Source: Minisyncoccia bacterium
GTDB lineage: Bacteria > Patescibacteriota > Minisyncoccia > Phycocordibacterales > Zambryskibacteraceae
Reading direction: 5' to 3'
NCBI GenBank assembly: GCA_041742965.1
Contig: JBGTNQ010000004.1
Coordinates: 716 to 64,715 of the forward strand
Length of the DNA stretch: 64,000 nucleotides
Part shown: positions 1-64,000 of the stretch, piece by piece
Layout of the letters: every line of letters starts with the position of its first letter
Position numbering within the stretch: the stretch's first letter is position 1
Position numbers and translations under genes: made by a program
The notes under the pieces: model-generated
What the model was told of the DNA's origin: nothing
What the model saw: the letters and a program-made list of their open reading frames with translations, nothing else
Databases searched by the model: none

Positions 1-75
1 GAGTGGTTTAAATCAACGGTTTACTAAACCGTCGTTCCTTAACTGGGACCGTGAGTTCGAATCTCACCGCCTCCG
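1..75 (+). tRNA. Partial tRNA (3' two-thirds), class II-like with long variable arm, cut by the window start. Anticodon loop reads UUACUAA, formally anticodon ACU, which is unusual. Amino-acid identity uncertain.
   Basis: T-arm gtgag/TTCGAAT/ctcac at 51-67. Acceptor 3' strand cgcctcc at 68-74. Anticodon stem acggt/accgt at 16-20 and 28-32. 18-nt variable region. CCA not encoded. Confidence 0.45.
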
Positions 76-237
76 CAACGACCGGCAAAGATAGCCGGGG
101 GCTATCTGAGTCGGGTGTCGTTTCGAGAGTAAGGTGAGATTCGAAAGACGGAGTCCGCCTCAGGCGGACGAGTCCGGGCAGGAGCCACACAATATTTTAA
201 GAGCAAAGCGAATTAAAATATTGATGTGAGCTGACGC

Positions 238-260
238 CGAATCTCACCACCTCCGCAAAA
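238..260 (+). repeat. Direct repeat of the tRNA 3' end (T-loop to acceptor). 21 of 23 nt identical to positions 58-80.
   Basis: ccgaatctcaccacctccgcaaa versus tcgaatctcaccgcctccgcaac. The intervening 88-237 is GC-rich and includes an inverted partial T-arm-like motif gtgagattcgaaag at 134-147. Confidence 0.5.
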
Positions 261-443
261 TAAAGAGCTTGCGACTATATTTTGCGAGAGTGCTGAGCCT
301 TTGGCGAAGTGCTCCGCAAGCCCTCCCTAGTGAGATACCTAGTGATTTCACTAGGAAGAACATCCCCCCATAACAGCTTGTCATAAAGGTTCAGTGTACT
401 CGTCTATATAAGAGGCAAGGTTATTATTAGGTATTTTAAAAAC

Positions 444-704
444 ATGAGTAATAATATAAAGGTTTATCAGTGGGCGACAGCAATACTGGCAGTAATTGTT
501 ATTTTTCCAGCAATATCACTAATGCAAGCAAATAAAGAAGCCGAGTCATCAGACAGCTTGGATAGTGTGGCAAGTCGCCTTGAAGCTTGTAACGACAGCA
601 TAACAGCATGGAGACAAGCTAATCCAGACGGCCAGCCTCGTTCAGCAGACGCTCAGGAAGAACTCGCAAAAATCCTCTCGGAATGTGCGGAATTAACTCA
701 ATAA
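444..704 (+). CDS. Small hypothetical protein with N-terminal hydrophobic segment (signal or anchor)
   Basis: 86-aa ORF followed by an intrinsic terminator. No recognisable family. Confidence 0.4.
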   Translation: MSNNIKVYQWATAILAVIVIFPAISLMQANKEAESSDSLDSVASRLEACNDSITAWRQANPDGQPRSADAQEELAKILSECAELTQ

Positions 705-718
705 AAAACAAATAAAAA

Positions 719-745
719 CACGCCCCTAAAAAGGGGCGTGTTTTT
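719..745 (+). terminator. Rho-independent terminator
   Basis: cacgcccc/ggggcgtg stem followed by TTTTT. Confidence 0.6.
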
Positions 746-774
746 GGTAGCACTCTCTCTGTTACTATAGAGCT

Positions 775-2961
775 ATGGATTTAGAGACCCCCATCAAAAA
801 TATTGCCCGCCTACTTCCTGCGCAGGAAAAAGCATTAAAAAAACTTCGCATAGAAAAAGTTGGCGACATACTATATCACTTCCCTACTCGCTATGGAGAT
901 GTGGCGAGTAAAATGAACATAGGAGAACTAAGCGCCGGAGACAGTGCGGTCGTATTTGGCACGATAAGCAACCTCAAAACCAAAAAAGCTTTTCACAAAG
1001 GGACCCCGATGGCAGAAGGAGAACTCCAAGACGAAACAGGGAAAATAAAAATTATTTGGTTCCATCAGGCATACCTAGCCAAAATGATCACCGAAGGATC
1101 TCTGGTTCGAGTAGAAGGTAAAGTTTCAGAAAGAAAAGGCCTTCTCTCTATAATGAATCCTAAAATTGAAAGTGTATCAAAAGCACCGTTGGCCGTCGGA
1201 GGATCTCTCTTTGGCGAAGAAGGAGTGCCTGAGCATGCTCTATATCCTGTTTATCCAGAAAGTAGGGGTGTTACATCAAACTGGATGTATCACTGTCTGC
1301 AAAAAATATTCAAATCTGGAATTCTAGAAAATGTAGTTGACCCAGTTCCAGAAGATATATTAAAAAAATACAAACTTCCAAGTCTCAAAACGGCATTGAT
1401 TTGGGTACATACCCCCAGAAAACAAGATGACGCTATGTCTGCGAGAAAAAGATTCGCATTTGAGGAAATATTTTTCATACAACTAAGAAGACAAAAGGAC
1501 AAAAGCACGTGGCGAAACCACCAAGCATTTTTAATATCTGCAGACAGAAAAAAAATAGAGCCCTTAATTTCTAGATTTCCATTTCCCCTTACCAAAGCCC
1601 AAGAGAGATCAATTGATTCTATACTTGAGGATTTTAAGAAGCCGTATCCCATGTCACGGCTCCTAGAAGGAGATGTGGGCAGTGGCAAAACAGCTGTGGC
1701 TGCAGCGATAGCATATGCTGTCATCACCACAAGGCCAAACAAGGACCCCTTGGACAGCGCTCAGGGCAAGCAAGACTTCGGGGCTCTTCAGGTTGCATAT
1801 ATGGCACCGACAGAAATATTAGCAAGCCAACACTTTGAATCATTTATAGAATACTTCAAAGATTCTGATATCTCTGTCGGATTAATCACTGGAAGTGGAT
1901 GTAGGAAATTCCCATCTAAAGTTAATCCTTCTGGATGGACTGACATATCCAGAGCCCAGCTACTAAAATGGGTAGCTAATGGAGAAATACCAATACTCGT
2001 CGGCACACATGCACTTATACAGAAAACTGTAAAATTCAAACACCTCGGATTAGTTGTAATAGACGAACAACATAGATTTGGAACTGCCCAAAGACAAAAA
2101 TTGAGAGAAAAAGAAGGTATTCTTCCCCACCTTCTTTCAATGACCGCGACTCCAATACCCAGAACTCTGGCTCTTACCATATATGGCGATCTTGATTTAA
2201 GCCTACTGGACGAGCTACCCTCCGGACGAAGAAATATAGAAACAGAAATCGTCTTACCTCAAAACAGAGAAAGAACTTATGAACATATCCGCAAAGAAAT
2301 AGGGGCAGGAAGACAGGCTTATGTTATTTGCCCACGCATTAATGAGCCAGATCCGGATAAAGAAAAAGCCATCCTCGCTAAATCCGTCACCGAAGAGGCC
2401 AAGAGGCTCAAAAAAGAAGTGTTCAAGGAATTTGAAATCGGAGTTCTACACGGGAAGATGACACCGAAGAAAAAAGATGAAGTAATGGGTGACTTTGCTT
2501 CTGGTAAAATTCAAATTCTTATAGCGACTTCAGTAGTAGAGGTGGGTGTAAATGTGCCAAATGCTACAGTAATAATCATTGAGGGTGGAGAGCGTTTTGG
2601 TCTAGCGCAACTACACCAACTTCGCGGACGAGTAATGAGAAGCAGTCACCAACCATATTGTTTTATATTCGCAGAAACAAAAAGCCAAAAATCTATTGAA
2701 AGACTGCGGGCCATAATGAAAGCCAAAAATGGTTTTGAACTTGCTGAGTATGACTTGGCCCAGCGTGGAGCCGGAGACTTAACTGGCAAAAAACAGTGGG
2801 GGCTCACTGACCTTGGGATGGAAGCGATAAAAAACATAAGGATGGTAGAGGCTGCCCGCACTGAAGCAGAAAAATTAATCAGTGCTGACCCAGAACTCAA
2901 AACATATCCGACCCTACAGAAAGAATTGACCGGGTCAAGAGAGTCTATTCATTTTGAGTAG
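775..2961 (+). CDS. recG: ATP-dependent DNA helicase RecG
   Basis: 728 aa. Walker A GDVGSGKT. DEQHRFG motif (RecG-type, not Mfd). Motif MTATPIPRTLALTIYGDLDLS. N-terminal wedge-like domain. Confidence 0.85.
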   Translation: MDLETPIKNIARLLPAQEKALKKLRIEKVGDILYHFPTRYGDVASKMNIGELSAGDSAVVFGTISNLKTKKAFHKGTPMAEGELQDETGKIKIIWFHQAYLAKMITEGSLVRVEGKVSERKGLLSIMNPKIESVSKAPLAVGGSLFGEEGVPEHALYPVYPESRGVTSNWMYHCLQKIFKSGILENVVDPVPEDILKKYKLPSLKTALIWVHTPRKQDDAMSARKRFAFEEIFFIQLRRQKDKSTWRNHQAFLISADRKKIEPLISRFPFPLTKAQERSIDSILEDFKKPYPMSRLLEGDVGSGKTAVAAAIAYAVITTRPNKDPLDSAQGKQDFGALQVAYMAPTEILASQHFESFIEYFKDSDISVGLITGSGCRKFPSKVNPSGWTDISRAQLLKWVANGEIPILVGTHALIQKTVKFKHLGLVVIDEQHRFGTAQRQKLREKEGILPHLLSMTATPIPRTLALTIYGDLDLSLLDELPSGRRNIETEIVLPQNRERTYEHIRKEIGAGRQAYVICPRINEPDPDKEKAILAKSVTEEAKRLKKEVFKEFEIGVLHGKMTPKKKDEVMGDFASGKIQILIATSVVEVGVNVPNATVIIIEGGERFGLAQLHQLRGRVMRSSHQPYCFIFAETKSQKSIERLRAIMKAKNGFELAEYDLAQRGAGDLTGKKQWGLTDLGMEAIKNIRMVEAARTEAEKLISADPELKTYPTLQKELTGSRESIHFE

Positions 2962-3005
2962 CTTTTCCTTAACAAAATCATGTAGTATGGTATTGAAATC
3001 ACAAA

Positions 3006-3079
3006 CCGCCCTTAGCTCAGTTGGTTAGAGCACAGAGCTTATACCTCTGGGGTCCCAGGTTCAAATCCTGGAGGGCGGA
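3006..3079 (+). tRNA. tRNA-Ile with anticodon UAU (reads AUA)
   Basis: Cloverleaf: acceptor ccgccct/agggcgg, D-arm gctc-agttggtta-gagc, anticodon stem cagag/ctctg with loop CTTATAC, T-arm ccagg/TTCAAAT/cctgg, discriminator A. CCA not encoded. Confidence 0.75.
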
Positions 3080-3204
3080 CTACTGTAATGCCCTAGCGCA
3101 TCCTTTTGCTCAAGCAAAAGGGAGCAGGGATTTGAAGCCTTTCTTCAGATTTTTTAGAGTAAGAGCGAATAAAAAATCGAAAAAGGGAACTGAGTCTGTA
3201 AGAC

Positions 3205-3223
3205 TCAAATCCTGGAGGGCGGA
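3205..3223 (+). repeat. Exact 19-nt direct repeat of the tRNA-Ile 3' end (T-loop to acceptor end)
   Basis: caaatcctggagggcggac is identical to 3062-3080. Confidence 0.6.
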
Positions 3224-3238
3224 CTTTGAAATCATTCA

Positions 3239-3279
3239 TATACCTCTGGGGTCCTTGGTTCAAATCCAAGAGGGCGGAC
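3239..3279 (+). repeat. 41-nt copy of the tRNA-Ile 3' half (anticodon loop to 3' end) with compensatory T-stem substitutions
   Basis: atacctctggggtcc-cttgg-ttcaaatcc-aag-agggcggac versus native ccagg/cctgg. Both T-stem strands changed so that pairing is kept. Confidence 0.6.
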
Positions 3280-3408
3280 CAGACAAAACCCAACACGCCA
3301 ATGGGTTGGCGTGTTGGAGGCAATACACATCCCCAGTAGCACGGGCGGTTGTATGGGTTTTTCTTTGGTATAATAAAAACAGCTTTATTAATAGGTAATA
3401 TAGATAAT

Positions 3409-3627
3409 ATGAAATTACACAAAATAGCTTGGGTCCTTCTCATAATTGGAGGTATCAACTGGCTTTTGATTGGCGTTATTGGTTGGGGGGTTGAAGATCT
3501 AGTAGGAATGCAAATCGCTAGAATCATATATGTACTTGTTGGAGTATCCGCCGTATATGAGCTTTTCACTCACAAGAATAACTGCAAGGATTGTGTAGCG
3601 AAGGCGCCTTCTCAGCCACAAATGTAA
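3409..3627 (+). CDS. DUF378-family small membrane protein
   Basis: MKLHKIAWVLLIIGGINWLLIGVIGW matches the DUF378 N-terminal signature. Start moved to the internal ATG at 3409; the upstream part of the tracked ORF overlaps tRNA repeats. Confidence 0.55.
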   Translation: MKLHKIAWVLLIIGGINWLLIGVIGWGVEDLVGMQIARIIYVLVGVSAVYELFTHKNNCKDCVAKAPSQPQM

Positions 3628-3640
3628 TTTAGGTTTATTC

Positions 3641-3689
3641 AAAACCCCCACCGCCTAGGCGGTGGGGGTTTTGTTTTATTTTTTTTTAA
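3641..3689. terminator. Bidirectional intrinsic terminator
   Basis: aaaacccccaccgcc-tagg-cggtgggggtttt, flanked by A-run and T-run. Lies between convergent genes. Confidence 0.6.
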
Positions 3690-3693
3690 ATAT

Positions 3694-4191
3694 CTATCTA
3701 ACAAACTCAAAAGAAGAAATAAAGTCTTCTATTACAGCATTAGAAAAGATCCGATTGTCCCAATCTGGTGGAACATCGTTAGGATACGAATAAGTAAATA
3801 CATGTGTTTGATTTCTCGTAATCTCTATTCCGGCACCGGGACCACCAAATTCCATTGACATTCTTTCTATTTCTTCCCATTTTGCAATGGTGCTCGCCGA
3901 CACAGCCACTAATGGAGATGTTTTAAACCAACCCTCACTTTCTGTTGGAAAAATAAAATACACAATAAATACATCGTCCTTAATCTCCTCATCTACACCA
4001 TAACCCTGCCAAGAAGACGGTGGGGTCAATCTAAAACCAAATGTTGAATTTGTGTAAACAGCAGGCGTAACATCTTGTTGTGTATTAAGGGATTTATCTG
4101 AGACTCGTTCATCAGATCGAGTCAAAAATACAAAACCAATCACAACCAACAAAACAATCAGCGAAAGTAACCAAAACCACTTTTTATTCAT
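3694..4191 (-). CDS. Hypothetical membrane-anchored protein
   Basis: 165 aa with N-terminal TM segment. No family recognised. Confidence 0.4.
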   Translation of the reverse strand: MNKKWFWLLSLIVLLVVIGFVFLTRSDERVSDKSLNTQQDVTPAVYTNSTFGFRLTPPSSWQGYGVDEEIKDDVFIVYFIFPTESEGWFKTSPLVAVSASTIAKWEEIERMSMEFGGPGAGIEITRNQTHVFTYSYPNDVPPDWDNRIFSNAVIEDFISSFEFVR

Positions 4192-4273
4192 AAACTTTTA
4201 TTTAATTTATAAGCACCCCAGAAAATATGGTAGTTTTATTGAAAATAATGTCAAATATTCGTTGATAGTACTT

Positions 4274-6205
4274 TTATGCTTGATGCTCTATGTCTTTCTT
4301 TTTCTTCACGGTCACACCATGCGCGACTAGAATCTTTTCGAACTCATCTCTCTCTATGGTCTCAACTTCAATGAGTCTCTTTGAAATAGCGTCGAGTAGA
4401 CTACGGTTTTCAGTTAAAACCTTTTCCGCCCGAGCGAGAGCCTCATTCATTATCTTGGAAACTTCAGCATCAATATGAGCACTCACTTTCTCTGAATAAT
4501 CTTTGTCATCAACCCCTCTTCCAAAAAGTGCTTTGCCACCTTGGCCTTCCAGTGCAATAGGGCCAATGTCGTCTGACATTCCATATTTTGTGACCATGTC
4601 TCTAGCTAAAGCAGTAGAAACCTGTAAATCATTTGATGGACCAGTGGTAATATCACCGAAAATCATTTTTTCCGCTACATATCCGCCCAGTGACATAGCA
4701 ATATCGTCTAAGAATTCTTTTTTAGATTGAAGCTTCCTGTCTTCAAGGGGAAGGTTCAAAGTATAACCAGCAGCACGACCTCGAGAAATTATAGAAATTT
4801 TATGTACCGGATCAGAGTATTCCAAGACAGAACCGACGAGGGCATGACCGGCTTCATGATAAGCAGTAATCTCCTTCTCTTTCAAAGAAAGTAGGTGGCT
4901 CTTCCTCTCTGGGCCCAACATCACTTTTTCAATAGAACGAATCAGGTCAAATTGAGAAACTTTGGTGCGATCTTCACGGGCAGCAAGAATTGCGCCCTCG
5001 TTCATTAGGGAGTATAAATCTGCACCAGAAAACCCCGGGGTTCTCTCTGCGATAATTTTTAAATTTACATCTTCGGCTAGAGGTTTTTTGCGAGCGTGTA
5101 TTTCTAAAATCTCTTCTCTATCACCCCTATCTGGCAAATCTATAGTCACTCTCCTATCAAACCTACCTGGACGAAGCAGGGCGGGGTCTAAAACATCAGG
5201 TCGATTGGTCGCCGCCATCACTACAACCTTTTCATTTGGTTCAAAGCCATCCATTTCCACCAAAATTTGGTTTAGTGTCTGCTCTCTTTCATCATTTCCT
5301 CCGCCGGCACCAACCCCCCTGACTCGGCCGACTGCATCAATTTCATCTACGAAAATGATTGCTGGGGCAGCCTTTTTGGCAAGTTGAAAAAGATCGCGAA
5401 CCCTAGATGCTCCGACACCCACAAACATTTCCACAAACTCTGAGCCAGAAATAGAGAAGAAAGAAACTCCCGCCTCCCCTGCCACTGCACGAGCAAGAAG
5501 AGTTTTTCCGGTTCCCGGCGCACCCATCAAAATCACACCTTTTGGAATTTGAGCACCTATTTCTAAAAATTTCTTTGGATTCTTCAAGAAATCCACAATC
5601 TCTGCCAGTTCTTGTTTCGCTTCCTTTGCCCCAGCAACATCCTTAAATGTCACTCTCTGCTTTTTATCGTCTGGTGATATTATTCGCGCTTTTGATTGAC
5701 CGAAAGTAAAAGCTTGTGCCCCAGCCCCTTTAACCTGACGGGAAAGAAACCATATGAAGAAAATAATAAAACCTATTGGTATAAGTATCGGCAAAAGATT
5801 CAATACCCAAAAACCAACGCCTCGATTGTCCTGAACATCTATAGAAACATTGGCCAACTGTTCTGGAGTTACTCCGTAGTTTACTAATGTCTGAGAAATA
5901 GCTACGCCAGATTCTTTTTGAGAATTTTTCTCTTCTCCTTCTTTATAAAATATTGAAAGATTGTCTCCTTTCACTTCTACCTTTTCTACAGAGCCAGCCG
6001 TGATATCTCTAGCCAATTCTGAAATTGGAATAACTATTTCCTCCTTTTTATTTTCAGTCAAAAAAGAATATAGGGTCGAGAGGACAAGAAATATCAAAAG
6101 AGTGGATAACAAATTCTTACCAAATGAGCCGGCTGGCCCGCCTTTGCCCCAACCTACATTAAGTGGGTTTTTGGGTGAATTTTTTTGATTTGGTTTTTTT
6201 GTCAT
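4274..6205 (-). CDS. ftsH: ATP-dependent zinc metalloprotease FtsH
   Basis: Two N-terminal TM segments. AAA Walker [12 protein letters not shown] region. Zinc site HEAGHALV. Confidence 0.92.
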
Positions 6206-6287
6206 ACGAAAAGTATTGCAAGTATAAGATAAAGGAGAAAATATTCAAACCTCACCACTTTATTCGCCCTTTTGGTATGATAGCCAT

Positions 6288-6731
6288 ATGTCACTTATAG
6301 ATAACCGAAAAGCTAGGTTTGACTATGAGATCGGAGAGGCCTTTGAAGCTGGTATAGAGCTTTTGGGTCTTGAGGTCAAAAGTCTACGCAAAGGACAGGG
6401 GTCCCTTGAAGGAAGCCACGTTATTGTGCGTGGTGGAGAGGCTTTTCTTATTGGCGCCCAAATTCCCCCATACCAGCCGTCTAATACAGCGAAGGATTAC
6501 GACCCAAAGAGAAATAGGCGACTTCTACTAACCAAGAAGGAAATAAGCCAAATTTCTAAAAATGAAGGCCAAAGTGGCTTGACAATTGTGCCTATTTCGG
6601 TGTATAATAAGGGGAAGAACCTCAAAATACAGATCGGGATTGCTCGTGGAAAAAAGAAATTTGATAAACGAGAAACAATTAAAAAACGAGAGACTGAGAG
6701 AGAAACTAGAAGAGATTGGAAAAATAACTAG
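6288..6731 (+). CDS. smpB: SsrA-binding protein SmpB
   Basis: NRKARFDYEI N-terminus. Basic C-terminal tail. Size 147 aa. Confidence 0.85.
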   Translation: MSLIDNRKARFDYEIGEAFEAGIELLGLEVKSLRKGQGSLEGSHVIVRGGEAFLIGAQIPPYQPSNTAKDYDPKRNRRLLLTKKEISQISKNEGQSGLTIVPISVYNKGKNLKIQIGIARGKKKFDKRETIKKRETERETRRDWKNN

Positions 6732-6790
6732 GAACAAAGCACCCCTTGTTCTTGCTCCCCTAAAATATTGTACTCTGTAAAATATTTTAG

Positions 6791-7193
6791 GGGGGTGAAT
6801 TGCTTAGACAAAGAAGTCCCCTTGAAATACGCGAGAGAGAGCTGTGGTGACTCTTAAATCCGCCACAAATGACTAAATGCAAACAGCATCGTCGCACGAG
6901 CAAAGTCGGTAGTTTCTCCATATTTTGGAGCTAAGGATTTCGCTTTCGCTTACGCTTCGGCCTAAGTGACATCAACCCTTGTGAAGTCTGTTAGCGAGGT
7001 GTTGGTGTAATATTTTCGGACTCTAGGAAATACCCGCTCCAGTATTTTCTGAACTGTAGGAGCTCGATAATGTGGGGTTTTGTTTACTTTCAACCCACAT
7101 TATTTAAATCGCTTCGGCGAATGAGGTAAACTACCTCTCGTAGAAGTATTTCAAGGGTTTCTTTGCACGGGAGCTCAATACTCCCCACCTCCA
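6791..7193 (+). ncRNA. ssrA: tmRNA (SsrA), one-piece
   Basis: Immediately downstream of smpB. 5' GGGGGUG pairs with 3' CACCUCC, giving a 7-bp acceptor stem with a G3:U70 wobble (alanine identity), then discriminator A. T-arm-like gggag/CUCAAUA/ctccc at 7169-7185. Ala-rich tag-like frame ending AKDFAFAYASA then stop at 6963-6965, with a candidate GCA resume codon at 6879. Terminator follows. Confidence 0.65.
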
Positions 7194-7275
7194 CAAAAAT
7201 AAGGAACGAAGTGACTATATTTTTGTAGGACTCCGCTTCGCAGCGCGAAGCGGAGTAACACAATTTTAAAAAAAC

Positions 7276-7300
7276 AAAAGCCCCATATGGGGCTTTTGTT
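7276..7300 (+). terminator. Rho-independent terminator after tmRNA
   Basis: aaaagcccc-atat-ggggctttt then gttt. Confidence 0.55.
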
Positions 7301-7346
7301 TAGTTTCCCATTTTCTCTTTTACCAACCACGCGATATAGTTATCAA

Positions 7347-8828
7347 ATGAAAAAATACGTACTTGAGATTATCGTCTTTATTACAGGCGCAGGAATTATG
7401 GCTTTTGAAATCATAGGTTCTAGAATCCTCTCTCCATACTTAGGGAGCTCTATAGTAGTCTGGACAAGCGTTATCGGAGTTGTGCTGGCTGGGCTCTCCC
7501 TAGGGTACTGGCTCGGAGGAAGACTGGCTGACAAAGACCCTCATCCTAAAAAACTTGGCTACCTCATACTTTCATCAGGAATATCGATACTTATAGTTTT
7601 GGCAATATCTGACTTTGTAATGCTGTCTCTCTTGGTTTTCTCTAGCGCTCAGTTGGCATCGTTTCTCGGCTCAATGGTAATCTTTTTTGTTCCGAGCGTC
7701 TTTCTGGGCTCTGTTTCTCCTTATGCTACTCGCCTACAAATTCAAACCGTTGAAACATCTGGAAAAACTCTAGGTAAGCTAGGGGCAATAGGCACCATAG
7801 GAAGTCTTGTAGGTACATTCCTCACCGGCTTTGTTCTAATAGCACATTTTGGAACAACAAAACTTATTATTTTAATTGCCTGCACACTAATACTTCTGTC
7901 TTTCTTGGCCTTCTCCGGAAAAATAAGAGTGATTTCAGCCATTGTAATTTTAATTAGCGCAGTATCTTGGGGGTGGCTGAATATTGAAAGTTCGATGCAG
8001 AAAATTGCTGGATTTATTGATTTTGATACCCAATATGGAAGGTATTCAATACAAACACTTGAGAAGGCAGACGGAGAAGCCGTTAGAGTGCTAAGTGGTG
8101 GGGGTAGTCTCTGGCACTCTTCAATGATAGTGGAGCGTCCAAATGAAGTTAATACTCCCTATGTGCTTTATTATCGTCTTGCAGAATTTTTCGCACCTGA
8201 AATGGAAAATGTTTTACTCATAGGTGGTGGTGGATATTCGGCGGCAAAAGACTTCCTTGTGAGAAACGGTAAAGCCAATATGGATGTTGTTGAAATAGAT
8301 GCCAAACTCACGGAAATGGCAAAAGAATATTTTTTTGTGCCTGAAGATGACAGGCTCCGTATGTTTGACGAAGACGGTAGGAGATTTGTCAGAAAAACAA
8401 ACACTATATATGACGCAGTAATGATAGACGCTTTTGCAAACTCATTTGCTATACCACATCACCTCACTACAAAAGAGTTTCTCGAAGAAATAAAAAATAA
8501 ATTGTCCCCTGAGGGAGTGGTCATAAGTAACATAATCTCACCGCTAGATGGAGGTGCTGGCGGAGATTATCTTCGTGCACAATACAAAACATTTTCTTCG
8601 GTTTTTGATCGAGTCATAGTGCTTCAAGTTATACCTGGGGCAAATCCTAGTATTGTGCAAAATGTAGCATTCATTGCCACTAATAGCGCCACTCCCGAAA
8701 TAGAAACCGCGCGTGGTGAATACGAATTTTTTCTAAAAAACATTGTCTCAACAGAAATTTTAGCTGATGGAATATTATTTACTGATGACTTCGCACCATC
8801 AGACCAGTTTGTATTACGAATGATATAA
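7347..8828 (+). CDS. Fused polytopic membrane domain plus spermidine synthase-like (SpeE family) aminopropyltransferase
   Basis: N-terminal half has about 7 TM segments. C-terminal half has VLLIGGGGYSAAKDF, VVEIDAKLTEMAKEYF and YDAVMIDAF, the SpeE fold. Start moved to ATG 7347 (MKKYVLEI); the tracked start overlaps the upstream terminator. Confidence 0.6.
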   Translation: MKKYVLEIIVFITGAGIMAFEIIGSRILSPYLGSSIVVWTSVIGVVLAGLSLGYWLGGRLADKDPHPKKLGYLILSSGISILIVLAISDFVMLSLLVFSSAQLASFLGSMVIFFVPSVFLGSVSPYATRLQIQTVETSGKTLGKLGAIGTIGSLVGTFLTGFVLIAHFGTTKLIILIACTLILLSFLAFSGKIRVISAIVILISAVSWGWLNIESSMQKIAGFIDFDTQYGRYSIQTLEKADGEAVRVLSGGGSLWHSSMIVERPNEVNTPYVLYYRLAEFFAPEMENVLLIGGGGYSAAKDFLVRNGKANMDVVEIDAKLTEMAKEYFFVPEDDRLRMFDEDGRRFVRKTNTIYDAVMIDAFANSFAIPHHLTTKEFLEEIKNKLSPEGVVISNIISPLDGGAGGDYLRAQYKTFSSVFDRVIVLQVIPGANPSIVQNVAFIATNSATPEIETARGEYEFFLKNIVSTEILADGILFTDDFAPSDQFVLRMI

Positions 8829-8938
8829 ATTAAAAAACAGAAAATTAATATTTGACATTTCTCTTCGATGGGGGCAACATTAAAAATAGCAGTACCGTAG
8901 CATGTTCACATTTCCTAACACCAATCAAGGGAGCGGAA

Positions 8939-9259
8939 ATGCTCAAAGAAACCCGGGTCCAGGAAGCAGTAAGCATCTTCAACACCATCAACGAGATGCT
9001 TGGTTTGACCAGTTGTTGCAAGGAGAAGTTCATTGGCTTCTGGACCAATGGGCGCCAATCTGTCGAAATCTGCATCGGAGTATTCTTCTACAAAGGAGAG
9101 GGTCTCAGGGTGCCCAAGAACGTACCTACTGATGATCCAGACCTGGCGTGGCGGGTAGGACAAATCAATCAAGCAATCAGTGAAATTTGCCCGAGTTTCC
9201 AACCACAAGGTCTGGTTGAAGTGGAAGATACAGGTAAGCCGGTGGTGGCGAGTCGCTGA
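8939..9259 (+). CDS. Hypothetical protein, GC-rich cassette B
   Basis: 106 aa. SD GGGAG 5 nt before ATG. Local GC about 50% versus about 38% in flanks. Terminator follows. No family recognised. Confidence 0.4.
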   Translation: MLKETRVQEAVSIFNTINEMLGLTSCCKEKFIGFWTNGRQSVEICIGVFFYKGEGLRVPKNVPTDDPDLAWRVGQINQAISEICPSFQPQGLVEVEDTGKPVVASR

Positions 9260-9285
9260 CTGACAGGAAAGACGCGCAGTGCGTC

Positions 9286-9315
9286 GGGGGGGACACGGAG
9301 TGTCTCCCCTTTTTC
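9286..9315 (+). terminator. Rho-independent terminator
   Basis: ggggggacac-ggag-tgtctcccc then TTTTT. Confidence 0.55.
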
Positions 9316-9385
9316 AATCCTCAAGATTATAACTATACAGGCGTGATGTTATAATAATTAAACATTAACCTAAAATAAACTCTTT

Positions 9386-9787
9386 ATGGTACTTTCAGTA
9401 ATAATCGCATCAGTAGCAAGTATGGTATTTGGTTTTATTTGGTTTTCACCAATACTGTTTGGAAAAAAGTGGATGGAGCTTTCTGGTCTTATCACAGAAA
9501 GTATGTCTCTGATGAAAGGACATGGTATGGCAAAGATCTATATTGGAAACTTTGCAATGGAAATTATTACCGCTTTTGTACTTTTTAATTTTCTGAGAAT
9601 ACTTGATGTATCATCTAGTGCCGGTGGTGTAGAAATAGCTCTTTGGCTGTGGTTTGGTTTTGTGTTACCAATAGAAGTGGGCCAGACATTGTGGATGAAG
9701 AAACCTATAATGTTACTTTTGATTAACTCTCTTCACAGGCTTGGCTCAATAACCATAATCGCCCTAATACTAACTTCTTTCTTTTAA
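9386..9787 (+). CDS. DUF1761-family membrane protein
   Basis: N-terminus SMVFGFIWFSPILFGKKWMEL matches the DUF1761 signature. 4 TM segments. Confidence 0.5.
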   Translation: MVLSVIIASVASMVFGFIWFSPILFGKKWMELSGLITESMSLMKGHGMAKIYIGNFAMEIITAFVLFNFLRILDVSSSAGGVEIALWLWFGFVLPIEVGQTLWMKKPIMLLLINSLHRLGSITIIALILTSFF

Positions 9788-9789
9788 AA

Positions 9790-10917
9790 ATGTTTAGAAA
9801 AACCATTTGCCTTTTCTTATTTGTCTTTTTTTTAATTCCGACTATTTCCTATGGCCAAAATGAACTGCATGAGGACATTCAGGGAGTGTGGAGGTCTGAA
9901 GTTATTGAGATCTTGGACCAAGATACGCGCCTAGTCCCCGGCACAGATACAGAAACAATATTTCAAACAATTCGTGTCGAGATACTTGAAGGAGATAGGA
10001 AGGGAGATATAGTTACCGTAGAAAACGACTATCTAGCTCTTGAAAAGGGAGATGTCTTTTTTATGAACTACCTCATAACAATAAACGGGGATGAGATATA
10101 TTCTGTGGGAGATGTAGACAGGAGAGGGGTCCTTGTTTTCTGGGTAGCAATCTTCTGCTTGGTAGTTTTAGCTTTGAGTGGTAAACAGGGTGTCAGATCA
10201 CTTTTGAGCTTGGCTGGAAGTCTCTTTGTAATAGTTTACTTTCTCCTTCCTGGTCTTTTATCTGGCATGTCTCCTGTAATACTGAGCACACTTATTGCTG
10301 GTGCAATATTGTTTTTTGGTATATATGTAACCCACGGATTTAACAGAGAATCTTCAGTGGCTTTTGTGGGCACGGTCTCTGCTGTTGTAATGACCAGTTT
10401 TCTGGCTCATATAGCAGTAACAACGAGCAAATTGTCCGGTTTTGCTTCAGACGAATCAGTGTTTTTAAATGTGGTTACGCGTGGGTCTTTAAATTTTGAA
10501 GGTTTGCTTCTCGGTGGAATCATAATCGGTATCTTGGGCGTACTAGACGACATTGCTGTAACTCAAGTGGCTATAGTGAGGGAACTTTTCAAAACAAACC
10601 CAAATCTTACAAAGAGAGAGGTCTATGTAAAAGCAATACGCATCGGAAAAGAGCATGTCGGGGCCCTAGTAAACACACTGGCCCTTGCTTACACTGGTGC
10701 CTCCCTTCCCCTTCTTCTTCTGTTTTCAAACTCTACATCAAACCCAGGAATGATATTGAACGGAGAAATAATTGCTACAGAAATAATACGAACGATTATC
10801 GGAAGCATCGGCCTTGTTATGACGGTTCCTATTACCACTCTACTTGCTGTCCATTTCTTGAAAGACTACGACGGAGAAACTCATATGCACCATTCACATC
10901 ACGGGCATACACATTAG
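9790..10917 (+). CDS. YibE/F-like polytopic membrane protein with His-rich C-terminus
   Basis: Signal/TM, then about 110-aa extracytoplasmic domain, then 6-7 TM segments. C-terminal HMHHSHHGHTH. Family call is tentative. Confidence 0.4.
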   Translation: MFRKTICLFLFVFFLIPTISYGQNELHEDIQGVWRSEVIEILDQDTRLVPGTDTETIFQTIRVEILEGDRKGDIVTVENDYLALEKGDVFFMNYLITINGDEIYSVGDVDRRGVLVFWVAIFCLVVLALSGKQGVRSLLSLAGSLFVIVYFLLPGLLSGMSPVILSTLIAGAILFFGIYVTHGFNRESSVAFVGTVSAVVMTSFLAHIAVTTSKLSGFASDESVFLNVVTRGSLNFEGLLLGGIIIGILGVLDDIAVTQVAIVRELFKTNPNLTKREVYVKAIRIGKEHVGALVNTLALAYTGASLPLLLLFSNSTSNPGMILNGEIIATEIIRTIIGSIGLVMTVPITTLLAVHFLKDYDGETHMHHSHHGHTH

Positions 10918-10935
10918 TTTGTTATAATATAGGCT

Positions 10936-12015
10936 TTGAATAATCATACATCTTGGCATTTATATAATAAGACTGAAGACGCTTGGCTCTCAATGAAAGA
11001 AGCGTGTATAAATGCACAAAAAACAATAGACATAGAACAATATATCATTGAGAAAGACGATATCGGGCAAGAGCTTTTTGAACTTCTGGCCAGCAAACAG
11101 AAAGAAGGTGTGCATGTACGAATACTCTGTGACATGGTCGGGAGCTACTCTTTTTTTGCATCTGATTTACCCAATGCGCTGAGAGATGTGGGGGTTAATG
11201 TTCGCTTCTTCAACATAATAAAACCTTGGCGAATTCATTCATTTTTTTCTTGGTTCTTTAGGGACCATAGAAAAATTATGGTTGTCGATAATAATGTAGG
11301 CTTTATAGGTGGAGTAGGGTTTAGAGACGATATGAGGGATTGGCGTGATACGCATGTCAAAGTTATAGGGCCGGTAGTTAAAGAAATGCGTTTGGCCTTT
11401 GAAGAGATGTGGGAAACCGCGGGCAAGGAAAATTTCTTCAGAAGGATGGAGCGGACAAGGAAATTTATCCCTGGATTCAACTTCCTTACAAATTCACCAT
11501 TCGTTAGAAAAAGGTTCATCTATAGAAATATAATTTCTACATTAAAAAACGCCCGTAAATACGTATTCATCACAACACCGTATTTTGTACCAGATCGAAG
11601 ATTAAGAAAGGCCTTTATCCAAGCATCAAAAAGAGGGGTGTCTGTACAAATACTTATACCAAAAACATCAAATTATTTGGTTATCGACCGCGCCTCTAGA
11701 ACATGTTTTGATCAACTCTTATCGGCAGGAGTGAGAATATTTCTATACCAAGGAGAAATGCTTCACGCCAAAACCGCGGTCTCCGACGACACGTGGGCAA
11801 GTATTGGCAGTTTCAACCTAGATTCTTTGAGTTGTTTCTATAACTACGAAGCAAATATAATATCTACAAAACCTGAGTTTATCCTTGAGTTAAGAGATTT
11901 TTTTGAACATGATTTAAAACTAGCCGAAGAGGTGTCTCTAGATGGTTGGAGGGAAAGATCCAAAATACAGAAGTTTTATGAACTACTCATATACCCATTT
12001 CGTAGATTCTTATAA
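10936..12015 (+). CDS. Phospholipase D family protein (cardiolipin synthase-like), two HKD motifs
   Basis: First HKD motif: HRKIMVVDNNVGFIGGVG. Second HKD motif: LHAKTAVSDDTWASIGSFNLD. Confidence 0.65.
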   Translation: MNNHTSWHLYNKTEDAWLSMKEACINAQKTIDIEQYIIEKDDIGQELFELLASKQKEGVHVRILCDMVGSYSFFASDLPNALRDVGVNVRFFNIIKPWRIHSFFSWFFRDHRKIMVVDNNVGFIGGVGFRDDMRDWRDTHVKVIGPVVKEMRLAFEEMWETAGKENFFRRMERTRKFIPGFNFLTNSPFVRKRFIYRNIISTLKNARKYVFITTPYFVPDRRLRKAFIQASKRGVSVQILIPKTSNYLVIDRASRTCFDQLLSAGVRIFLYQGEMLHAKTAVSDDTWASIGSFNLDSLSCFYNYEANIISTKPEFILELRDFFEHDLKLAEEVSLDGWRERSKIQKFYELLIYPFRRFL

Positions 12016-12087
12016 ATAAACGCCGTATTGTTCAAAAAGCTTTAAAATGCTATACATAATGGGATATTATCGATTAACATATATTCA

Positions 12088-12603
12088 TTGAGCTACACAA
12101 AAATCAATCACCAAATTAAAGCACCTGAGCTGCGCATTATAGGGCCAGAGGGAGAGAACTTCGGAGTAATGAAGTTATCGGATGCTTTAAATAAAGCGCA
12201 AGAGCTAGACTTTGACTTGATAGAGATATCTCCAAACGCAAACCCTCCAATCGGAAAGATAATGGATTATGGCAAGTATCAATATGCTGAAAACAAAAAG
12301 CAAAAAGTTGCAAAATCAAAAACCCACTCTGTAGAAGTCAAAAATGTGCAAGTCAAAGTCGGCACCGGCGAACATGATCTAAGCCTTAAAGCGAGAAAGG
12401 CCTCAGAGTGGTTAAAAGAAGGTCATCGTATAAAAGTAGATTTATTCCTGCCAGGAAGGACGAAATATATGAATGAAAGCTTTCTAAAAGAGCGCCTTGA
12501 TAGAATTTTAAAGCTAATTACAGAAGACTTTAAAGTTGCGGATAGTCCTAAAAGAAGTCCGAAGGGGCTGTCAGTAATAATAGAAAGAGGAAACTCTAAG
12601 TAG
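12088..12603 (+). CDS. infC: Translation initiation factor IF-3
   Basis: IKAPELRIIGPEGENFGVMKLSDALNKAQELDFDLIEISPNANPPIGKIMDYGKYQY aligns with IF-3. Apparent non-AUG (TTG) start, as is common for infC. Confidence 0.85.
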   Translation: MSYTKINHQIKAPELRIIGPEGENFGVMKLSDALNKAQELDFDLIEISPNANPPIGKIMDYGKYQYAENKKQKVAKSKTHSVEVKNVQVKVGTGEHDLSLKARKASEWLKEGHRIKVDLFLPGRTKYMNESFLKERLDRILKLITEDFKVADSPKRSPKGLSVIIERGNSK

Positions 12604-12709
12604 TTTCGTGGGCGTATAATCAAAATCTAACAGCCTGATTAATAAATACTGTTGGACTAGACAAAACCCTAAAAACAAGTAATATAGAGTGCCGTGGCTT
12701 AAAAATTAT

Positions 12710-12904
12710 ATGGCAATAAAGACAAACAAATCATACTCAAAAAGGCTGAAAGTAACAAAAAACGGCAAGATTCTAAGTAGAAAAGCTGGACAAAACCACT
12801 TCAACGCTAAAGAGTCTCGTAGACGAAATCAGCTTCGTAAAAAAAGGACTGATGGTCTTGTCATTTCTAATAAATCAAAAAGTAAGTTTTTGGTAAATAT
12901 ATAA
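12710..12904 (+). CDS. rpmI: 50S ribosomal protein L35
   Basis: Basic 64-aa protein MAIKTNKSYSKRLKVTKNGKILSRKAG. Conserved infC-rpmI-rplT order. Start moved to ATG 12710. Confidence 0.75.
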   Translation: MAIKTNKSYSKRLKVTKNGKILSRKAGQNHFNAKESRRRNQLRKKRTDGLVISNKSKSKFLVNI

Positions 12905-12908
12905 AAAT

Positions 12909-13253
12909 ATGACTAGAGTAAAGAAGGGAGTAAATGCACTAAAAAATAGGAGAAATGTCCTAAAACAAGTAAAAGGATACCGTTTTGGTCGTGGCACCAA
13001 AGAACGACAAGCAAATGAGGCAATATTCCATGCCGGTACATATGCATTTGCTCATAGGAGAGACAAAAAAGGAGACTTCAGGAGACTTTGGAATGTACGC
13101 ATCAATGCAGCTCTCAGACCTTTGGGACATACATATAGTAAGTTTATTGATGCTTTAAAAAAGAAAAATATCGAACTAGACAGAAAAATTCTCTCGGAAC
13201 TGGCAGAAAATAACCCAGAAACATTTAAGAAAATTGTTGAGAAAGCTTTCTAA
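12909..13253 (+). CDS. rplT: 50S ribosomal protein L20
   Basis: MTRVKKGVNALKNRRNVLKQVKGYRFGRG ... AFAHRRDKKGDFRRLWNVRINAA. Confidence 0.9.
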   Translation: MTRVKKGVNALKNRRNVLKQVKGYRFGRGTKERQANEAIFHAGTYAFAHRRDKKGDFRRLWNVRINAALRPLGHTYSKFIDALKKKNIELDRKILSELAENNPETFKKIVEKAF

Positions 13254-13256
13254 ATC

Positions 13257-13290
13257 AAAAGTCCCACTTAAAAAGTGGGACTTTTGATTT
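13257..13290. terminator. Bidirectional intrinsic terminator
   Basis: aaaagtcccactt-aaa-aagtgggactttt. Lies between convergent rplT and the minus-strand MBL gene. Confidence 0.55.
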
Positions 13291-13303
13291 ATTGCTGAAA
13301 TAA

Positions 13304-14674
13304 CTAAAGAATACCTTTGTTACCCTTTTCTGGAACAACAACTTCAATATTGAAATTATCTCGCAATCTCTGAGCTAAAAATAAAGATGACTTTGGCTCA
13401 CCCATAACTACAAAAACTTTTTTCAACCTTCCTAAAGCTTTTTCTATAAAATCTACTAAAGCATCTGAATCTTTGTGAGCCGAGTAACCAGATATATTTT
13501 CTATCCTTGCTCTAACTTGAACCTTCTCTTCGTGAATAACAACCTCTTTCATCCCTTCTTCAAGCTTTCTTCCCAAAGTTCCTATGGCCTGATAACCCAT
13601 CAAAAGTATAGTGTTATTTGGATTTGGTAGATACCTTGCCTCATGATCAACGACCCTTCCGGCTGTAGACATTCCGGAACCAGCAATAATAATCTTAGGA
13701 GATGGGACGGATTCTATGTGCTGTGACTCTGCCACTCGAGCAGTTTCCTTAAATTTAGGAAAGTGAAAAATCTTATCTCCCCCCTGAATATCCCTCTTTA
13801 CCTCATCGTTATAGTGCCCAATCATTCTTTCATATATATCGGTTAGTCTAATAGCCAATGGAGAATCTAAGAAAACTGGAAGTGGGGAAATAGCTCCTGA
13901 TTCAACTAGATTATTAATCTGATAAACAATAATCTGAGCTCTCTCCAAAGAAAAAGCCGGTATTACTAGTGTGCCCTTGCGGGAGATAGTCTCTTTTATT
14001 ATCTCAACAAATCTTTTTTCCCTTACATCTTTAGGTTCATGGTTTCTGTCACCATATACACTGTCTATGACAATATAATCAGCATCATTAACAAACTCCG
14101 TGTCTTTGACCAAGGTTGACGGAGAGTTTCCGAGGTCACCAGTAAACAAAATTGTTTTTTTATTACCATCTTTTTCAGTTATAGAAAATAAAAACATTGA
14201 AGAACCTAGTATATGTCCGGCATCTTTAAGTGTGACACTGAGATTTTTACTAACAGTGTGGGGGGCATGATAAGAAAGAGTCTTCCATAGAGAAAACGCG
14301 CGAGTAACATCAGCCGTTGTGTATGGAGGCAAGGTCCCGTTGGCACGAGCCTCAGAATCAGCAATACGGGCTGCGTCAGCAAGCATAAGTTCTGCTAGCT
14401 CTTTTGTTGGTGCGGTGGAAAAAATAGTTCCCCTAAATCCATCCTTAACAAGTTTTGGTATTCGTCCTATATGATCAATATGTGCGTGAGTAACAAAAAG
14501 AAAATCTATACTATCTGGATTATATGGGAAATCTGCTTTATTAAAACTCTCAGCCTCCTTGAGGCCCTGAAGCATGCCGCAATCAATAAGAGCCCTGAAC
14601 CCTTCTCCTTCTAAGAGAAAATTCGCACCTGTTACTGTCCCAACGCCACTAAAAAAAGTTACTGATGATGACAT
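13304..14674 (-). CDS. MBL-fold beta-CASP family ribonuclease (RNase J / CPSF-like)
   Basis: HxHxDH motif as FVTHAHIDHIG. beta-CASP region and C-terminal RNA-metabolising domain. 456 aa. Confidence 0.6.
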   Translation of the reverse strand: MSSSVTFFSGVGTVTGANFLLEGEGFRALIDCGMLQGLKEAESFNKADFPYNPDSIDFLFVTHAHIDHIGRIPKLVKDGFRGTIFSTAPTKELAELMLADAARIADSEARANGTLPPYTTADVTRAFSLWKTLSYHAPHTVSKNLSVTLKDAGHILGSSMFLFSITEKDGNKKTILFTGDLGNSPSTLVKDTEFVNDADYIVIDSVYGDRNHEPKDVREKRFVEIIKETISRKGTLVIPAFSLERAQIIVYQINNLVESGAISPLPVFLDSPLAIRLTDIYERMIGHYNDEVKRDIQGGDKIFHFPKFKETARVAESQHIESVPSPKIIIAGSGMSTAGRVVDHEARYLPNPNNTILLMGYQAIGTLGRKLEEGMKEVVIHEEKVQVRARIENISGYSAHKDSDALVDFIEKALGRLKKVFVVMGEPKSSLFLAQRLRDNFNIEVVVPEKGNKGIL

Positions 14675-14675
14675 A

Positions 14676-15062
14676 TTACTTGTCCTTAAATTTCGAGGAG
14701 TATTTTATAGCAATATAAGCCCCAATTAATCCGAATAAAATATCACCTATGGTATCTAAAATATAACTTCCATGAGTCAAGGCGAAACCATTTACATACT
14801 CAAAAATTTCCCAAACTATGGCCACAATCAAAACCCCAGCGATAGTCAAGAAAAGCACTGACCTAGAAGAGATGCTATGAAAAAGGCGGTAAAGGATAAA
14901 AACGATGAGAAGTCCTAGAACAAAACCAGTAAGTGTGTGCAAAAGTATATCAAACCACCAGTAAATCCAATAGAAATAATTCTCAAGAGCTATTGTATGT
15001 AAAAAATACACAAGAATGGATAGGAGTAGAGTGGGAACAAGTATGGCTCTAAATTGATTCAT
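14676..15062 (-). CDS. Hypothetical 4-TM membrane protein (possibly VanZ-like)
   Basis: 128 aa, very hydrophobic. WEIFEYVNG...DTIGDILFGLIG is loosely VanZ-like. Confidence 0.35.
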   Translation of the reverse strand: MNQFRAILVPTLLLSILVYFLHTIALENYFYWIYWWFDILLHTLTGFVLGLLIVFILYRLFHSISSRSVLFLTIAGVLIVAIVWEIFEYVNGFALTHGSYILDTIGDILFGLIGAYIAIKYSSKFKDK

Positions 15063-15421
15063 ATACAGATATTAAGTATACCAAACGAGCGCCCCACCGC
15101 CTTTAGGGCGGTGGGGGTATCGATGGGGGTTATAAGCATTATTCCCTAGTACGAATACTTAGGTGGGTGTCCGCAATCTTGAACTTCGGATCCCGAGGGT
15201 TCAACCAGATCAAGATAATGTTAGACTCCCTGAATATAGCTTTGATCTAGAAAATATAACTAATAACCCTTATCACAATTATAGAACTACAAACACACAA
15301 TGCAAACTTTTTGGAGCATTAAGAAACATAACAGTAAAAAAGTAAAAATAAATATTAAAAAAATGAGTTAAAAAGGGAGTTTTTAAAAATAGAATAAATT
15401 AAAAAGGTAATTTTAATATTA

Positions 15422-15460
15422 AAAACAATTCCAGAGCTTTTATGCTCTGGAATTGTTTTT
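15422..15460. terminator. Intrinsic terminator (functional on either strand)
   Basis: aattccagagc-ttttat-gctctggaatt, flanked by AAAAA and GTTTTT. Confidence 0.5.
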
Positions 15461-15477
15461 AAACCTTATATTATTAA

Positions 15478-15636
15478 TTACTTCTTTGAAGGAAGAATTT
15501 TATACATACCCGTTCCGCAGACTGTGCAGGTCCCCTTTGCAGCTGGACGACCTGGCTTTATTTCAACTTGCTGAACATCCTTCATTTCTCGCTTTTCCTT
15601 ACATTTCACACAGTACCCAATTATTTGTTCTGTCAT
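15478..15636 (-). CDS. DUF5679-family small zinc-ribbon protein (52 aa; below the ORF-track size cutoff)
   Basis: Minus-strand translation MTEQIIGYCVKCKEKREMKDVQQVEIKPGRPAAKGTCTVCGTGMYKILPSKK. CxxC...CxxC. Terminator hairpin immediately 3'. Confidence 0.55.
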   Translation of the reverse strand: MTEQIIGYCVKCKEKREMKDVQQVEIKPGRPAAKGTCTVCGTGMYKILPSKK

Positions 15637-15856
15637 GTGTGTAGTATACCACACTTGAAAAACAATTCAACCGAAATATACCCATATTTTTAGACCCTTT
15701 CACTCAACCCGTTATAAATATGCTATAGCATATTTATAACGGGACTTGATATTTTCCTATTTTGAGCCATTTTCCCCAGTACTTATACATAGGGTAGTCC
15801 TATGTATGGGCATTTGCTCCATATTCAATATTCCTCATTCCATATTCTTCACCACA

Positions 15857-16453
15857 CTACTCCTTTATTCCATCAACATTTACGTCGTAAAGCATGGTCT
15901 CCTGTATCAAACGGTAGTTAGTGACCTCATCCTTTCCAAACCAAATATCAATCTCTCTAATTGCTTCGGAAACCTGGTCAGAGCAATGTATAAGATTCCT
16001 AACGGCCCTTCCGTTCACATTAGCAGCATCATAAGAATCTAGGGTGAAATCGCCTCGGATAGTTCCGACATCTGAGGTTAAGGGCTCCGTGCCTCCAACA
16101 AGCTTTTTAACAATACCAACCGCCTGATTACCTTCTACAACCATTGCGACAACCGGACCCAGGGTCATGTAATGAAAAAGTGCCTCTAAAACATCGCGAC
16201 CGTATTCAAGGGCGGTCTTTTCTGCCTTATCTCCATTTTTTTCTATATTCTCAATAGTACGAGTACCAACTTTTTCACACCACGCATCGTCTTTTCCATA
16301 ATGCTCTACAGCCTGTTCTTTTGTTGGAACAAACATCTTTAAAGCTGTTATTTTAAGTCCGGTTCTTTCAATACGACGAATAATCTCACCAATCAAAGTT
16401 CTCTGAATTCCATCGTGCTTAATAATTACAAATGTTTTTTCTTTCTGTGGCAT
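15857..16453 (-). CDS. ndk: Nucleoside diphosphate kinase, with an internal insertion
   Basis: ERTFVIIKHDGIQRTLIGEII. NxxHxSD as LIHCSDQVSEAIREIDIWF. Longer than canonical Ndk (198 aa). Confidence 0.8.
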   Translation of the reverse strand: MPQKEKTFVIIKHDGIQRTLIGEIIRRIERTGLKITALKMFVPTKEQAVEHYGKDDAWCEKVGTRTIENIEKNGDKAEKTALEYGRDVLEALFHYMTLGPVVAMVVEGNQAVGIVKKLVGGTEPLTSDVGTIRGDFTLDSYDAANVNGRAVRNLIHCSDQVSEAIREIDIWFGKDEVTNYRLIQETMLYDVNVDGIKE

Positions 16454-16507
16454 AAAAAATTATTAATTTAAAATTAGAGCTAGAGCATAACAAAGCTCTA
16501 CTAAAAA

Positions 16508-17281
16508 TCAAAGTCCTTCTGTGAGAATGATGGGGTCACCATCTGTAATAGCTATGGTGTGCTCAAAATGGGCGCTGTTGCTTCCATCTCTGGTCTTAAA
16601 GGTATATCCATCACCTTTCGCCACTATGGCCCCAGAGCCCAAAACGAGCATGGGCTCAATGGCAATGACCATACCTGACCGAAGCCTCTCTCCTCTCCCC
16701 TTTATACCCACATTTGGGATATATGGGTCTTCATGGACAGCATAACCAACACCATGACCTGCAAGATCTTCGGCAAGGTTAAGTTTCAATTTTTTAGAGA
16801 CCTTCTTTATAGCGGAGCCGATGTCCCCAACTCGTCTACCCCCCTTGGCCGCGTCTATGCCGGCATACAGTGCTTCTCGAGTCCCCTTTATAAGAATCTC
16901 GTTCTCTTTTGATATTTTTCCAACACCCACCGTAATGGCCGAATCAGTAATAAGGCCCTTATGTGAGAGGCCCAAATCCAGGGCGACAACATCACCGTCT
17001 TTTAAGATTTTTGGTTTCTCATTTGGTATACCGTGAACAATCTCATCATTCACAGAAACACAAAGCACGGCTGGGTAAGGTCTCTTGGCACCTTCTGGCG
17101 TATAGTTTAAAAAAGCAGATTCGTCTCCACCCTCTTTTACAAGACGGTAGGCGAGTTCGTTTAGTGTGGCAGTACTTACTCCAGGTAAGGTTTGTTTCGC
17201 TATCTCAGAAAGTATGTGTGCATGTCTAGCACCGCCAACTTTTAAAATCTCTATTTCTTCAGGAGTCTTTATGGTAATCAT
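16508..17281 (-). CDS. map: Methionine aminopeptidase type I
   Basis: Pita-bread fold motifs: DGDVVALDLG, HGVGYAVHEDP, metal-ligand pattern D/D/H/E/E. Confidence 0.9.
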   Translation of the reverse strand: MITIKTPEEIEILKVGGARHAHILSEIAKQTLPGVSTATLNELAYRLVKEGGDESAFLNYTPEGAKRPYPAVLCVSVNDEIVHGIPNEKPKILKDGDVVALDLGLSHKGLITDSAITVGVGKISKENEILIKGTREALYAGIDAAKGGRRVGDIGSAIKKVSKKLKLNLAEDLAGHGVGYAVHEDPYIPNVGIKGRGERLRSGMVIAIEPMLVLGSGAIVAKGDGYTFKTRDGSNSAHFEHTIAITDGDPIILTEGL

Positions 17282-17874
17282 TTAGATATGAATGGAAGGA
17301 CAGAAAGAATATCAGAATGCACTTTTTCTATGGATTGTTCGCCATTAATTTCATAAAAATGATTTTCCGAATTTTTGAAATATTCAATAGCAGGAAGAAC
17401 ATCTGCGTCAAACCAATCCAACCTCTTATTTACAGCATCTTCGGTCACATCATCAAACCTACCCCTCTCTTTTAAACGATCTTTTGACCAGTCTCGAGTA
17501 ACATTTAGGTGAAAGATATAGACTTTCTCCATATTCAAAAAAGAAAGCGCTGATTCAAGAATTTTTGCTTCATTTACAGAACGAGCTACACCATCAAGGA
17601 TTAAGTGTGATGGCCCTTTTAACTCATTGATAATCATATCTGACCACATATGAGCTCCCAAAAAATCTGGTTGACGGTCATTATTTTCGTATACAGATTT
17701 AGAAAGACCAGCCACAAATCCATCTGATTTTATAAAAGAGCGGAACCTGTCTCCTGTCTCTACATAAAAAATAGGCAGAGATGAATCTTTTGCCAAAAGG
17801 CCCTTTAGTAAGTGCGCTTGAGTGCCTTTTCCGCACCCAGAGCGACCAATGAATATGAAAGCGTTAGGATTCAT
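17278..17874 (-). CDS. adk: Adenylate kinase (divergent)
   Basis: P-loop GRSGCGKGTQA. Position between secY and map in the spc/alpha operon. Confidence 0.7.
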   Translation of the reverse strand: MNPNAFIFIGRSGCGKGTQAHLLKGLLAKDSSLPIFYVETGDRFRSFIKSDGFVAGLSKSVYENNDRQPDFLGAHMWSDMIINELKGPSHLILDGVARSVNEAKILESALSFLNMEKVYIFHLNVTRDWSKDRLKERGRFDDVTEDAVNKRLDWFDADVLPAIEYFKNSENHFYEINGEQSIEKVHSDILSVLPFISK

Positions 17875-17877
17875 AAA

Positions 17878-17909
17878 TAGCTTATAGCTTATAGCTTATA
17901 GCTTATAGG
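17878..17909. repeat. Short tandem repeat (AGCTTAT)x4 in the secY-adk intergenic region
   Basis: tagcttatagcttatagcttatagcttatagg. Degenerate relatives of the same motif continue to 17951. Confidence 0.6.
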
Positions 17910-17951
17910 GCTCAAAAGCTAGCAACTATAAGCTAAGAACTAAAAGCTGTC

Positions 17952-19223
17952 TTAGTATTCTCTAGCAGTAATCTGCGCTTCAACTTTCTTAATTAAATCA
18001 ATCACCACAGAAACAACAATGAGAAGAGCTGTGCCACCAATAGCAAGAGATTGAATACCGGTAATACTTCTCATAATAAGGGGTAGAACCGCTATAAGCC
18101 CCAAGAAGAGCGCTCCGACGAGGGTCAGGCGTGTAAGAATTTTCGCAATGTATTCGGACGTAGAAACACCTGGCCTAACCCCGGGAATAAACGCCCCATT
18201 CTTTTGCAAATTGGTAGATATCATATCTGGGTCAAATGTGACAGCGGTGTAAAAATATGTGAAAGCAAATACCAAAATGAAATATGAAATAGCGTAAACC
18301 CATTGATTGGCTATAGCATTCAAAACAAAACCGGACACGGAAGCCAAAGTAACATTGGTTGAACCAGCAAGGAAACTAAATATCATCTGCGGAAAGAGGA
18401 GGATTGAAAGTGCAAAAATGATAGGAATAACGCCGGCCTGATTAACGCGTAAGGGAAGATACGTGGAGACACCACCAAAAACTTTTGACCCCCTAACTCT
18501 CTTGGCATAAGTAACAGGAATGGGTCGCTCTGCTTCTGTAATAACCACAACACCAAATATGATGGCGACGGCAGCCACAAGAAAAGCTAAGTAAAGAGGA
18601 ATTTGAGATGGATCAAATCCGAAGTAGGTCTGGGCCAGAATCTGAGGCAGACTGGCAACAATACCAGCAAAGATAATTATGGATGTCCCGTTTCCTACTC
18701 CAAACTCAGTAATGAGCTCGCCAATCCACATTATAAGAACTGAACCAGCAGTGATAATTATCAGGTTTGTAATCATATCAAAACCACTCATCGGAGAGAT
18801 AACCCCCTGCCTAGTAAGAAGAGTTAGGAAACTGAAACCCTGAATAACTGCCAACGGAACAGTGAGCATTCTACTGTATTGAGAAAACTTCTTACGACCA
18901 ATTTCCCCTTCTTCCTGATGCATTGCTTTAAGCCTCGGAAATATGATCGTGGAAAGTTGCATTATGATTGAAGCGGTAATAAACGGGCCCATACCAAGCA
19001 TAATGATGGAGAGATTAGAAAAACCACCACCAGAAAAAAGATTAAGTAGCCCTAAGAACTCATTTCCAGAAAAGAAACTCTGCAACCTAGAAGCATCAAC
19101 ACCCGGTACGGGTATGGTTGCCAAGAGACGAAACAATACAAGTGCCCCTAAAACAAAAAGTATTCTATTCCGAAGAGTAGTATCTGATATTATGAGACGT
19201 ATCTTTTGGAAAAAAGTATTCAT
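17952..19223 (-). CDS. secY: Preprotein translocase subunit SecY
   Basis: 423 aa, 10 TM segments, typical SecY conserved blocks. Confidence 0.9.
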   Translation of the reverse strand: MNTFFQKIRLIISDTTLRNRILFVLGALVLFRLLATIPVPGVDASRLQSFFSGNEFLGLLNLFSGGGFSNLSIIMLGMGPFITASIIMQLSTIIFPRLKAMHQEEGEIGRKKFSQYSRMLTVPLAVIQGFSFLTLLTRQGVISPMSGFDMITNLIIITAGSVLIMWIGELITEFGVGNGTSIIIFAGIVASLPQILAQTYFGFDPSQIPLYLAFLVAAVAIIFGVVVITEAERPIPVTYAKRVRGSKVFGGVSTYLPLRVNQAGVIPIIFALSILLFPQMIFSFLAGSTNVTLASVSGFVLNAIANQWVYAISYFILVFAFTYFYTAVTFDPDMISTNLQKNGAFIPGVRPGVSTSEYIAKILTRLTLVGALFLGLIAVLPLIMRSITGIQSLAIGGTALLIVVSVVIDLIKKVEAQITAREY

Positions 19224-19226
19224 TGT

Positions 19227-19664
19227 TTAAGCTATAGACCCTCCAACAGCTTCAATTTTAGCGCGGGCGCTCTTAGATACTAAGCATAGTTCAAACGAGA
19301 GTTTTTCAGTAATATTTCCGTCTCCAAGAACTTTAACCTTGGGAATACGGCCACCCCTTATTTTAATAACACCTTTTTCAACCAAAGTCTTTGGTGATAC
19401 ATTTTCTCCTGCCTTAAAACTAGAAAGCATCGATAGATTAACAATAGAAATCTCGCCTTGAATACTTTTATTGCTATTAACACCGCGTCCTCTTAGCTTT
19501 GGTAAACGTTTTATAGTATCTCGTATCTCTGGTCTTTTCTTTCTTCCAGAACGAGCATTTTGACCCTTAGTACCCTTACCGGCGGTCTTACCACGAGTGC
19601 CACCACGACCCACTTGTCTGGAGGCCTTATTTTTGGTTTTTCTTTTTAATGTGTTTATTTGCAT
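19227..19664 (-). CDS. rplO: 50S ribosomal protein L15
   Basis: Gly/Arg-rich N-terminus RGGTRGKTAGKGTKGQNARSG. Operon position. Confidence 0.85.
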   Translation of the reverse strand: MQINTLKRKTKNKASRQVGRGGTRGKTAGKGTKGQNARSGRKKRPEIRDTIKRLPKLRGRGVNSNKSIQGEISIVNLSMLSSFKAGENVSPKTLVEKGVIKIRGGRIPKVKVLGDGNITEKLSFELCLVSKSARAKIEAVGGSIA

Positions 19665-19666
19665 AT

Positions 19667-20284
19667 TTATGAATTCTTTTTCTCTCTTAGAGATATATTG
19701 CTCAATGCCTTAATAGCAACCTTAGCATTATTTGCTCTATTTTTGGTCTTTGAAAGAATCTTTGCGTTTATGCCGTTTAAACCAGCGAGTTCTATCACTG
19801 TTCTCACGGAGCTACCTGCAAGTATTCCCCTTCCAGGTGCTGGCATAATTTTTACACGAGAACCCCCATATTTTGCAGAAACTTCGTGAGGGATAGACAT
19901 ATCTTTTGTAGTACGAACGGCAATCATATTCTTTTTCGCATCACGAAGAGCTTTATCTATAGCTATTGGAGTATCCCCTGCTTTTCCTTGTCCAACACCA
20001 ACCATCCCTTTTCGATTTCCAGCTACCAAAGTAACAGAAAAGCTAAAACGACGACCGCCCGAAGTAACACGAGTAACCCGCCTGATACTAACTGTCTTGT
20101 GGTCAAATTCCGGTCTGACTCTAGCGTCCTTTTTGTTCATGCGACGAGGATTCTTTCTGTGCTCCCTCATCTGTGGGGCACGTGGAGCTCTAGGTGCAGT
20201 TGCCGGGGCTTCGTCTTTAACAGGAGTCTCGGCAGGTGCCTCAACTGGAGTATCTTGTTTTTTTGTTGTTTCAGTAGTGTTCAT
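19667..20284 (-). CDS. rpsE: 30S ribosomal protein S5, with Pro/Ala/Thr-rich N-terminal extension
   Basis: VTRVTSGGRRFSFSVTLVAGNRKGMVGVGQGKA. Directly adjacent to rplO, so no rpmD. Confidence 0.9.
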   Translation of the reverse strand: MNTTETTKKQDTPVEAPAETPVKDEAPATAPRAPRAPQMREHRKNPRRMNKKDARVRPEFDHKTVSIRRVTRVTSGGRRFSFSVTLVAGNRKGMVGVGQGKAGDTPIAIDKALRDAKKNMIAVRTTKDMSIPHEVSAKYGGSRVKIMPAPGRGILAGSSVRTVIELAGLNGINAKILSKTKNRANNAKVAIKALSNISLREKKNS

Positions 20285-20290
20285 AAATAA

Positions 20291-20638
20291 TTAAAATACT
20301 AGACCTCCCTCTCTTGCTCCTTCTGCTAAATTTTTTACCTTACCTGTATAAATAAAACCCCCTCTATCAAAAACTATTTTCTTTATTGAAAGACCAGATG
20401 CTTTTTTTGCAATATCTAATCCGACTTCCTTTGCATTAAGAAGAGGAGTTCCCTTCATTCCGATTGACGAAGACGAAGCTACGGTCTTACCGGAAACATC
20501 ATCAATCAACTGTGCATAAACAGCGGTGTTTGACTTAAAAATGGCCAAACGAGGTTTTTCGGATGTCCCAGAAACCTTAGCGCGAATGCGTTTATGACGA
20601 CGATTTCTCTTTATTATTTTTAGATCAGAAGTTTTCAT
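20291..20638 (-). CDS. rplR: 50S ribosomal protein L18
   Basis: Sequence and operon position. Confidence 0.85.
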   Translation of the reverse strand: MKTSDLKIIKRNRRHKRIRAKVSGTSEKPRLAIFKSNTAVYAQLIDDVSGKTVASSSSIGMKGTPLLNAKEVGLDIAKKASGLSIKKIVFDRGGFIYTGKVKNLAEGAREGGLVF

Positions 20639-20640
20639 AT

Positions 20641-21174
20641 TTATACTGATTTCTTACCTTGCTTCATCTTTATAACCTCCCCTTCGTATCTAAGGCCTTT
20701 TCCTTTGTATGGTTCTGGCTTTTTAAGAGATCTGATGTAAGCTGCGAAACCCCCAACTTTCTCTTTGTTTATACCGGAGATAATTATTGCATTTTTCTCT
20801 GTTGAAACGCTTAACCCCTCTGGAATAAGTATCTCTACTGGATGAGAAAAGCCCAAAGCAAAAACAATAGTATTTCCTTTTACCTCCACTTTGTAGCCGA
20901 TTCCCTCCAAAATAAGTTTCTTTTCAAATAGTTTATTCACTCCAGATACCATATTTACTATGTGAGAGGTGTAAGTCCCCCAGAGAGCTTGAGATTCAAT
21001 ATCCTTATTCTTTGGAGTAACGGAAACAGAGCCCTCTTTAACTTCAATAGAAAAATCTTCACGAATATCTCGAGAAATTTCTCCTAAGGGACCCCTAACC
21101 AAAACGGTCTTACCAGAGACAGTGACTTCTGTTTTTGGTGGGAGTTCTATTCCTTTTTTACCAATGCGTGACAT
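20641..21174 (-). CDS. rplF: 50S ribosomal protein L6
   Basis: Sequence and operon position. Confidence 0.85.
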   Translation of the reverse strand: MSRIGKKGIELPPKTEVTVSGKTVLVRGPLGEISRDIREDFSIEVKEGSVSVTPKNKDIESQALWGTYTSHIVNMVSGVNKLFEKKLILEGIGYKVEVKGNTIVFALGFSHPVEILIPEGLSVSTEKNAIIISGINKEKVGGFAAYIRSLKKPEPYKGKGLRYEGEVIKMKQGKKSV

Positions 21175-21216
21175 ATTAAAAGTTTAAATTTTATATCTCA
21201 AATTCTATTTTTTAAA

Positions 21217-21606
21217 CTACCAAACTTCAAACAAGACTTCTCCACCCACTTTTTCTTTCCTAGCAACCTTGCCAGAAAGTATACCCTTTGGAGTAGATAC
21301 TACTGATATACCGAAACCGTTCTTGACCGGCCTTAGTTCACCTGACTTTTTATACACCCTTCGAGAAGGTTTTGACACCCTTCTTACTCCAGTCACCTTT
21401 GATTCATTGCCCTCATAGATAAGGCCCAGTTCAAGAAACTTGGCTATCTTTTTTCCTTTCTTTGATACAGAAGATATATAACCTTCTTTCTCAAGTACAG
21501 ACGCAATCTCGAATTTTAATTTAGAAAAAGGAACAAGGACCGACTCTTTTCGTGAGATGGTCGCGTTCTTAATTCTGATTATCATGTCTGCTATTGGATC
21601 TGTCAT
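21217..21606 (-). CDS. rpsH: 30S ribosomal protein S8
   Basis: MTDPIADMIIRIKNA. Confidence 0.9.
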   Translation of the reverse strand: MTDPIADMIIRIKNATISRKESVLVPFSKLKFEIASVLEKEGYISSVSKKGKKIAKFLELGLIYEGNESKVTGVRRVSKPSRRVYKKSGELRPVKNGFGISVVSTPKGILSGKVARKEKVGGEVLFEVW

Positions 21607-21611
21607 ATTTG

Positions 21612-21797
21612 TTACCAGCTTGATTTCTTAATTCCAGGAACTTTGCCTTCGTTAGCTGCCTCTCTGAAGCAGATTCGGCAAAGGTCAAAATCTCTCATAT
21701 ACCCACGCTTACGACCACATCTAAAGCAACGATTTACAACCCGAGTAGAAAACTTGGGGGTTTTTAGTGATCTTGCTATTACTGATTTCTTTGCCAT
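21612..21797 (-). CDS. rpsZ: 30S ribosomal protein S14, type Z (zinc-binding)
   Basis: 61 aa. CxxC...CxxC as [24 protein letters not shown]. Confidence 0.9.
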
Positions 21798-21897
21798 GTA
21801 TAAATAAAATGAAAAAGCTTCATGGAAGCCGTTGGCTTACCATCCTATCACAGGAACCTGTCTTGTCAATAAAAAGCCTTAGTTTTAGGCTCAACTT

Positions 21898-22443
21898 CTA
21901 TTTTTTGTCCTCTTTTTTGAAGGGAAAACCTAGGTAGTCAAAGAAAGCCCTAGCTTCAGCCTTAGATTTGGCTGTAGTTACAACGGTGACAGCCAAACCA
22001 AAGACATCCTTAAGCTCTTCATCAGTAGTCTCTGGGAAAATTGTATGTTCCTTAATACCTAGAGTATAGTTACCCATTTCATCAATAGCATTTGTTGAAA
22101 TTCCCCTAAAATCCTTGGTTCTTGGAAGAGCCACATTTATGAGCTTGTCTAGGAAATCATACATTCGATTCCCCCTCAGGGTTACCTGAATCCCTACTGG
22201 GTCACCTTGACGAACTTTAAAAGCGGCGATAGACAACTTAGCTCCCTTTTCGGCAGGTTTCTGACCTGTAATCTTGGCAATTCGGTCTAATGCCAATTCA
22301 CCCTTTTTCTTATCCTTGAAAGAGCCGGTGCCAGCATTTATTACCACCTTGGTTATACGAGGTGTCTCATTGGTATTTTTATAGCCCTGAGATTCTTTCA
22401 GCTCCTTATAGGCGTTCTTTATTTTTTCTTTTAAAGGTTTCAT
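21898..22443 (-). CDS. rplE: 50S ribosomal protein L5
   Basis: Start moved to MKPLKEK (cat at 22441-22443), abutting the rplX stop. L5 core motifs present. Confidence 0.85.
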   Translation of the reverse strand: MKPLKEKIKNAYKELKESQGYKNTNETPRITKVVINAGTGSFKDKKKGELALDRIAKITGQKPAEKGAKLSIAAFKVRQGDPVGIQVTLRGNRMYDFLDKLINVALPRTKDFRGISTNAIDEMGNYTLGIKEHTIFPETTDEELKDVFGLAVTVVTTAKSKAEARAFFDYLGFPFKKEDKK

Positions 22444-22444
22444 A

Positions 22445-22753
22445 TTATGAAATAGATGAGCCACTCTTTTTTGCAATACGCACTTTTTCCTTCCCGACTC
22501 CTTTGTATCCAATCCTTGTTCTCTTAGAGGTCTTCGGGTCTACAACCATAACATTAGAAACATCGAAAGGAAAAGCTTGTTCCACCACCTCTCCCTTCTT
22601 TCTGTTCTTGCTCGCCTTCTTGTGAATTTTGCGAACATTAACACCTGTGATTATCACCTTGTTCTCTCTAGGAAGTGCTCGAAGAACCTTTCCAGTCTTC
22701 CCTCGATCCTTACCCGCTATCACTATTACATTGTCATTTTTCTTTATCTTCAT
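22445..22753 (-). CDS. rplX: 50S ribosomal protein L24
   Basis: MKIKKNDNVIVIAGKDRGKTGKV, KOW motif. Confidence 0.85.
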   Translation of the reverse strand: MKIKKNDNVIVIAGKDRGKTGKVLRALPRENKVIITGVNVRKIHKKASKNRKKGEVVEQAFPFDVSNVMVVDPKTSKRTRIGYKGVGKEKVRIAKKSGSSIS

Positions 22754-22757
22754 ATTT

Positions 22758-23129
22758 TTATACCACCTCTGGTGCAAGAGAAATAATCTGCTGAAAACCC
22801 TTTTCCGCGAGTTCTCTAGGAATGGGGCCGAATACGCGTCCAGCTATGGGCTCGTGCTTTGTCTTGTCTACTATGACCACGGCGTTCTCATCAAAACGAA
22901 TGTATGACCCATCAGCTCGACGAAAAGCCTTTTTCTGCCTAGCCACTACTCCATAAAGAACATCTTTCTTTTTTATAGATTTTCTAGGTTCGGCTTTTTG
23001 AACGGAGAGAACTACAATATCGCCTAGTTGTGCATATCGTTTTTTGGAGCCACCAAGAACCTTGAAAATGCGTCCGATTTTTGCTCCGGAATTGTCAGCT
23101 ATTTTTACTATTGATCTTGGTTGTATCAT
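22758..23129 (-). CDS. rplN: 50S ribosomal protein L14
   Basis: MIQPRSIVKIADNSGAK. Confidence 0.92.
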   Translation of the reverse strand: MIQPRSIVKIADNSGAKIGRIFKVLGGSKKRYAQLGDIVVLSVQKAEPRKSIKKKDVLYGVVARQKKAFRRADGSYIRFDENAVVIVDKTKHEPIAGRVFGPIPRELAEKGFQQIISLAPEVV

Positions 23130-23149
23130 GGTGGCTTTTTAAATTGAAA

Positions 23150-23401
23150 CTATACAATCCTAAACCTCTTCATTTTTGAAATAGGTTTGGTTTCTTTTAT
23201 TTCTACAGTATCCCCAATTTGTTTTGTATTACCTTGGTCGTGAGCTTGATACCTCTTTCGTGATTTAACAAACTTTTTATATCTAGGGTGCATAACAAAT
23301 CTCTCTACAGAAACCACAACTGTGTCTTTCATCTTATTAGAAACCACTGTTCCCTTAAGGATTTTTGGCTGTGTCACCTTTTTTTGAGTATCAGTTGTCA
23401 T
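23150..23401 (-). CDS. rpsQ: 30S ribosomal protein S17
   Basis: Sequence and position. Confidence 0.85.
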   Translation of the reverse strand: MTTDTQKKVTQPKILKGTVVSNKMKDTVVVSVERFVMHPRYKKFVKSRKRYQAHDQGNTKQIGDTVEIKETKPISKMKRFRIV

Positions 23402-23408
23402 ATATTAA

Positions 23409-23600
23409 TTATATTTGTGTGTTTTTTCTTTCAGAGAAAACCGTTTTGATTCTGGCAATATCTTTTCGCAACGCACGACCTTCTCTAACATTTCTAGTCT
23501 TTGAGCCAGAAATACCAAAACGAAAATCCTTCAAAGCGCCCTCTTTTTCGGTAAGAAGCTTTGAAAGGTCTTCGTTCTTTTTTTCACGGATATCTTTCAT
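23409..23600 (-). CDS. rpmC: 50S ribosomal protein L29
   Basis: 63 aa, position between rplP and rpsQ. Confidence 0.8.
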   Translation of the reverse strand: MKDIREKKNEDLSKLLTEKEGALKDFRFGISGSKTRNVREGRALRKDIARIKTVFSERKNTQI

Positions 23601-23602
23601 AT

Positions 23603-24022
23603 TTATATACGAGCTACAACTTTAGTCTTTACTGGAAGTTTGGTTCCGGCTTTTCGAAGGGCTTCCCTTGCCACAACCTCATCTACACCATCAACCTCAA
23701 ACAAAACTCTCCCTGGTAAAACTGGTGCGCAATAACCCTGTGGGTCACCTTTACCCTTTCCAAGCTTTACTTCGGCTGGTTTTGCAGTATACGGCATATC
23801 AGGAAAAATGCGAATCCATATTTTCCCTGTTTTACCTAGGGTCCTTGATATAACTTTTCTGGCTGCCTCAATCTGATTTGAACGAATACGAGCTGAGGTT
23901 GTAGCTTTGAGTCCAAATGAGCCGAAAGATACAGCTACGCCACGAGTAGCCCGACCAATCTTCGTCGGGTTCTTTCGCATTGTATGCCACTTTCTGTATT
24001 TTACTTTTTTTGGAACTAACAT
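23603..24022 (-). CDS. rplP: 50S ribosomal protein L16
   Basis: [13 protein letters not shown]. Confidence 0.9.
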
Positions 24023-24028
24023 GGTGTT

Positions 24029-24709
24029 TTATGTTCTATTCTGATTATCAACTTTGTCGAATATTTCTCCACGATAAATCCAGGTCTTTATACCTAGGTT
24101 TCCATACGGAAGCTTGGCTTCATAATGAGCATAATCTACATCAGCACGAAATGTCTGAAGAGGGATCTGTCCAAGTTTCTTGCTCTCACTTCGAGCAATA
24201 GACGCTCCTGCAAGTCGACCTCCGATAGTTATCTTGACCCCCTTAACATCTCTGTTTGCCATAACCTTCTCCACCATTTGCTTCAAGACACGGCGATACG
24301 GAAGCCGCTTCTCTAAACCTTCTGCAATCATCTGAGAGACGATGGCCGCATTTGATTCCGGAGATTTGATTTCTCTAATATCTAGTTTTACTTCTGCCTT
24401 TCCGTCATACACACCTCTCTTTCTCATCGCCTTTGTTACTTCGTCTTTAAGTTTAACTGCGCCTTCACCGTTTCTGCCGATAATGAGACCAGGACGAGAC
24501 GTTTCAACAATAATACGAAGTGTCTTTTCATCTCTTTCTATTTCAGTGGAACTTACATACATCCCTCGAAGCTTCTTTTCTAGAAAGTTACGGATAACTA
24601 AGTCACCACGAAGATATTCTTTGTATTTATCTTTAGCGCCAAACCATCGAGACTTCCAGTCTCTAATGATGCCTAATCTGTGTGAATATGGGTGTACTGT
24701 ATGTGACAT
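24029..24709 (-). CDS. rpsC: 30S ribosomal protein S3
   Basis: KH domain block. Position. Confidence 0.9.
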   Translation of the reverse strand: MSHTVHPYSHRLGIIRDWKSRWFGAKDKYKEYLRGDLVIRNFLEKKLRGMYVSSTEIERDEKTLRIIVETSRPGLIIGRNGEGAVKLKDEVTKAMRKRGVYDGKAEVKLDIREIKSPESNAAIVSQMIAEGLEKRLPYRRVLKQMVEKVMANRDVKGVKITIGGRLAGASIARSESKKLGQIPLQTFRADVDYAHYEAKLPYGNLGIKTWIYRGEIFDKVDNQNRT

Positions 24710-24724
24710 ATTAAATATTAAAAA

Positions 24725-25141
24725 TTAAACTTCTGCTTTTTTATCCTCCACCTTTTTTTCCTTTATCTCTTTTTTTACTTTTGAGTTTTTGGATTTAATT
24801 TTGCTCTTATCTTGTTCTTCCAAAACAACAGAAATATGACTTGTCCTCTTTCGAATAGGGTGTGCACGTCCTCGAGAAGCTGGCTGTCGGCGATACAAAA
24901 TCTTCCCGCCATCCACTCGAATTTCTTTTATAACTAAAGAGTCTGTATCAATAGATAAGTTTTTAGCATTTGCGAGAGCAGAACGAATGAGCTTAGCTAA
25001 CGGGTCGGCTGAGCGCTTAGCGAGAAAAGGAAGAGTGTCTAAAACGTCATTCACTTTCTTACCTCGCAAAGAGTTCGCCACTAATCGTACCTTGCGCGGA
25101 GACTGTCGATAATCATTTAGTTGTGCTGTGACTTTAGACAT
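24725..25141 (-). CDS. rplV: 50S ribosomal protein L22, with Lys-rich C-terminal extension
   Basis: Sequence and position. Confidence 0.85.
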   Translation of the reverse strand: MSKVTAQLNDYRQSPRKVRLVANSLRGKKVNDVLDTLPFLAKRSADPLAKLIRSALANAKNLSIDTDSLVIKEIRVDGGKILYRRQPASRGRAHPIRKRTSHISVVLEEQDKSKIKSKNSKVKKEIKEKKVEDKKAEV

Positions 25142-25146
25142 AAATA

Positions 25147-25488
25147 TTATTTAGCCCCCACTGTAGAAGCCTTGGCTGATTGAGCTGCTGCAATTTCTGC
25201 TTCTTTTTTCTTTTGCTCGAGCTCTTTCTGCATCTTTCCTCCGTGACGAACAAACTTTCTAGTTGGAGAAAATTCACCAAGTCTATGCCCTACCATGTCT
25301 TCAGTTACAAAAACTTCGACATGTTCTTTTCCATTGTGAACACCAAAGGTGAAACCCACCATTTCTGGAGCAATCTGACTGGCTCTAGCCCAAGTTTTGA
25401 TTATTCCTGTTTCATTGGGCTTTTTCCCCTCAATTTTTTTGAGAAGTCTTTCGTATACATATGGACCTTTTTTGCTTGAACGTGTCAT
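25147..25488 (-). CDS. rpsS: 30S ribosomal protein S19, with Ala/Lys-rich C-terminal tail
   Basis: Start moved to [11 protein letters not shown] (cat at 25486-25488). The tracked N-terminal 21 aa overlaps the promoter. Confidence 0.88.
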
Positions 25489-25522
25489 AGAGAATAGAAA
25501 AAGCTCGGACGAGCTCCAGAAG

Positions 25523-25551
25523 ATACTATACAAAATGGGCCTAAGTGTCAA
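25523..25551 (-). promoter_or_regulatory. Sigma70-like promoter driving rpsS. -35 TTGACA, 17-nt spacer, -10 TAGTAT.
   Basis: Plus-strand tgtcaa at 25546-25551 and atacta at 25523-25528. About 30 nt upstream of the rpsS ATG. Confidence 0.55.
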
Positions 25552-25662
25552 ACCCTGTAGTGAATTTTGGTCTCACAGCAAAGCTGTGGTACAGAGCACA
25601 AGACCAAAATCTACTACTGGGTCAAATCCTTAGCTAGCTTAAAGGCTTATAGGGAGATCCTA

Positions 25663-25704
25663 CAAAAACAGCGCCCCGCTATGGCCGAAGGCCACCGCGG
25701 GGCT
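25663..25704 (-). terminator. Rho-independent terminator (minus strand) at the end of the cassette C ORF
   Basis: gccccgc-ggtggccttcggccat-agcggggc then TTTTT on the minus strand. Confidence 0.55.
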
Positions 25705-25990
25705 TGCTAGCAGTGAATGGATATAGCGTATCGGGCGGATTAAATGGTATGTTCCACTTCACCAGAAACGGGTGCCCCTCCCGAACAAAGCCCTCGCTCA
25801 CAAAGTTGGCCCAATCCAACTCATGGGCCACCAACTCACTAGTCCCGACCTCGTTATCATCCAAAAACATAAAAAAGAAACCGGACTCATGAAGCCAAAA
25901 CTCAACTTCTCGTACTCCATCTTGAGACTTATGACGCCACTTGCCATCACTGTAGAGAATAGGGCCTCGCTCTGCGGGTTTACGCCACAT
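25679..25990 (-). CDS. Hypothetical protein, GC-rich cassette C inserted between rplB and rpsS
   Basis: 103 aa (MWRKPAERGPILYSDGKWRHK...). SD GGGGGG 5 nt before ATG. GC about 50%. No family recognised. The C-terminus runs into the terminator stem, so the exact 3' end is uncertain. Confidence 0.4.
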   Translation of the reverse strand: MWRKPAERGPILYSDGKWRHKSQDGVREVEFWLHESGFFFMFLDDNEVGTSELVAHELDWANFVSEGFVREGHPFLVKWNIPFNPPDTLYPFTASKPRGGLRP

Positions 25991-26131
25991 CGTCACCCCC
26001 CAATAGACGCATTAGAACTTTCTGTATTTGAAATACCACTAAATGAAAATTTTTACAAGTACAAACACAAACCCCGCGCCAGTATTGACGCGGAAAATTT
26101 CTACTTTACTTAACAAAAGAACAGACCTATC

Positions 26132-26160
26132 AAAAAACGGCCTTATCGGGCCATTTTTTG
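26132..26160. terminator. Weak bidirectional terminator-like hairpin
   Basis: AAAAAA-cggcc-ttatc-gggcc-ATTTTTT. Confidence 0.35.
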
Positions 26161-26186
26161 TGTTGTATTTTGCATTTCCAACATCG

Positions 26187-26276
26187 GAAAACCCCTCTGG
26201 AAAACATTGCGCAGGCGGGTAGCCGAGCATAGCAATTCGCAAGCTTGCGAATATGCGTGTTTTCCAGAGGGGTTTT
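26187..26276. repeat. Perfect 19-bp inverted repeat enclosing a 52-nt loop that contains a 16-nt palindrome (ttcgcaagcttgcgaa)
   Basis: aaaacccctctggaaaaca ... tgttttccagaggggtttt. Immediately 3' of the rplB stop. Confidence 0.6.
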
Positions 26277-26331
26277 TATTTAATTTGTATTTATAAACTA
26301 TAAGCTTACAGCTAAAAGCTCTAAGCTACCC

Positions 26332-27171
26332 TTATTTCTTCCCAACCTTCCTCCTACGAACAATGAAAACATTTGAATATTTCTTTGGTCGGCGAGATTT
26401 CTGTCCCTTTCCAGTAGGTCTTCCAGTAGCTGTCTTCTGTCTTCGGCTTCCGCGACCAGAACGCCCCTCTCCTCCTCCGTGTGGGTGGTCAACAGGGTTC
26501 ATGGCAGTACCTCGAACAGTAGGACGAATCCCAAGCCATCTACTTCTTCCAGCTTTACCGAGGTTTACTAGACGATTTTCATCATTTGAAACTTCACCAA
26601 TAGTTGCCCAAGAATTTTCACTTACCTTGCGAACTTCAGAAGAAGGCATCTTAAGATCCACTGCTCCAGCATCCTTTGCTACCACTTCAATGAAGCTCCC
26701 AGCTGAACGGCCGAGCTTAGCACCACCTTTTGGTTTTACTTCAACATTGTATACAAAAGTACCAACAGTTATTTCTTTCAAAGGAAGGCGGTTTCCAGGA
26801 ATTTGTGGGGCAGACTCTGAAACAATGAGTGTGTCACCCACCTTTACACCTTTTGGAAGAAGAACATATCTCTTTTCACCATCTCTGTAAACAGCGAGAC
26901 CTATGAACCCTGTGCGATTTGGATCATACTCAACGGTTTTTATAGTATAAGGAATATCGAACTTGTTATATACAAAATCAACATCTCTAAAAAGCCTTTT
27001 GTGACCTCCGCCCTTGTGTCTTGTAGTAATACGACCATGGTGGTTCCTGCCCATCTTTCTCTTGAAGCCTGAGGTCAATGACTTTTCAGGTTTTTGAGTA
27101 GTCACAATATCTCGATAGTGAATCGAGGTCATGTTGCGTCTTGAGGCTGTTGTTGGTTTAAACTTTTTCAT
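26332..27171 (-). CDS. rplB: 50S ribosomal protein L2
   Basis: GRNHHGRITTRHKGGGHKR ... C-terminal Gly/Arg-rich region. Confidence 0.92.
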   Translation of the reverse strand: MKKFKPTTASRRNMTSIHYRDIVTTQKPEKSLTSGFKRKMGRNHHGRITTRHKGGGHKRLFRDVDFVYNKFDIPYTIKTVEYDPNRTGFIGLAVYRDGEKRYVLLPKGVKVGDTLIVSESAPQIPGNRLPLKEITVGTFVYNVEVKPKGGAKLGRSAGSFIEVVAKDAGAVDLKMPSSEVRKVSENSWATIGEVSNDENRLVNLGKAGRSRWLGIRPTVRGTAMNPVDHPHGGGEGRSGRGSRRQKTATGRPTGKGQKSRRPKKYSNVFIVRRRKVGKK

Positions 27172-27178
27172 ATTTTTG

Positions 27179-27520
27179 TTATACCATCTCGATCTTATCT
27201 CCTTTCTTCAGATATACATAGGCCTTCTTTCCTCCCCCACTCCTACCATATTTTCCACGCACATAAACACTCTTTGTGGGAATTGGTGTTACAGAAATCT
27301 TAAGGGGACTAACTTTATAAAAATGTTTTATAGCTCTCTTTATATCTTTCTTTGTGGCATTTCGAGCCACTTCAAAAACATATGCTTCATCGGCCATGGC
27401 CTTAGCAGAAGCTTTCTCTGTAATCCTGGGTCGAAGGATTATATTTGATAAAGAAGCAGGTACAACTACGTCTGGTAGTACTTTTTCTTTATCTTCTGTT
27501 TTTTTCTTTATAAGGGCCAT
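27179..27520 (-). CDS. rplW: 50S ribosomal protein L23
   Basis: Sequence and position. Confidence 0.85.
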   Translation of the reverse strand: MALIKKKTEDKEKVLPDVVVPASLSNIILRPRITEKASAKAMADEAYVFEVARNATKKDIKRAIKHFYKVSPLKISVTPIPTKSVYVRGKYGRSGGGKKAYVYLKKGDKIEMV

Positions 27521-27526
27521 GGTTTT

Positions 27527-28294
27527 TTATTTTGAAGTAGCTTTTGCCTTCTTCGGTGAAGCTTTTTTTGTTACCTTTGATACTTTTTTAGAAACTTTCT
27601 CCTTTGAGACAGTTTTATTCTCAGCGGGAACATTCTTTTCTTTTAAACCAAAAATCTTCAAAGATTCTTCCGGATTTACAAAAGCAACGGTCTTATACTG
27701 AAGAAGAACCAAAGGATTTATATTCCTGGCCTCTTGTGCTGATACATTTCCTATATTCGACATACCTCTTATTACAGATTTGTCATGAGTAGGAAGAGCT
27801 AGGTAGAGAGCATTCTTCTTCTTTTTTTCTATTGAAGGAAAACCTGAGACTTTTGCCAAATTTTTAAGAACAAGCACCGCTTCTTTGGTCTTGCCATCTT
27901 TGAGGTTTACGCTATCAATAAAAAAGATTTCATTGTCTCGAAACTTTTGTGACAAAACAGTAAAGAGAGCCTTTGCCTTCATTTTTTTGTTTATCTTTCT
28001 AGAAAAATCCCTATCGTTTCTAGGTCCATGAGCTACTCCACCACCAACCCATATTGGAGAACGAGTTGAACCATGACGCGCCCTACCAGTACCCTTTTGT
28101 TTCCAAGGTTTTTTACCTCCACCACGAACCTCAGCACGAGTTTTCGCATGAGCAATAGGATTACGAGCATTACCCGCCATAGAGACGGCTACCTGATGAA
28201 CCAAGTCAGCATTCCAAGGAAGACCAAAAATATTCTCCGGAAGAGTGAAACTTCCTGCTTCTTTTCCTTCTTGATTGTAGATTTTTGCTTCCAT
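27527..28294 (-). CDS. rplD: 50S ribosomal protein L4, with Lys-rich C-terminal extension
   Basis: Sequence and position. Confidence 0.88.
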   Translation of the reverse strand: MEAKIYNQEGKEAGSFTLPENIFGLPWNADLVHQVAVSMAGNARNPIAHAKTRAEVRGGGKKPWKQKGTGRARHGSTRSPIWVGGGVAHGPRNDRDFSRKINKKMKAKALFTVLSQKFRDNEIFFIDSVNLKDGKTKEAVLVLKNLAKVSGFPSIEKKKKNALYLALPTHDKSVIRGMSNIGNVSAQEARNINPLVLLQYKTVAFVNPEESLKIFGLKEKNVPAENKTVSKEKVSKKVSKVTKKASPKKAKATSK

Positions 28295-28302
28295 AAAAAT
28301 AA

Positions 28303-28914
28303 TTATCCTCTTATCTCAACGAGAGTTCCTTTTCTCCCAGGTATAGCACCTGAAATCAAGATCTGATTCTCAGGAACACTAACTTGAATTACGCGAAGGT
28401 TTTTTACAGTAACACGGTCTCCACCCATCCTTCCGGCCATGCGCATTCCCTTTGGCACACGAGTTCGGAGACCCCCTCCAATAGAACCAGGTTCTCGCTC
28501 GGAGTGTTTCTGACCGTGAGTTCGGCGACCACCCTTGAACCCATGACGCTTCACTACACCTTGAAATCCCTTTCCTTTTGAGGTTGAAGAAACTTCTACA
28601 ACATCTCCAGGAGCAAAAACAGAAACATCAAGTGTTGCACCAAGTTCAGGTAAAGTCTCTTCCCCTTTAACCCTAAGCTCTTTTACATGTGCAAAGACAC
28701 CACGACCAGCGAAGTGTCCTTTCAGAGATTTTGATATATTTTTTTCTTTCTTTTGACCGAAGCCAACTTGTAAAGCTTGATAACCGTCCTTCTGAGTGTC
28801 TTTGACTTGAGTTACCACCATTGGGCCAGCAGAAAGGACAGTTACAGGAGTAACAACGCCTTTTTCATCAAAGACCTGTGTCATGCTATGTTTTTTTGCA
28901 AGTATAAACTTCAT
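28303..28914 (-). CDS. rplC: 50S ribosomal protein L3
   Basis: Sequence and position. Confidence 0.9.
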   Translation of the reverse strand: MKFILAKKHSMTQVFDEKGVVTPVTVLSAGPMVVTQVKDTQKDGYQALQVGFGQKKEKNISKSLKGHFAGRGVFAHVKELRVKGEETLPELGATLDVSVFAPGDVVEVSSTSKGKGFQGVVKRHGFKGGRRTHGQKHSEREPGSIGGGLRTRVPKGMRMAGRMGGDRVTVKNLRVIQVSVPENQILISGAIPGRKGTLVEIRG

Positions 28915-29089
28915 TGATTTGTTAGGAGCGAAGCGAGTTACAAATCAATGAACCCCGCCCTATTTCTCCAAGTAGAGAGTACTCTACACTATTTCTTTTC
29001 TATTTCAAGCCTCTAACAAACACCATTTCACCCACCCCCCAGGTGGTGGGAATGATAAATGGGTCGTCTCTAGACTCCCCATTTATCTA

Positions 29090-29461
29090 TTACATCAGCT
29101 TTACATCAATATTCACCCCTGAAGGCAAGCTCAGGTTCGTCAAAGACTCAATGAGCTTGGGGGTTGGATTCACGATATCTATGAGCCTCTTGTGGATTCT
29201 CATTTCAAACTGCTCTCGTGCATTTTTGTACACAAAAGATGCCCGATTAACTGTATATTTCTTTATCTCAGTAGGTAGAGGTATCGGACCCAAAACTTCT
29301 GCATCATATCGAATAGCAGTATCCATAATCTGCTTAACTGAAACATCTAGAATCTTGTACTCATATGCGCGCACACGAATACGCAAACGAGAAATAGCTC
29401 CCTCTTTGGGTACACGAGCTTTCTTTGGAGCGCTCTTTTTTGTTGCAGTTTCTTTTGCCAT
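29090..29461 (-). CDS. rpsJ: 30S ribosomal protein S10, with about 22-aa basic N-terminal extension
   Basis: RLRIRVRAYEYKILD ... GPIPLPT. Confidence 0.88.
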   Translation of the reverse strand: MAKETATKKSAPKKARVPKEGAISRLRIRVRAYEYKILDVSVKQIMDTAIRYDAEVLGPIPLPTEIKKYTVNRASFVYKNAREQFEMRIHKRLIDIVNPTPKLIESLTNLSLPSGVNIDVKLM

Positions 29462-29514
29462 TTTGGTGATTTGCTAATGCGTGTGAAAGTACTTCTTAGA
29501 AAACAGATTTCCTA

Positions 29515-30711
29515 TTAAGCGGTAATTTTTGTTACCACACCTGCTCCAACAGTTTTTCCACCTTCACGAATAGCGAAACGAGTCTGATCTTCAAGTGCAA
29601 TAGGAGCAACCAACTTTACTTTGAAAGTAACAGTGTCTCCGGGCATAACCATTTCCACACCTTCAGCTAGAGTCACTTCTCCAGTAACATCAGTTGTTCG
29701 GATATAGAACTGAGGCTTATAACCAGAGAAGAATGGAGTGTGACGACCACCTTCTTCTTTTTTCAAGATATAAACTTCTGATTCAAATTCAGTATGAGGA
29801 GTAACAGAGCCTGGTTTTGCAAGCACCTGTCCTCTGGTGATATCTTCTTTCTTAAGACCTCGAACCAAAATACCAGCGTTGTCTCCAGCCATTCCAGAAT
29901 CAAGAGACTTGTTGAACATCTCAATACCAGTAACAACTGTCTTTTGTGTGTCTTTCAAACCAACAACCTCCACTTCTTCTCCTACTTTAACAGTTCCGCG
30001 TTCAATTCTTCCTGTTACAACAGTTCCTCGTCCTTCAATAGAGAAGATGTCTTCTACTGGCATAAGGAAAGGTTTTGTAACATCACGCTCTGGAACAGGA
30101 ATGAAGGTATCTAGAGTGTTAGCAAGTTCAAGTATCTTTTGCGCCCATTCATCACTGTTATCTTTTGCTTCGAGACCCTTAAGTCCTGAGCCTCGAATAA
30201 CTGGAGTGTTTGCACCATCAAAACCTTGTTTTGTAAGAAGTTCTCGAACCTCTTCTTCCACTAGGTCAATAAGTTCCTTATCAGGCACCATGTCACACTT
30301 GTTTAGGAAAATAATCAACTTTCTAACACCAACCTGCCATGCTAGGAGAACGTGTTCACGGGTTTGTGGCATCACACCATCAGTAGCTGCGACCACGAGG
30401 ATAGCGCCGTCCATTTGAGCGGCACCAGTAATCATGTTCTTTATGTAGTCAGCGTGACCAGGGGCGTCAATGTGGGCATAGTGTCTTGCTGGAGTTTCGT
30501 ATTCGTTGTGAGAAAGGGCAATAGTAATACCGCGTGCCTTTTCTTCAGGAGCTTTGTCAATACCATCAACACCAACGAGCTTGGCGCTATAACCTTCACC
30601 TTGTCGTGCCAATACAGCAAGAATAGCCGCTGTAAGAGTGGTCTTACCGTGGTCAACGTGACCAATTGTACCGACATTGACGTGAGGCTTACTTCGATCA
30701 AAAGTTGTCAT
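29515..30711 (-). CDS. tuf: Elongation factor Tu
   Basis: [22 protein letters not shown]. Confidence 0.95.
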
Positions 30712-30872
30712 AATTTTTTAAAGACTTACTAAAAATAATAAATAAAAATAAAAAAACAGAATCGCCCACCAGCCCAAAGCCGGTAAAACGCGTAGGAGAT
30801 ATGATAACAAAACGGAAGAAATAGTCAAATATTTAAACGGAAAGATGGCGTCTCTAGACAAACTTTCAGACA

Positions 30873-30902
30873 ATAACAAAGGGGCGATCTGTCGATCGCC
30901 CC
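30873..30902 (-). terminator. Intrinsic terminator or attenuator between fusA and tuf
   Basis: ggggcgatc-tgtc-gatcgcccc, with T-run on the minus strand. Confidence 0.45.
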
Positions 30903-30929
30903 TCTTCCCAAGGGGAGGGCTTGGGTAAC

Positions 30930-33083
30930 CTACTTTCTGGCTTCTATAATACCCGTAGCAACATTTGGGGGCACGATAGCGTAGTGGTCGAATTCCATAG
31001 TGGAAGAACCCCTGCCTTCAGTCATTGAGCGGAGAGAGGTTACATATCCAAACATTTCAGAAAGAGGCACCTTGGCAGAGATGACCTTGAGCTCTCCGCG
31101 ATCTTCCATTCCTTCTACTTGCCCGCGTTTTCCAGAAAGATTTCCAGTAACATCACCCATGAATTTTTCTGGCACAACCACTTCCACTTTCATTATCGGT
31201 TCAAGTATAACTGGTTTTGCTTTTCTGGCTGCCTCTTGAAAGGCTTGTGAAGCAGCGATCTTGTATGCGATTTCAGATGAGTCAACATCATGATAACTTC
31301 CGAATGTAAGTTCGCAAGATATGTCAGTCATTTTAAATCCGGCCACAACTCCCCTGTCCATAGATTCTCTAACACCTTTTTCAACTGCAGGAATAAATTC
31401 CTGAGGAATCACACCTCCTTTAATAGAGTCGATGAATTCAAATCCCGGTTCTCGGTGAGCGTTCTTTGGTACTTTTTCTTCAGGGTCATATTGAGGAAGA
31501 GGTTTGATGGTGATTTTCACATGTCCATACTGACCCTTTCCTCCGGTTTGTTTAATATATTTGTTTTCTACTTCAGCTTCTGAAGTAATAGTCTCCTTGT
31601 AAGCCACTTGCGGTTTACCGACATTAGCTTCTACAGAAAACTCTCTTTTCATACGATCAACGAGAATTTCAAGGTGAAGTTCACCCATACCCATGATAAC
31701 TGTTTCACCTGTATCAGAATCTGATTTTATTTTAAAAGTTGGATCTTCATCAGAAAGCCTTTTCAATGCGAGGCCCATCTTTTCTTGGTCAGCCTTTGTC
31801 TTTGGTTCAATACGAAGTGAGATAACTGGTTCTGGGAATTTAATCTGATCTAGAACAATAGGATTATTTTCATCAGAAAAGGTGTGTGATGTCTTTGCAT
31901 TTTTGAGTCCCACTGCGGCAGCAATCTCCCCAGCAAAAACCTTTTTCACTTCTTCTCTTTGGTCTGCTTGGAGGCGCACTATGCGTCCAAGCCTCTCTTT
32001 CTCACCGGTATTTGAATTATAAATATAACTTCCAGATTCTATGGTTCCAGAATAAACACGGAAGAAGGTTAGCTGGCCTACAAATGGGTCTGCTTGAAGT
32101 TTGAAAGCCAGAGCAGAAAAAGGCTCTTCGTCAGATGCTCCGCGCTCTACTTCGTCTCCAGTTCGTGGGTCAATGCCTTTAACTGGTGGGATATCTAGTG
32201 GAGATGGTAGGTAATCGACAACACCGTCGAGAATAATTTGAACACCTTTGTTTTTCAAAGCTGAACCAGCATATACGGGGAAAATTTCGTTAGAAATAAC
32301 CGCCTTACGAAGTGTCTTTTTCAAATCTTCAAAAGAAGCCTCTTTACCCTCCAAGTAAGCGTTCATAAGGGTTTCATCATGTTCAACTATTTTCTCAACG
32401 AGTTCTGCATGATATTTTTCTGCATCAGCTTTGAGTTCTTCTGGTATGTCTTTCTCTACAACCTGGCTACCCATGTTGCCTTCAAAGTAATATGCTTTCA
32501 TTTTTAATAGATCTACAACTCCATCATGTTTATCTTCTTCACCAATTGGAATCTGCAAACGAACAGCTTTTTTAGAAAGCCTGTCTAAAATAGATTTATA
32601 TGAGCGTTCAAAAGAGGCACCTGTCCTGTCTAGTTTGTTTATAAAACAAATACGAGGCACCTTTGCTTCCTCTGCATAGCGCCAGTTTGTCTCTGACTGC
32701 GGTTCAACTCCAGCAACTCCATCAAAAACCACAACAGCTCCATCAAGTACACGCAAAGATCTCTTCACTTCAACAGTAAAGTCAATGTGACCAGGGGTAT
32801 CGATAATATTAAAACGATATTTATTCTCCTTTTTATTTCTCTCCTCATCAGAAAGATATGTTGCTCCCCAAAAACAAGTTACGGCCGCCGCGGTGATGGT
32901 GATACCACGCTCTCTTTCTTGTTCCATCCAGTCGGTAGTGGTTTCACCTTCGTGCACCTCTCCAATCTTGTGCTGTGACCCAGTATAAAAAAGTACACGC
33001 TCTGAAGTGGTGGTCTTCCCAGCATCGATGTGGGCGATGATACCAAAATTTCTAACTCTCTCTAATGGATAATCTCTGTTCAT
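30930..33083 (-). CDS. fusA: Elongation factor G
   Basis: [17 protein letters not shown]. 717 aa. Confidence 0.95.
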
Positions 33084-33242
33084 AAATTTTTAATTTTTTA
33101 ATTTCCAATTTTCATTAAATCTTCCTACCTGCCAGCAGGCAGGCAATGATTCATTTTTGCAAACGAAATCCGAATTGTTTGAAAATTGAGAATTGGATAT
33201 TGGACATTGATTGTAAATTGAGAATTGTAAATTTAAAACCCC

Positions 33243-33713
33243 CTACCAAGCAAAGTGGGCGAAAGCCTTATTGGCCTCTGCCATCTTGTGGGTATTCTCT
33301 CTTTTCTTTACAGCCTCTCCTTCATTCTTTGAAGCCAAGACTATTTCTTCAGCAAGCCTATTTGCCATTGGTTTGCCTTTTTTTGAACGGGCAGCATCAA
33401 TAAGCCATTTCATAGAGAGAGCTAGGCGTCTTTCTGGTCGAACCTCACGAGGGATTTGGTAGTTTGCCCCTCCTACTCGACGAGAACGTACTTCCATAGT
33501 AGGTCCAGTGTTCTTGAGAGCTGTTTCAAATGTTTCAAGAAGATTGTCTTCTCCAACTTCTTTCTTTATCACTTCAAAAGCACCGTAGACAATATCTCTG
33601 GCAGTATTTTTCTTACCAGAAAGCATTACATAGTTAATGAGTTTTCCAACCTTAAGTGATTCATATACAGAATCGGCGGCGGCAATATTTCTATTTTTAA
33701 CTTTTCTTCGCAT
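33243..33713 (-). CDS. rpsG: 30S ribosomal protein S7
   Basis: Sequence and position. Confidence 0.9.
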
Positions 33714-33736
33714 TATAAATTAGATTCTATTTTAGA

Positions 33737-34150
33737 TTAGCTTTTCTTAGGTTTCTTCATTCCATATTGACTGCGACCCTTGCGACGAGTTTCTACTCCA
33801 GTAGCATCAAGAACCCCACGAACCACAGAATATCTTAGTCCAACATCTTTTACACGGCCCCCCTTTAGAAGGACCACTGAGTGCTCCTGTAGATTGTGCC
33901 CCATACCAGGGATATAGGCTGTAACCTCATATCCATTTGAAAGGCGGACACGAGCAATCTTTCGAATAGCAGAGTTTGGTTTCTTTGGAGTTTTTGTAGT
34001 CACCTTAGTACAAACACCACGCTTAAAAGGAGAAAAGAATGGAGATGGTCGATTTTTAATGGCATTAAAACCACGAGTAAGAGCTACCGATTTTGATTTT
34101 CGGCGAGTTATCCTTCTCCTTCGTTTAATTAATTGGTTTATTGTTGCCAT
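33737..34150 (-). CDS. rpsL: 30S ribosomal protein S12
   Basis: MATINQL ... TPKKPNSA ... [18 protein letters not shown]. Confidence 0.92.
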
Positions 34151-34230
34151 AAGTAAACAAAAAATGCCCTAAAAGCAGTGGGGATACTTTAATACAGAGT
34201 GCTTATTTTTGCAATAGAGATACCGATTTT

Positions 34231-34842
34231 TTAAGAAAAGCTAGTCTGACCAGTTAAAAGATAGAACAGGACACCAACTATTGGGAAAATGAATCGCCAT
34301 AAGAAGAATATGAAGGCGACAACCAAAATAATACTGTTTCTCTCTAAAAAAACCCTGACATTATTCATATGATAAGGCAAAAGAGAAAAAAGGACTTTAG
34401 AGCCGTCTAGGGGCGGGATGGGAACCATATTGAAAACAGCCAACAAAAGATTGATGAATACAATAACAGCAGAAATGCTCAGGAATGCAGGAGACAGAGC
34501 AGACTGGCCAAAGCGTATTAACAGACCAAATATAATGGCGATTAGAATATTTGAAAGTGGCCCAGCTAGAGCAACAATCGCCTCTCCCCAACGCTGATTC
34601 CTTAGATTATATGGATTATATGGAACAGGCTTGGCCCAACCTATAATGAAACCTCCAACTTGGTAAGTAAAAAATGGAACCAAAAAAGAGCCGATGAAAT
34701 CTAAGTGACTAAGGGGGTTTAATGTCAGACGACCTTGATACTCTGCTGTGCGATCTCCTAAAAGTCTCGCGGCATAACCATGAGAAACCTCGTGGATTAC
34801 CACTGACATAATGAGTATTAATATTTGAAAAGCGAAATCCAT
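34231..34842 (-). CDS. M50-family (site-2 protease-like) membrane zinc metallopeptidase
   Basis: HEVSH zinc motif in a TM segment. LDGS motif (PIPPLDGSKV). Polytopic. Confidence 0.6.
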   Translation of the reverse strand: MDFAFQILILIMSVVIHEVSHGYAARLLGDRTAEYQGRLTLNPLSHLDFIGSFLVPFFTYQVGGFIIGWAKPVPYNPYNLRNQRWGEAIVALAGPLSNILIAIIFGLLIRFGQSALSPAFLSISAVIVFINLLLAVFNMVPIPPLDGSKVLFSLLPYHMNNVRVFLERNSIILVVAFIFFLWRFIFPIVGVLFYLLTGQTSFS

Positions 34843-34912
34843 ATTTATTACCTAGAGTGCGATTATACCAGAGCTTGTATTTTTTTGCCTTTTATTGTAA
34901 CTTATATGTCCT

Positions 34913-35155
34913 ATGGCAAAAGTTTGTGCAGTCACAAAAAAAAGTTCTCTAATGGGTGCTGGATACAGCAACCGGACTCGTGCTACCCAATTTAACCCAA
35001 CCGGAAAGGTGCGTAAATATGCCAACCTCCAAAAAAAGAGGATATATATCCCAGAACTCAAAAAGACCATGGTGCTTACACTCTCCGCTCGTGGCATCAA
35101 GACTATAAATAAGAATGGGGCCTATAAAACCCTCAAAAAAGCTGGTGTAATATAA
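34913..35155 (+). CDS. rpmB: 50S ribosomal protein L28
   Basis: MAKVCAVTKKSSLMGAGYSNRTRATQ. 80 aa. The antisense ORF at 34852-35100 is rejected. Confidence 0.8.
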   Translation: MAKVCAVTKKSSLMGAGYSNRTRATQFNPTGKVRKYANLQKKRIYIPELKKTMVLTLSARGIKTINKNGAYKTLKKAGVI

Positions 35156-35187
35156 AAATCCTCGAGTAAAACTCGAGGATTTTTATA
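35155..35187 (+). terminator. Rho-independent terminator
   Basis: aaaatcctcgagt-aaaa-ctcgaggattttt. Confidence 0.6.
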
Positions 35188-35241
35188 TTCTCTCAATTTT
35201 CTGCTAGAGTTGTATGAGAATGCCCTTTCAAGGAGAATCTC

Positions 35242-35571
35242 GTGGATACTCTAACAGGAACCACAGCAACCACCGACTCGAAATTTCAAGAGTTGGAATT
35301 CCCAGTACCCAAACACCTGTGCCCATCATGCCTGATGACGGTATCACCTGTCGTAAGTAGTGATGAATACAAGAAGGCACTACCCAACATGCTTTGCTAC
35401 AGGCCATGCCCGACAGCGCAAGACTTGTACGGAGCAATAATGAAAGTGCCTGGAATACTTTTGTACAGGTTCCAATGCGGAACCCTCTTCGTGACTTGTG
35501 ACAATACGCACAATCACGAAGAAATTCGTCGGGAAATTCTCCAAATCATAAACCGCCCAGTAGGTGATTAG
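35242..35571 (+). CDS. Hypothetical Cys-rich protein, GC-rich cassette D
   Basis: 109 aa. GTG start 5 nt after SD AAGGAG. GC about 48%. Multiple CxxC/CP motifs. Terminator follows. Confidence 0.45.
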   Translation: MDTLTGTTATTDSKFQELEFPVPKHLCPSCLMTVSPVVSSDEYKKALPNMLCYRPCPTAQDLYGAIMKVPGILLYRFQCGTLFVTCDNTHNHEEIRREILQIINRPVGD

Positions 35572-35592
35572 CCTGCGGGCGGTTTTATGTTT
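35551..35592. terminator. Intrinsic terminator (bidirectional)
   Basis: aaccgccc-18 nt-gggcggtt then TTAT. Confidence 0.5.
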
Positions 35593-35594
35593 CC

Positions 35595-36452
35595 TTATTT
35601 AACTTTGATATTTGTTCCGTCTGAATGAAAAGTAATATTCCCCTCTTTTGCTGTTTCAAAAATCTTTACATCAAAATTTTTTAATCTCTCTACTACATCT
35701 ATATGAGGATGGCCATAAGAATTATCTTTGCCAGCGGATATAACCCCGTACTTTGGAGAAACGGCGGACAAAAAAATATCACTGGTTGAAGTTTTTGAAC
35801 CATGGTGGCCAACCTTTAGAACTTCGCAATTTAAACTGTTCCCCAAAATACTAACGATGTAATTTTCCATCTTTTCTGGAGCATCACCAGTTAACATAAA
35901 ACAAGTATCGCCATATACATAACGAGCGATAATGGAAGCATCGTTTGTATTTAAAGAAGAAACATCTCTATCCGGAAAAAGGATTTCCAGATAAGATCCG
36001 TCCATCAAATCAACTATCATTCCCTTGTGAGCAATCAAAGTTTTGACATCTTTTTCGGTTAAAAGCCTGTCTATCTCATCATCAAAAGAATTTGGAGACT
36101 CTGCCCCCGGTTCAATAAAAACCCCCACCCTATACCTGTTTATCAAGTGTGGGAAACCTGCAATATGGTCTTTGTCCGGATGCGTGGCGACCAGAACATC
36201 TACAAATTTATCGAAAAAAGAAATTTCTTTTGATATTTGCCTCAAAATAGATTTACTTGGACCAGCATCAATGATGATTTGATTCCCAGTTCTGCCAGTT
36301 ATGAGCAAGCTATCTCCCTGACCGACGTCTAGAAAAGACACAGAAACATAGTCCTTTGGCCTCTCATAGAATACCGCCGTCCAAATGGCAACATTGATAA
36401 TAACCAAGAATAAAAGTCCTAAAGACTGATAGTTTTTCTTGATTTGTCCCAT
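35595..36452 (-). CDS. Membrane-anchored MBL-fold protein resembling the ComEC/Rec2 C-terminal metallo-beta-lactamase domain
   Basis: One TM segment. MBL motifs: HPDKDHIAG, LKVGHHGSKTS. Start moved to ATG 36452 (MGQIKKNY). Confidence 0.55.
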   Translation of the reverse strand: MGQIKKNYQSLGLLFLVIINVAIWTAVFYERPKDYVSVSFLDVGQGDSLLITGRTGNQIIIDAGPSKSILRQISKEISFFDKFVDVLVATHPDKDHIAGFPHLINRYRVGVFIEPGAESPNSFDDEIDRLLTEKDVKTLIAHKGMIVDLMDGSYLEILFPDRDVSSLNTNDASIIARYVYGDTCFMLTGDAPEKMENYIVSILGNSLNCEVLKVGHHGSKTSTSDIFLSAVSPKYGVISAGKDNSYGHPHIDVVERLKNFDVKIFETAKEGNITFHSDGTNIKVK

Positions 36453-36518
36453 ATTTTTATTATAACCCCAGCAAATGATATAATTAAAAAGCGACAACTT
36501 ACTATTTAAGCCAATACA

Positions 36519-37109
36519 ATGACCCAATTTCAAGAACAAAAATTTAATATTCCAAAGCTCATTGGAATTTCGGAAAAAAACATTGAAGAACACTTGAAGC
36601 TTTACTCTGGATATGTGAAAAATGCCAACACTATTCTTGAAAAGATAGACGAATACAAAACAGATAGTGAAAAACATGCTTATGCACTAGGAGAACTTGG
36701 CCGAAGATTTGCATTTGAATTTGATGGTATGAGAAATCACGAATACTATTTCCATTCACTTGAAGGTGGGGCGACGCCACTTTCAAATGGAGCTCTAAAA
36801 GAAAAAATTGAAGAAACTTGGGACTCACTTGATAATTTCCTGACAATGTTCAAGGCTCTCGCCCTGACGCGCGGTGTAGGATGGGCATGGCTCTATTATG
36901 ACAAACACACCGACAGACTCTTAACACAGTGGAGTGATGAGCAACATTTAGGCCACCTCGTTGGCTGTACACCAATCCTCGGTATTGATGTTTGGGAACA
37001 TGCATTTGTCTCCGACTATCAACCTTCTGGTAAAAAACAATATGTGGAAGACTTTTTATCCAATCTAAACTGGTCCGTTATAGAGGAAAACTACAATCAA
37101 TCGAAGTAA
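36519..37109 (+). CDS. sod: Fe/Mn superoxide dismutase family protein (divergent N-terminal His pair)
   Basis: C-terminal GIDVWEHAF ... NW signature, GVGWAWL, RNHEYY. The canonical HHxKHH is replaced by EEHLKLY. Confidence 0.6.
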   Translation: MTQFQEQKFNIPKLIGISEKNIEEHLKLYSGYVKNANTILEKIDEYKTDSEKHAYALGELGRRFAFEFDGMRNHEYYFHSLEGGATPLSNGALKEKIEETWDSLDNFLTMFKALALTRGVGWAWLYYDKHTDRLLTQWSDEQHLGHLVGCTPILGIDVWEHAFVSDYQPSGKKQYVEDFLSNLNWSVIEENYNQSK

Positions 37110-37138
37110 AGGAAACCCCATGATACAATCTCTCTTTT

Positions 37139-38944
37139 ATGGGAAAAGTTAGGATCTTCATAAATAATATTTTTCGATCACTGAAACTCACTGTGAGTTT
37201 TTCTCCAAAAGTGAGTGTTGCTTTGTTTTTGGTAACAATGGCGGTCAGTTTGTCCCCCATATTTCAAGCAAAAGTCCTTGGAAACATTGTTGACGGCATA
37301 ATACTTGCCCTTTCTACCAACCAGTCAATCCAAACAGTGATGGCTCTTGTCTTTGGTTACGCCGCTATTTGGGGAGGTACTAGAATAGCCAACTCATTAC
37401 AATTATTACTGAATAAAATATGGAGTCTAGAAAACGGGGACGCGCTAGACCTTCTTTTCTTGAAAAAAAGGGCCGAGATTGATTTAGCTCATTATGAAAA
37501 CCCAAAATTCCAAAACCTTATGTTGCGTGCATTTAACAGGGGAACTTGGCCACTTTTTGAAATGGCAGACATGCAACCTCAAATCTTTGCGAACATATCT
37601 GTTATTTTGGTATCTTCTTTGTTCGCCTCATCTATCAACCCTTATATTTATATAATTATCATCCTATCCTCATTGCCAAGCTTTATCGTACAGTTTGTAT
37701 ACGGATCTAAGGTGTGGGGTATTTGGGGCGAACACAGTGAAAGACAAAGAAAGTACTCTTCACTTCGCTATCACATCATAAACAGAACTGGTGTAACTCA
37801 ATTAAAACTTCTTCAGAATGCAAAAGGTGTCCTAAGTATCATAGAGAAAATTCTTTCAGACTTTAAAAACGACCAACTCAAGACGGATAGAAAACGATTC
37901 TTTGCCACTGCTATATCAAGTCTTATCTCCGCTATAGGATTTGGAATAGCGATGATCATAATAGCTCGGCAGGTTCTAGATAATAACGAAGTTGGAACAC
38001 TGGTATTCATAGTAGGAACATTGGCGGCTTTGGTGGGTGCCATAAACCAACTTTTGGCACAAGTTGCAACCCTTCTTGAAAAAAACCTATATGTTACCGA
38101 TATCTTCCAAGTGCTAGACACAGAACCATTTATCAAGAAAACCCTAAACCCTATTAGGCTTGATCTGACAAAGGCCCCTAGTATTGAATTTAGAAATGTA
38201 AGCTTCAAATATGACGGGCGAGATGATTGGATTCTCCGAAATATAAATATAACCATAAAGTCAGGAGAAAAAATTGCTCTTGTGGGCTCAAACGGAGCTG
38301 GTAAAACCACTTTAATAAAACTTCTCTCTCGTATATACGACCCAACAGAAGGAGATATATTTATAAACGAAATCAATCTCAAAGATATAGATCCCGCTGA
38401 ATGGAGCTCTTATCTTTCAGTGCTTCTCCAGGATTACCTGAACTACGACCTGACTGTCAGGGAATCCATAGGTATGGGAAGAATTGAATCTGAATCAGAT
38501 GAAAAGACAGTAAGAGAGGCTGCTGTTTGGAGTGGGGCAAGTGAGTTCATAGAAACATGGGAGAAAAAATATGACCAACAACTAGGAAAAGAATTTGACA
38601 GCGGTATTGAACCATCAAAAGGCCAGCAACAGAAGATTGCTCTTGCCCGCACACTTTTTCGTAATGGACTCGTTGTTATACTTGACGAACCTACAGCCGC
38701 CATTGACGCACTGTCAGAAATGGAAATATTTGAAGCCATGGAAGACGCGGTCCGTGGCAACACCCTGATACTCATAACTCACAGATTTAATACCACACAG
38801 AGTGTAGACAGAATAGTTGTCATAGAACACGGAGAGATTCAGGAAGCAGGCTCACACAAAGAACTTATGGCCAAAAAAGGTATTTATAAAAACATGTTCG
38901 AAAGCCAAGCTAAAAGTTTTAAAAATACTGAAGAGCAACAATAA
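37139..38944 (+). CDS. ABC transporter, fused permease/ATP-binding (exporter type)
   Basis: 6-TM N-terminal domain. Walker A GSNGAGKTT. Signature-like SKGQQQKIALAR. Walker B ILDEPTAAID. H-loop. Confidence 0.8.
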   Translation: MGKVRIFINNIFRSLKLTVSFSPKVSVALFLVTMAVSLSPIFQAKVLGNIVDGIILALSTNQSIQTVMALVFGYAAIWGGTRIANSLQLLLNKIWSLENGDALDLLFLKKRAEIDLAHYENPKFQNLMLRAFNRGTWPLFEMADMQPQIFANISVILVSSLFASSINPYIYIIIILSSLPSFIVQFVYGSKVWGIWGEHSERQRKYSSLRYHIINRTGVTQLKLLQNAKGVLSIIEKILSDFKNDQLKTDRKRFFATAISSLISAIGFGIAMIIIARQVLDNNEVGTLVFIVGTLAALVGAINQLLAQVATLLEKNLYVTDIFQVLDTEPFIKKTLNPIRLDLTKAPSIEFRNVSFKYDGRDDWILRNINITIKSGEKIALVGSNGAGKTTLIKLLSRIYDPTEGDIFINEINLKDIDPAEWSSYLSVLLQDYLNYDLTVRESIGMGRIESESDEKTVREAAVWSGASEFIETWEKKYDQQLGKEFDSGIEPSKGQQQKIALARTLFRNGLVVILDEPTAAIDALSEMEIFEAMEDAVRGNTLILITHRFNTTQSVDRIVVIEHGEIQEAGSHKELMAKKGIYKNMFESQAKSFKNTEEQQ

Positions 38945-38945
38945 T

Positions 38946-40430
38946 CTAACTAACAGACTTTGTGTTAATTTTTTGATACAAGAAAAATAGAAGACAACTG
39001 AGGTACAGAAACACCAATAATCCGACGGGAACGGCGCCGAAAGACAGAGCGCTTAGTGGTAAATTGGCGAAAAAAGTAGATACAAAAACAATATAAGCGA
39101 GGAACAAATATGATATGAATCCCGGAATTATAGCTAGAGCTCCAGAGATTAAACTTAAAATTCCCGTGACGAACCCCAGAAACATAACTAGAGGAACGAT
39201 GGGCAAAACAATTAAATTTACAATAAACCCCGATATTGAAACTGTTCCTATAGCGTAAAGCAAGAGTGGTAAAACAAAAAGCTGGGTAGACAAGGTGGCA
39301 GAAGCAATATCTCGCAGACCAAACTTCTCTGGTATCAGAGAAAACCTCTTTTCAAAAATGGGAGCTATCCAAATAATAGCGACAGTGGCTAGGAAAGAAA
39401 GTTGGAAACCTAAATCAAAAGCCAGCACAAAAGGGTTCCATAAAACCATCACAAACAGAGCAATCAAAAGTGAGCGAGATACAGCATATGTTCTGTGAGT
39501 AAAACGCGCCACAAGAACCAATAGGGCCATTAGAGATGCTCTCACCACAGAAGGTCCCGCACCAACCATAATTGCAAACAACACTATCCCCAAAGCACTA
39601 AAAACAAGGGCTCTTTTACGAGACAAAAAAGAAAGTGTCTTCATCACCGCTTCTGCTACGAGGGTGATGTTGTAACCAGAAAGAACGATGATATGAATAA
39701 TGCCCACAATCCTGAAAGCATCTAAAAGGTCGTCCCCCAGAGATTCTTCACTACCCAAGAGAATGCCAGCGAGTAAGGATGATTCTGGATCTGGTATTGC
39801 CCTTTCTATCGCCCCAATGAAAACATTTTTGCCAGTGAAAAGCGCCCTGCGTAAAGAAAAAGCGGATTGGCCAGCCTTGTCAGTAGTAGCGAAAGATAGA
39901 ATAAAATGTACACCCTCTTTCCTCAAATATTTTTCATAATCAAAAACTCTGCCACCCTCTGTCTCAAATGGTTCTGGGCGATTGAGTGTTCCGCGAACAA
40001 TAAGCTTGTCACCATAGAAAAACTCTGGAAACATATCCGCCCTCACAAGCATTCTTTCACCGGAATTTGTCTCCACTAAATATTCTCTATAAGACGCCCT
40101 CTCCCTGGGCTCTTTGACAACTTTGCCAACAACAGAGATCTTTTCACCAGAAAGTTCAACCAAAATTTGGTTGATTGGTTTATCTACCGATATGAAACGC
40201 AATACACCAAACCCATAACAAAGTAAAAAAATAGATGCTAAAAAAAATATTTCTCGAAAATATTTATCAGGAATAGAGCGCCAAGAATACAATAGTGTCA
40301 GAACCCCGAGGAAGACTGCGAACACTCCGAAGGGTATTGAAGCAAAGCCAAACGAGGCACACCAAACGCCGACACAAAATCCGATAACAAAAGAAAATAT
40401 CCAAAATCTCTTTAATGGATTTTCTTCCAT
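38946..40430 (-). CDS. ComEC/Rec2-like DNA-uptake channel membrane domain (no MBL domain)
   Basis: 494 aa. N-terminal DUF4131-like region plus a polytopic Competence-domain-like core. Confidence 0.55.
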   Translation of the reverse strand: MEENPLKRFWIFSFVIGFCVGVWCASFGFASIPFGVFAVFLGVLTLLYSWRSIPDKYFREIFFLASIFLLCYGFGVLRFISVDKPINQILVELSGEKISVVGKVVKEPRERASYREYLVETNSGERMLVRADMFPEFFYGDKLIVRGTLNRPEPFETEGGRVFDYEKYLRKEGVHFILSFATTDKAGQSAFSLRRALFTGKNVFIGAIERAIPDPESSLLAGILLGSEESLGDDLLDAFRIVGIIHIIVLSGYNITLVAEAVMKTLSFLSRKRALVFSALGIVLFAIMVGAGPSVVRASLMALLVLVARFTHRTYAVSRSLLIALFVMVLWNPFVLAFDLGFQLSFLATVAIIWIAPIFEKRFSLIPEKFGLRDIASATLSTQLFVLPLLLYAIGTVSISGFIVNLIVLPIVPLVMFLGFVTGILSLISGALAIIPGFISYLFLAYIVFVSTFFANLPLSALSFGAVPVGLLVFLYLSCLLFFLYQKINTKSVS

Positions 40431-41164
40431 ATAGAAATAAGTTGCTTCTCTTCTTCAGGAGAAAAAGATTTTTTAAACTTAGCTCCGGAAACACCTTTGA
40501 CTCTTTTTTCGCATTCCGCCCAAGTTGCGTGGGTCTTGGCTACTCCTTTAACGAAGCTTACATAGGAATATGCTTTGGAAGAGCTCTTAACTTTCGACTT
40601 ACGGCTTATAGCTTTTGTACTAGAAGATACAGAGAGACTAACTTTATAATCCTTTAATGGGCCGGAAAAAAGCTTTGGAGTTTCGCCATCAGCGAAAGCG
40701 GTGGCTATTTCATCACAGCGCTCGTTGGCTGGAATCCCAGAATGGCCTTTGAGCAAATGCCAGTCTATTTTTAGACCGTCACTTACTTTTAGAAATTTTT
40801 CCCACAGATCTTGATTGAGTACTGGCTGTTTTGTTTTTGTCTTCCAATTATTTTTCTGCCAGCCAGTGACCCACTCTTTGGCACCCTTTAGTACATAGGA
40901 GGAGTCGGTGTTGATAACAATTTTCAATTTTCTATTTTCAATTTTCAAAGTTGCCCGCAGGGCTTCTATTACTGCGGCGAGTTCCATTCGGTTGTTTGTC
41001 GTATTTGATTCTCTTCCCCCTAACTCTATTACTTCTCCTTTCGTCTTTCGTCTTTCGTCTTTCAAAATCGTAGTTTTTTCATCAGAAAAAACTACGATTG
41101 CCCCCCACCCCCCTCTCCCCGGATTCCCCCGTGAAGCTCCGTCAGTAAAAATAGTTATATTCAT
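40412..41164 (-). CDS. rnhA: Ribonuclease HI with C-terminal hybrid-binding (Cauli_VI-like) domain
   Basis: MNITIFTDGASRGNPG ... NNRMEL ... TDSSYV ... KGHSG. C-terminal YSYVSFVKGVAKTHATWAECEKRVKGVSGAKFKKSFSPEEEKQ. Start moved to ATG 41164. Internal tandem ctttcgt repeats at 41036-41064. Confidence 0.7.
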   Translation of the reverse strand: MNITIFTDGASRGNPGRGGWGAIVVFSDEKTTILKDERRKTKGEVIELGGRESNTTNNRMELAAVIEALRATLKIENRKLKIVINTDSSYVLKGAKEWVTGWQKNNWKTKTKQPVLNQDLWEKFLKVSDGLKIDWHLLKGHSGIPANERCDEIATAFADGETPKLFSGPLKDYKVSLSVSSSTKAISRKSKVKSSSKAYSYVSFVKGVAKTHATWAECEKRVKGVSGAKFKKSFSPEEEKQLISIWKKIH

Positions 41165-41180
41165 AATGCAAATATTATAA

Positions 41181-41213
41181 ACGAAAACCGCCCCAACATC
41201 ACTGTCGGGGCGG
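41181..41213 (-). terminator. Rho-independent terminator after the cassette E ORF
   Basis: ccgcccc-12 nt-ggggcgg, with T-run on the minus strand. Confidence 0.5.
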
Positions 41214-41265
41214 GGACCTAGGCCCAAAGAATCCAAGTCGGACCCCAGAGACTTAGGGTTAAAGT

Positions 41266-41619
41266 TTACCTTGCGAGAAGTGCGGGGGAGCCCAGGCTGC
41301 AACGGGCACCGAGCCAGCTCCAACGCACGAGGATATCACCATCATGGGCCGTCCAGGAAAGTACCGGGACGTAGTAGATACCGTGGAAGTCCTGAACGCT
41401 TCGCCACAGAACAGGATATACCTTCCTCAGTTCCTCCGGATAGGTACTCGGATGGTTAAACCATCCTTCGACCTGCTCGCTCACAAGCGAGAGAGCCCGA
41501 TCGATGAAGCCCGTTTCCCTCAGATGCGCGCAGAGGTCGAAACCTATGATGTCATCAGTGCCCTGATTCTTGTGACTGTAGAGCTCGTAGCTTACCGCCC
41601 GGCTTTCGATTTTCAACAT
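41266..41619 (-). CDS. Hypothetical protein, GC-rich cassette E
   Basis: 117 aa from MLKIESRAV. SD GGAG 6 nt before ATG. GC about 52%. No family recognised. The longer tracked ORF would begin inside the structured leader. Confidence 0.4.
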   Translation of the reverse strand: MLKIESRAVSYELYSHKNQGTDDIIGFDLCAHLRETGFIDRALSLVSEQVEGWFNHPSTYPEELRKVYPVLWRSVQDFHGIYYVPVLSWTAHDGDILVRWSWLGARCSLGSPALLAR

Positions 41620-41785
41620 AGTGTTCTCCTTGGGCTTCGTTGCCCGTAGAAATTGTCCTCTCACCCGAGGTGGGGAAGACTTTGGTAAGTCATAGCCAGG
41701 AGACACCGTCCACCAACTGTCGGACAGAATCTTTTGGCTATGACTACCTTTTCGCAAGTAATGTTGCAACGTACTATCTGTACCT

Positions 41786-41815
41786 ATTATACCATACTTC
41801 ATACTAAAAAGTCAA
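41786..41815 (-). promoter_or_regulatory. Strong sigma70-like promoter for cassette E. -35 TTGACT, 18-nt spacer, -10 TATAAT.
   Basis: Plus-strand agtcaa at 41810-41815 and attata at 41786-41791. About 160-nt leader containing an 11-bp inverted repeat (41686-41696 and 41735-41744). Confidence 0.5.
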
Positions 41816-41837
41816 GTATTTTATTGCTTTTTATTCA

Positions 41838-41864
41838 GAAAATGGCCCTAACAGGCCATTTTAT
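41838..41864. terminator. Intrinsic terminator after recJ
   Basis: aatggcc-ctaaca-ggccatt, flanked by A and T runs. Confidence 0.45.
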
Positions 41865-41894
41865 TCCTCATTCCTTATTCCCCCTTCCTTCCCT

Positions 41895-43616
41895 TTAGAC
41901 TATATCCACAATCCTCAAGCGTAGTTCTGGATAAGACCGGAATGTGGACTTTTCAAGAGTTGCTAATACATTCACCTTTTTGCCATTTTCTGGAACAGTA
42001 GAATATTTTTCTGGTTTAGTGAAAAAAGATATAGCTTTCAACGGTTTTCCTTTTCTGTCAAAAGAGATCTCCATATGATTCTTCTCCTTACCAAATTGTT
42101 TTACCTCTTTTATCTCTGCATTCGTAATACTAAAAATGGGTTTCGGATTCCCAATACCAAATGGAGCCAAGCGCTCAATGTGTCTATACATATCCCAATC
42201 AATATCATTAACAGAAACTTCGCCATCAACAAACACAGGCTCAAGAGCCGAAGCTTCTGGCAGAGAAGCAAAGGCTTCGTTTAAAACAGCTTCAAGTGTG
42301 TGTATTTTTTCACTAGAGACTTCGAAACCTCCGGCCATTTTGTGCCCACCAAACTGCACGAATGCCTCTTTAACCGTCTCCATAAGTAAAACCATATCCG
42401 TCAAACCTTCGGACCGACAAGAACCCTTGAGCAGAGAATCGCCGTTTCTTCCCCAGAGAAAAATCGGATGAGGAAAATCGTCCAAAACACTGTTGGCGGC
42501 GAGCCCTAGAAGAGAGGGCTTCCATTCTGGATTACCAAGGACCAAAACTTTTGGCAATTCGTCTGAGAGTTCTCTTTCCCGAATATGTTTTTTTATTTCT
42601 TTAACCAGAGAAGCCACCACGCCCTTTCTCTCGTCATTTATTTTATCCAAATGCTCACTTGCCACACCCGCTTCTACCAAATCACTAGTCTTTAAGAGTC
42701 TAAAAGCGTCGTCGGGTTTGCCCATACGCGAAGCGGCGTTTATGCGGGGGGCTAAAGAGAAACCAATATCGTCTTCTGTGATATATCTCTGGTCAACACC
42801 AAGTTTTTTCCAAATCTGCTGAAGTCCAGGACGAGGAGATTTGCGAAGGACTCTGAGCCCATAGTGAGCCAGAGCTCGATTTTCTCCGACAAGTGGCACC
42901 ATATCCGAAAGAGTGGCCATACCCACTAAGTCTAGTAGCCACTTTTCATGCCCTTCTTTCAGGTCAAAACGGTTTTTCTCCAAAATACCTTGAATCAATT
43001 TGAAAGCAACACCAGAACCACAGAGAATTTTTTCTGGGTAGGTGCAATCTTTTTGCTTTGGATTAACGATTGCGTACGCGGGAGGTAAAACTTCTCCTGG
43101 TTCATGATGATCTGTGACAATAACATCAATACCAAGTTCTTGAGCCCTCTTTACTTGCTCAATGTCAGTGATACCGCAATCAATAGTTATTAGAAGTTCA
43201 ATGCCATTTTCTTTAAATGTCTCTACTGCCGAAAGATGGAGACCATACCCTTCATCATGCCTATGAGGAATATAGTTGTCTGCATTTTTGAAACCGATTT
43301 TTTCAAAAAAATCTCGGAGCATTACTCCCCCAGGAATGCCATCTGCATCATAGTCACTGTATATGAGAATCTTTTGATCTTTTTCTATGGCCTCAAGAAT
43401 ACGAGAAACAGCCCGCTCCATCCCCTTTAGTAAAAATGGGTTGTGGAGATCTAATTCATAATCTGGGTTTAAGAACTTTTCCGCCAAAGTAGGCGTGTTG
43501 TGTCCACGATAATACAGAAGTTTTCTCAACAGAGGGTGGTATGAGGAGAGGGTGTCGTCAATTTCTTTTGGAATTGGGGGTTGGGCCTGGTATTCTTTCC
43601 TCGACATAAAAAGCAT
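41895..43616 (-). CDS. recJ: Single-stranded-DNA-specific exonuclease RecJ
   Basis: DHH motifs: DYDADGI, VTDHHEP. DHHA1 domain. 573 aa. Confidence 0.85.
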   Translation of the reverse strand: MLFMSRKEYQAQPPIPKEIDDTLSSYHPLLRKLLYYRGHNTPTLAEKFLNPDYELDLHNPFLLKGMERAVSRILEAIEKDQKILIYSDYDADGIPGGVMLRDFFEKIGFKNADNYIPHRHDEGYGLHLSAVETFKENGIELLITIDCGITDIEQVKRAQELGIDVIVTDHHEPGEVLPPAYAIVNPKQKDCTYPEKILCGSGVAFKLIQGILEKNRFDLKEGHEKWLLDLVGMATLSDMVPLVGENRALAHYGLRVLRKSPRPGLQQIWKKLGVDQRYITEDDIGFSLAPRINAASRMGKPDDAFRLLKTSDLVEAGVASEHLDKINDERKGVVASLVKEIKKHIRERELSDELPKVLVLGNPEWKPSLLGLAANSVLDDFPHPIFLWGRNGDSLLKGSCRSEGLTDMVLLMETVKEAFVQFGGHKMAGGFEVSSEKIHTLEAVLNEAFASLPEASALEPVFVDGEVSVNDIDWDMYRHIERLAPFGIGNPKPIFSITNAEIKEVKQFGKEKNHMEISFDRKGKPLKAISFFTKPEKYSTVPENGKKVNVLATLEKSTFRSYPELRLRIVDIV

Positions 43617-43696
43617 TGTATCACCCCGAAAGAATTTTTTGTAAAAAAATAAGTGGTATAATGCTGTTTAATTAGAGTTTAATTTCTATTAGTCCA

Positions 43697-44146
43697 ATGA
43701 ATAAAGGTAAAAATTCAAACGGGGCAGGTGTTTCAACGGAGGACTGCATATTTTGTAAAATCATTGATAAAAAGATTCCAGCTGAGATCGTTTATGAAAA
43801 CGATACAATATTGGCCTTTCTTGATATAAACCCAGTAAATGAAGGGCATACTCTAATCATACCCAAAGACCACTATCCTCAGATGACAGATGTACCTAGT
43901 GAGACTTTGGGGGAAATATTTGGATATGCCAAGGAAATGATGTCTAAAATAAAAGAAGCTGTGAATGCTGATTTTGTGGCCTTAACGGTGGTTGGCACAG
44001 ATGTCTCCCACTTTCATATTCACCTAGTACCAAGAATGAATAATGACGGACTTGCTGGTTTTTGGCCAACAAAAAAATATGAGAGTGACGAAAAAAAGAA
44101 AGAAGTTGGAGAGAAAATTCGCCGACAACTTGAGAAAAAGGGCTAA
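43697..44146 (+). CDS. HIT-family (histidine triad) hydrolase
   Basis: CIFCKII ... HFHIHLVPR histidine triad. Confidence 0.8.
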   Translation: MNKGKNSNGAGVSTEDCIFCKIIDKKIPAEIVYENDTILAFLDINPVNEGHTLIIPKDHYPQMTDVPSETLGEIFGYAKEMMSKIKEAVNADFVALTVVGTDVSHFHIHLVPRMNNDGLAGFWPTKKYESDEKKKEVGEKIRRQLEKKG

Positions 44147-44205
44147 AAGTGTATACTCTTGGCAGAAATTGAACTTGACTCTGACCCTGTCACGAAAGGA
44201 ATCAT

Positions 44206-44427
44206 ATGCGTTCTTTCTCGGAGCTGGTATTTCTGGCCATCGTCTTTACCGCAGGAGTGGCCATGATTGTAGTACCGCTGTCCCAAAGCATGGATTATTA
44301 CACCGTCGTAACCCTGGGTGTAATATTCGTGGTCGTTTCGACCATTGAATTCACGATTCACCTAGGTAATCTAACAATCAGAGGCCTCCGGTCTCTGATT
44401 CGCCGTCCACCCTCACGAACTTCGTGA
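44206..44427 (+). CDS. Small 2-TM membrane protein, GC-rich cassette F
   Basis: 73 aa. SD AAAGGAA before ATG. GC about 50%. Terminator overlaps the 3' end. Confidence 0.35.
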   Translation: MRSFSELVFLAIVFTAGVAMIVVPLSQSMDYYTVVTLGVIFVVVSTIEFTIHLGNLTIRGLRSLIRRPPSRTS

Positions 44428-44441
44428 GGGTGGTTTACTTT
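44407..44441 (+). terminator. Rho-independent terminator
   Basis: ccaccctcacgaa-c-ttcgtgagggtgg then TTTACTTT. Confidence 0.5.
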
Positions 44442-44446
44442 AAGAA

Positions 44447-45550
44447 CTAACCATTTAGAGCATTAATGCCCGGAACAGTCTCATTTGCTAGAAAATCCAA
44501 CATCGCTCCACCCGCAGTAGATACAAAAGAAAATTTATCTTCTACATGAAGCTCTGCAATAGAAGCCACCGTATCACCACCACCAACTATGGACATAGCG
44601 CTAGAATCAGCAATTATTTTGGCGAGAGACATTGTACTTTCCTTAAATCCTCGCTCATAGTTTCCAAGCGGTCCATTCCAAAGAATAAATTTTGAGGAAG
44701 AAACTCTATCTCTTAACAGAGCTATGGATTCAGGACCAACATCAGATATTGTATCTTCGGGAAGAACATCCTCCACTTTTTTTACAATAGACTTGCCTCC
44801 ATTTTCTACAATCACATCAATCGGTAAAATTAGTTTATCGCCCAAAAAATCTGTCAAATCTGTCTCTATCTCTGAAAGAAGAGAATGTCCTGTATTTAAG
44901 CCCTTAGCCCTAAAAAAATCATTTGCTAGTGCTCCACCTATAAATATATAGTCTGCAAGATTAAAAAATTTCCTAACTAATGGAAGTTTTGTATCAAACT
45001 TTGCTCCGCCAAGAACGAAAAGAAAGGGGTGCTCTGGATTAAAAGCGCGAGCAAGTTCACTGGTTTCTCTTTCAAAAACTGGACCTGCGAAAGAAGAAAT
45101 ATATTTCGGAATACCAACAATAGAAGCGTGCTCTCTATGAGAAACTGGGAAAGCTTCGTTAATATATAAATCTGCAAAACTAGCAAGATGTTTAGAAAAG
45201 TCCTCATCATTTTTAACCTCACCATCATATTGCCTTAAATTTTCAAGGAGGATAATCTTAGATTCGGAAAAATCAAATTCGGGAGTCTCTGGAAAATAAT
45301 TTTCAACGAAAGAAATTTTGTATCTATCTTTTAAATATTTAAATATTGGACGAAGAGTTTTGTCTCCGCCTTCTATATGGCTTGCCAATATTATTTTTGC
45401 CCTAGCATTCAATAGAAAATCTATCAATTCAAAAGATTTTATAAGACGAAAATCGTCTCCAACAGCACCATCTACAATGGGCACATTGAAGTCAGAACGC
45501 ACAAAGACAATCTTGCCTTCCAATTCATTTATATCTTTAATGGTCTTCAT
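44447..45550 (-). CDS. pgk: Phosphoglycerate kinase
   Basis: VRSDFNVPI ... ILASH ... GGGDTVASI. Confidence 0.8.
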   Translation of the reverse strand: MKTIKDINELEGKIVFVRSDFNVPIVDGAVGDDFRLIKSFELIDFLLNARAKIILASHIEGGDKTLRPIFKYLKDRYKISFVENYFPETPEFDFSESKIILLENLRQYDGEVKNDEDFSKHLASFADLYINEAFPVSHREHASIVGIPKYISSFAGPVFERETSELARAFNPEHPFLFVLGGAKFDTKLPLVRKFFNLADYIFIGGALANDFFRAKGLNTGHSLLSEIETDLTDFLGDKLILPIDVIVENGGKSIVKKVEDVLPEDTISDVGPESIALLRDRVSSSKFILWNGPLGNYERGFKESTMSLAKIIADSSAMSIVGGGDTVASIAELHVEDKFSFVSTAGGAMLDFLANETVPGINALNG

Positions 45551-45551
45551 A

Positions 45552-46307
45552 CTACAGACTGTCTACTATTTTCAAAATAGGATTAAATGTCTCTGCTTTC
45601 AAACTTGCGCCACCAATAAGGAAGCCCTTAACCTCACCGTTCAGTATCAAGTCTGATGCATTTTCTTCTTTTACAGAACCGCCATATATTATTTTTACTT
45701 TTAGAGATAACTCCCGACCATACATTTCACCTAAAATCTTTTGGATATAGAGGACTGTCTCATGAAGTTTCGTAGCATTCATAGCATCTTTGGCCTCCTT
45801 GCCTATGGCCCATATGGGCTCATAAGCGATAATAACTTTTTGAAAATCGGAACGAATAACACTCTTAAATGCTGACTTAATTTGATTCGAGAGAAAGGAA
45901 AGATACGCACCAGAAGAATCGTGATCTTTTTCACCTATACAAACAATTGGCACCATCTTCTCTCGTAAAACAGCTTTGACTTTTTTATTCACCATCTCAT
46001 CTGTCTCTCCTAAGGCACGCCTTTCTGAGTGTCCAACTATCACATGGCTTACTCCCAAAGAGCTTACCTGAGCAGGACTTACGAAACCAGTAAAAGCTCC
46101 CTTAGTGTCCCAAAAGACATCTTGGGCCCCGAGAAAAACATTTTTTGGTAAAGAGACTAGAGGTATGTGTGTAAACGATGGTGCAATAACTACATCTGTT
46201 TTTTTAAGCTTGGTAGCAATTTTTGATATCCCCCTTGAGGCAGTCTTGGCTTCTACTACTGAGATGGGATTCATCTTCCAATTTGCAATAATAATTCTCT
46301 TAACCAT
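45552..46307 (-). CDS. tpiA: Triosephosphate isomerase
   Basis: IANWKMN, VGHSERR, catalytic GGS/E region. Confidence 0.88.
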   Translation of the reverse strand: MVKRIIIANWKMNPISVVEAKTASRGISKIATKLKKTDVVIAPSFTHIPLVSLPKNVFLGAQDVFWDTKGAFTGFVSPAQVSSLGVSHVIVGHSERRALGETDEMVNKKVKAVLREKMVPIVCIGEKDHDSSGAYLSFLSNQIKSAFKSVIRSDFQKVIIAYEPIWAIGKEAKDAMNATKLHETVLYIQKILGEMYGRELSLKVKIIYGGSVKEENASDLILNGEVKGFLIGGASLKAETFNPILKIVDSL

Positions 46308-46341
46308 AGATAAACATTATATCATCACAAGGAAAGCACTC

Positions 46342-47757
46342 CTACTCAACCTCTTTCCATCTCTTTATCGCCCATTGGCCACCAGGACCAGAAGTAAACA
46401 AAGGTTGGGCAAGACCAACATTATACCGAACTTGAGTGTTATTTCTCAAAGTCAATTTATAAGCCGTGACTTCACGTAAAAGAACATTGTTAGAAAGCTC
46501 AATTTCTCCATAAGGTGCGTAGAGAAGAAGGTTACCAGTCACATTGTTTCCTGCAGATGCAGCGATTACACTACCTCCGGTAGAATTGCTTGTATTTCTC
46601 GAAATAAGCATTACATATGAGTCCGGATTTGCGACCCCGTTTGTTTCTGAACCATAAAATTCCGGATTATTGTTCAAAATTATCCTTCCACCTCCTGTTG
46701 AGTTAGATACTGAGCGCGTTATGAGCGGAACGCTTTTGTTTCCGACCGAATCTGCCACTTTAAACTTTGGATTATTGTTTACCGTTAAGTTTCCATTTAT
46801 CCAAACTGCTCCGGCCAAAAGAACTGTCGTACTATTTCCACTTACAACAACATCACAATCTATTTTTATAGGACCTATAGTCACTGTTCCACTTGTTATT
46901 TGATAAGGACATGGTGTGTTTATTGTCCCGCCAGAAGATGCTGTAGTTTCCCATTGATCCAATAGTGAATCTGGAATAGGCATTGAAACTTCCGGCCTAT
47001 CAGAACTATTGGGGTATGCCGTTCCTGGGGTTAGAGGAGTTGTGCACGGGCTACTTCCTCCACTTGTTGGGCTGTTGAGAAAGGACAGAGAGGAGCTATC
47101 TATCACTTGGTAATAAGCATCTCCACAAATCTTACTTCCTCCTTTTATTTCGCGAGAATAAACAGTACCAGTAGCATTAACGGCGTCCACAAGACCGCTA
47201 GACCCGGCAGAAACAACATCTCCGCGTATTCTAGTGCCACTACTTGTGGACCTAATCCTTCCGCTTGAGTAAACATTGCCAATAACAGAAGAATTGTTAT
47301 GCATTTCTAGGCCCCCAATACCAACTTGAATTGCAAAATTGAAAGAAAAACCATCCGTTACGGTTATGCCCTTTACCACTGTCCTTATGTGGTCATTGGC
47401 ATTGCCTTGAGAAAGAATCTCCTGTTCATTACTACCGATAGTAGAGACCGAGACTTCAGCAGAAGCACCATCTAGAGTCACACTCAGTGGAAAAGAAATA
47501 GGAAGAATTTTTTTTATCCTATAATAGGCGTCTTCCCCGCCAGCTTCAGCTGTAAAATAGCTCTTTTTTGACATTTCCAAATCATTTACTATTTTGAATT
47601 GTTTAATAATCGGAGATGTTAGGCCGATCACAACAGTCGAAGAGATGGCCATAAAAATGATTGAAAGAATTATCAAAGTTTGACCTCGACTACTGCGCCT
47701 CAAGTTAGGGTTATCTTTTCTTAAAAACGGAAATTTTGTGTATTTTTCTTTTTTCAT
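46342..47757 (-). CDS. Large pilus-associated protein with pilin-like hydrophobic N-terminus (minor-pilin/tip-like)
   Basis: N-terminus RRSSRGQTLIILSIIFMAISS. Thr/Ser/Gly/Asn-rich beta-type body. In the T4P cluster. Start moved to 47757 to avoid overlap. Confidence 0.45.
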   Translation of the reverse strand: MKKEKYTKFPFLRKDNPNLRRSSRGQTLIILSIIFMAISSTVVIGLTSPIIKQFKIVNDLEMSKKSYFTAEAGGEDAYYRIKKILPISFPLSVTLDGASAEVSVSTIGSNEQEILSQGNANDHIRTVVKGITVTDGFSFNFAIQVGIGGLEMHNNSSVIGNVYSSGRIRSTSSGTRIRGDVVSAGSSGLVDAVNATGTVYSREIKGGSKICGDAYYQVIDSSSLSFLNSPTSGGSSPCTTPLTPGTAYPNSSDRPEVSMPIPDSLLDQWETTASSGGTINTPCPYQITSGTVTIGPIKIDCDVVVSGNSTTVLLAGAVWINGNLTVNNNPKFKVADSVGNKSVPLITRSVSNSTGGGRIILNNNPEFYGSETNGVANPDSYVMLISRNTSNSTGGSVIAASAGNNVTGNLLLYAPYGEIELSNNVLLREVTAYKLTLRNNTQVRYNVGLAQPLFTSGPGGQWAIKRWKEVE

Positions 47758-47770
47758 TTTGTTCACTTTT

Positions 47771-48325
47771 TTAAGGAGCGTAAGTTCCTCGTAAAACAGC
47801 TGTGGAATAGAATTTTTTTGTTCTAAAACTCTCACCTTGACCGCTCTCTACCGTCATCTCTATTTTTATAGCATGAGATTCATCTGTAATAATCTTTCTG
47901 AAAACCAAACCTGAGACTCTGGCAGAAGACGCTGAGAGCGGTCCGACCAAAACTGATTCCTCTTCGACAAAAATAGTTTCTGAATCTAAATAAAACTCCA
48001 TTACCATTGGAGAGCCCGTATCATTAGTTGTGATCAAAGATATTTTGCCTGGAGAAGAATTGAAAATACTGTCTGTATCCGAAATTGCGATTGAATTCCT
48101 TATTTCTCTGGCCATCATATCCAGAGCAACTTGTGCCGTCGTATCTATAGAAGCAACGGATCTCAACACCCTATATGACTTTGCTACCGAAAAGAGAGAA
48201 CTTGTAACTACAGCCAACACAAGGGATAAAATGAATACATATACTAATATCTCTACCAGAGAAAATCCTGCCTTGTTTTTTACCAAACTTTTTTTTCTAA
48301 TAATTTTCATCATTTTAATTCTCAA
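47771..48325 (-). CDS. Type IV pilin-like protein (pseudopilin)
   Basis: Prepilin motif KAGFSLVEILV. Confidence 0.6.
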   Translation of the reverse strand: MRIKMMKIIRKKSLVKNKAGFSLVEILVYVFILSLVLAVVTSSLFSVAKSYRVLRSVASIDTTAQVALDMMAREIRNSIAISDTDSIFNSSPGKISLITTNDTGSPMVMEFYLDSETIFVEEESVLVGPLSASSARVSGLVFRKIITDESHAIKIEMTVESGQGESFRTKKFYSTAVLRGTYAP

Positions 48326-48818
48326 AAATATTTGTTAGATAAGTTGAAAAACTCTTTGTTGATGTAGCCCCCCTATTCGACCAAGATACCGAGACTGTTA
48401 CTTTTTTTGTATTTGAATCCAAAGTTCCTCCGTTTAAAACAATGTCATAATTTGAATCTCTATAAACATCGCTTAAGACAACGGATCTTTCAAAAACATC
48501 ATCTACTAATACGTATGATGATGTAGCACTCCAATTTTGGTTTTCAAAAATAATAAAAAACGGTGAGTTGGAAGAATGGATTGCAATGTTATCTTGCCAA
48601 CCAGAATCTCTCAATATCCTAACAACTTCCAAACCTTCTTCTGCTAAAAAATTAGATTGTATTCTACTACTGTTCAAAAGAGACATATTTAGAATCATCG
48701 TAAAAACAGTATTTAAACTTAAAAAAACCATAAGGGCCAGGGCGGTAGCCACCAGTGCCTCGGCTAAAGAATAGCCATCATTTTTTGACTTCTTGTTAAT
48801 TTTTATTAAATATTTCAT
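48315..48818 (-). CDS. Type IV pilin-like protein (minor pilin)
   Basis: Prepilin motif DGYSLAEALVA. Confidence 0.55.
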   Translation of the reverse strand: MKYLIKINKKSKNDGYSLAEALVATALALMVFLSLNTVFTMILNMSLLNSSRIQSNFLAEEGLEVVRILRDSGWQDNIAIHSSNSPFFIIFENQNWSATSSYVLVDDVFERSVVLSDVYRDSNYDIVLNGGTLDSNTKKVTVSVSWSNRGATSTKSFSTYLTNIFEN

Positions 48819-48830
48819 ACCATCTTTAAA

Positions 48831-49307
48831 CTATTCGATCTCTGAAAGTCCGGTTTCAAAAACCCTTATTGTTTTACTTGACGAAGAATCGGAAACTAAT
48901 TCCATAACGACAGTTCCAAATTGTTGAGTCCTTCCATTTAATCTTTCAAAAACAAGTTCTAACCCTCCCCCATCGAGATTAATAGAAGATATGATCACTT
49001 GCGATGACAAATCTGTTATTAAGTTATCTGAATTTAAAGGATTATAGGAATCTCCAGCAAAAAAAGTAACCTTGTCTCCCTCAAAGTATACCCCATATTG
49101 AGAAGAATTTTTTGATGACAATGTTAGAGATCTTGCATCTTGAATTATAGAAAGAACTTTTAGAGACTCTTTGTCCAAAAGTTCTTTTTTGTTTAGATTT
49201 GAAAAAGAAGAGAAAGTAATAATGGAAAGCAGAAAAATTATTCCAATGACAACTAAAATCTCAACAAGAGTAAACCCTAACCTCGTTTTTTTAGAGAAAA
49301 TATACAT
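48831..49307 (-). CDS. Type IV pilin
   Basis: Class III signal RLGFTLVEILVVIGII. Confidence 0.7.
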   Translation of the reverse strand: MYIFSKKTRLGFTLVEILVVIGIIFLLSIITFSSFSNLNKKELLDKESLKVLSIIQDARSLTLSSKNSSQYGVYFEGDKVTFFAGDSYNPLNSDNLITDLSSQVIISSINLDGGGLELVFERLNGRTQQFGTVVMELVSDSSSSKTIRVFETGLSEIE

Positions 49308-50524
49308 TAAATACTATCTACAAGAGAGTAGGTCGGGGCAAGCATTGAAATGGCGAATAAGCCAACACCCGCCCCAATAATAATCATAAGAATTGGCTCT
49401 ATTATGGTAGAAAGATCTTTGGTTTTTTGGTCCACCTCATTCTCATAAAATGCAGCGACATTCAAAAGCATTTCCGAAACCTTGCCGGTTTCTTCACCCA
49501 CCCCCATCATCTCTCCAACAAAAATCGGATACAGATGACTATTTTCTACAAATATCGATGACATCGGCTCGCCCTTCTCAACATTGAGTCTTGCTTTTGC
49601 TAATACTTCTTTATAAAAAACATTTTGAACAACATCTTCAGTGACAGAAAGGGCCACCACAACATCGACGCCGGAAGACATGAGGGATGAGAGGGTCCGT
49701 GCGGTACGAGCAGAATTAACTTCTTTCACAATATTACCTATTACTGGAATCTTGATGGAAAACTTATTAAAAAACCTCTTCCCAGTAGAACTTTTGAAAA
49801 AAGCAAAAAAAGCCAAGGCTATAACTAATACCGAGGAAAAGAAAAGAAGAAAGCTGGTCCTCAAAAAATCACTCACAAAGATAATCACTCTCGTTGAAAG
49901 AGGTAAATCAATACCAAGCCCTTCAAAAGTTGCGGTTAGAGTTGGAACCATATAAATCATCATCAGAATACCAATAACAATCATAAGAGATATGATTACA
50001 ACAGGATAAATCATGGCACCTCTAACTTTTTTTAATATTAAGTAAGATTTTTCCATTTGCATGGATACCATCTTAAGAGAGCTGGCCAAGTTCCCAGACT
50101 CTTCTCCCGCTTTTACCATAGAAATAAAAAGTGGGGAAAAAATGTCTGATTTTTCTTCCATTGACTTACTCAAGGTATTGCCTTTACTGACAGAATCAAC
50201 GAGATAATTTAAAACTTCTTTCAATTTTTTGTTACGAGTCTGTTTTTCCATCACCTCCAAAGCTCTAGTGACCGGAAGGCCGGCCTCAATCATGGAACCA
50301 AGGTTTCTGGCAAAAACTATCTTTTCTGAAGTCTTTATTCGACCAAACATACTCCCAGTTTTCTTAAAAATCCGATTTCTTACTCCTGACTCTTCTTTTA
50401 CATATATGACAAACTGACCATCTGCTTTCATTTTTCTATAGAGAGCGAATCTGTCTGGCATTTCAATTTTCCCAGCACTAACTTCATTATTTTTTCCTAT
50501 TACTTTGTAGTTAAAAATGGGCAT
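49307..50524 (-). CDS. pilC: Type IV pilus platform protein PilC (GspF family)
   Basis: 405 aa. Two GspF-type repeats with 3 TM segments. Confidence 0.8.
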   Translation of the reverse strand: MPIFNYKVIGKNNEVSAGKIEMPDRFALYRKMKADGQFVIYVKEESGVRNRIFKKTGSMFGRIKTSEKIVFARNLGSMIEAGLPVTRALEVMEKQTRNKKLKEVLNYLVDSVSKGNTLSKSMEEKSDIFSPLFISMVKAGEESGNLASSLKMVSMQMEKSYLILKKVRGAMIYPVVIISLMIVIGILMMIYMVPTLTATFEGLGIDLPLSTRVIIFVSDFLRTSFLLFFSSVLVIALAFFAFFKSSTGKRFFNKFSIKIPVIGNIVKEVNSARTARTLSSLMSSGVDVVVALSVTEDVVQNVFYKEVLAKARLNVEKGEPMSSIFVENSHLYPIFVGEMMGVGEETGKVSEMLLNVAAFYENEVDQKTKDLSTIIEPILMIIIGAGVGLFAISMLAPTYSLVDSI

Positions 50525-52284
50525 TAAATTTCAGATGTTACGACCCTCAAGACTTCCTCTATCGTTGTTATACCTTGAACAGCTTTAAATATACCGTCCT
50601 CTGCCATTGTAAGCATTCCCTCTTTCTTGGCTTGATTCTCAAGCTCCTGAGTTGTTACACCCCTCATGACTAAATCTCTAATAGTTGGAGTAACCTTCAA
50701 AACCTCGTGAATACCGATACGACTCTTATATCCATCTTCACTATCAGCACTTGGTTTTGCTTTATACATAGGGATTTTATCCCATGTGGCATTCTTATCG
50801 ATTACTTTTTCTTCTCTTAGAAAAGACAACACCCTTTCTAAATCAATCACCTTATTAAGCTGAGCAATTTCTTCCTTAGTCAAAAAATATTTTTCCTTTG
50901 TGTCAGACAGGCGACGAATCAGCCTCTGTGCAATTATTACCGAAAGTGTGGATGTGAGGAGAAACGGCTCAACCTTCATATCAACCAATCGCGCTATGGC
51001 ACCGGCCGCTGAATTAGTGTGCAAGGTTGAAAGAACCAGGTGACCAGTCAGGGCGGCGTTCACCGCTAGTGCGGCGGTCTCTGTGTCGCGAATCTCCCCC
51101 ACCATTATGACATCGGGGTCCTGACGCACCAAAGTACGCAAACCTGTCGCAAAAGTGAAGCCAATTTCAGACTTCACCTGTGTCTGATTCACTCTCTTCA
51201 TCTGATATTCTATTGGATCTTCAATAGTAGAGATATTTACATCTGGTGTATTTAAAATATCAAGCATTGTATATAGAGTGGTCGTCTTTCCTGAGCCAGT
51301 CGGACCTGTAGTCAAAATCATACCGGTAGAGAGACGCGCTGCTTTGTGAAGTGTCTCCAAGCCCTCACCGTGAAAACCTAGACCTTCAAGAGTAAACCCA
51401 GAAACCCCTTCTCTCAAAAGACGCATAACCGTTTTTTCTCCATAATAAACTGGCAGAGTAGACACACGGAAAGAAACCTTCTCTTGATTCATTTCAATTT
51501 TGAAACGACCATCTTGAGGAATTCTTTTTTCATCCAGCTTCAGATTTGAAAGCACCTTAATACGAGCAGTGATGCCACTAGCAACATTTTTAGGTAGTAC
51601 CATGGCGTCATGAAGTATGCCGTCAATACGATACCTGACCACCACCTGTGTCTCCATTGGTTCTATGTGTATGTCAGAGGCATCTTGAATTATGGCGTGC
51701 TTCAAAAGCGTGTCTACGATACGAACAACTGGCACATCTTCGGCTAATTTTTTCAAATCATCCTCGCTTACTTCGTCCCCTCCCATTTTGTCAGCCACAG
51801 CCTTCAGTGCAGAAGCCTCTTTTTGAATAATATCCCCGAATTCTGCCTTCAGACTCTTTTGATAATTCAAAAGAGCACTCTTCATTGACTCTCCATCAGT
51901 TAGACGGGGAAGTATTTTAAGTCCCGTCTTTTTTCTTACAAAATCAATAGCAGCCAAATCCTCGGTATCAAGCATTGCTACTTCAAGACTCTCATTTACT
52001 TTCCTGAAAGCCACAATATTGTGGTTGCGAGCGATTGGCTCCGGAATCATAGAGAGTATCTCAAAATCCATGTGTTGACCCTTGAGGTCAACAAAAGGAA
52101 TACCCAGAATATATGCTTGCATACGACGGAGGTCGTCTTCGGTAATGCTTCCCTTGTTTACCAAGATTTTACCAACGCTTATTCCAGACTCTTTTGATTC
52201 TTTCTCAGCCTTGGTAATATCAGCCCGGGACACGAGTCCGGAGTCAAGAATAAATTCTTTTAGCTGTGTTTCTTCTATGTGCAT
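50524..52284 (-). CDS. pilB: Type IV pilus assembly ATPase PilB (GspE family)
   Basis: N-terminal GSPII_E_N domain. Walker A GPTGSGKTTTLY. Asp and His boxes. Confidence 0.85.
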   Translation of the reverse strand: MHIEETQLKEFILDSGLVSRADITKAEKESKESGISVGKILVNKGSITEDDLRRMQAYILGIPFVDLKGQHMDFEILSMIPEPIARNHNIVAFRKVNESLEVAMLDTEDLAAIDFVRKKTGLKILPRLTDGESMKSALLNYQKSLKAEFGDIIQKEASALKAVADKMGGDEVSEDDLKKLAEDVPVVRIVDTLLKHAIIQDASDIHIEPMETQVVVRYRIDGILHDAMVLPKNVASGITARIKVLSNLKLDEKRIPQDGRFKIEMNQEKVSFRVSTLPVYYGEKTVMRLLREGVSGFTLEGLGFHGEGLETLHKAARLSTGMILTTGPTGSGKTTTLYTMLDILNTPDVNISTIEDPIEYQMKRVNQTQVKSEIGFTFATGLRTLVRQDPDVIMVGEIRDTETAALAVNAALTGHLVLSTLHTNSAAGAIARLVDMKVEPFLLTSTLSVIIAQRLIRRLSDTKEKYFLTKEEIAQLNKVIDLERVLSFLREEKVIDKNATWDKIPMYKAKPSADSEDGYKSRIGIHEVLKVTPTIRDLVMRGVTTQELENQAKKEGMLTMAEDGIFKAVQGITTIEEVLRVVTSEI

Positions 52285-52369
52285 TATATTAAACCAACAA
52301 GTGACAACTAACGGCAGTATTGTTTTTACTCTCTAATTGTAGCAAATTAAATAAATCCGTTGTGCACAA

Positions 52370-52412
52370 AACAACCCCGTCCTTCGACAAAGCTCAGGGC
52401 GGGGTTGTTTTA
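52370..52412 (-). terminator. Intrinsic terminator after the adhesin gene
   Basis: caaccccg-22 nt-cggggttg, with T-run. Confidence 0.45.
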
Positions 52413-52428
52413 ATTTCACAATTATCTT

Positions 52429-55400
52429 TTAAAACTCTTCGAATATTGGATCGAGTGCAATAATAATTGTACCCTGAGCGAAAGCTGTTCCTTCATTACA
52501 GCTAACATCAACCCTTATTGTTTTTGAACCGGTAGTAGAGTATGCCATGTTGAAAGTGCTACCGGTTGGAGCTGGAGAAGTTGGAACTTCTGTTCCAGAC
52601 CAAGTATAAGTACAATTTGTGCCACCCACTACGGTTGCAGACCAAGGAACATTCTGACCCACGCCAGCCTTTGATGGACCATTTATTGTAATAGTAGGGG
52701 CCGCTGGATTAGAAACAATCAAATTAAAGAACGTTGTCTTATCTAGGGTACCAGGAGATGTTCCAGTAACTGTGATCGGATGAGTCCCAGGAGGAGCCGT
52801 AGATTGAACAGTGAAAGTGGCGGTACTAGGACAGGTTGGATTTGGACTACATGATGTTGGAGCAAAAGAGACACTTACCCCAGAAGGTAGTCCTGACGCG
52901 GACAAACTAACTGCTTGTGTCGTCCCTTGAATATAGTTTCTTGTAATGGTGTTTGAACCATTAACTGCAGACGAGCTCTTTGTAACAGAAATATTTCCTG
53001 AATTTGAAAGACTGTAATCAAAAGCTGGACCAGAAACAGTCACTGTCGCACTAGCGGGCGTAGTTCCACCAGGACCAGTACAAGTCAGGGTGTATGTGGT
53101 GTTGCTTGTTGGAGAAACATTTTCTGAACCACCAGTGGTAAGTTTACTTCCACTCCAACCGCCGGAAGCAGTACACGATGTAGCATTAGTTGATGTCCAA
53201 GTTAAAGTTGAACTCTGCCCACTTGTGATAGTGGTTGGAGAAGCGGATAGGGAAACACTAGGTGCCGTTATTGCCAATGGAAACAACTGAGTTTGAGGAA
53301 TAATCTGTTTGGCAGTTGAAGGGCTCGCCCATGAAAGCTGAGCTGTTGCTCCTCCAGTATTTTCATAGTACTCCATTACAATATTGTATTTCGTACCACC
53401 AGTAAGAGTGACAGGCGCTGAAGATACTTCTGTGGGGGCCTGGTCAACCCACCGACTTATTATCTGACTGCCGTTTACCCACAACCGAGTGCCGTCATCA
53501 GTTCGAGTATAGAAGGTATAGCTTTCAGAACACCTTGCCTCTATCTGACCTTCCCAACGCACAGAGAAAGTATCGGGACCACCAGCGCGATTTGTACCAA
53601 GAAAATCTGCTGGATCAAAGTTTATAGTTGAATCAACATATTGACCCATAAGAGTATTGAATGATATTCCATCATAATATGTACCTCTAAGACCGGTTCC
53701 TGCGCCAGCAGAAACACAAGTAGAAGCTGTATAATTAACTGTAAACTGTTTCGTCTGACCACCAGCAATATTTAATGAATTACCGCCATCACTACTGGTT
53801 ATAGAAGAAACTACATATGAAGCGGGGGATGAATTTGAAGTCAGAGAATATGTTCCAGCGGGAACAGTATTTGAAGTACCAGTATAACCTCCTGGATTAA
53901 TCACCCAAGAACCACCGGAGGCACCATTTTCTACTACATTTATCACCCCAGTTGCTGGTCCAATATTAACCCTGAAGGTATCAACTGCGGTCGTTGTGCC
54001 GTCATTACAGCTTATTCCAAAGTCTGTCGGATTAACGCTAAGTGGCCCTAGCCCCGGTGCTGTATTCAATGTTCCACTACTTCCATAACTTCCAACCCAC
54101 CAACCGCCAGTAGCCGTACATATAGTACCAGCAAGATTTGGCCCAGTACTTGACCACTGTAGATTCACATAGCTTCCGGAAGGAAGTGTTATGGATTGAA
54201 CATAGCTTCCAGTACCATGCTGTCTTCCTGTAAGATCTACAGTCAATGAAGCGCACGCCGAGGAAGATGTCGTCCAAGAAGTATTGGAAGATAAAAGAGA
54301 ACTTCCAGCAGCATTGAATGCCCTGACATTATAGTAATGAGAAGTACCTGGAGTTACAGTGTCTGTATATGATGTGCCAGAACCTGAATATATAGGAGTA
54401 CCTCCGCCGTCTCTGTAAATACTATAGCTCGTAGCTCCTGCTACTGAAGACCAAGTAATATCGATTCGACCACCGCAAGTTGAAGAAGTGGACGCGTTTA
54501 TTGTCGGAGCATTAGGTACTCTCTGTGCAAAAACCGTATCACTTACTGTTCCTCCGCCAGAAAGATTACATGTTATTGGGTAAGTTGTTCCAGAAACGGA
54601 AGGATATTGGGGATGAGAACTTGCAAGAGGGCCGGCAGAACCATTCACTCCAACTCCAGAATTTACAGGGGCACCAATTGAACAAGAGGTTGTGTTTGAA
54701 GATGACCAGTTGTACCAGAAGTTTTGCAGGATTCCAGACACATACCCCAAATAAACAGGTCCGTCAGAGAAAGTGCTTCCATTATTACTTGCCTTTATGT
54801 CAACAGAACCTCCGACAGGACATGCGCTAGGAGCAGTGGCGGGAACAGAACTCGAATAAACAGATGAACCGTATGCATTTGAAGCCAAAACTGTATAACT
54901 GTGACTTGAATTGGCTACTAAACCGGTGTGAGAAAACGAGGTAGATGGACCTGTGTATATGTCTGTTGAACCGTCACGAAGGGTATAACTCGTAGCACCA
55001 GGAGAAGCATCCCAAGACACATTTATAGTTCCTGTTCCACAAGAACCACTTGGTATTGCTGTAAGCCCCGTTGGGGTGGCTGGTACAACATTTACAGTAA
55101 CACTGTCGCTAGGGCCATTGCCACCACTGTTACTACAATAAATACTAAAAGTAGTGGATACAGTTAGAGGTCCCGTGGACTGACTGTTTGATGAAGCAAA
55201 GCCCTTCCCTCCTGTCCAGTTTGAATTGCCCTGATTATTAGAAGCGGTGCAAGATGTTGGCGAATTACTAGTGGTCCAAGTTAAATTAGCGGAAGTATTA
55301 TATGTAATAGATATTGGGCCATCAGAGCTATTGGCTTTTATGTCTACATTTGGTAGCCCAACAGCATCACAGGTATAATTAATAGTAAATTGCTTTGTCT

Positions 55401-56064
55401 GACCATAAGAAACATTTAAAGAATTGCCACCGTCTGTGCTAGAAACAGAGTATCCAGTAGCGCCTCTAGGTGTAGTATTAACAGTCAAATTATATGTACC
55501 CGGTGATACCGTATTGCTTGATCCTGTATAACCACCCGGATTAACTGTCCATGTGCCACCACTAACACAGCCGGCCGTTGAAACAATTATTGTTGCTGGA
55601 GAACAATTCACGTCAACATATGTGAAATCCTCGGCTGTTTCTGCGTAACCAGGGGCTGGCCCACTACCATAATACTGTAATGTATATCCGTGAGGATATC
55701 CGGGAAGACTATCTGGAACACCTGAGTCGACATAGCTATTACTAACTCCTTGGAAAAACCCCAGGTCAACATAGTAACCCTGCCATCTATATAATTTAAA
55801 CCAAGCAGTATCACCATCGGTAATCAATGCGGGATTAAAATTCGGCGAAATACGAAAAGAGTTACAGCTGAGTGGAGTTACCACCGTCTCACCTCCAGCA
55901 AGAGCTATATTTATTGGAAATGCTCCGGTAAGTGAGAGTAATAAAGAAAAAATTATAGATAAAAAAACAATCTGTCGCCTCCAAAGAAGGGTGCGCATTT
56001 CTGTAGGAAAAAAAACGATTCTTGAAATTTTTTTTAACATAATAGTATTTAGAAGTCGTTTCAC
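52429..56064 (-). CDS. Giant secreted surface protein with FN3-like repeats and a PA14 domain (putative adhesin)
   Basis: 1211 aa. Signal/TM. FN3-like repeats: PATPTGLTA...SYTLRDG. PA14-like block: GLRGTYYDGISFNTLMGQYVDSTINFD...ESYTFYTRTDDGTRLWVNG...YNIVMEYYENTGGATAQLSW. Confidence 0.6.
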   Translation of the reverse strand: MKRLLNTIMLKKISRIVFFPTEMRTLLWRRQIVFLSIIFSLLLSLTGAFPINIALAGGETVVTPLSCNSFRISPNFNPALITDGDTAWFKLYRWQGYYVDLGFFQGVSNSYVDSGVPDSLPGYPHGYTLQYYGSGPAPGYAETAEDFTYVDVNCSPATIIVSTAGCVSGGTWTVNPGGYTGSSNTVSPGTYNLTVNTTPRGATGYSVSSTDGGNSLNVSYGQTKQFTINYTCDAVGLPNVDIKANSSDGPISITYNTSANLTWTTSNSPTSCTASNNQGNSNWTGGKGFASSNSQSTGPLTVSTTFSIYCSNSGGNGPSDSVTVNVVPATPTGLTAIPSGSCGTGTINVSWDASPGATSYTLRDGSTDIYTGPSTSFSHTGLVANSSHSYTVLASNAYGSSVYSSSVPATAPSACPVGGSVDIKASNNGSTFSDGPVYLGYVSGILQNFWYNWSSSNTTSCSIGAPVNSGVGVNGSAGPLASSHPQYPSVSGTTYPITCNLSGGGTVSDTVFAQRVPNAPTINASTSSTCGGRIDITWSSVAGATSYSIYRDGGGTPIYSGSGTSYTDTVTPGTSHYYNVRAFNAAGSSLLSSNTSWTTSSSACASLTVDLTGRQHGTGSYVQSITLPSGSYVNLQWSSTGPNLAGTICTATGGWWVGSYGSSGTLNTAPGLGPLSVNPTDFGISCNDGTTTAVDTFRVNIGPATGVINVVENGASGGSWVINPGGYTGTSNTVPAGTYSLTSNSSPASYVVSSITSSDGGNSLNIAGGQTKQFTVNYTASTCVSAGAGTGLRGTYYDGISFNTLMGQYVDSTINFDPADFLGTNRAGGPDTFSVRWEGQIEARCSESYTFYTRTDDGTRLWVNGSQIISRWVDQAPTEVSSAPVTLTGGTKYNIVMEYYENTGGATAQLSWASPSTAKQIIPQTQLFPLAITAPSVSLSASPTTITSGQSSTLTWTSTNATSCTASGGWSGSKLTTGGSENVSPTSNTTYTLTCTGPGGTTPASATVTVSGPAFDYSLSNSGNISVTKSSSAVNGSNTITRNYIQGTTQAVSLSASGLPSGVSVSFAPTSCSPNPTCPSTATFTVQSTAPPGTHPITVTGTSPGTLDKTTFFNLIVSNPAAPTITINGPSKAGVGQNVPWSATVVGGTNCTYTWSGTEVPTSPAPTGSTFNMAYSTTGSKTIRVDVSCNEGTAFAQGTIIIALDPIFEEF

Positions 56065-56090
56065 TTTTAAAAGGAGTTTAATATTTTAAT

Positions 56091-56642
56091 TTAGTTATTT
56101 TCTGTATAACTTATTTGCACCACCGTCTCGCCATTTAGAGAAGAAGCAACAACTAGAAGTGAATCGCCATTTTTTGTTCCGTTAAGGGCGTGATTTCCCT
56201 CATCTCTTCCATTTTCAGCAAATTCAAAACCTGCTCTAGTCATATAATCCAGATATTGATTATATTTTTCTAAAGCAGTGCTTGTTGTGGTGTAATTGAC
56301 AGTATGGACAGTTATTGGGACTGGTCTGTCGGTATAGACTTTTGTATCGCTGACTGTAATGGTCTCCAGCTCAACAGGAATATCTCTAGGGAAACCTTCT
56401 GGTAGTTTTTCTGCGTCTGTTTGAGCATTATTTATATCAACTGCATTAAGAAAAACGCTTTCTTCTGTAACATCACTCCCTTGCCCATCTAGATTATTGC
56501 CAGAGCGTCTGTCCTTACCAACAATGGAAAATAAGACAAAGATAAGTAGAAGGGCAACGAAAGCTACGATTATTGAAACAATACTCTTATCAAATTTGCC
56601 TGAATTAGTTCCATTTTTTGACATTTGTTCTTGTGGTGGCAT
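56091..56642 (-). CDS. Hypothetical membrane-anchored protein
   Basis: 183 aa. Single TM. No family recognised. Confidence 0.4.
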   Translation of the reverse strand: MPPQEQMSKNGTNSGKFDKSIVSIIVAFVALLLIFVLFSIVGKDRRSGNNLDGQGSDVTEESVFLNAVDINNAQTDAEKLPEGFPRDIPVELETITVSDTKVYTDRPVPITVHTVNYTTTSTALEKYNQYLDYMTRAGFEFAENGRDEGNHALNGTKNGDSLLVVASSLNGETVVQISYTENN

Positions 56643-56977
56643 ATTAAAAAATATTAAATTACTAAAATAAAAGAGAATTGTTGATATTCTATCATAAAAT
56701 TGCCCTGCTTAATGAATTAAGTTATACACATAAGGGTTGCACAGAAATCCCAATTAGATAATCAAAAAGATTCAAAACGCAAGATTATAGCCCTGAAAAA
56801 TGTCAGTAATATCTTCCGAGATTAAAAAATCTATTATACCTGAAGTCAATATATTGACTCGTATGCGATAACGCTTGACTATGTAGACAGAGCTAACGAG
56901 GTTACTTTGTTTAGCGCACCTTGACACACCACATATTCCTCTAGGTCTAAAGCCAGAGGATTAACAGAGGAGGTATT

Positions 56978-58384
56978 ATGGAACGCATTGGATTTAACCG
57001 CCTTGGACAAATTTTGTCCATTCGGGTGGTCGTGGTCGCATTGGTATTCGCAACATTGGTTTCCTGCAAGAGTACTGGCTTCGTCGACCCACCCCCAGAA
57101 GAGACCTTGACCGTCTCCATCGTCTCACCGTCATCCTCAAATATCCAACAAAATGGATGGCCAGATAGCCAAGTAGAGTTGCAGGCTGAAGCCAGAAGTT
57201 CTGTTGGCGGTAGAATAACCAGCCCTTCCCTCATCACATGGAAAAAGGCTGGGGCAGTGATCGGTAGTGGTCAGCTGGTCTCTGTATCATTTGAAAACGG
57301 AAACCATGAGGTCTGCGTTGTTGTGAAAAGCGCGATCAACCAAGGTTCTGAAAAAGAGGTCTGCTTGTCATTTGTCGTCACCCCAGCCCCACCGATCACA
57401 GTTGAGCTCGTAACATCAGCGAAGCTTGGCGTCATAAACTGCCAGAACTTCAGGGCCTATGCCCAGAGGGGCTCTGTTGCCGATTCGGCTGACTTCAATG
57501 TCAACTGTCGGGCAGAAGTGTCTCCAAGACTTACCCTTCTCCAAGACACCAACAGGGTCAATGTCTGGTTTGATGCCAAGAACACATCTAACCGTAGCCA
57601 CTACCCTAGTATGGCGTCTGTGGCGAAGGACTCTCTCAAGGTCAACCAAAAGTTTGTAGCCGGACCATTGGAGTACAGAATACACTCCGGTAAATGGTCC
57701 GACCAGACGATTGGTATTGACTTGGAGACAGCCTTCGCCATAAGTGCTGACGGTATTTTCTCTTTTTACCGCAGTTCAACAGTAGGAAGTAACTCAGTCT
57801 ACTACAGCATTGGTGGACGGCTTCCAAATGGGTTTCCCATCCAAATCACAGTGCGCAAAGAGTCTGGGCAAGGAGCATTAACCCCAACTGACACTGTCGG
57901 TTTTGGAAATGCAGTAACTGAGCTGTCAGAAGAACTCGGAATGCCTATGACGATGGTTTCACTTTCGGCCTCAGAAGTAAGTGGCTGGAATGGAATCTTG
58001 GCAATAGTCTCAGACACCATACCAATACCAGTAGGTAATACACAATGGGGCGCGAGCGGTGACATAATTGGGGGACGAATTATCGTCTCGCCAAACACAA
58101 TTCCGCACGCCTTCAAACATACAGTTAAACACGAGCTTGTACACGCCCTTGGTGTCGGCCATGTGTCACTATGGCCACCCGGTCTCATGAGTACAGACCA
58201 GAGTAGTATCAATGTGGGTAGCCCCAACTATGCGGTCCCTCAACCGCTAGAAACAGGCCACCTTTGGTTCATGTACGATATCTGGGAAGCCAAGAGGCAG
58301 TCTGGTGCACAATATGGCATTCCGAATATGCATCAGGCTTGGCGTGTGCTCGTTCTCAACCTCCCGTATCAGCACATCCGCTGA
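56978..58384 (+). CDS. Lipoprotein with C-terminal metzincin-type zinc metalloprotease motif, GC-rich island G
   Basis: Lipobox LVSC. HELVHALGVGH (HExxHxxGxxH) with a Met (GLMS) 10 residues downstream of the third His. SD AGGAGG 5 nt before ATG. GC about 52%. Confidence 0.55.
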   Translation: MERIGFNRLGQILSIRVVVVALVFATLVSCKSTGFVDPPPEETLTVSIVSPSSSNIQQNGWPDSQVELQAEARSSVGGRITSPSLITWKKAGAVIGSGQLVSVSFENGNHEVCVVVKSAINQGSEKEVCLSFVVTPAPPITVELVTSAKLGVINCQNFRAYAQRGSVADSADFNVNCRAEVSPRLTLLQDTNRVNVWFDAKNTSNRSHYPSMASVAKDSLKVNQKFVAGPLEYRIHSGKWSDQTIGIDLETAFAISADGIFSFYRSSTVGSNSVYYSIGGRLPNGFPIQITVRKESGQGALTPTDTVGFGNAVTELSEELGMPMTMVSLSASEVSGWNGILAIVSDTIPIPVGNTQWGASGDIIGGRIIVSPNTIPHAFKHTVKHELVHALGVGHVSLWPPGLMSTDQSSINVGSPNYAVPQPLETGHLWFMYDIWEAKRQSGAQYGIPNMHQAWRVLVLNLPYQHIR

Positions 58385-58410
58385 TCTTTAAATATTGTGG
58401 TGTTCACGAT

Positions 58411-58460
58411 TTGGCCCCTGTGGCCAAACAACCCAGCGACATGTCGTTGGGTTGTTTTAC
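58411..58460 (+). terminator. Tandem hairpin terminator
   Basis: ttggcc-cctgt-ggccaa, then a near-perfect 30-nt palindrome aacaacccagcgacatgtcgttgggttgtt, then TT. Confidence 0.5.
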
Positions 58461-58649
58461 CCCCAAAAAATTGATGTGTTTTACCAAGTCCCCCACTTAG
58501 TGTTATTTAATTTAAGATATACTGGCCATTAACCTCTGCCTGAAAATAACTATAAAAGTGAATTGACAACAACTCTGTTTTCTTCTATACTATAACCACA
58601 TCCAGGGCACTTCCGCCTTAGAGATGAAGATTGATCTTTTGAAAGGAAG

Positions 58650-58868
58650 GTGATTTGTATGGACAACCGCAACCCTCATCACGCTGAAGGTTTCCGCACG
58701 TCAACAGTGACCAGGTACTTGCCAATCAAGACCTGCGTTGCGGTACGTATCGGAGAAACCGTCGATGTCAGGGACTCGAAACATGGTGACAGTCCAACCC
58801 TATCATTCACCCCTGCTGAATGGGATGCTTTCGTCCAGGGGGTCAAGAAGGGTGAGTTTGACATCTAG
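58650..58868 (+). CDS. DUF397 (BldB-like) family small protein, GC-rich island G
   Basis: VRDSKHGDSPTLSFTPAEWDAFVQGVKKGEFD matches the DUF397 C-terminal signature. SD AAGGAAGG before ATG. Confidence 0.6.
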   Translation: MICMDNRNPHHAEGFRTSTVTRYLPIKTCVAVRIGETVDVRDSKHGDSPTLSFTPAEWDAFVQGVKKGEFDI

Positions 58869-58897
58869 GGATGCATCACCTGTGACGATTCACTCAA

Positions 58898-58932
58898 GTG
58901 GTAGACAGAGGACCCTCCTGTCTACCACTTTT
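58898..58932 (+). terminator. Rho-independent terminator
   Basis: gtggtagacag-aggaccctc-ctgtctaccac then TTTTG. Confidence 0.55.
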
Positions 58933-58995
58933 GATAATAAGATAGTTCTAAGTATAAAAATTAACGCAAACCTAATTCTCAGTAACTTATATAAA

Positions 58996-59490
58996 ATGAA
59001 CAAATTTTATATCATCCCCGGATATGGCGAAACAACTCGTCGCAAGGAATATCAACTGCTCAAAAAAATTGCCCAAAGAAAAGGTTATTCTGTAATACCG
59101 AAAAACCCAAACTGGAAACAACCTATTACAGAACAGATATTTCCTGTAGAGAGTGATGCCATACTCTTCGGTTTTTCAATGGGCGCAATCCTCGCCTACG
59201 CGATTGCACTAGAATACCCATGCAAAAAAATAATTCTTGCTTCTATGACACCTTCAGATTTCTTTTCAAGTCCACTTCTTAAACAAGCTCTGGGAAGCAA
59301 AATGGTAAAAGATTTAAAAAAAATTGATTTTAAAAAGAAAAAGTCCAAAACCAAACTTATCCGACTCTATGGAGAAAAAGAGGTAAAAGATTTCCCCATT
59401 GGCATCTCTTTCAAAGTTGATTATCTAATCCCCAACTCACACCACGAATTAACAAAAGAATACCTAAAAGAAGTGGGGAAACAGCTATAA
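58996..59490 (+). CDS. Small alpha/beta-hydrolase-like protein
   Basis: GFSMG nucleophile-elbow (GxSxG). AT-rich native composition. Start moved to MNKFYII; the upstream part of the tracked ORF overlaps DUF397 in another frame. Confidence 0.45.
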   Translation: MNKFYIIPGYGETTRRKEYQLLKKIAQRKGYSVIPKNPNWKQPITEQIFPVESDAILFGFSMGAILAYAIALEYPCKKIILASMTPSDFFSSPLLKQALGSKMVKDLKKIDFKKKKSKTKLIRLYGEKEVKDFPIGISFKVDYLIPNSHHELTKEYLKEVGKQL

Positions 59491-59691
59491 AAACCGCACA
59501 AACTATAATCACCCTACGCCCTATATATAAGAGTGATCGTGTATGGGGTTGACATAAAATCTGTATTTGCTATAATTAAGGAGTGAGTGTATTAGTTCGC
59601 CCAAAAGGCGGACTCGTTTTTTTAGAGAAATGTAAGAAGTAAAACGACTATACATTTCCTAACCCCGTGAAATAACTTTTAAATCTTCCCT

Positions 59692-59958
59692 ATGTTCTAT
59701 ACGTATGTACTTCGATCTAAAAAAGATTCAAAGTTGTACATTGGTTGCACAAAAGATTTAAAAGTTAGATTTGAGGAACATAACGCTGGGTATTCTTCAG
59801 CAACAAGTAAAAGAGGTCCGTTTCAACTTGTTTATTACGAAGCTTGTTGTGACAAGAAAGACGCGTTGCGACGGGAGAGATATCTGAAAACTACCTATGG
59901 TGGAAGATATCTCAAAAATCGCCTCAAATCTTATTTCACAGGGTACTCAATTTTATAA
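59692..59958 (+). CDS. GIY-YIG nuclease family small protein
   Basis: YTYVLRS...LYIGCT (GIY-YIG), R and E catalytic residues. 88 aa. Confidence 0.65.
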   Translation: MFYTYVLRSKKDSKLYIGCTKDLKVRFEEHNAGYSSATSKRGPFQLVYYEACCDKKDALRRERYLKTTYGGRYLKNRLKSYFTGYSIL

Positions 59959-59984
59959 TTCATTATCATTCATTAAAAATTGGT

Positions 59985-61217
59985 ATGTTTGACCTAAAAG
60001 TAATAAATTCCGTTCTTGACCAGATGGAACAAGAGCGAGGAATACCAAAAGAAAAAATTATAGAGGCCATAGAGATGGCCCTAGCAACTGCATATAAGAA
60101 AGAATACGGTAAACGCGGACAAATAGTGCGTGCCAAATTTGATATAAATACCGGAAAAACTGAATTTTATCAGGTGAAGATTGTGGTTGATGATTCACGA
60201 GTTATCATCACAGAAAATGATGATGACTTTGTGCGTGAAGAAGGAGACGAGAGAATTTTCTTCAACTCCGAACATCATATTCTCATAGAAGACGCTCAAA
60301 AAATAAAGCGTGATGCTGAACTGGATGAAGAAGTTGTATTCCCATTAGAAAACAAGAGCGACTTCGGACGCATTGCATCACAAACCGCGAAGCAAGTCAT
60401 AATGCAAAAAATCCGTGAAGCAGAAAAAGATTCAGTGATGGGAGAATTCGGAAGTCGAGAGGGAGACATTGTCACTGGAACAGTACAGAGAGTGGAAAGA
60501 GGAAATATTTTTGTAGATATGGGCAGAGCAACCGGCCTTCTGCCATACGAAGAACAAATACCTGGAGAAAGATTTGCCCAAGGAGAAAGAGTGCGCGCAT
60601 ACTTATATCGCGTAGAAGAAACTCCAAAAGGAATATTCCTCCGTCTCTCTCGTTCTCATCCAAAGTTTTTGGAAAAACTATTTATGCAAGAAGCTCCAGA
60701 AGTTGCTAATGGAATGGTGGAAATAAAAGCTGTCGCCCGTGAAGCGGGAAACAGAAGTAAGGTCGCTGTATTTTCAAAAGACGAGCACATTGACCCAGTG
60801 GGTTCTATGGTAGGACAGCGTGGTGTCAGGGTCTCTACGGTAACGAGTGAGCTCGGCGGAGAAAAGATAGACATAATAGAGTGGTCATCTGACTCAAAAA
60901 AGTTTATTGAAGACGCACTCTCTCCGGCAAAAGTTCTCTCTGTAGAGATTGACGAAGAAAACAAACAAGCACATATAAAAGTGTCTGAAGATCAACAGTC
61001 TCTAGCTATCGGTCGCGGAGGACAAAATGTCCGGCTGGCAGCAAAACTTACCGGTTGGAAAATAGACATTCAGTCTGTTGGCGGAGAAAACCTAGCAGAG
61101 GCCGAGGCTCTACCAGACGAAGTGAAACCTGAAGAAAAACCAATTGAAAAAGTTTCAGAAGAAACTGAAGCCATATCTGACGCGATCTCTACCCCAGACG
61201 AATCATCAGAAAAATAA
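59985..61217 (+). CDS. nusA: Transcription termination/antitermination factor NusA
   Basis: N-terminal domain, S1 domain, tandem KH domains (GRGGQNVRLAAKLTGWKIDI). Confidence 0.88.
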   Translation: MFDLKVINSVLDQMEQERGIPKEKIIEAIEMALATAYKKEYGKRGQIVRAKFDINTGKTEFYQVKIVVDDSRVIITENDDDFVREEGDERIFFNSEHHILIEDAQKIKRDAELDEEVVFPLENKSDFGRIASQTAKQVIMQKIREAEKDSVMGEFGSREGDIVTGTVQRVERGNIFVDMGRATGLLPYEEQIPGERFAQGERVRAYLYRVEETPKGIFLRLSRSHPKFLEKLFMQEAPEVANGMVEIKAVAREAGNRSKVAVFSKDEHIDPVGSMVGQRGVRVSTVTSELGGEKIDIIEWSSDSKKFIEDALSPAKVLSVEIDEENKQAHIKVSEDQQSLAIGRGGQNVRLAAKLTGWKIDIQSVGGENLAEAEALPDEVKPEEKPIEKVSEETEAISDAISTPDESSEK

Positions 61218-61352
61218 AAGCGGTATTAATCCTTATATTAGCTCCTCGGCTCGGAAATGAAAAAATTAGAATTTTCCCATCCCTCTCGCTCTACGTCGCT
61301 AATAAAACTCCAAAGTGCTCGTGCTTAATTAATAATTAACTTCTAAAACAGA

Positions 61353-61877
61353 ATGAATTTGTGGCATGGAATAGAACCCGGAACAATTGATGCGATAAAT
61401 GTTGTCGTAGAAATCAACAAGGGTTCAAAAAATAAATACGAGATTGATAAAAAAACAGGACTCATAGCACTGGATAGGGTTATGCATTCTACCCAAGACT
61501 ATCCGTTTGACTATGGATTCATCCCACAAACACTTTGGAAGGATGAAGATCCAATAGATGTAGTCATACTTTCAACATATCCTTTTGTACCTGGAGTGTT
61601 GGTGAAGGTTCGCCCTGTAGCAATTATGGATATGGTAGACGCAGGAATGCACGATGACAAGGTTATCGCCGTGCCGGTAGAGGACCCTCGCTGGGACCAT
61701 GTGGTGAACTTGGATAATATAAATAAACACACCCTGAAAGAAATAGAACATTTTTTTAGCACATATAAGAAACTGCAAAACAAAGATGTTCTGATTGCCG
61801 GATTTAAAGGGAGAAAAGAGGCGGAAAAGTGTTTCATAGAGGGCCAGAAATTATATAAGGAAAAATACGGGAAGTAG
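61353..61877 (+). CDS. ppa: Inorganic pyrophosphatase (family I)
   Basis: EINKGSKNKYE ... DYGFIPQT ... DPIDVVIL. Confidence 0.85.
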   Translation: MNLWHGIEPGTIDAINVVVEINKGSKNKYEIDKKTGLIALDRVMHSTQDYPFDYGFIPQTLWKDEDPIDVVILSTYPFVPGVLVKVRPVAIMDMVDAGMHDDKVIAVPVEDPRWDHVVNLDNINKHTLKEIEHFFSTYKKLQNKDVLIAGFKGRKEAEKCFIEGQKLYKEKYGK

Positions 61878-61880
61878 AAA

Positions 61881-61917
61881 AACACCCCCTCCGCCTAGGC
61901 GGAGGGGGTGTTTTTTA
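61881..61917 (+). terminator. Rho-independent terminator
   Basis: caccccctccgcc-ta-ggcggagggggtg then TTTTTT. Confidence 0.65.
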
Positions 61918-62010
61918 TAGTAGAATAAATACAGATGTAATAAGAATACACCTTATTCGTCTCAAAAAATGTGCTCGGTTTATAAATTAAATAATCAATA
62001 AAATATAGTT

Positions 62011-62634
62011 ATGAAAATCACTACTGGAATATTGTCACTTTTGTTTGTCTTTGGCCTCGCGCAGAATACTTTTGCTCAAGAAACATCTGTAGATGTTAAT
62101 GCTGAAGTTAGAGCAAATATAGGTCTTGAGGAAAGAAACCCCGAGAGACAGGAACAAATAGAAGAGAGACGAGACCAAATGCAGGAAAATAGAGAAACTA
62201 TGCAGGAAAGACGAAGTGAGAGCGCGTCTGCGCGGATGGAAAATATGAAAATACGAATCAGTGCCCACGCAGAGTGGATGGTGAAACGTCTAAACGCAGC
62301 TGTAGAGCGACTTGAATTACTAACTGCCCGTATTGAATCTAGAATAGATAAAATAGAAGAAGATGGAGGAGACACCACAGAAGCAGCTAGCTTTGTGACA
62401 AAGGCTAAAGTAAGTATTGAATCAGCCAAAGATGGAATAGCTGATATTGGCGGGGCTATAGAGTTGGCGCTCTCAAAAGATGAGCTTCGTGGCGCCTTCA
62501 CAGACCTTCGTACCCTTATTCAATCTATAAGTTCTGACCTCAGAGATGCCCATAGAGCACTAATACAAGCAGTGACAAACCTTAAGGGTCTTAGAATTGG
62601 GGTATCCACAAATACTGAAGTTGAGGTAGAATAA
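62011..62634 (+). CDS. Secreted coiled-coil protein (signal peptide, Glu/Arg-rich helices)
   Basis: 207 aa. Signal peptide ending AQE. No family recognised. Confidence 0.4.
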   Translation: MKITTGILSLLFVFGLAQNTFAQETSVDVNAEVRANIGLEERNPERQEQIEERRDQMQENRETMQERRSESASARMENMKIRISAHAEWMVKRLNAAVERLELLTARIESRIDKIEEDGGDTTEAASFVTKAKVSIESAKDGIADIGGAIELALSKDELRGAFTDLRTLIQSISSDLRDAHRALIQAVTNLKGLRIGVSTNTEVEVE

Positions 62635-62662
62635 GGTAACTAATAATTAATCTAAAGAATAT

Positions 62663-63007
62663 ATGGAACCAACAGGAGAACAAAACGCGGTGTCACCAGC
62701 TCCACAAAATGACAAGTCTGCTGGACCAGCTATAGGAATAATCATTATAATCCTCGTAGTGATGTTGGGTGGCCTGTACTTCTGGAGTCAAAAAACAGAG
62801 GTCAAAAGAATGAATGAAATAGAAAACGCCCAAATACAGGAAGAATCTATGAGAGCGCAAGCTGAATTGGAAATGTTGCAAACACAAGGTTCTGGAGATG
62901 ATCTAGATTCAATTGAGGCAGATCTAAATAATACAGACTTTTCAAACCTCGGTTCTGAAATAGATAACATTGAAGCGGAAAGCTCAGGAGAAGCTCAGCT
63001 GGAATAG
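62663..63007 (+). CDS. Hypothetical single-TM acidic protein
   Basis: 114 aa. No family recognised. Confidence 0.35.
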   Translation: MEPTGEQNAVSPAPQNDKSAGPAIGIIIIILVVMLGGLYFWSQKTEVKRMNEIENAQIQEESMRAQAELEMLQTQGSGDDLDSIEADLNNTDFSNLGSEIDNIEAESSGEAQLE

Positions 63008-63040
63008 AGAAAATATAGAAACGATAAAAGAATTTAATTC

Positions 63041-63086
63041 AAAGGCAACCCCTCCGCTCACGGGCGGAGGGGTTGCCTTTTGTTTC
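63041..63086 (+). terminator. Rho-independent terminator
   Basis: aaggcaacccctccgc-tcac-gggcggaggggttgcctt then TTGTTT. Confidence 0.6.
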
Positions 63087-63128
63087 ACCTTTCTTTAGAC
63101 TGGTGAAATTACACCTAAACTCAAAAAA

Positions 63129-64000
63129 ATGAAAAAATATTTCTCCCTCTCCAAAACAGAGAAGCTTCCCGATTCTCAAATCTTACTTGAAGGAGAGATA
63201 GAATATGAGCTTCTTTCAAAATACAGAAGCGAGGTGATAAAAGAGCTAGGTAAAAATGCTGAACTACCCGGATTTCGCAAGGGCCATGTTCCAGAAAATA
63301 TTCTCGTAGAAAGAATGGGTGAAATGCACATACTAGGAGAGGCTAGTGAAAAAGCCCTAAACGAAGTCTATCCGAAAATTATTGAGGGTGAAAAACTTTT
63401 CGTCATCGGTAACCCAGAAGTTAAAATAACCAAACTTGCACCAAATAATCCAATGGGTTTTTCCATCACAGTATCAGTAATTCCAGAATTAAAACTTCCA
63501 TCATACAAAAAAATTGCAGGTGGAGTAAGCCCCGAAAAAGTCTCCCCTGTTACAGAAAAAGAAATAGATGATGTGATAACAGAAATCAGAAAAAATTATG
63601 CGCACATGGAAATGCATAAAAACAATGATTCAAATAATCACACTCGCGGAGAAATAACGGAAAAAGATTTGCCGGAAGTAAACGATGAATTTGTAAAAAA
63701 GATTGGACCATTCACTGATGTAAAAAACTTTCGTGAAAAGGTAGAAGAAAATCTGACAAAAGAAAAACAAGTCCGCGGAAGAGAGAAAAGACGCACAGAA
63801 ATCCTCGAAGGAATAATGAAAGAGACAGAAGTGGTGGTGCCGAAAATTCTCATAGAAAATGAATTGCAAAAAATGCTTGCTCAATTTCAAGACGATGTAT
63901 CCAGAGCTGGTGCATCATTTGAAGAATATTTAAAACAAGTAAATAAAACTGAAGAAGATATCAAAAAGGACTGGACAGAAACTGCTACCAAAAAAGCAAA
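63129..64000 (+). CDS. tig: Trigger factor, 3' end truncated by the window
   Basis: MKKYFSLSKTEKL...LPGFRKGHVP signature. ORF runs off the window end, so it is absent from the ORF track. Confidence 0.7.
   Translation, partial: MKKYFSLSKTEKLPDSQILLEGEIEYELLSKYRSEVIKELGKNAELPGFRKGHVPENILVERMGEMHILGEASEKALNEVYPKIIEGEKLFVIGNPEVKITKLAPNNPMGFSITVSVIPELKLPSYKKIAGGVSPEKVSPVTEKEIDDVITEIRKNYAHMEMHKNNDSNNHTRGEITEKDLPEVNDEFVKKIGPFTDVKNFREKVEENLTKEKQVRGREKRRTEILEGIMKETEVVVPKILIENELQKMLAQFQDDVSRAGASFEEYLKQVNKTEEDIKKDWTETATKKA

Follow-up and report, generated by a model that had tools for sequence, protein, structure and literature searches.

Few gene adjacencies in cellular life are as conserved as the junction between rplB (uL2) and rpsS (uS19), and in most bacteria this junction is tight. 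In E. coli, one promoter serves both genes in a common transcript, with L4 exerting control at the S10 leader. In the stretch of DNA analyzed here (64,000 nucleotides, hereafter called the window), a long intergenic region separates them. A preliminary description of this locus proposed that a recent foreign cassette had entered between adjacent, co-transcribed genes and, by bringing terminators and a promoter with it, had split the operon. The locus thus raises the question of whether the gap was created by the DNA that it now contains or was there beforehand.

rplB and rpsS are separated within an otherwise conserved gene order

The order rpsJ-rplC-rplD-rplW-rplB-rpsS-rplV-rpsC-rplP-rpmC-rpsQ is kept on a single strand. 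On the minus strand, rplB (26332 to 27171) is a 279-amino-acid ORF with Pfam domains Ribosomal_L2_N and Ribosomal_L2_C, detected on an identical contig of the Logan assembly, and is the last gene of an upstream unit, rpsJ-rplC-rplD-rplW-rplB. The downstream unit, rpsS-rplV-rpsC-rplP-rpmC-rpsQ-rplN-rplX-rplE, opens with rpsS (25147 to 25488, minus strand; ATG at 25488-25486), whose product carries an Ala/Lys-rich C-terminal extension, as described for Parcubacteria uS19 (PMC9297842). By gene coordinates, the gap spans 25489 to 26331, that is, 843 bp, in good agreement with the approximately 840 bp given earlier. On the strand of the genes, it harbors four hairpins that resemble terminators, of which three follow rplB and one follows an ORF, as well as a promoter-like site matching 10 of 12 consensus positions. 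A terminator scan detected 7 terminator-like sites in 1.8 kb, compared to 1.8 ± 1.2 in shuffled sequences, and the whole gap folds with a z score of -9.0 relative to shuffles.

The locus comes from a metagenome-assembled genome, and binning can struggle with ribosomal regions (PMC9723686), so that a chimeric join made during assembly or binning could in principle account for the gap. However, the Logan contig (run SRR28170462) is 100% identical to the locus across 6312 bp, and the presence of the same sequence in a second, separate assembly counts against a single-assembler artefact. Strand and gene order are also continuous throughout, and relatives from many studies share the same architecture. 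An artefact is hence hardly credible.

The junction is open in most related genomes

The premise that rplB is directly followed by rpsS in essentially all bacteria is true of E. coli, where the gap measures 16 bp, but not of this lineage. We compared 105 Paceibacteria (Parcubacteria) loci in which rplB and rpsS occur in this order, with uL2 identities of 60 to 79%; the sample extends down to about 60% uL2 identity and ends short of the edge of the clade. The gap had a median length of 775 bp (range, 12 to 4311 bp), and only 6 loci had gaps below 30 bp. A further 13 loci extended for at least 3.9 kb beyond rplB without rpsS. Even sister taxa diverged strongly (127 versus 1537 bp, 120 versus 3723 bp, and 62 versus 3640 bp). 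All of these loci belong to metagenome-assembled genomes and some large gaps could be mis-joins, but more than 100 independent assemblies agree. The nearest relatives reached 79% uL2 identity among GTDB species representatives and 78% among JGI metagenomes. In the literature on CPR/Patescibacteria, we found no description of an rplB/rpsS split, and we regard the clade-wide split as a modestly interesting comparative observation.

Putative boundary signals are conserved in relatives

Immediately after rplB, the minus strand carries a long hairpin (26184 to 26281) made of an A-tract, a 19-bp stem, a 51-nt interior and UUUU. The two arms (26188 to 26206 and 26258 to 26276) are 100% complementary, as the preliminary description had noted, the interior holds a 7-bp sub-hairpin of its own, and the segment from 26170 to 26331 folds with a z score of -6.3. 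It is the probable terminator of rplB, of the A-tract/T-tract type. A 19-bp stem enclosing a 51-nt interior is atypical for a terminator. The next hairpin (26131 to 26160; AAAAAA-GGCC...GGCC-TTTTTT) was found as an inverted repeat and flagged by the plus-strand scan; it is symmetric and terminator-like on both strands, which bears out its earlier description as bidirectional. The third terminator-like element (26062 to 26095, minus strand) comprises a hairpin at 26072 to 26095, CCGCG...CGCGG, with 10 pairs, 6 of them G-C, and a T-rich tail. GC-rich hairpins followed by a U-run, the arrangement expected of intrinsic terminators, are thus present in the gap. This feature is shared: 65% of 77 related loci had a terminator-like hairpin within 150 nt after rplB, compared to 5% of shuffles, and its start lay at a median of 12.5 nt past the stop codon.

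At the other end of the gap, a predicted sigma-70-type promoter of the rpsS unit (25523 to 25551, minus strand) consists of TTGACA (25551-25546), 17 nt and TAGTAT (25528-25523). Its match to 10 of 12 consensus positions is the only one of its kind on the minus strand between 25000 and 26800. The near-consensus promoter reported earlier could thus be recovered, and 85 of 98 related loci have a promoter-like site (9 or more of the 12 consensus positions matched, at most 160 nt from rpsS) at the same position, with the -10 box usually 30 to 50 nt upstream of the rpsS ATG. In an alignment of 62 sequences, TTGAC and TA...T were invariant. Both hexamers, a spacer of 16 to 18 nt and the shared position are what a sigma-70 promoter should display. 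Loci with a gap of 22 to 24 nt still have the promoter, which there overlaps the end of rplB. A gap found across the clade, together with a promoter that persists even at these lengths, indicates that the unit boundary predates the present gap contents. With candidate terminators after rplB and a promoter-like site of its own ahead of rpsS, the transcriptional split of the operon put forward in the preliminary description is very probable.

The promoter is followed by a leader (25489 to 25517, minus strand) containing a hairpin (25517-25500; GGAGCUC-GUCC-GAGCUUU) that begins 6 nt past the -10 box and a U-rich tail running to the ATG, with no Shine-Dalgarno (SD) motif. A hairpin starting 3 to 14 nt past the -10 box was present in 81% of 83 relatives, whereas shuffles had one in 19.5% and coding controls in 29% of cases. 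These hairpins had 27 different stem sequences, and in 54 of 60 cases the next 8 nt included 5 or more T. Since MAFFT lost the structural register of the hairpin seeds, we realigned them with artificial constant anchors before counting pairs. All five stem pairs covary through compensatory changes; the seeds were selected because they fold, so that 100% pairing is given by construction. SD-like motifs occurred in only 7 of 98 rpsS leaders.

The same leader design precedes tuf and rpsN in the window, and a second terminator-plus-promoter break lies between rplE and rpsN. Ahead of a GIY-YIG ORF and nusA, at 59549, there is also a promoter with a hairpin and a T-run, in which the hairpin starts farther from the -10 box.

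Because it heads a ribosomal-protein operon cut off from the rpsJ leader, the rpsS hairpin with its U-tract might be an attenuator or an autoregulatory ribosomal-protein leader that takes over, in the downstream half of the operon, from the S10 leader controlled by L4. The conserved structure, the covarying stems (in seeds chosen for folding) and the U-tract would be in agreement with this, as would the occurrence of the design ahead of rpsN and tuf, which are translation genes too. Its occurrence at these genes is, however, at odds with operon specificity, and a promoter, hairpin and T-run also precede the GIY-YIG ORF and nusA. Moreover, a stem of 5 to 7 bp with variable sequence seems too simple for specific protein binding, and the start of the hairpin about 6 to 9 nt past the -10 box leaves no space in which an alternative antiterminator could fold. 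The Rfam search matched no leader family at the locus, including the S10-leader family. We therefore consider such a regulatory leader unlikely.

Taken together, the gap is best read as the local state of an old transcription-unit boundary common to the sampled clade, to which we assign a probability of about three in four.

The gap interior differs between species

The preliminary description had asked whether the interval is conserved in relatives. The boundary signals are kept, whereas the interior is unrelated between species. Gaps of relatives contain a diacylglycerol kinase, a DUF3298 protein, MazF, an IS200-like transposase, rplJ-rplL or singleton ORFs, and the three closest genomes each harbor a different singleton ORF. 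Neither tblastx nor phmmer gave a match between the gap or its ORF and the gaps or ORFs of relatives, and in nearly all relatives (the nearest at 79% uL2 identity) the site is occupied by other content. A conserved boundary around a variable interior indicates that the split is old and lineage-wide and was not made by this cassette.

In this genome, the interior contains an ORF of 103 amino acids on the minus strand (25679 to 26001 including an SD-like motif; ATG at 25990, stop codon at 25681-25679). The SD-like motif, GGGGGGTGA at 26001-25993, ends 2 nt ahead of the ATG. A GC-rich hairpin with a U-run (25664 to 25703, minus strand), detected by both the inverted-repeat and the terminator scan, encloses the stop codon and is the predicted terminator of the ORF unit, in line with the strong terminator reported there. 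The motif had been called a strong SD; it is indeed present but carries little weight as evidence, as SD-like motifs occur in this genome's genes only at background rate (9 of 56, compared to 17% in random sequence). Closer to rpsS lies an imperfect long inverted repeat (25541 to 25633) with 33-nt arms (25541 to 25573 and 25601 to 25633) that are 76% complementary and 27 nt apart; it folds with a z score of -3.8, and on the minus strand, the -35 box and the 3' arm share nucleotides. An inverted repeat had been described at this place, correctly as to its existence, but its extent is larger than the 25568 to 25610 originally given.

The composition of the interior is different from that of the host. 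Local GC is 0.48 to 0.52, compared to 0.405 for the window, which confirms the ORF as GC-rich; its GC3 is 0.54, compared to 0.34 in native genes, and its codon score is 0.007 per codon, compared to 0.244 ± 0.095, or 2.5 SD lower. Differences in GC, GC3 and codon score are what an acquired cassette should show, and together with an SD-like motif atypical of this genome and an ORF lacking homologues, they fit the proposed cassette and suggest a foreign origin of the gap interior. They do not extend to the boundary, however: the gap, the post-rplB terminator and the promoter with its hairpin recur in the large majority of the more than 100 relatives, and the conservation of promoter and leader sequence in relatives argues that both are native and not imported. 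Searches with Pfam, PHROGs and PADLOC found no mobility gene in the gap, neither integrase nor transposase, and the only flanking direct repeat is a single one of 10 nt, of which one copy lies within the ORF. The gap DNA matched nothing in phage and plasmid records, nor did the ORF in a viral collection, so that no donor was identified, and neither the 19-bp nor the 33-nt inverted repeat has a second copy in the 64-kb window that would point to a miniature inverted-repeat element or an IS remnant. Given also that rplB and rpsS are already more than 30 bp apart in 99 of the 105 related loci, the claim that an acquired cassette caused the split is largely refuted, and a recent insertion between adjacent co-transcribed genes is very unlikely. 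The closest relative found has 79% uL2 identity, and the ORF unit may have entered the already existing slot recently.

Coding potential of the 103-codon ORF

The ORF had been described as an ORFan, and this was upheld: no homologue was found among approximately 15 billion proteins. A word-indexed search of 5.8 billion clusters returned only the ORF itself, and an exhaustive phmmer search of 1.84 billion representatives returned the ORF and two repeat-protein artefacts. The profile search recommended for the protein yielded no family in Pfam, NCBIfam, PHROGs or PADLOC, and there was no match in PDB or IMG/VR. AlphaFold2 gave a pLDDT of 48 and no confident fold, although a prediction from a single sequence with no alignment is weak evidence.

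The absence of homologues and of a confident fold would be expected if the interior, from about 25640 to 26180, were a non-functional spacer made of eroded earlier cargo and terminators, with the ORF being a chance open frame. In agreement with this, an antisense frame is equally long (113 amino acids) with a similar codon score (0.030), the promoter scan detected no promoter-like site upstream of the ORF, which lies behind three terminators, and three tandem terminators with nothing between them resemble leftovers. On the other hand, the codon score of the ORF is far above that of off-frame controls (0.007 versus -0.62 ± 0.23), and its layout is gene-like, in that a G-rich motif closely precedes the ATG and a strong terminator hairpin encloses the stop codon. 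Furthermore, useless DNA is usually deleted from small reduced genomes, and the slots of the closest relatives hold orphan ORFs of 180 and 220 amino acids with strong promoter/SD consensus matches upstream. We put a pure spacer at slightly short of an even chance.

A structured noncoding RNA in place of a protein would also be compatible with GC enrichment in an AT-rich genome, which is typical of structured RNAs, and with the strong folding of the whole gap. The excess structure, however, is due to the discrete hairpins; taken by itself, the ORF segment reaches a z score of only -1.4, which makes a structured RNA there unlikely. The gap shares no conserved sequence with the gap of any relative, and comparing the gap DNA with Rfam gave only noise, both at the gathering thresholds and with E values of up to 10. 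Such an RNA is highly improbable.

With no homologue, atypical codon usage and no visible promoter, the odds that the 103-codon ORF is a real gene are roughly one in three. The unit may be either a weakly expressed lineage-specific gene or the decaying remnant of earlier cargo.

A proposed two-unit model of the S10 operon

Based on the conserved boundary, we propose that the Paceibacteria S10 operon consists of two units. The rpsJ-rplB transcript would stop at intrinsic terminators right after rplB, and the rpsS-rplE unit would be transcribed from its own near-consensus sigma-70 promoter. The rpsS mRNA would start with a short GC hairpin, located at or within a few nucleotides of its 5' end, followed by a U-rich leader without SD. 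We infer that this hairpin acts mainly as a 5'-terminal stabilizer, bearing in mind that a hairpin and U-tract right after a promoter could terminate that promoter's own transcripts. Being a hairpin plus U-tract, it would also block read-through from upstream, and the U-rich tail may serve as an SD-independent ribosome-loading site. Once the need for co-transcription was lost, DNA could enter the stretch from terminator to promoter, which would have become a fast-turnover slot, occupied by unrelated genes depending on the species. In this genome, the slot would hold the three tandem terminator-like hairpins, the orphan ORF unit of foreign-looking composition and the long inverted repeat.

A more far-reaching version, in which the junction is a selected accessory slot, the hairpin/U-tract a new two-in-one element and the 103-amino-acid orphan a real and very young protein, seems improbable to us. 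If true, the slot would park lineage-specific and possibly newborn or host-interaction genes beside the most highly expressed operons, and the same hairpin/U-tract would end incoming read-through and form the protective, cap-like 5' stem of an mRNA starting just upstream.

The S10-spc block is used as one syntenic unit in the 16-ribosomal-protein phylogeny and in judging the contiguity of metagenome-assembled genomes. Within one large class of ultra-small bacteria, openings of 0.1 to more than 4 kb at the uL2-uS19 junction are routine, which implies that the constraint of co-transcription can vanish while gene order stays. It is also a warning that the ribosomal-protein block of these genomes includes nonribosomal cargo and, as predicted here, internal promoters. 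Moreover, TTGACA-17-TAnnAT followed by a 5' hairpin and a U-rich, SD-less leader would represent a testable promoter/leader design for bacteria that cannot yet be cultured alone. The insert found in the window is in itself minor, a small orphan unit of uncertain function.

Comparison with known systems

From rpsJ to rpsQ, gene content and order are identical to those of the E. coli S10 operon. The difference lies in the junction, with 16 bp between rplB and rpsS in E. coli and, here, 843 bp containing terminator-like hairpins and a separate predicted promoter.

The leader hairpin can be compared to the 5'-terminal stem-loops that stabilize bacterial mRNAs, such as the E. coli ompA and B. subtilis aprE and ermC leaders. 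Similarly, it is a short stable hairpin a few nucleotides from the predicted 5' end, followed by the translation start region. Unlike them, the rpsS hairpin directly precedes a U-tract, as in an intrinsic terminator, and the leader lacks an SD; the 5' end of the mRNA is a prediction.

Integration hot spots are variable regions flanked by two conserved core genes. The rplB-rpsS slot resembles them in its fixed flanks and in contents that are unrelated between species (MazF toxin, IS200-like transposase, orphan ORFs). However, there is no integrase, tRNA or attachment site at the slot, housekeeping genes (rplJ-rplL, pyrF, lgt, dgkA-like) make up much of the cargo, and the insert in the window has no mobility gene.

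Finally, in the str-S10-spc-alpha cluster of Gammaproteobacteria and Bacilli, insertions of several genes have been described between one operon and the next (PMC6735719, PMC8046335). They likewise represent lineage-specific openings in a highly conserved translation cluster whose gene order is otherwise kept. These insertions sit between operons, at existing unit boundaries, whereas the break reported here lies inside the S10 operon and, unlike them, appears to be a slot with fast turnover that recurs throughout a whole class.

Results

In the window, the S10-type ribosomal protein cluster lies on the minus strand, and rplB (26332-27171, encoding uL2) and rpsS (25147-25488, encoding uS19) are separated by 843 bp (25489-26331); the same gap measures 16 bp in E. 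coli. A preliminary description had read this gap as a foreign-looking insertion splitting the operon, and all the features it listed (gap, hairpins, open reading frame [ORF], terminator, promoter, and GC excess) were found in the sequence. Read along the gene strand, rplB is followed by a long hairpin, flanked by an A-run and, at the opposite end, UUUU, whose perfectly paired 19-bp stem (26276-26258 with 26206-26188) encloses a 51-nt interior (fold z-score, -6.3), then by a symmetric terminator-like hairpin (26160-26131) and a third terminator-like hairpin (26095-26072). Next come the Shine-Dalgarno (SD)-like GGGGGGTGA (26001-25993), a 103-codon ORF on the minus strand (ATG at 25990, stop at 25681-25679), a GC hairpin with a U-run (25703-25664) that contains the ORF stop codon, and an inverted repeat whose 33-nt arms pair imperfectly (fold z = -3.8). 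This repeat had been placed at 25568-25610, but it is larger, spanning 25633-25541. The predicted rpsS promoter, TTGACA (25551-25546), 17 nt, and TAGTAT (25528-25523), precedes a small hairpin (25517-25500) with a U-rich tail reaching the rpsS ATG, both on the minus strand. The GC content across 25500-26000 is 0.48 to 0.52 versus 0.405 for the whole window. A 6.3-kb stretch was identical in an independent Logan assembly (run SRR28170462), which argues against an artefact of a single assembler.

To place this gap among relatives, uL2 was searched against the GTDB species, each represented by a single genome, and against the JGI metagenomes. This gave 160 related loci, all from Paceibacteria/Parcubacteria-type genomes, with uL2 identities of 60 to 79%; no strain closer than 79% was found in either set. 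Both genes were present and in order in 105 loci, where the gap had a median of 775 bp (range, 12 to 4311 bp), with 6 gaps below 30 bp, 34 of 700 to 1200 bp, and 25 above 1.2 kb. Thirteen further loci ran for at least 3.9 kb past rplB without rpsS. Gap size jumped between sister taxa in a neighbour-joining tree of uL2 and uS19 (127 versus 1537 bp, 120 versus 3723 bp, and 62 versus 3640 bp).

Three features are conserved, all at the gap edges: a terminator, a promoter, and a hairpin at the transcript start. Among the 77 loci with a gap of at least 300 bp, 65% had, in the 150 nt downstream of the rplB stop, a canonical hairpin followed by a T-run, compared to 5% of shuffles; these terminators started at a median of 12.5 nt past the stop, and many were of the A-tract/T-tract type. 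A promoter matching at least 9 of 12 consensus positions was present within 160 nt of rpsS in 85 of the 98 loci with a gap of at least 55 bp, its -10 box mostly lying 30 to 50 nt before the ATG. TTGAC and TA...T were invariant in an alignment of 62 promoters, and a TTTG-type extended -10 was common. Even four loci with gaps of 22 to 24 nt had TTGGAA-17-TATAGT, overlapping the final rplB codons. Of 83 loci, 81% had a hairpin with 5 bp or more that began 3 to 14 nt past the -10 box (shuffles, 19.5%; coding-sequence controls, 29%). The stems comprised 27 distinct sequences, and at least five T residues occupied the next 8 nt in 54 of 60 hairpins. In 19 seeds with 4-nt loops, picked for folding and held in register by artificial anchors, each of the five pairs had changes in both partners (34 of 95 cells), and the covariation score was 0.917 versus 0.207 in shuffles. 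Only 7 of the 98 rpsS leaders had an SD-like motif.

The gap contents of the relatives were mostly unrelated to each other, and none resembled the interior of the window's gap. They included diacylglycerol kinase, DUF3298, a mechanosensitive-channel-like membrane protein, an ABC transporter set, rplJ-rplL, MazF, two IS200-like Y1 transposases, M17 peptidase, PyrF, Lgt, YkuD, and an EEP nuclease. In five loci of a sister clade with 3- to 4-kb gaps (L004, L007, L083, L091, and L107), the slot has taken in the L10 and L7/L12 genes (rplJ-rplL), usually part of another operon, and also encodes a membrane protein bearing a mechanosensitive-channel helix, plus either YkuD or a MazEF pair. The transposase genes, in loci L068 (gap positions 28-717, opposite strand) and L135 (131-802), were the sole mobility genes seen in the slot.

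Since relatives share the gap and its edge signals, an acquired cassette is not supported as the cause of the split. The transcriptional split itself is supported by the conserved terminator, promoter, and leader; it appears to be ancestral in the sampled clade, the window's cassette probably being the present tenant of an old slot.

The 103-aa ORF had no match in Pfam, NCBIfam, PHROGs, PADLOC, PDB, or IMG/VR, matched itself alone in a 5.8-billion-cluster collection, and in an exhaustive HMMER search of 1.84 billion representatives gave itself and two repeat-driven false positives, in agreement with its description as an ORFan. Its codon-usage score per codon was 0.007 (native window genes, 0.244 ± 0.095; off-frame controls, -0.62 ± 0.23), the same level as an overlapping antisense ORF of 113 codons (0.030), and its GC3 was 0.54 versus 0.34 in native genes. 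As RNA, the segment had no unusual structure (z = -1.4) and matched no Rfam family. A single-sequence AlphaFold2 model reached a pLDDT of 48. The gene-like layout and the stop codon within a strong terminator speak for a real gene, whereas the three terminators ahead of the ORF and the lack of a promoter-like site before it speak against one. The SD-like motif is less telling than it looks, because among the window's predicted genes such motifs are no commoner than random background (9 of 56, versus 17% of random 17-mers). Most ribosomal protein genes have none, and the organism seems, judging from these motifs, to depend little on SD pairing. Overall, a functional gene is possible but rather doubtful. 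The composition of the ORF unit would allow a foreign origin, but neither a donor nor a mobility gene was found. The three closest genomes (the window and those of loci L002 and L010) each harbor a different singleton slot ORF, of 103, 180, and 220 aa, respectively, none with a homologue in the 5.8-billion-cluster collection.

The promoter-hairpin-U-rich leader is not specific to rpsS. On the minus strand, tuf has such a leader at 30712-30830 (promoter at 30828), with TTGACT-16-TATCAT, a hairpin (ACCGGCTTTGGGCTGGT), and a long U-rich tract before the ATG. The rplE-rpsN junction (21798-21897, about 100 nt, minus strand; promoter at 21869) has a hairpin with a T-run, TTGACA-16-TAGGAT, a small hairpin, and an SD-less U-rich leader, and represents a second terminator-plus-promoter break of the same design. 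The cluster order is thus tuf, rpsJ to rplB, the slot, rpsS to rplE, and rpsN onward. The rpsJ-rplC gap (28915-29089, minus strand) is, at 175 nt, unusually long for an operon interior and contains a GC-rich hairpin (CCCACCACCTGGGGGGTGGG) without a U-run.

Elsewhere, TTGACA-16-TATAAT at 59549 (plus strand) is followed by a hairpin and T-run more distant from the -10 box, and then by an 88-aa ORF (59692-59958, plus strand) whose N terminus resembles, by eye, a GIY-YIG nuclease domain. This ORF lies directly upstream of a 410-aa ORF identified by eye as nusA-like (59985-61217), and the arrangement may represent a small mobile or homing-type insertion before a core gene. The window also holds a tmRNA gene (6791-7196, plus strand; Rfam, 101 bits) and tRNAs at 1-75 and 3006-3079.

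Discussion

The best-supported reading of the sequence comparison is that rplB would close one transcription unit and rpsS would open the next, using a sigma-70 promoter that is native. The interval between them, released from the constraint of co-transcription, would then turn over quickly.

From the conserved pattern we infer the following roles for the rpsS leader. Because the hairpin starts so close to the -10 box, it should lie at the very 5' end of the mRNA or close to it. Such a hairpin, followed by a U-tract, might be taken for an attenuator, or for an element bound by a ribosomal protein, a minority alternative; the leader is too short for a competing antiterminator structure to form. 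Together with the 5' position, this favours a constitutive 5'-terminal stabilising stem, as in the E. coli ompA and the B. subtilis aprE and ermC leaders. With a U-tract behind it, the hairpin would also halt read-through transcripts from upstream cargo, and the U-rich tail may serve SD-independent initiation.

Searches of the available literature on the ribosomes and ribosomal operons of CPR/Patescibacteria found no description of an rplB-rpsS break. In Gammaproteobacteria and Bacilli, this cluster is known to carry insertions that lie between its operons (PMC6735719, PMC8046335); the rplB-rpsS gap is an operon break and a hot spot for insertions, at a junction whose conservation is unusually high.

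Follow-up and report, generated by a model that had tools for sequence, protein, structure and literature searches.

Cassette E, which lies between recJ and rnhA in the window (the whole 64-kb stretch of DNA that was analysed), is probably a complete and independently transcribed gene for a 117-aa binding protein. The protein belongs to a Patescibacteria family diversified by diversity-generating retroelements (DGRs), and the gene is present here as a solo copy that is most likely frozen. It is a DGR-type variable protein of Patescibacteria, ordinary in kind, from a family with unusually clean and compact features and possibly an uncommon architecture that acts in trans.

A transcription unit inserted between recJ and rnhA

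All genes at the junction are read on the minus strand, from recJ (41895-43616, with DHH, DHHA1 and RecJ_OB domains), which ends at 41895, through the cassette to the ATG of rnhA at 41164 (RNase_H, E = 1e-39). The upstream edge of the insert is marked by the terminator hairpin of recJ, AAAATGGCC-6-GGCCATTTT (41839..41862), an inverted repeat of 9 nt with 100% complementarity. The cassette has its own sigma-70 promoter, TTGACT-18-TATAAT with a TG extension (41786..41815), which matches 11 of 12 consensus positions and confirms the near-consensus promoter claimed in an earlier note on this DNA. With a start inferred from the -10 box, a structured 5' UTR (41620..41779) runs for ~160 nt to the ATG at 41619. 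The Shine-Dalgarno (SD) sequence AAGGAG (41626..41631) stands six nt upstream of this ATG, and its counterparts in other leaders of the family are AAGGAGAG or GGGAG motifs. The coding sequence, 117 codons and a stop (41266..41619), encodes the domain only of this variable-protein family, without N-terminal extension. It is followed by a 52-nt 3' UTR (41214..41265) with CUUGG/CUUUGG/CCUARG-type repeats (two CTTGG/CTTTG motifs for 0.25 expected, plus variants) and by an intrinsic terminator (41181..41213) made of an 11-bp GC-rich stem with a 4-nt loop (hairpin 41213..41188) and a T run. The strong SD and the GC terminator next to rnhA that the earlier note had described are thus both in place. 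The T run is 17 nt from the rnhA start, and this spacing holds a TATAAT box (41174..41179). Compared with its context in L040 and L075, the box matches in position the -10 box of the template-repeat RNA found in homologous loci (see below), of which it may be a remnant; it may also, or instead, be the rnhA promoter.

The public gene call at this site (P0001) is a 178-aa hypothetical protein without family. The open frame extends 5' of the 117-aa ORF to an ATG at 41802. Codon-position GC (GC1/2/3) is 0.585/0.424/0.653 in the 117-aa part and 0.44/0.49/0.46 in the 61 upstream codons of the same frame. P0001 is probably over-extended at its N-terminus, since its ATG sits in the promoter spacer and many relatives are short forms that start just ahead of the conserved domain. 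The cassette was said to be GC-rich, at about 52%. The first part is correct, as its 300-nt GC maxima (55-57%) are the highest of the 64-kb window, but the figure is not, as 41166-41864 has 49.9% GC; the predicted transcript has 53.8% and the whole window 40.5%.

The same elements were found at the other loci of the family. Of 34 loci, 31 have at the corresponding site upstream of the gene a promoter of the form TTGAC[ACGT]-N15-19-T[AG]NNNT, usually with the TG extension. Hairpins were seen in the 5' UTRs, 70 CTTGG/CTTTG motifs against 6.0 expected were counted in the 3' UTRs of 23 loci, and a GC-rich terminator hairpin closes the 3' UTR in every locus. All homologues are also markedly more GC-rich than their hosts (55-66% versus 40-50%), with a GC3 of 0.72-0.83 in the four loci measured. 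Since these four elements, promoter, hairpin leader, CUUGG-rich 3' UTR and terminator, are found again from locus to locus, the window copy is, by sequence comparison, a conserved transcription unit, and the self-contained module is a trait of the family. The proposal that the cassette is an autonomous promoter-leader-ORF-terminator unit is therefore upheld: it is set between two genes that are directly adjacent in 13 relatives, and the same module, which the earlier note had suggested looking for in other genomes, was found again in ~30 homologous loci.

The synteny of a HIT-family gene, recJ, rnhA and comEC is kept in ~26 related genomes. The gap between recJ and rnhA measures 9-50 bp in the 13 relatives mentioned above, and in 11 others it is occupied by unrelated inserts (a kinase-like gene, a Nudix gene, a toxin-antitoxin-like pair in L028, a two-component system and more). 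No homologue of the cassette was detected by blastn, tblastn or nhmmer in 30 recJ-syntenic loci. As recJ and rnhA are in relatives either tightly spaced or separated by unrelated inserts, none of them similar to the cassette, we infer that the cassette was inserted into a conserved junction that often accepts foreign DNA. Neither blastn against phages and plasmids nor a viral contig scan gave any similarity to it. An IS200-like element had been considered in view of the size (~700 bp), the hairpin and a weak Y1_Tnp neighbour in L035, and was rejected since the cassette has no Y1 transposase similarity and no terminal repeats. A 19-nt direct repeat on either side of the cassette (41112-41130 and 41866-41884, 74%) was also rejected as a target-site duplication, one copy being the coding sequence of the conserved GNPG motif of rnhA.

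The leader RNA

The minimum free energy of the leader is -66.2 kcal/mol, compared with -41.1 ± 4.2 kcal/mol for shuffled sequences (z = -5.99), and none of 200 shuffles folded as well. Four hairpins are predicted (41769-41752, 41748-41684, 41680-41655 and 41652-41625). The long one, GGUAGUCAUAGCC / GGCUAUGACUUACC (41684..41748), encloses an inner stem-loop and contains a perfect 11-nt inverted repeat within a stem of 13-14 bp (41748-41736 / 41697-41684); an inverted repeat as long as 11 nt was found in 0 of 500 shuffles. In the predicted fold the UUUCU of hairpin 41652-41625 pairs with AGGAG of the SD, and part of the start codon is also buried by pairing with the 5' end.

The leader of L032, the closest relative, is homologous to that of the window, and 9 of the 30 consensus pairs are compensatory, both sides having changed and still being paired. 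Among them are pairs of the outer stem and of the helix joining the U-rich stretch to the SD, and the long hairpin is kept through C-G to G-C and other double changes. Another and common leader class (14 sequences) forms a three-tier stem-loop, the apical stem of which covaries through GC/AU/CG exchanges. The structured leader proposed earlier is thus well supported, both by folding and by covariation, the two checks that had been suggested. The Rfam search suggested along with them matched no curated RNA family: Rfam 15 gave no match at E <= 1 over 40000-43000, chance-level matches only at E <= 10 over 41150-41880, and tmRNA and tRNAs only over the whole window. Leaders across the family fall into at least two unrelated-looking classes, and L054 and L058 have an identical domain and template with unrelated leaders. 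Since the SD is partly paired in the predicted fold, the leader probably plays a role in mRNA stability or translation.

The protein family

Searches of Pfam, PHROGs, PADLOC, NCBIfam and PDB sequences with the 117-aa protein gave no match, and a word-indexed protein search (shared 5-mers) returned only the gene itself. With an exhaustive HMMER (phmmer) search of 1.84 billion representatives, 104 relatives were recovered at E <= 1e-3 and 39 at E <= 1e-10, the best one with E = 1.5e-24 and 50% identity over the full length. All 104 are apparently from Patescibacteria, and the named members are Patescibacteria/Parcubacteria hypothetical proteins. The family alignment covers the full length, with conserved Trp, Pro, Tyr and Leu columns. 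A word-indexed search can mislabel such a gene an ORFan. The earlier description of the protein as an ORFan of unknown family has to be abandoned, as it has these 104 relatives and its family is a target of DGRs. Nor is the cassette alone in its structure, which is kept in the leader of L032; the earlier note had left room for there being neither homologs nor conserved structure anywhere.

The AlphaFold model, obtained from an alignment of 25 sequences, has a pLDDT of 91.9 and a pTM of 0.83, and weakly resembles C-type lectin domains, including that of TvpA. The C-type lectin domain is the usual scaffold of DGR target proteins.

Template repeats in homologous loci

Six-frame translations of the homologous loci were searched with the family profile. 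In 14 distinct loci a second and partial copy of the gene (profile positions 76-115) was found on the same strand, 280-400 nt past the stop. This copy corresponds to the last ~120 nt of the gene and is located at the end of a highly conserved non-coding stretch. It has neither start codon nor SD, and its reading frame stays open across the terminator. When the copies were compared with the ends of their own genes, 307 mismatches were counted, of which 233 are at adenines of the copy (the template repeat, TR) and 19 at adenines of the gene (the variable repeat, VR); adenine makes up 24% of TR bases. All 17 mismatches in L059 and 18 of 20 in L039 are at TR adenines, and the non-adenine mismatches are mostly at the ragged ends of the alignments. 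The TR reads VNWNWLENRWNGNNPALLA, in longer form ...VAYLYWNGDRVIVNWNWLENRWNGNNPALLA, and its Asn (AAC) codons coincide with the highest-entropy columns of the family alignment, with ~10 hypervariable positions mapping to these codons between invariant Trp/Leu/Pro scaffold residues.

Such adenine-specific differences between TR and VR are characteristic of error-prone reverse transcription with subsequent VR replacement. Judging from these comparisons, the family is diversified by DGRs, the downstream copies being template repeats and the gene ends variable repeats, the relationship that defines DGRs (PMC3240598, PMC5758913).

The template is the 3'-terminal part of a ~400-nt structured unit that has its own -10 box/promoter and terminator. 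In the 250-nt 5' domain of this template RNA, compensatory changes are seen in 24 of the 58 consensus pairs, and Rfam gave no match. Pfam annotations and a scan for the YxDD motif revealed no reverse transcriptase (RT) in the surrounding 4-10 kb of any of the ~30 family loci; the YxDD ORFs that were candidates near homologues proved to be IleRS, GyrB, PheS and DnaB. Templates are also lost or decayed in some relatives. L034 is without a TR though its syntenic relatives have one, L051 has kept the template RNA with most of the repeat gone, and in L073 the gene is fused to the tail of the template.

The window copy

The window protein is 38-50% identical to the TR-bearing members, and its full-length homology to them, together with a C-terminal VR in an invariant scaffold, fits the DGR variable-protein family. 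From the column entropies of the family alignment, the region equivalent to the VR covers codons 76-116 (41272..41394). Entropy is above 3 bits at positions 88, 90, 99, 101, 105, 106 and 108-110 and 2.92 bits at 111, and below 0.8 bits at the scaffold residues L87, W89, W100, L103, P112, L114 and L115, which alternate with the hypervariable positions. Adenine amounts to 13% in this region versus 25% in codons 1-75, the mutable positions have NNC or NNT codons, and there is an insertion of two residues relative to the known TRs. The region is bounded on its 3' side by the GC-rich 18-nt sequence CCCCGCACTTCTCGCAAG (41270..41287), similar to an IMH (initiation of mutagenic homing) element. Its first 17 nt (CCCCGCACTTCTCGCAA) are identical in the gene and in the TR of L069; the final G is found only in the L069 gene, the TR having an A. 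In other loci CCnGCCCTCCTCGCAA, which is similar in sequence to the window boundary, is common to gene and TR. The sequence at 41287-41270 therefore resembles the IMH-type sequence shared by TR and VR and is a putative counterpart of that site. The hairpin at 41213-41188 lies ~55 nt past the VR, has a GUGA loop and is followed by the T run; it looks like a plain terminator.

A complete DGR is absent from the window locus, with neither TR nor RT in 64 kb. Sensitive blastn of 41181-41470 against the 64-kb window returned only the query itself. No TR was present in the six-frame translation of the window, where the gene, at E = 1.5e-41, was the sole match of the family profile, and an nhmmer search with the TR-RNA alignment detected no TR-RNA-like sequence in the 64-kb window. 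In the six frames of these 64 kb, part of a 135-kb contig, there is no ORF > 150 aa with Y[AVMCILT]DD; the same result was obtained for ~4 kb past the right window edge, and the short Logan contigs reaching beyond the window had no RT or TR. At this locus rnhA begins where the TR RNA begins in other genomes.

The window copy looks functional as a gene, since the domain is full length, the VR is A-poor with NNC/NNT codons at mutable positions, and 17 of the 18 boundary nt agree with the sequence that gene and TR have in common in L069. In the family, a DGR would copy the TR with errors at adenines and replace the VR of the genes, and the mutable AAC codons would yield ~10 variable positions on a fixed Trp/Leu/Pro scaffold. 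The unit inserted at the recJ-rnhA junction would now be present as a solo copy. A solo and frozen target is the most likely state because, in this family, each template directly follows the gene to which it belongs, even if the VR might still be rewritten by a remote TR and RT encoded somewhere else in the genome.

Alternative explanations

One possible, if doubtful, reading is that the window gene is an active remote target, diversified in trans by a TR and an RT lying outside the 64 kb. The ORF is intact with a confident AlphaFold model, the adenine-poor VR has the expected NNC/NNT codons, the 3' boundary is preserved as in the TR-bearing locus L069, and its GC content exceeds that of the host (+0.17) by as much as is seen for TR-bearing loci. 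An enzyme acting in trans moreover seems to be the rule, as no RT stands beside any locus of the family, and remote targets are known for other DGRs (PMC5758913). Against this, the TR is within 400 nt of its own gene in 14 of 14 TR-bearing loci, so that TRs look local and dedicated, the two-residue insertion in the VR would require a matching TR of its own, and the TR has been lost or has decayed in L034, L051 and L073. The view of the earlier note, in which the leader is the essential feature of the cassette and works as a riboswitch, a thermometer or a protein-binding switch, appears unlikely. The strength of the fold, the SD inside a predicted helix with the start codon paired to the 5' end, the nine double changes in L032 and the covarying hairpin of the other leader class would all agree with a switch. 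There is however no Rfam match even at E <= 10, and no alternative structure or terminator/antiterminator arrangement was seen, nor anything that indicates a ligand. Leaders of at least two unrelated-looking classes, which differ between L054 and L058 in front of the same domain and TR, are more in keeping with a hairpin of general stabilising or translational function than with a conserved pocket for a ligand.

The idea that the cassette is an ordinary small gene, recently transferred (for instance from a phage or plasmid, as an immunity protein or one member of a toxin-antitoxin pair) and unrelated to retroelements, is highly improbable. Its composition is foreign to the host and the insertion site holds unrelated inserts in relatives, including the toxin-antitoxin-like pair of L028. 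But phage DNA, plasmid DNA and viral contigs have no similarity to it, PHROGs, PADLOC and NCBIfam gave no match, no partner gene accompanies it, and all the relatives that could be traced sit among Patescibacteria housekeeping genes, many with a TR. That the product would be a structured non-coding RNA, a GC-rich transcript of 600 nt with a spurious ORF, is hardly tenable, even though no other segment of the AT-rich window has so high a GC content, the full-length transcript has a fold z of -3.0, its 5' end can pair with its 3' end and the word-indexed search had returned nothing but the gene. The antisense strand folds even better (z = -4.7), so that composition accounts for most of this fold score, and nothing in Rfam matches. 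A structured RNA as product is excluded by the clear codon periodicity (GC3 of 0.65 here and 0.72-0.83 in homologues), the 104 protein-level relatives with conserved Trp/Pro/Tyr columns and the confident AlphaFold model. We thus favor the solo and most likely frozen gene of a DGR-diversified family.

Significance

DGRs are more enriched in Patescibacteria than in any other group of bacteria. To our knowledge, their DGR target proteins are almost entirely uncharacterised. This analysis gives a biological context to a gene listed as a 178-aa hypothetical protein, and explains the odd composition of a GC-rich and adenine-poor gene in an AT-rich genome. A compact and well-modelled family of 117 aa with conserved expression signals would suit work on structure and ligands. 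Surveys centred on the RT, as the family also suggests, miss target/template modules located far from the enzyme, and the family shows that these modules decay into solo genes like the window copy.

We tentatively propose that the family may have a distinct DGR architecture, in which compact target and template modules are scattered among housekeeping genes and the RT acts in trans from elsewhere. The module would consist of a promoter, a hairpin leader, a minimal lectin-like gene, a 3' UTR with CUUGG repeats and a terminator, then a ~400-nt template RNA with its conserved 250-nt structured 5' domain. If this is true, a solo copy is a remote target or else a frozen receptor, and diversification or control involves the conserved untranslated elements.

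Comparison with known systems

A DGR clade restricted to Patescibacteria was described, and its targets, in which no domain is recognised, were suspected of being novel variants of C-lectin (Roux et al. 2021, PMC8144416), and remote targets are missed by RT-centred surveys (PMC8144416). Similar to the targets of this clade 2 of Patescibacteria (CPR) DGRs (PMC8144416, PMC5758913), the proteins described here come from the same host group, are small, have no known domain and are encoded on the chromosome among housekeeping genes. The CPR surveys deal with an RT that has TR and VR nearby, whereas no RT is located within 4-10 kb of the ~30 loci studied here, and, unlike in clade 2, a structured RNA of ~400 nt, equipped with a promoter and a terminator of its own, carries the TR at its 3' end. 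Remote DGR targets have been documented in Treponema and Trichodesmium (PMC5758913, PMC8867640). Like them, the window gene has a VR away from any retroelement core and has kept the putative 3' recognition sequence; what defines a remote target, however, is a TR that matches it from another place in its genome, and the window gene was compared with 64 kb only. In phage DGRs a GC-rich hairpin/cruciform with a 4-nt GRNA loop follows the VR by 4-34 bp (PMC3240598), unlike the hairpin found here ~55 nt away, with its GUGA loop.

As in Mtd of the Bordetella phage, TvpA of Treponema denticola and TaqVP of Thermus, the VR makes up the last ~40 residues up to the stop, invariant aromatic or hydrophobic scaffold residues alternate with AAC-templated hypervariable positions, and the differences between TR and VR, here in the homologues, are adenine-specific. 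A GC-rich conserved sequence ends the VR and is followed by a GC hairpin. The predicted fold bears a weak resemblance to C-type lectin domains, TvpA included. The family differs from them in having no detectable sequence similarity to them and no Pfam family and in being much smaller, a single bare domain of 117 aa; the window copy in addition has no signal peptide, lipobox or phage-tail context, and no TR or RT within 64 kb. In the paradigm of Bordetella, the structured RNA comes after the template, with an RT in the immediate neighbourhood. In this family the structured domain precedes the template and no RT is nearby, so that this may be an architecture of its own.

Template Repeats and Their RNA-Like Unit

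In 12 loci carrying homologues of the family in other genomes, the template repeat (TR) was located at the 3' end of an RNA-like unit of ~380-440 nt. The unit spans positions 4600-5045 of L032, 4593-4990 of L036, 2030-2425 of L039, and 1368-1765 of L040; the remaining eight loci have the same arrangement. It harbors its own -10 box (TAAAAT/TAGAAT), placed 7-8 nt 5' of GGTAGTAGG; its terminator, CTCTTCCG...CGGGAGAGTTTT, is conserved. The 5' domain of ~250 nt contains 58 consensus pairs, 24 of them with compensatory changes, and two alike hairpins with a GAUYAMGGYU loop. No match to the unit was found in Rfam.

Start of the 117-aa ORF and Its Leader

The frame of the 117-aa ORF, the family member of the window, remains open for 61 codons further 5' (window 41620-41802), as far as an ATG located in the promoter spacer; the 178-aa public call P0001 starts there. 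This extension did not show any codon periodicity, and P0001 is probably over-extended. In its 5' part (window 41748-41758), the leader reads CUUGCGAAAAG, a sequence complementary at 10 of 11 positions to CUUCUCGCAAG (41270-41280), which comprises the 3' boundary of the variable repeat (VR) and the stop codon of the ORF. The counterpart in L032 is an 8-nt match, CUACUUGC with GCAAGUAG, shifted along with that locus's own stop-codon context. The complementarity could reflect a long-range 5'-3' pairing, or it could be due to chance.

The recJ-rnhA Junction

The recJ-syntenic loci of related genomes (L002-L031) were compared with window 41164-41895. The recJ-rnhA gap measures 9-50 bp in 13 of these genomes, and in 11 others the two genes are separated by unrelated inserts, 0.3-2.9 kb long, with kinase-like, Nudix, ORF6N-like, toxin-antitoxin-like, and two-component genes among them. 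The junction seems to serve as a recurrent landing site. On the rnhA side, the end of a TATAAT box lies 10 nt 5' of the rnhA ATG (window 41164-41179), with no SD between the two. As two terminators separate rnhA from recJ, rnhA may be transcribed here as a leaderless mRNA started from the TATAAT box. In the rnhA product (window 40412-41164), the RNase H1 hybrid-binding domain (Cauli_VI, E = 3e-5) is matched over a short stretch at the C-terminal end and not at the N-terminus; the final rnhA codons overlap the comEC start.

The window also carries a tmRNA gene (6791-7196) and a tRNA-Ile with the anticodon TAT (3006-3080), a tRNA that is uncommon in bacteria.

Decay and Possible Exchange of Modules

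Three loci of the family show decay or rearrangement. The template RNA is kept at L051 (2054-2300) with most of the repeat gone; at L073 (217-330) the tail of a TR directly follows the stop of the gene, which looks like VR/TR recombination; and L046 (205-1722) carries a tandem pair of family genes without template. Contigs L054 (690-1590) and L058 (9984-10884) are 100% identical from the first position of the conserved domain up to and including the template RNA, whereas upstream of that domain their promoters, leaders, and N-terminal extensions are all unrelated. Either the module was swapped, or the assembly joined paralogues into a chimera.

Since no reverse transcriptase (RT) gene lies within 4-10 kb of the target/template modules in any family locus (L032-L075), the enzyme seems to act in trans, encoded elsewhere. 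With so distant an enzyme, these modules would escape RT-centred surveys of diversity-generating retroelements.

What the first reader, a model, noticed from the sequence alone, without database searches (positions are those of the whole stretch)
56650..58990. Island G: lipoprotein metzincin plus actinobacterial-type DUF397/BldB-like gene
- This 2.3-kb GC-rich island has strong SDs and three terminator hairpins.
- It encodes a 468-aa lipoprotein (lipobox LVSC) ending in a HExxHxxGxxH metzincin motif.
- It also encodes a 72-aa protein with the DUF397 signature (VRDSK..SPTLSF..EWDAFVQGVKKGEFD).
- DUF397/BldB proteins are characteristic of Actinobacteria and are normally paired with an XRE-type HTH partner, which is absent here.
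- Candidate host-to-epibiont gene transfer, or a novel pairing of a secreted protease with a BldB-like factor.
Basis: partly seen in the sequence, partly recalled or inferred. Interest (0 to 1): 0.65.

Follow-up and report, generated by a model that had tools for sequence, protein, structure and literature searches.

The report
Surface metzincin plus orphan DUF397 gene
The "island" is two unrelated genes of an ultra-small (Patescibacteria) bacterium: a fast-evolving surface zinc protease belonging to a pilus/adhesin locus, and a small DUF397 protein that is widespread in these bacteria, so neither is a recent gift from an actinobacterial host.

Summary

**DUF397 (58659-58868).** It passes Pfam (49 bits, cutoff 24). 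Its nearest relatives are all Patescibacteria (70-82% identity), and synonymous sites are saturated. It has its own promoter and terminator. No XRE partner occurs here, and only 1 of 46 Patescibacteria loci has a weak one, against 35 of 35 actinobacterial loci. The Glu of the family's CxE motif is lost. In 23 of 39 loci, including this one, a small serine hydrolase follows (58996-59490).

**Pairing.** The protease and DUF397 are neighbours in 2 of 8 genomes, so the pairing looks incidental.

**Composition.** The high GC is real but follows gene borders. It recurs in orthologues and remains unexplained.

**Verdict.** These are new variants of known kinds, of moderate interest.

The parts
48315..52284 (-). 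Context: type IV pilus-like genes. These are a pilin-like gene (48315-48818), a pilin with an N-methylation motif (48831-49307), a PilC-like T2SSF gene (49307-50524) and a PilB-like T2SSE ATPase gene (50524-52284).
   Evidence: Pfam gives T2SSE at 1.3e-121, T2SSF at 2e-54 and N_methyl at 2.5e-4. The same genes flank the protease locus in L091, L093, L095 and L096.
52429..56064 (-). Context: a giant (1211 aa) repeat-rich surface protein with a PA14 domain. It is the first gene of the hypervariable block.
   Evidence: Pfam PA14 at 1.4e-19. It is homologous to the giant gene in L090 (39% identity, E = 4e-64). It is only 47% identical to the L091 copy, although the flanking T2SSE is 93.5% identical.
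56091..56642 (-). Context: a 183-aa single-pass membrane protein, conserved next to the protease gene and transcribed divergently from it.
   Evidence: It is 46-49% identical to the neighbours in L001 and L090. A profile of it hits the gene adjacent to the protease in L091, L093, L094, L095 and L096. It has no Pfam family above threshold.
56643..56977 (.). AT-rich divergent intergenic region (GC 0.28-0.38), with a GAGGAGG Shine-Dalgarno sequence just before 56978.
   Evidence: It is not part of the GC-rich stretch, although the finding's coordinates include it.
56978..58384 (+). A 468-aa lipoprotein with a metzincin-fold zinc metallopeptidase domain. Its layout is a signal peptide with lipobox (aa 1-30; Cys30 at 57065-57067), a linker, an Ig/Fn3-like domain (aa 44-135), a beta-rich middle domain (aa 140-295) and a catalytic domain (aa ~300-468).
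   Evidence: - The window protein has no Pfam or NCBIfam hit.
- An exhaustive profile search finds 183 representatives at E <= 1e-3.
- 17 of 62 relatives hit PF00413 weakly.
- The family profile matches MMP-7 and MMP-12 in the PDB at about 1e-4.
- The AlphaFold model has pLDDT 91.3 and pTM 0.85.
- Foldseek gives MMP-7 a TM-score of 0.53-0.57.
58130..58189 (+). Zinc-binding motif HELVHALGVGH (aa 385-395, 58130-58162) and the candidate Met-turn PPGLM404 (58187-58189).
   Evidence: Read directly from the sequence. H385, E386, H389, G392, G394, H395 and W399 are at least 90% conserved in 62 relatives, and the consensus reads ...GHTCxWxSxM. M404 is invariant in the three close orthologues. HExxHxxGxxH is present in 133 of 151 family representatives.
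58411..58462 (+). Two adjacent hairpins after the protease gene. The second (58426-58457; 16-nt arms, 94% complementary) is followed by a T-run, so it is a likely intrinsic terminator.
   Evidence: MFE -31.2 kcal/mol against -18.6 +/- 2.9 for shuffles, z = -4.27. Inverted repeat I2.
58563..58591 (+). Sigma-70-like promoter TTGACA-17-TATACT for the DUF397 gene. The Shine-Dalgarno sequence AAGGAAGGTG lies at 58643-58652.
   Evidence: It matches 11 of 12 consensus positions; the sequence is. This is a consensus match only. The number of such sites in the region is no higher than in shuffles.
58659..58868 (+). A 69-aa DUF397 protein of a Patescibacteria subfamily. It has CVA in place of CxE, keeps RDS and EWDAFVQGVKKGEFD, and has no signal peptide.
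   Evidence: - PF04149 at 49.3 bits.
- 39 homologues at 54-82% identity, all carrying PF04149; alignment A2.
- Codon-position identities of 0.81/0.90/0.32 against Wolfebacteria.
- Motif census.
- The gene is not called in the public gene set of the Logan contig.
58896..58934 (+). Intrinsic terminator after DUF397: 13-nt perfect arms, a 9-nt loop and TTTT.
   Evidence: Inverted repeat I3; z = -3.16. A hairpin plus T-rich tail lies at the same place in 22 of 23 DUF397-hydrolase loci.
58996..59490 (+). A 164-aa minimal alpha/beta-hydrolase-fold serine hydrolase (GFS61MGA, E129, H150) with no signal peptide. It is the recurrent downstream neighbour of DUF397 in Patescibacteria.
   Evidence: - Pfam hits to alpha/beta-hydrolase families fall below their cutoffs.
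- The family alignment has GFSxG, S83, E129 and H150 invariant.
- The family profile matches alpha/beta hydrolases in the PDB (2xmz, 1.4e-8).
- A hydrolase follows DUF397 on the same strand in 23 of 39 Patescibacteria loci and in 0 of 35 actinobacterial loci.
59692..61217 (+). Context: a small GIY-YIG protein (59692-59958) and nusA (59985-61217), which form the conserved right flank of the locus.
   Evidence: Pfam GIY-YIG at 7e-19. NusA relatives are 80-91% identical and are named as Zambryskibacteria and Paceibacterota. L001 has the same order, protease - GIY-YIG - nusA.

Best explanation
The stretch holds two independent transcription units with different histories. It lies in a Zambryskibacteria-like Paceibacteria (Patescibacteria/CPR) genome.

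**Unit 1: the protease (56978-58384)**
- It is a membrane-anchored lipoprotein. An Ig-like domain and a beta-rich domain carry a C-terminal metzincin-fold zinc endopeptidase outside the cell.
- It is the last member of a conserved surface locus: pilins, PilC, PilB, a giant PA14/Ig-repeat adhesin, a small single-pass membrane protein, then the metzincin, next to nusA.
- Inferred role: it cleaves proteins at the cell surface. The targets would be the neighbouring adhesin or pilus-associated proteins, or proteins on a host cell.
- The adhesin, membrane protein and protease form a hypervariable block between conserved flanks. Similarity between protease copies does not follow genome relatedness, so the block either diversifies very fast or is swapped among related lineages.

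**Unit 2: DUF397 (58659-58868)**
- It is a small cytoplasmic protein with its own promoter-like site, a strong ribosome-binding site and its own terminator.
- It belongs to a family that is widespread in Patescibacteria and under strong purifying selection. The family has no XRE partner and has lost the Glu of the CxE motif.
- A small serine hydrolase usually follows it, here at 58996-59490.
- Inferred role, by analogy with BldB (not a DNA-binding protein; forms hetero-oligomers): it acts by binding other proteins. The hydrolase downstream would be expressed at a lower level, by terminator read-through or from its own promoter.

**Relation between the units**
- Their adjacency is incidental.
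- The high GC3 of both genes is a property of each gene family, not a scar of recent import.
For: **Shown: protease identity**
- The motif and Met-turn are present.
- The family profile matches MMP-7 and MMP-12.
- The confident model has a metzincin fold.

**Shown: protease locus**
- The lipobox Cys is conserved.
- The same neighbourhood occurs in the window, L001, L090, L091/92, L093, L095 and L096. The pilus genes in the window are confirmed by Pfam.
- Identity of the window to L091: T2SSE 93.5%, NusA 91.4%, giant protein 47%, membrane protein 36%, protease 26%. The protease is 58% identical to the L001 copy (NusA 81%) and 50.5% to the L002 copy (NusA 73.5%).

**Shown: DUF397**
- The Pfam match passes the cutoff, and the nearest relatives are Patescibacteria only.
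- Synonymous sites are saturated.
- An XRE/WhiJ-like profile hits 35 of 35 actinobacterial DUF397 loci and 1 of 46 Patescibacteria loci, weakly.
- The CxE Glu is present in 39 of 42 actinobacterial sequences and 4 of 45 Patescibacteria sequences.
- A hydrolase lies downstream in 23 of 39 loci.
- A hairpin and T-run lie between the two genes in 22 of 23 loci.
- DUF397 and the hydrolase are absent from six of the eight protease loci.

**Shown: composition**
- The protease has a higher GC3 than every neighbouring gene in 8 of 8 genomes.
- DUF397 has a higher GC3 than its hydrolase partner in 20 of 23 loci.

**From the literature**
- BldB does not bind DNA and forms hetero-oligomers (PMC10294661).
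Against: - No activity, localisation or expression data exist. The protease substrate and the function of DUF397 are inferences from context.
- The window protease itself matches no curated family model. Its active-site geometry was judged from fold matches, not from inspecting coordinates.
- The window and L002 both hold DUF397-hydrolase within 1 kb of the protease, so a loose functional link cannot be fully excluded.
- The hydrolase association holds in 59% of loci, not all. Other neighbours include HAD hydrolases, ABC-F proteins and pheST.
- The persistent GC3 excess has no demonstrated cause. Repeated imports from GC-richer donors would also produce it.
- Locus taxonomy rests on the labels given to MAGs.
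- The neighbour-joining tree of a roughly 60-residue domain is weak evidence.
Confidence: 0.75

Rival explanations
1. One reading: a recently acquired genomic island, transferred from an actinobacterial host to its epibiont, that carries both genes.
For: - Both genes are GC- and GC3-rich outliers in a 40% GC genome.
- The literature describes DUF397 as actinobacterial (PMC2701414; PMC7159879: "currently found only in actinobacteria").
- Actinobacterial DUF397 proteins align at about 50-55% identity.
Against: - The best DUF397 relatives (70-82% identity) are all Patescibacteria.
- Synonymous sites are saturated even against these relatives.
- GC falls to the genome level between the two genes, and the co-located hydrolase is compositionally native.
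- The protease keeps the same locus in eight related genomes.
- The protease's more distant relatives that carry a name are Longimicrobiales, not Actinomycetota.
- The XRE partner and the CxE Glu typical of actinobacterial copies are missing.
- No flanking repeats or integrase are present in the window.
Confidence: 0.04
2. A functional two-gene module in which the cytoplasmic DUF397 protein regulates or partners the secreted metzincin.
For: In both the window and the Zambryskibacteria locus L002, DUF397 lies within about 1 kb of the protease gene.
Against: - Six other genomes with the protease at the same locus lack DUF397 within the 6-10 kb examined.
- Of roughly 40 Patescibacteria DUF397 loci, only these two have the protease nearby.
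- The order of the genes differs between the two loci, and the two DUF397 copies belong to different subfamilies.
- The two genes have separate promoter and terminator signals.
- The two proteins are predicted to be in different compartments.
Confidence: 0.06
3. DUF397 and the hydrolase form a mobile, toxin-antitoxin-like or conflict cassette. DUF397 was predicted to be a toxin by Makarova et al. (2009). The cassette would have inserted between the protease gene and nusA.
For: - Relative to L001 (protease - GIY-YIG - nusA), the window has an extra 1.1 kb holding exactly DUF397 and the hydrolase.
- In L002 the pair sits next to an rve-family integrase, on the other side of the protease.
- The pair is patchily distributed, and DUF397 subfamilies are mixed with hydrolase subfamilies.
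- The hydrolase has a weak PADLOC match to a phospholipase effector (E = 4.6e-4).
Against: - There is no HTH antitoxin.
- DUF397 is under very strong purifying selection across classes, which is unusual for addiction modules.
- Loci usually hold a single copy.
- No terminal repeats or target duplications are present.
- A terminator separates the two genes in 22 of 23 loci.
- Experimental work in Streptomyces found that XRE/DUF397 pairs behave as regulators rather than toxin-antitoxin systems (PMC6262351, PMC10364602).
Confidence: 0.12
4. An assembly chimera: the GC-rich pieces come from another organism in the metagenome.
For: GC shifts abruptly at about 56900 and 58950.
Against: - An independent Logan assembly is identical across 52978-59575.
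- The protease occupies the same position in seven other assemblies from different samples.
- The GC changes coincide with start codons and terminators, not with arbitrary points.
Confidence: 0.02

Closest known systems
Metzincin zinc endopeptidases, nearest to matrixins (MEROPS M10A / Pfam PF00413; for example MMP-7 and MMP-12). It also resembles snapalysin (M7), adamalysins/ADAMs (M12B) and archaemetzincin.
   Same: - It has the HExxHxxGxxH motif and a Met about 9 residues after the third His (H-VSLWPPGL-M, compared with H-SxDPGAL-M in MMPs, from my own knowledge of MMP sequences).
- The family profile aligns to MMP-7 and MMP-12 across the motif and Met-turn.
   Different: - The window protein reaches no Pfam or NCBIfam threshold.
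- The residue after the third His is Val, not the Ser of matrixins.
- There is no PRCGxPD cysteine-switch prodomain.
- It is lipid-anchored and has an Ig-like domain plus an uncharacterised beta-rich domain on the N-terminal side.
- The family is confined, as far as names show, to Paceibacteria and Longimicrobiales, and every member is labelled hypothetical.
BldB / XRE-DUF397 (WhiJ-BldB-type) pairs of Actinomycetota
   Same: - It matches PF04149 and is of the same size, about 70 aa.
- It keeps the conserved Cys-Val, RD(S/T)K and EWxAFxxGVKxGEFD segments.
   Different: - There is no adjacent XRE/WhiJ gene (1 of 46 loci against 35 of 35).
- The CxE Glu is replaced by Ala, Met or Gln.
- It is single-copy rather than in tandem or expanded families.
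- A terminator and a small serine hydrolase follow it.
- Its host is a non-differentiating organism with a reduced genome.
Minimal alpha/beta-hydrolase-fold serine hydrolases (Hydrolase_4/S33-like, RBBP9/YdeN-like)
   Same: - It has the GxSxG nucleophile elbow and a C-terminal His.
- The family profile matches alpha/beta hydrolases in the PDB (2xmz at 1.4e-8; cinnamoyl esterases; RBBP9 weakly).
   Different: - It is only about 160 aa long and falls below every Pfam cutoff.
- The acid residue of the triad is not established.
- Its recurrent placement after DUF397 was not found described in the literature searched.
Type IV pilus loci of Patescibacteria with giant surface proteins, implicated in episymbiosis in Saccharibacteria
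   Same: PilB, PilC and pilin genes lie next to a giant repeat protein.
   Different: The conserved lipoprotein metzincin and the small membrane protein at the end of the locus are not mentioned in the literature found.

Membership tests
Metzincin clan | Extended zinc-binding motif HExxHxxGxxH | tested here: met
   HELVHALGVGH at aa 385-395. The motif is at least 90% conserved in 62 relatives and present in 133 of 151 representatives.
Metzincin clan | A conserved Met (the Met-turn) downstream of the third His | tested here: met
   M404 is invariant in the close orthologues, and the family consensus reads GHTCxWxSxM. It aligns to the MMP-7 Met-turn region. Its position beneath the zinc site in the model was not inspected.
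Metzincin clan | Catalytic-domain fold (a mixed beta-sheet with an active-site helix and a C-terminal helix) | tested here: met
Metzincin clan | Zinc-dependent peptidase activity | not testable with these tools
   This needs biochemistry.
Matrixin (M10A, PF00413) | Pfam model match at or above the gathering score | tested here: not met
   The window protein has no hit at E <= 1. Only 17 of 62 relatives give weak hits, the best at 7.7e-7.
Matrixin (M10A, PF00413) | Ser immediately after the third His, and a cysteine-switch (PRCGxPD) prodomain | tested here: not met
   The sequence reads H395-V396, and no PRCG motif occurs in the 468 aa. The definition of these features comes from established metzincin classification (my own knowledge).
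Bacterial lipoprotein | A signal peptide ending in the lipobox [LVI][ASTVI][GAS]C | tested here: met
   MERIGFNRLGQILSIRVVVVALVFATLVS-C30. The Cys is invariant in P0001-P0003. A lipobox-like motif occurs in 61 of 151 family members. Residues 1-35 are unstructured in the model.
Bacterial lipoprotein | Lgt and LspA processing enzymes present in the genome | not tested
   Only a 64-kb window was available.
DUF397 (PF04149) | Pfam model match above the gathering score | tested here: met
   49.3 bits against a cutoff of 24, E = 5.6e-13, covering profile positions 16-55 of 55.
DUF397 (PF04149) | CxE motif in beta-strand 2 (Kaur et al. 2020, PMC7159879) | tested here: not met
   The window protein has C-V-A. 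Glu is present in 4 of 45 Patescibacteria sequences and 39 of 42 actinobacterial sequences.
DUF397 (PF04149) | [quoted passage not shown] | tested here: met
   VRDSK in the window protein. R, D and S/T are conserved in both groups.
XRE-DUF397 / WhiJ-BldB pair (proposed type II toxin-antitoxin or regulator pair) | An adjacent upstream gene for an XRE-family HTH protein | tested here: not met
   The neighbours in the window are the protease and the hydrolase. An XRE/WhiJ profile built from actinobacterial neighbours hits 35 of 35 actinobacterial loci and 1 of 46 Patescibacteria loci, weakly (L048).
XRE-DUF397 / WhiJ-BldB pair (proposed type II toxin-antitoxin or regulator pair) | Oligomerisation, or regulation of development or antibiotic production | not testable with these tools
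   This is known only from Streptomyces experiments (PMC10294661, PMC10364602).
Alpha/beta hydrolase fold (58996-59490) | GxSxG nucleophile elbow with a catalytic His and an acid residue | tested here: met
   G59-F-S61-M-G63, H150 and E129 are invariant in 17 homologues. The identity of the acid residue is inferred.
Alpha/beta hydrolase fold (58996-59490) | A significant match to a curated family model or to a solved structure | tested here: inconclusive
   Pfam hits to Abhydrolase_2, Thioesterase and Hydrolase_4 fall below their cutoffs (E about 2e-3). The family profile does match 2xmz at 1.4e-8.

The most novel reading that the evidence does not exclude
Patescibacteria carry an undescribed, XRE-independent form of the BldB/DUF397 small protein. 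It has lost the Glu of CxE, is 70-80% identical across classes, and is monocistronic with a conserved terminator. It forms a two-gene module with a minimal serine hydrolase. If so, the basic function of DUF397 is not tied to WhiJ-type regulators or to actinobacterial development. Separately, the metzincin lipoprotein would be a dedicated and rapidly diversifying component of the pilus/giant-adhesin host-contact apparatus of Paceibacteria.
Probability: 0.35. Interest if true: 0.6.

Novelty: new variant of a known kind. Interest (0 to 1): 0.45.

Why it matters
**DUF397.** The biochemical role of DUF397/BldB has stayed unknown for decades. It has been studied only alongside XRE/WhiJ partners in Actinomycetota, and a 2020 survey states that it occurs only there. 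A strongly conserved, partner-less version in organisms with minimal genomes, recurrently placed before one kind of enzyme, offers a simpler setting in which to ask what the domain does. It also points to the CxE Glu as a candidate residue for contact with the XRE partner.

**The protease.** Host attachment by Patescibacteria depends on pili and large surface proteins. A conserved but hypervariable adhesin-membrane protein-metzincin block beside the pilus genes is a concrete candidate for determining host range.

**For genome scanning.** GC-rich "islands" in these genomes can be gene-family-intrinsic and old. They are therefore not reliable evidence of recent transfer.

Tried and rejected
- **First structure prediction.** The AlphaFold run with only three sequences failed (pLDDT 33.6) and was discarded. 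It was rerun with 62 relatives.
- **Curated family searches.** Pfam, NCBIfam and PADLOC on the window protease gave nothing. A PDB sequence search with the DUF397 profile found no solved relative.
- **Rfam.** A search of the whole window found only a tmRNA and tRNAs, and nothing in the region.
- **Terminator scan.** The consensus scan missed the real hairpins because of its stem and loop limits. They were recovered by folding and by repeat search.
- **Mobile-element signatures.** No flanking direct or inverted repeats were found around DUF397 and the hydrolase.
- **Translational selection as the cause of high GC3.** This was considered and rejected. Ribosomal-protein genes in the window have ordinary or low GC3 (0.24-0.36).
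- **Recent transfer as the cause of high GC3.** This was rejected for DUF397. Its synonymous sites are saturated, and its hydrolase neighbour is GC3-poor in 20 of 23 loci.
- **Fold search of the AlphaFold database.** The afdb50 library was not available.
- **Literature.** Searches for DUF397 or BldB together with Patescibacteria returned nothing relevant. The "BLDB" hits refer to the Beta-Lactamase DataBase.


Full report
**1. What is there**

The window is about 40.5% GC.

- The ORF at 56978-58384 (468 aa) is 50.0% GC with GC3 0.51.
- No other 1.4-kb stretch of the window reaches that (0 of 626 windows).
- The ORF at 58659-58868 (69 aa from the ATG; the first in-frame start is a GTG at 58650) is 52.9% GC with GC3 0.60.
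- Genes of at least 100 aa in the window have GC3 0.344 +/- 0.069.

A 200-nt profile shows that the excess follows gene borders.

- GC is about 0.48-0.52 over 56900-58470 and 58650-58930.
- It is 0.39 in the spacer between the two genes.
- It is 0.28-0.34 over 56600-56900, which the finding includes.

Both genes have strong Shine-Dalgarno sequences.

- Two lie after the first gene. The one at 58426-58457 is followed by a U-run (z = -4.3).
- One lies after the second gene, at 58896-58930, followed by UUUU (z = -3.2).

A TTGACA-17-TATACT site lies at 58563-58591. The two genes therefore look like separate transcription units. An independent Logan assembly of run SRR28170462 is identical over 52978-59575, so the arrangement is not an artefact of one assembler.

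**2. The organism**

- NusA (59985-61217) has relatives at 80-91% identity. The named ones are Candidatus Zambryskibacteria (82%), Paceibacterota, Taylorbacteria and "Patescibacteria group".
- The window also carries a ribosomal-protein cluster, a tmRNA and type IV pilus genes.
- It is a Zambryskibacteria-like Paceibacteria (CPR) genome.

**3. The protease**

The N-terminus (MERIGFNRLGQILSIRVVVVALVFATLVS-C30) has the form of a lipoprotein signal peptide, and the Cys is invariant in the close orthologues. The motif HELVHALGVGH (aa 385-395) and M404 are present.

Sequence evidence:

- The protein itself hits nothing in Pfam or NCBIfam.
- The word-indexed search of 5.8 billion proteins found only two other clusters.
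- An exhaustive profile search found 183 representatives at E <= 1e-3.
- In an alignment of 62 of them, H385, E386, H389, G392, G394, H395 and W399 are at least 90% conserved.
- 17 of the 62 give weak PF00413 (matrixin) hits and 8 give Reprolysin_5 hits. Their N-terminal parts carry assorted Ig-like domains.
- The family profile matches MMP-7 and MMP-12 in the PDB at about 1e-4, across the motif, the Met-turn and the following helix.

Structure evidence:

- With three sequences AlphaFold failed (pLDDT 33.6). With 62 it gave pLDDT 91.3 and pTM 0.85.
- The model has a disordered N-terminus (aa 1-35), an Ig/Fn3-like domain (44-135), a beta-rich domain (140-295) and an alpha/beta catalytic domain.
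- Foldseek agrees, with MMP-7 at a TM-score of 0.53-0.57.

The metzincin assignment is therefore well supported. Membership of the matrixin family proper is not:

- No Pfam hit was obtained.
- Val rather than Ser follows the third His.
- There is no cysteine-switch prodomain.

**4. Where the protease gene lives**

In the window the order is:

1. pilin-like genes (48315-49307)
2. PilC-like T2SSF
3. PilB-like T2SSE
4. a 1211-aa PA14/repeat protein
5. a 183-aa single-pass membrane protein

Genes 1-5 are all on the minus strand. The protease follows on the plus strand, then DUF397, the hydrolase, GIY-YIG and nusA.

The core arrangement of giant protein, small membrane protein and protease recurs as follows. 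It has pilus genes on one side and nusA on the other wherever the contig reaches that far.

| Locus | Note |
|---|---|
| L001 | |
| L090 | |
| L091/L092 | NusA 91% identical to the window |
| L093 | |
| L095 | |
| L096 | |

Homology of the genes in these loci was confirmed with profiles. L002/L003 (Zambryskibacteria) have the protease directly upstream of nusA. One relative, L094, lacks the protease.

The gene is therefore a resident of this lineage's pilus/adhesin locus, not a fresh insertion. The block is nevertheless hypervariable.

| Comparison with the window | T2SSE | NusA | PPase | Giant protein | Membrane protein | Protease |
|---|---|---|---|---|---|---|
| L091 | 93.5% | 91.4% | 78.7% | 47% | 36% | 26% |
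| L001 | not compared | 81% | not compared | 44.6% | 47.9% | 58% |
| L002 | not compared | 73.5% | not compared | not compared | not compared | 50.5% |

Protease similarity does not track genome relatedness. That points to rapid diversification or to exchange of alleles among related lineages.

More distant family members have GC-rich amino-acid compositions. Those that carry a name are from Longimicrobiaceae or Longimicrobiales. An ancient exchange with Gemmatimonadota is conceivable. An actinobacterial source is not indicated.

**5. The DUF397 gene**

- Pfam PF04149 matches at 49.3 bits against a cutoff of 24.
- The 39 closest proteins (54-82% identity) all carry the domain. The named ones are Wolfebacteria, Kaiserbacteria and Patescibacteria group bacterium.
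- A scan of one genome per species found 184 relatives. Among the best 80, about half are from many Patescibacteria classes and the rest are from Actinomycetota.
- Against the Wolfebacteria copy, amino-acid identity is 77%. Codon positions 1, 2 and 3 are 0.81, 0.90 and 0.32 identical. Synonymous sites are saturated and the protein is under strong constraint, so this is not a recent arrival.
- In a rough neighbour-joining tree the window protein falls in a tight Patescibacteria-only clade.

- A profile built from the actinobacterial upstream neighbours hits 35 of 35 actinobacterial loci.
- It also hits one Gemmatimonadaceae locus.
- It hits only 1 of 46 Patescibacteria loci, weakly.
- Pfam scans of upstream neighbours show no recurrent family.

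The literature defines the domain by a CxE and an RDS motif and states that it is "currently found only in actinobacteria" (PMC7159879). It treats XRE-DUF397 as clade-specific (PMC2701414). Here the Cys, the Val, RD(S/T)K and EWxAFxxGVKxGEFD are all conserved. The Glu, however, is present in only 4 of 45 Patescibacteria sequences, against 39 of 42 actinobacterial ones. Loss of that Glu goes together with loss of the XRE partner.

**6. The real recurrent neighbour**

Directly downstream on the same strand, 8-110 nt from the DUF397 stop codon, 23 of the 39 Patescibacteria loci with enough sequence encode a small alpha/beta-hydrolase-like protein. None of the 35 actinobacterial loci does.

- The family has GFSxG, S83, E129 and H150 invariant.
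- Its profile matches alpha/beta hydrolases of known structure (2xmz, 1.4e-8).
- Individual Pfam hits stay below their cutoffs.
- In 22 of 23 such loci a stable hairpin with a T-rich tail lies between the two genes. DUF397 is therefore probably an abundant monocistronic transcript, with the hydrolase expressed by read-through or from its own promoter.
- The remaining loci have other neighbours, including HAD hydrolases, ABC-F proteins and pheST.

Relative to L001, the window has exactly DUF397 and the hydrolase inserted between the protease terminator and the GIY-YIG promoter, with no flanking repeats. In L002 the pair sits on the other side of the protease, beside an rve-family integrase. Six other protease loci have no DUF397. 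The protease-DUF397 adjacency is therefore incidental.

**7. The GC anomaly**

- The protease gene has a higher GC3 than all of its neighbours in 8 of 8 genomes.
- DUF397 has a higher GC3 than its hydrolase partner in 20 of 23 loci. It exceeds the local background in 27 of 45 cases, most strongly in AT-rich hosts.
- Ribosomal-protein genes in the window are not GC3-rich, so ordinary translational selection does not explain it.
- Saturated synonymous divergence and the compositionally native hydrolase argue against a recent joint import.
- The cause is open. It could be gene-specific selection on the mRNA, recombination-associated bias in an exchanged cassette, or repeated replacement from GC-richer donors.

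**8. Mechanism, with status**

*Shown*
- The metzincin fold and motif.
- The lipoprotein-type N-terminus.
- The conserved position of the gene in a pilus/adhesin locus.
- The hypervariability of that block.
- The identity, conservation and partner-less state of DUF397.
- The altered CxE motif.
- The recurrent hydrolase neighbour with an intervening terminator.

*Inferred*
- The protease works outside the membrane on the neighbouring adhesin, on pilus-associated proteins or on host surface proteins.
- DUF397 acts by binding proteins, as BldB is thought to do. BldB does not bind DNA and forms hetero-oligomers (PMC10294661).
- A functional tie exists between DUF397 and the hydrolase.

**9. Verdict**

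- The host-to-epibiont transfer reading and the protease-BldB pairing are not supported.
- Both genes are new variants of known kinds.
- Interest is moderate.
- The most useful leads are the Patescibacteria-wide orphan DUF397-hydrolase pair and the hypervariable adhesin-protease block.

Noticed in passing
window 58659-58868 and 58765-59490: The public gene calls on the identical Logan contig have a 241-aa ORF at 58765-59490 and no DUF397 gene. The exact DUF397 sequence is absent from the 15-billion-protein collection. Homologues all start at MKK.(I/L)YIIPG, and a terminator lies inside the long ORF. The hydrolase is therefore probably over-extended and DUF397 left unannotated.
   Followed up: partly
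window 59549-59625; L001 3350-3432: A perfect sigma-70-like promoter (TTGACA-16-TATAAT) is followed about 18 nt later by a short hairpin (AGTTCGCCC-AAAA-GGCGGACT) and a T-run, then by the small GIY-YIG gene. L001 has the same arrangement with a near-identical hairpin sequence. This could be a leader or attenuator, or a tiny RNA. It has no Rfam match.
   Followed up: partly
window 8852-9259, 25772-26113, 35242-35571, 41266-41802, 44206-44427: Other short ORFs have GC3 of 0.49-0.59 against a genome mean of 0.34, and none has a Pfam hit. It is unknown whether they are real genes with the same family-intrinsic GC bias.
   Followed up: partly
window 52429-58384 compared with L091 2452-7803: A hypervariable three-gene block (giant adhesin 47%, membrane protein 36%, protease 26% identity) lies between flanks that are 91-94% identical (T2SSE and NusA) in the nearest relative.
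   Followed up: yes
L091 14826-15998: The nearest relative carries a reverse-transcriptase gene (RVT_1) between the RNA methyltransferase and clpP genes. The window and other relatives have no such gene at that place. It could be a group II intron or a diversity-generating retroelement.
   Followed up: no
L048 306-1079 (Saccharibacteria MAG): This is the only Patescibacteria locus with a weak XRE/WhiJ-like hit (E = 2.6e-5). It lies about 560 nt upstream of the locus's DUF397 gene and could be an intermediate or ancestral arrangement.
   Followed up: no
L035 (Gemmatimonadaceae MAG), L018 (Mucilaginibacter MAG), L025 (Verrucomicrobiota MAG), L084 (Cloacimonadota MAG): DUF397 genes also occur in MAGs assigned to other phyla. 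L035 has a full actinobacterial-type XRE partner (E = 6.6e-77). L018, L025 and L084 group with Patescibacteria sequences in the tree. These could be binning contamination or transfers.
   Followed up: no
L004 and L009 (Wolfebacteria and a Patescibacteria MAG), within about 7 kb of DUF397: Both loci have a ThiF-like gene near DUF397 and its hydrolase. L004 also has radical-SAM/SPASM genes, and each has unannotated genes of 340-500 aa. This could be a peptide-modification cluster.
   Followed up: no
window 40412-41802: An RNase H gene (303-aa ORF; PF00075 at 1e-39) overlaps the end of a GC-rich 178-aa ORF (GC 0.52, GC3 0.59) that has no family match.
   Followed up: no
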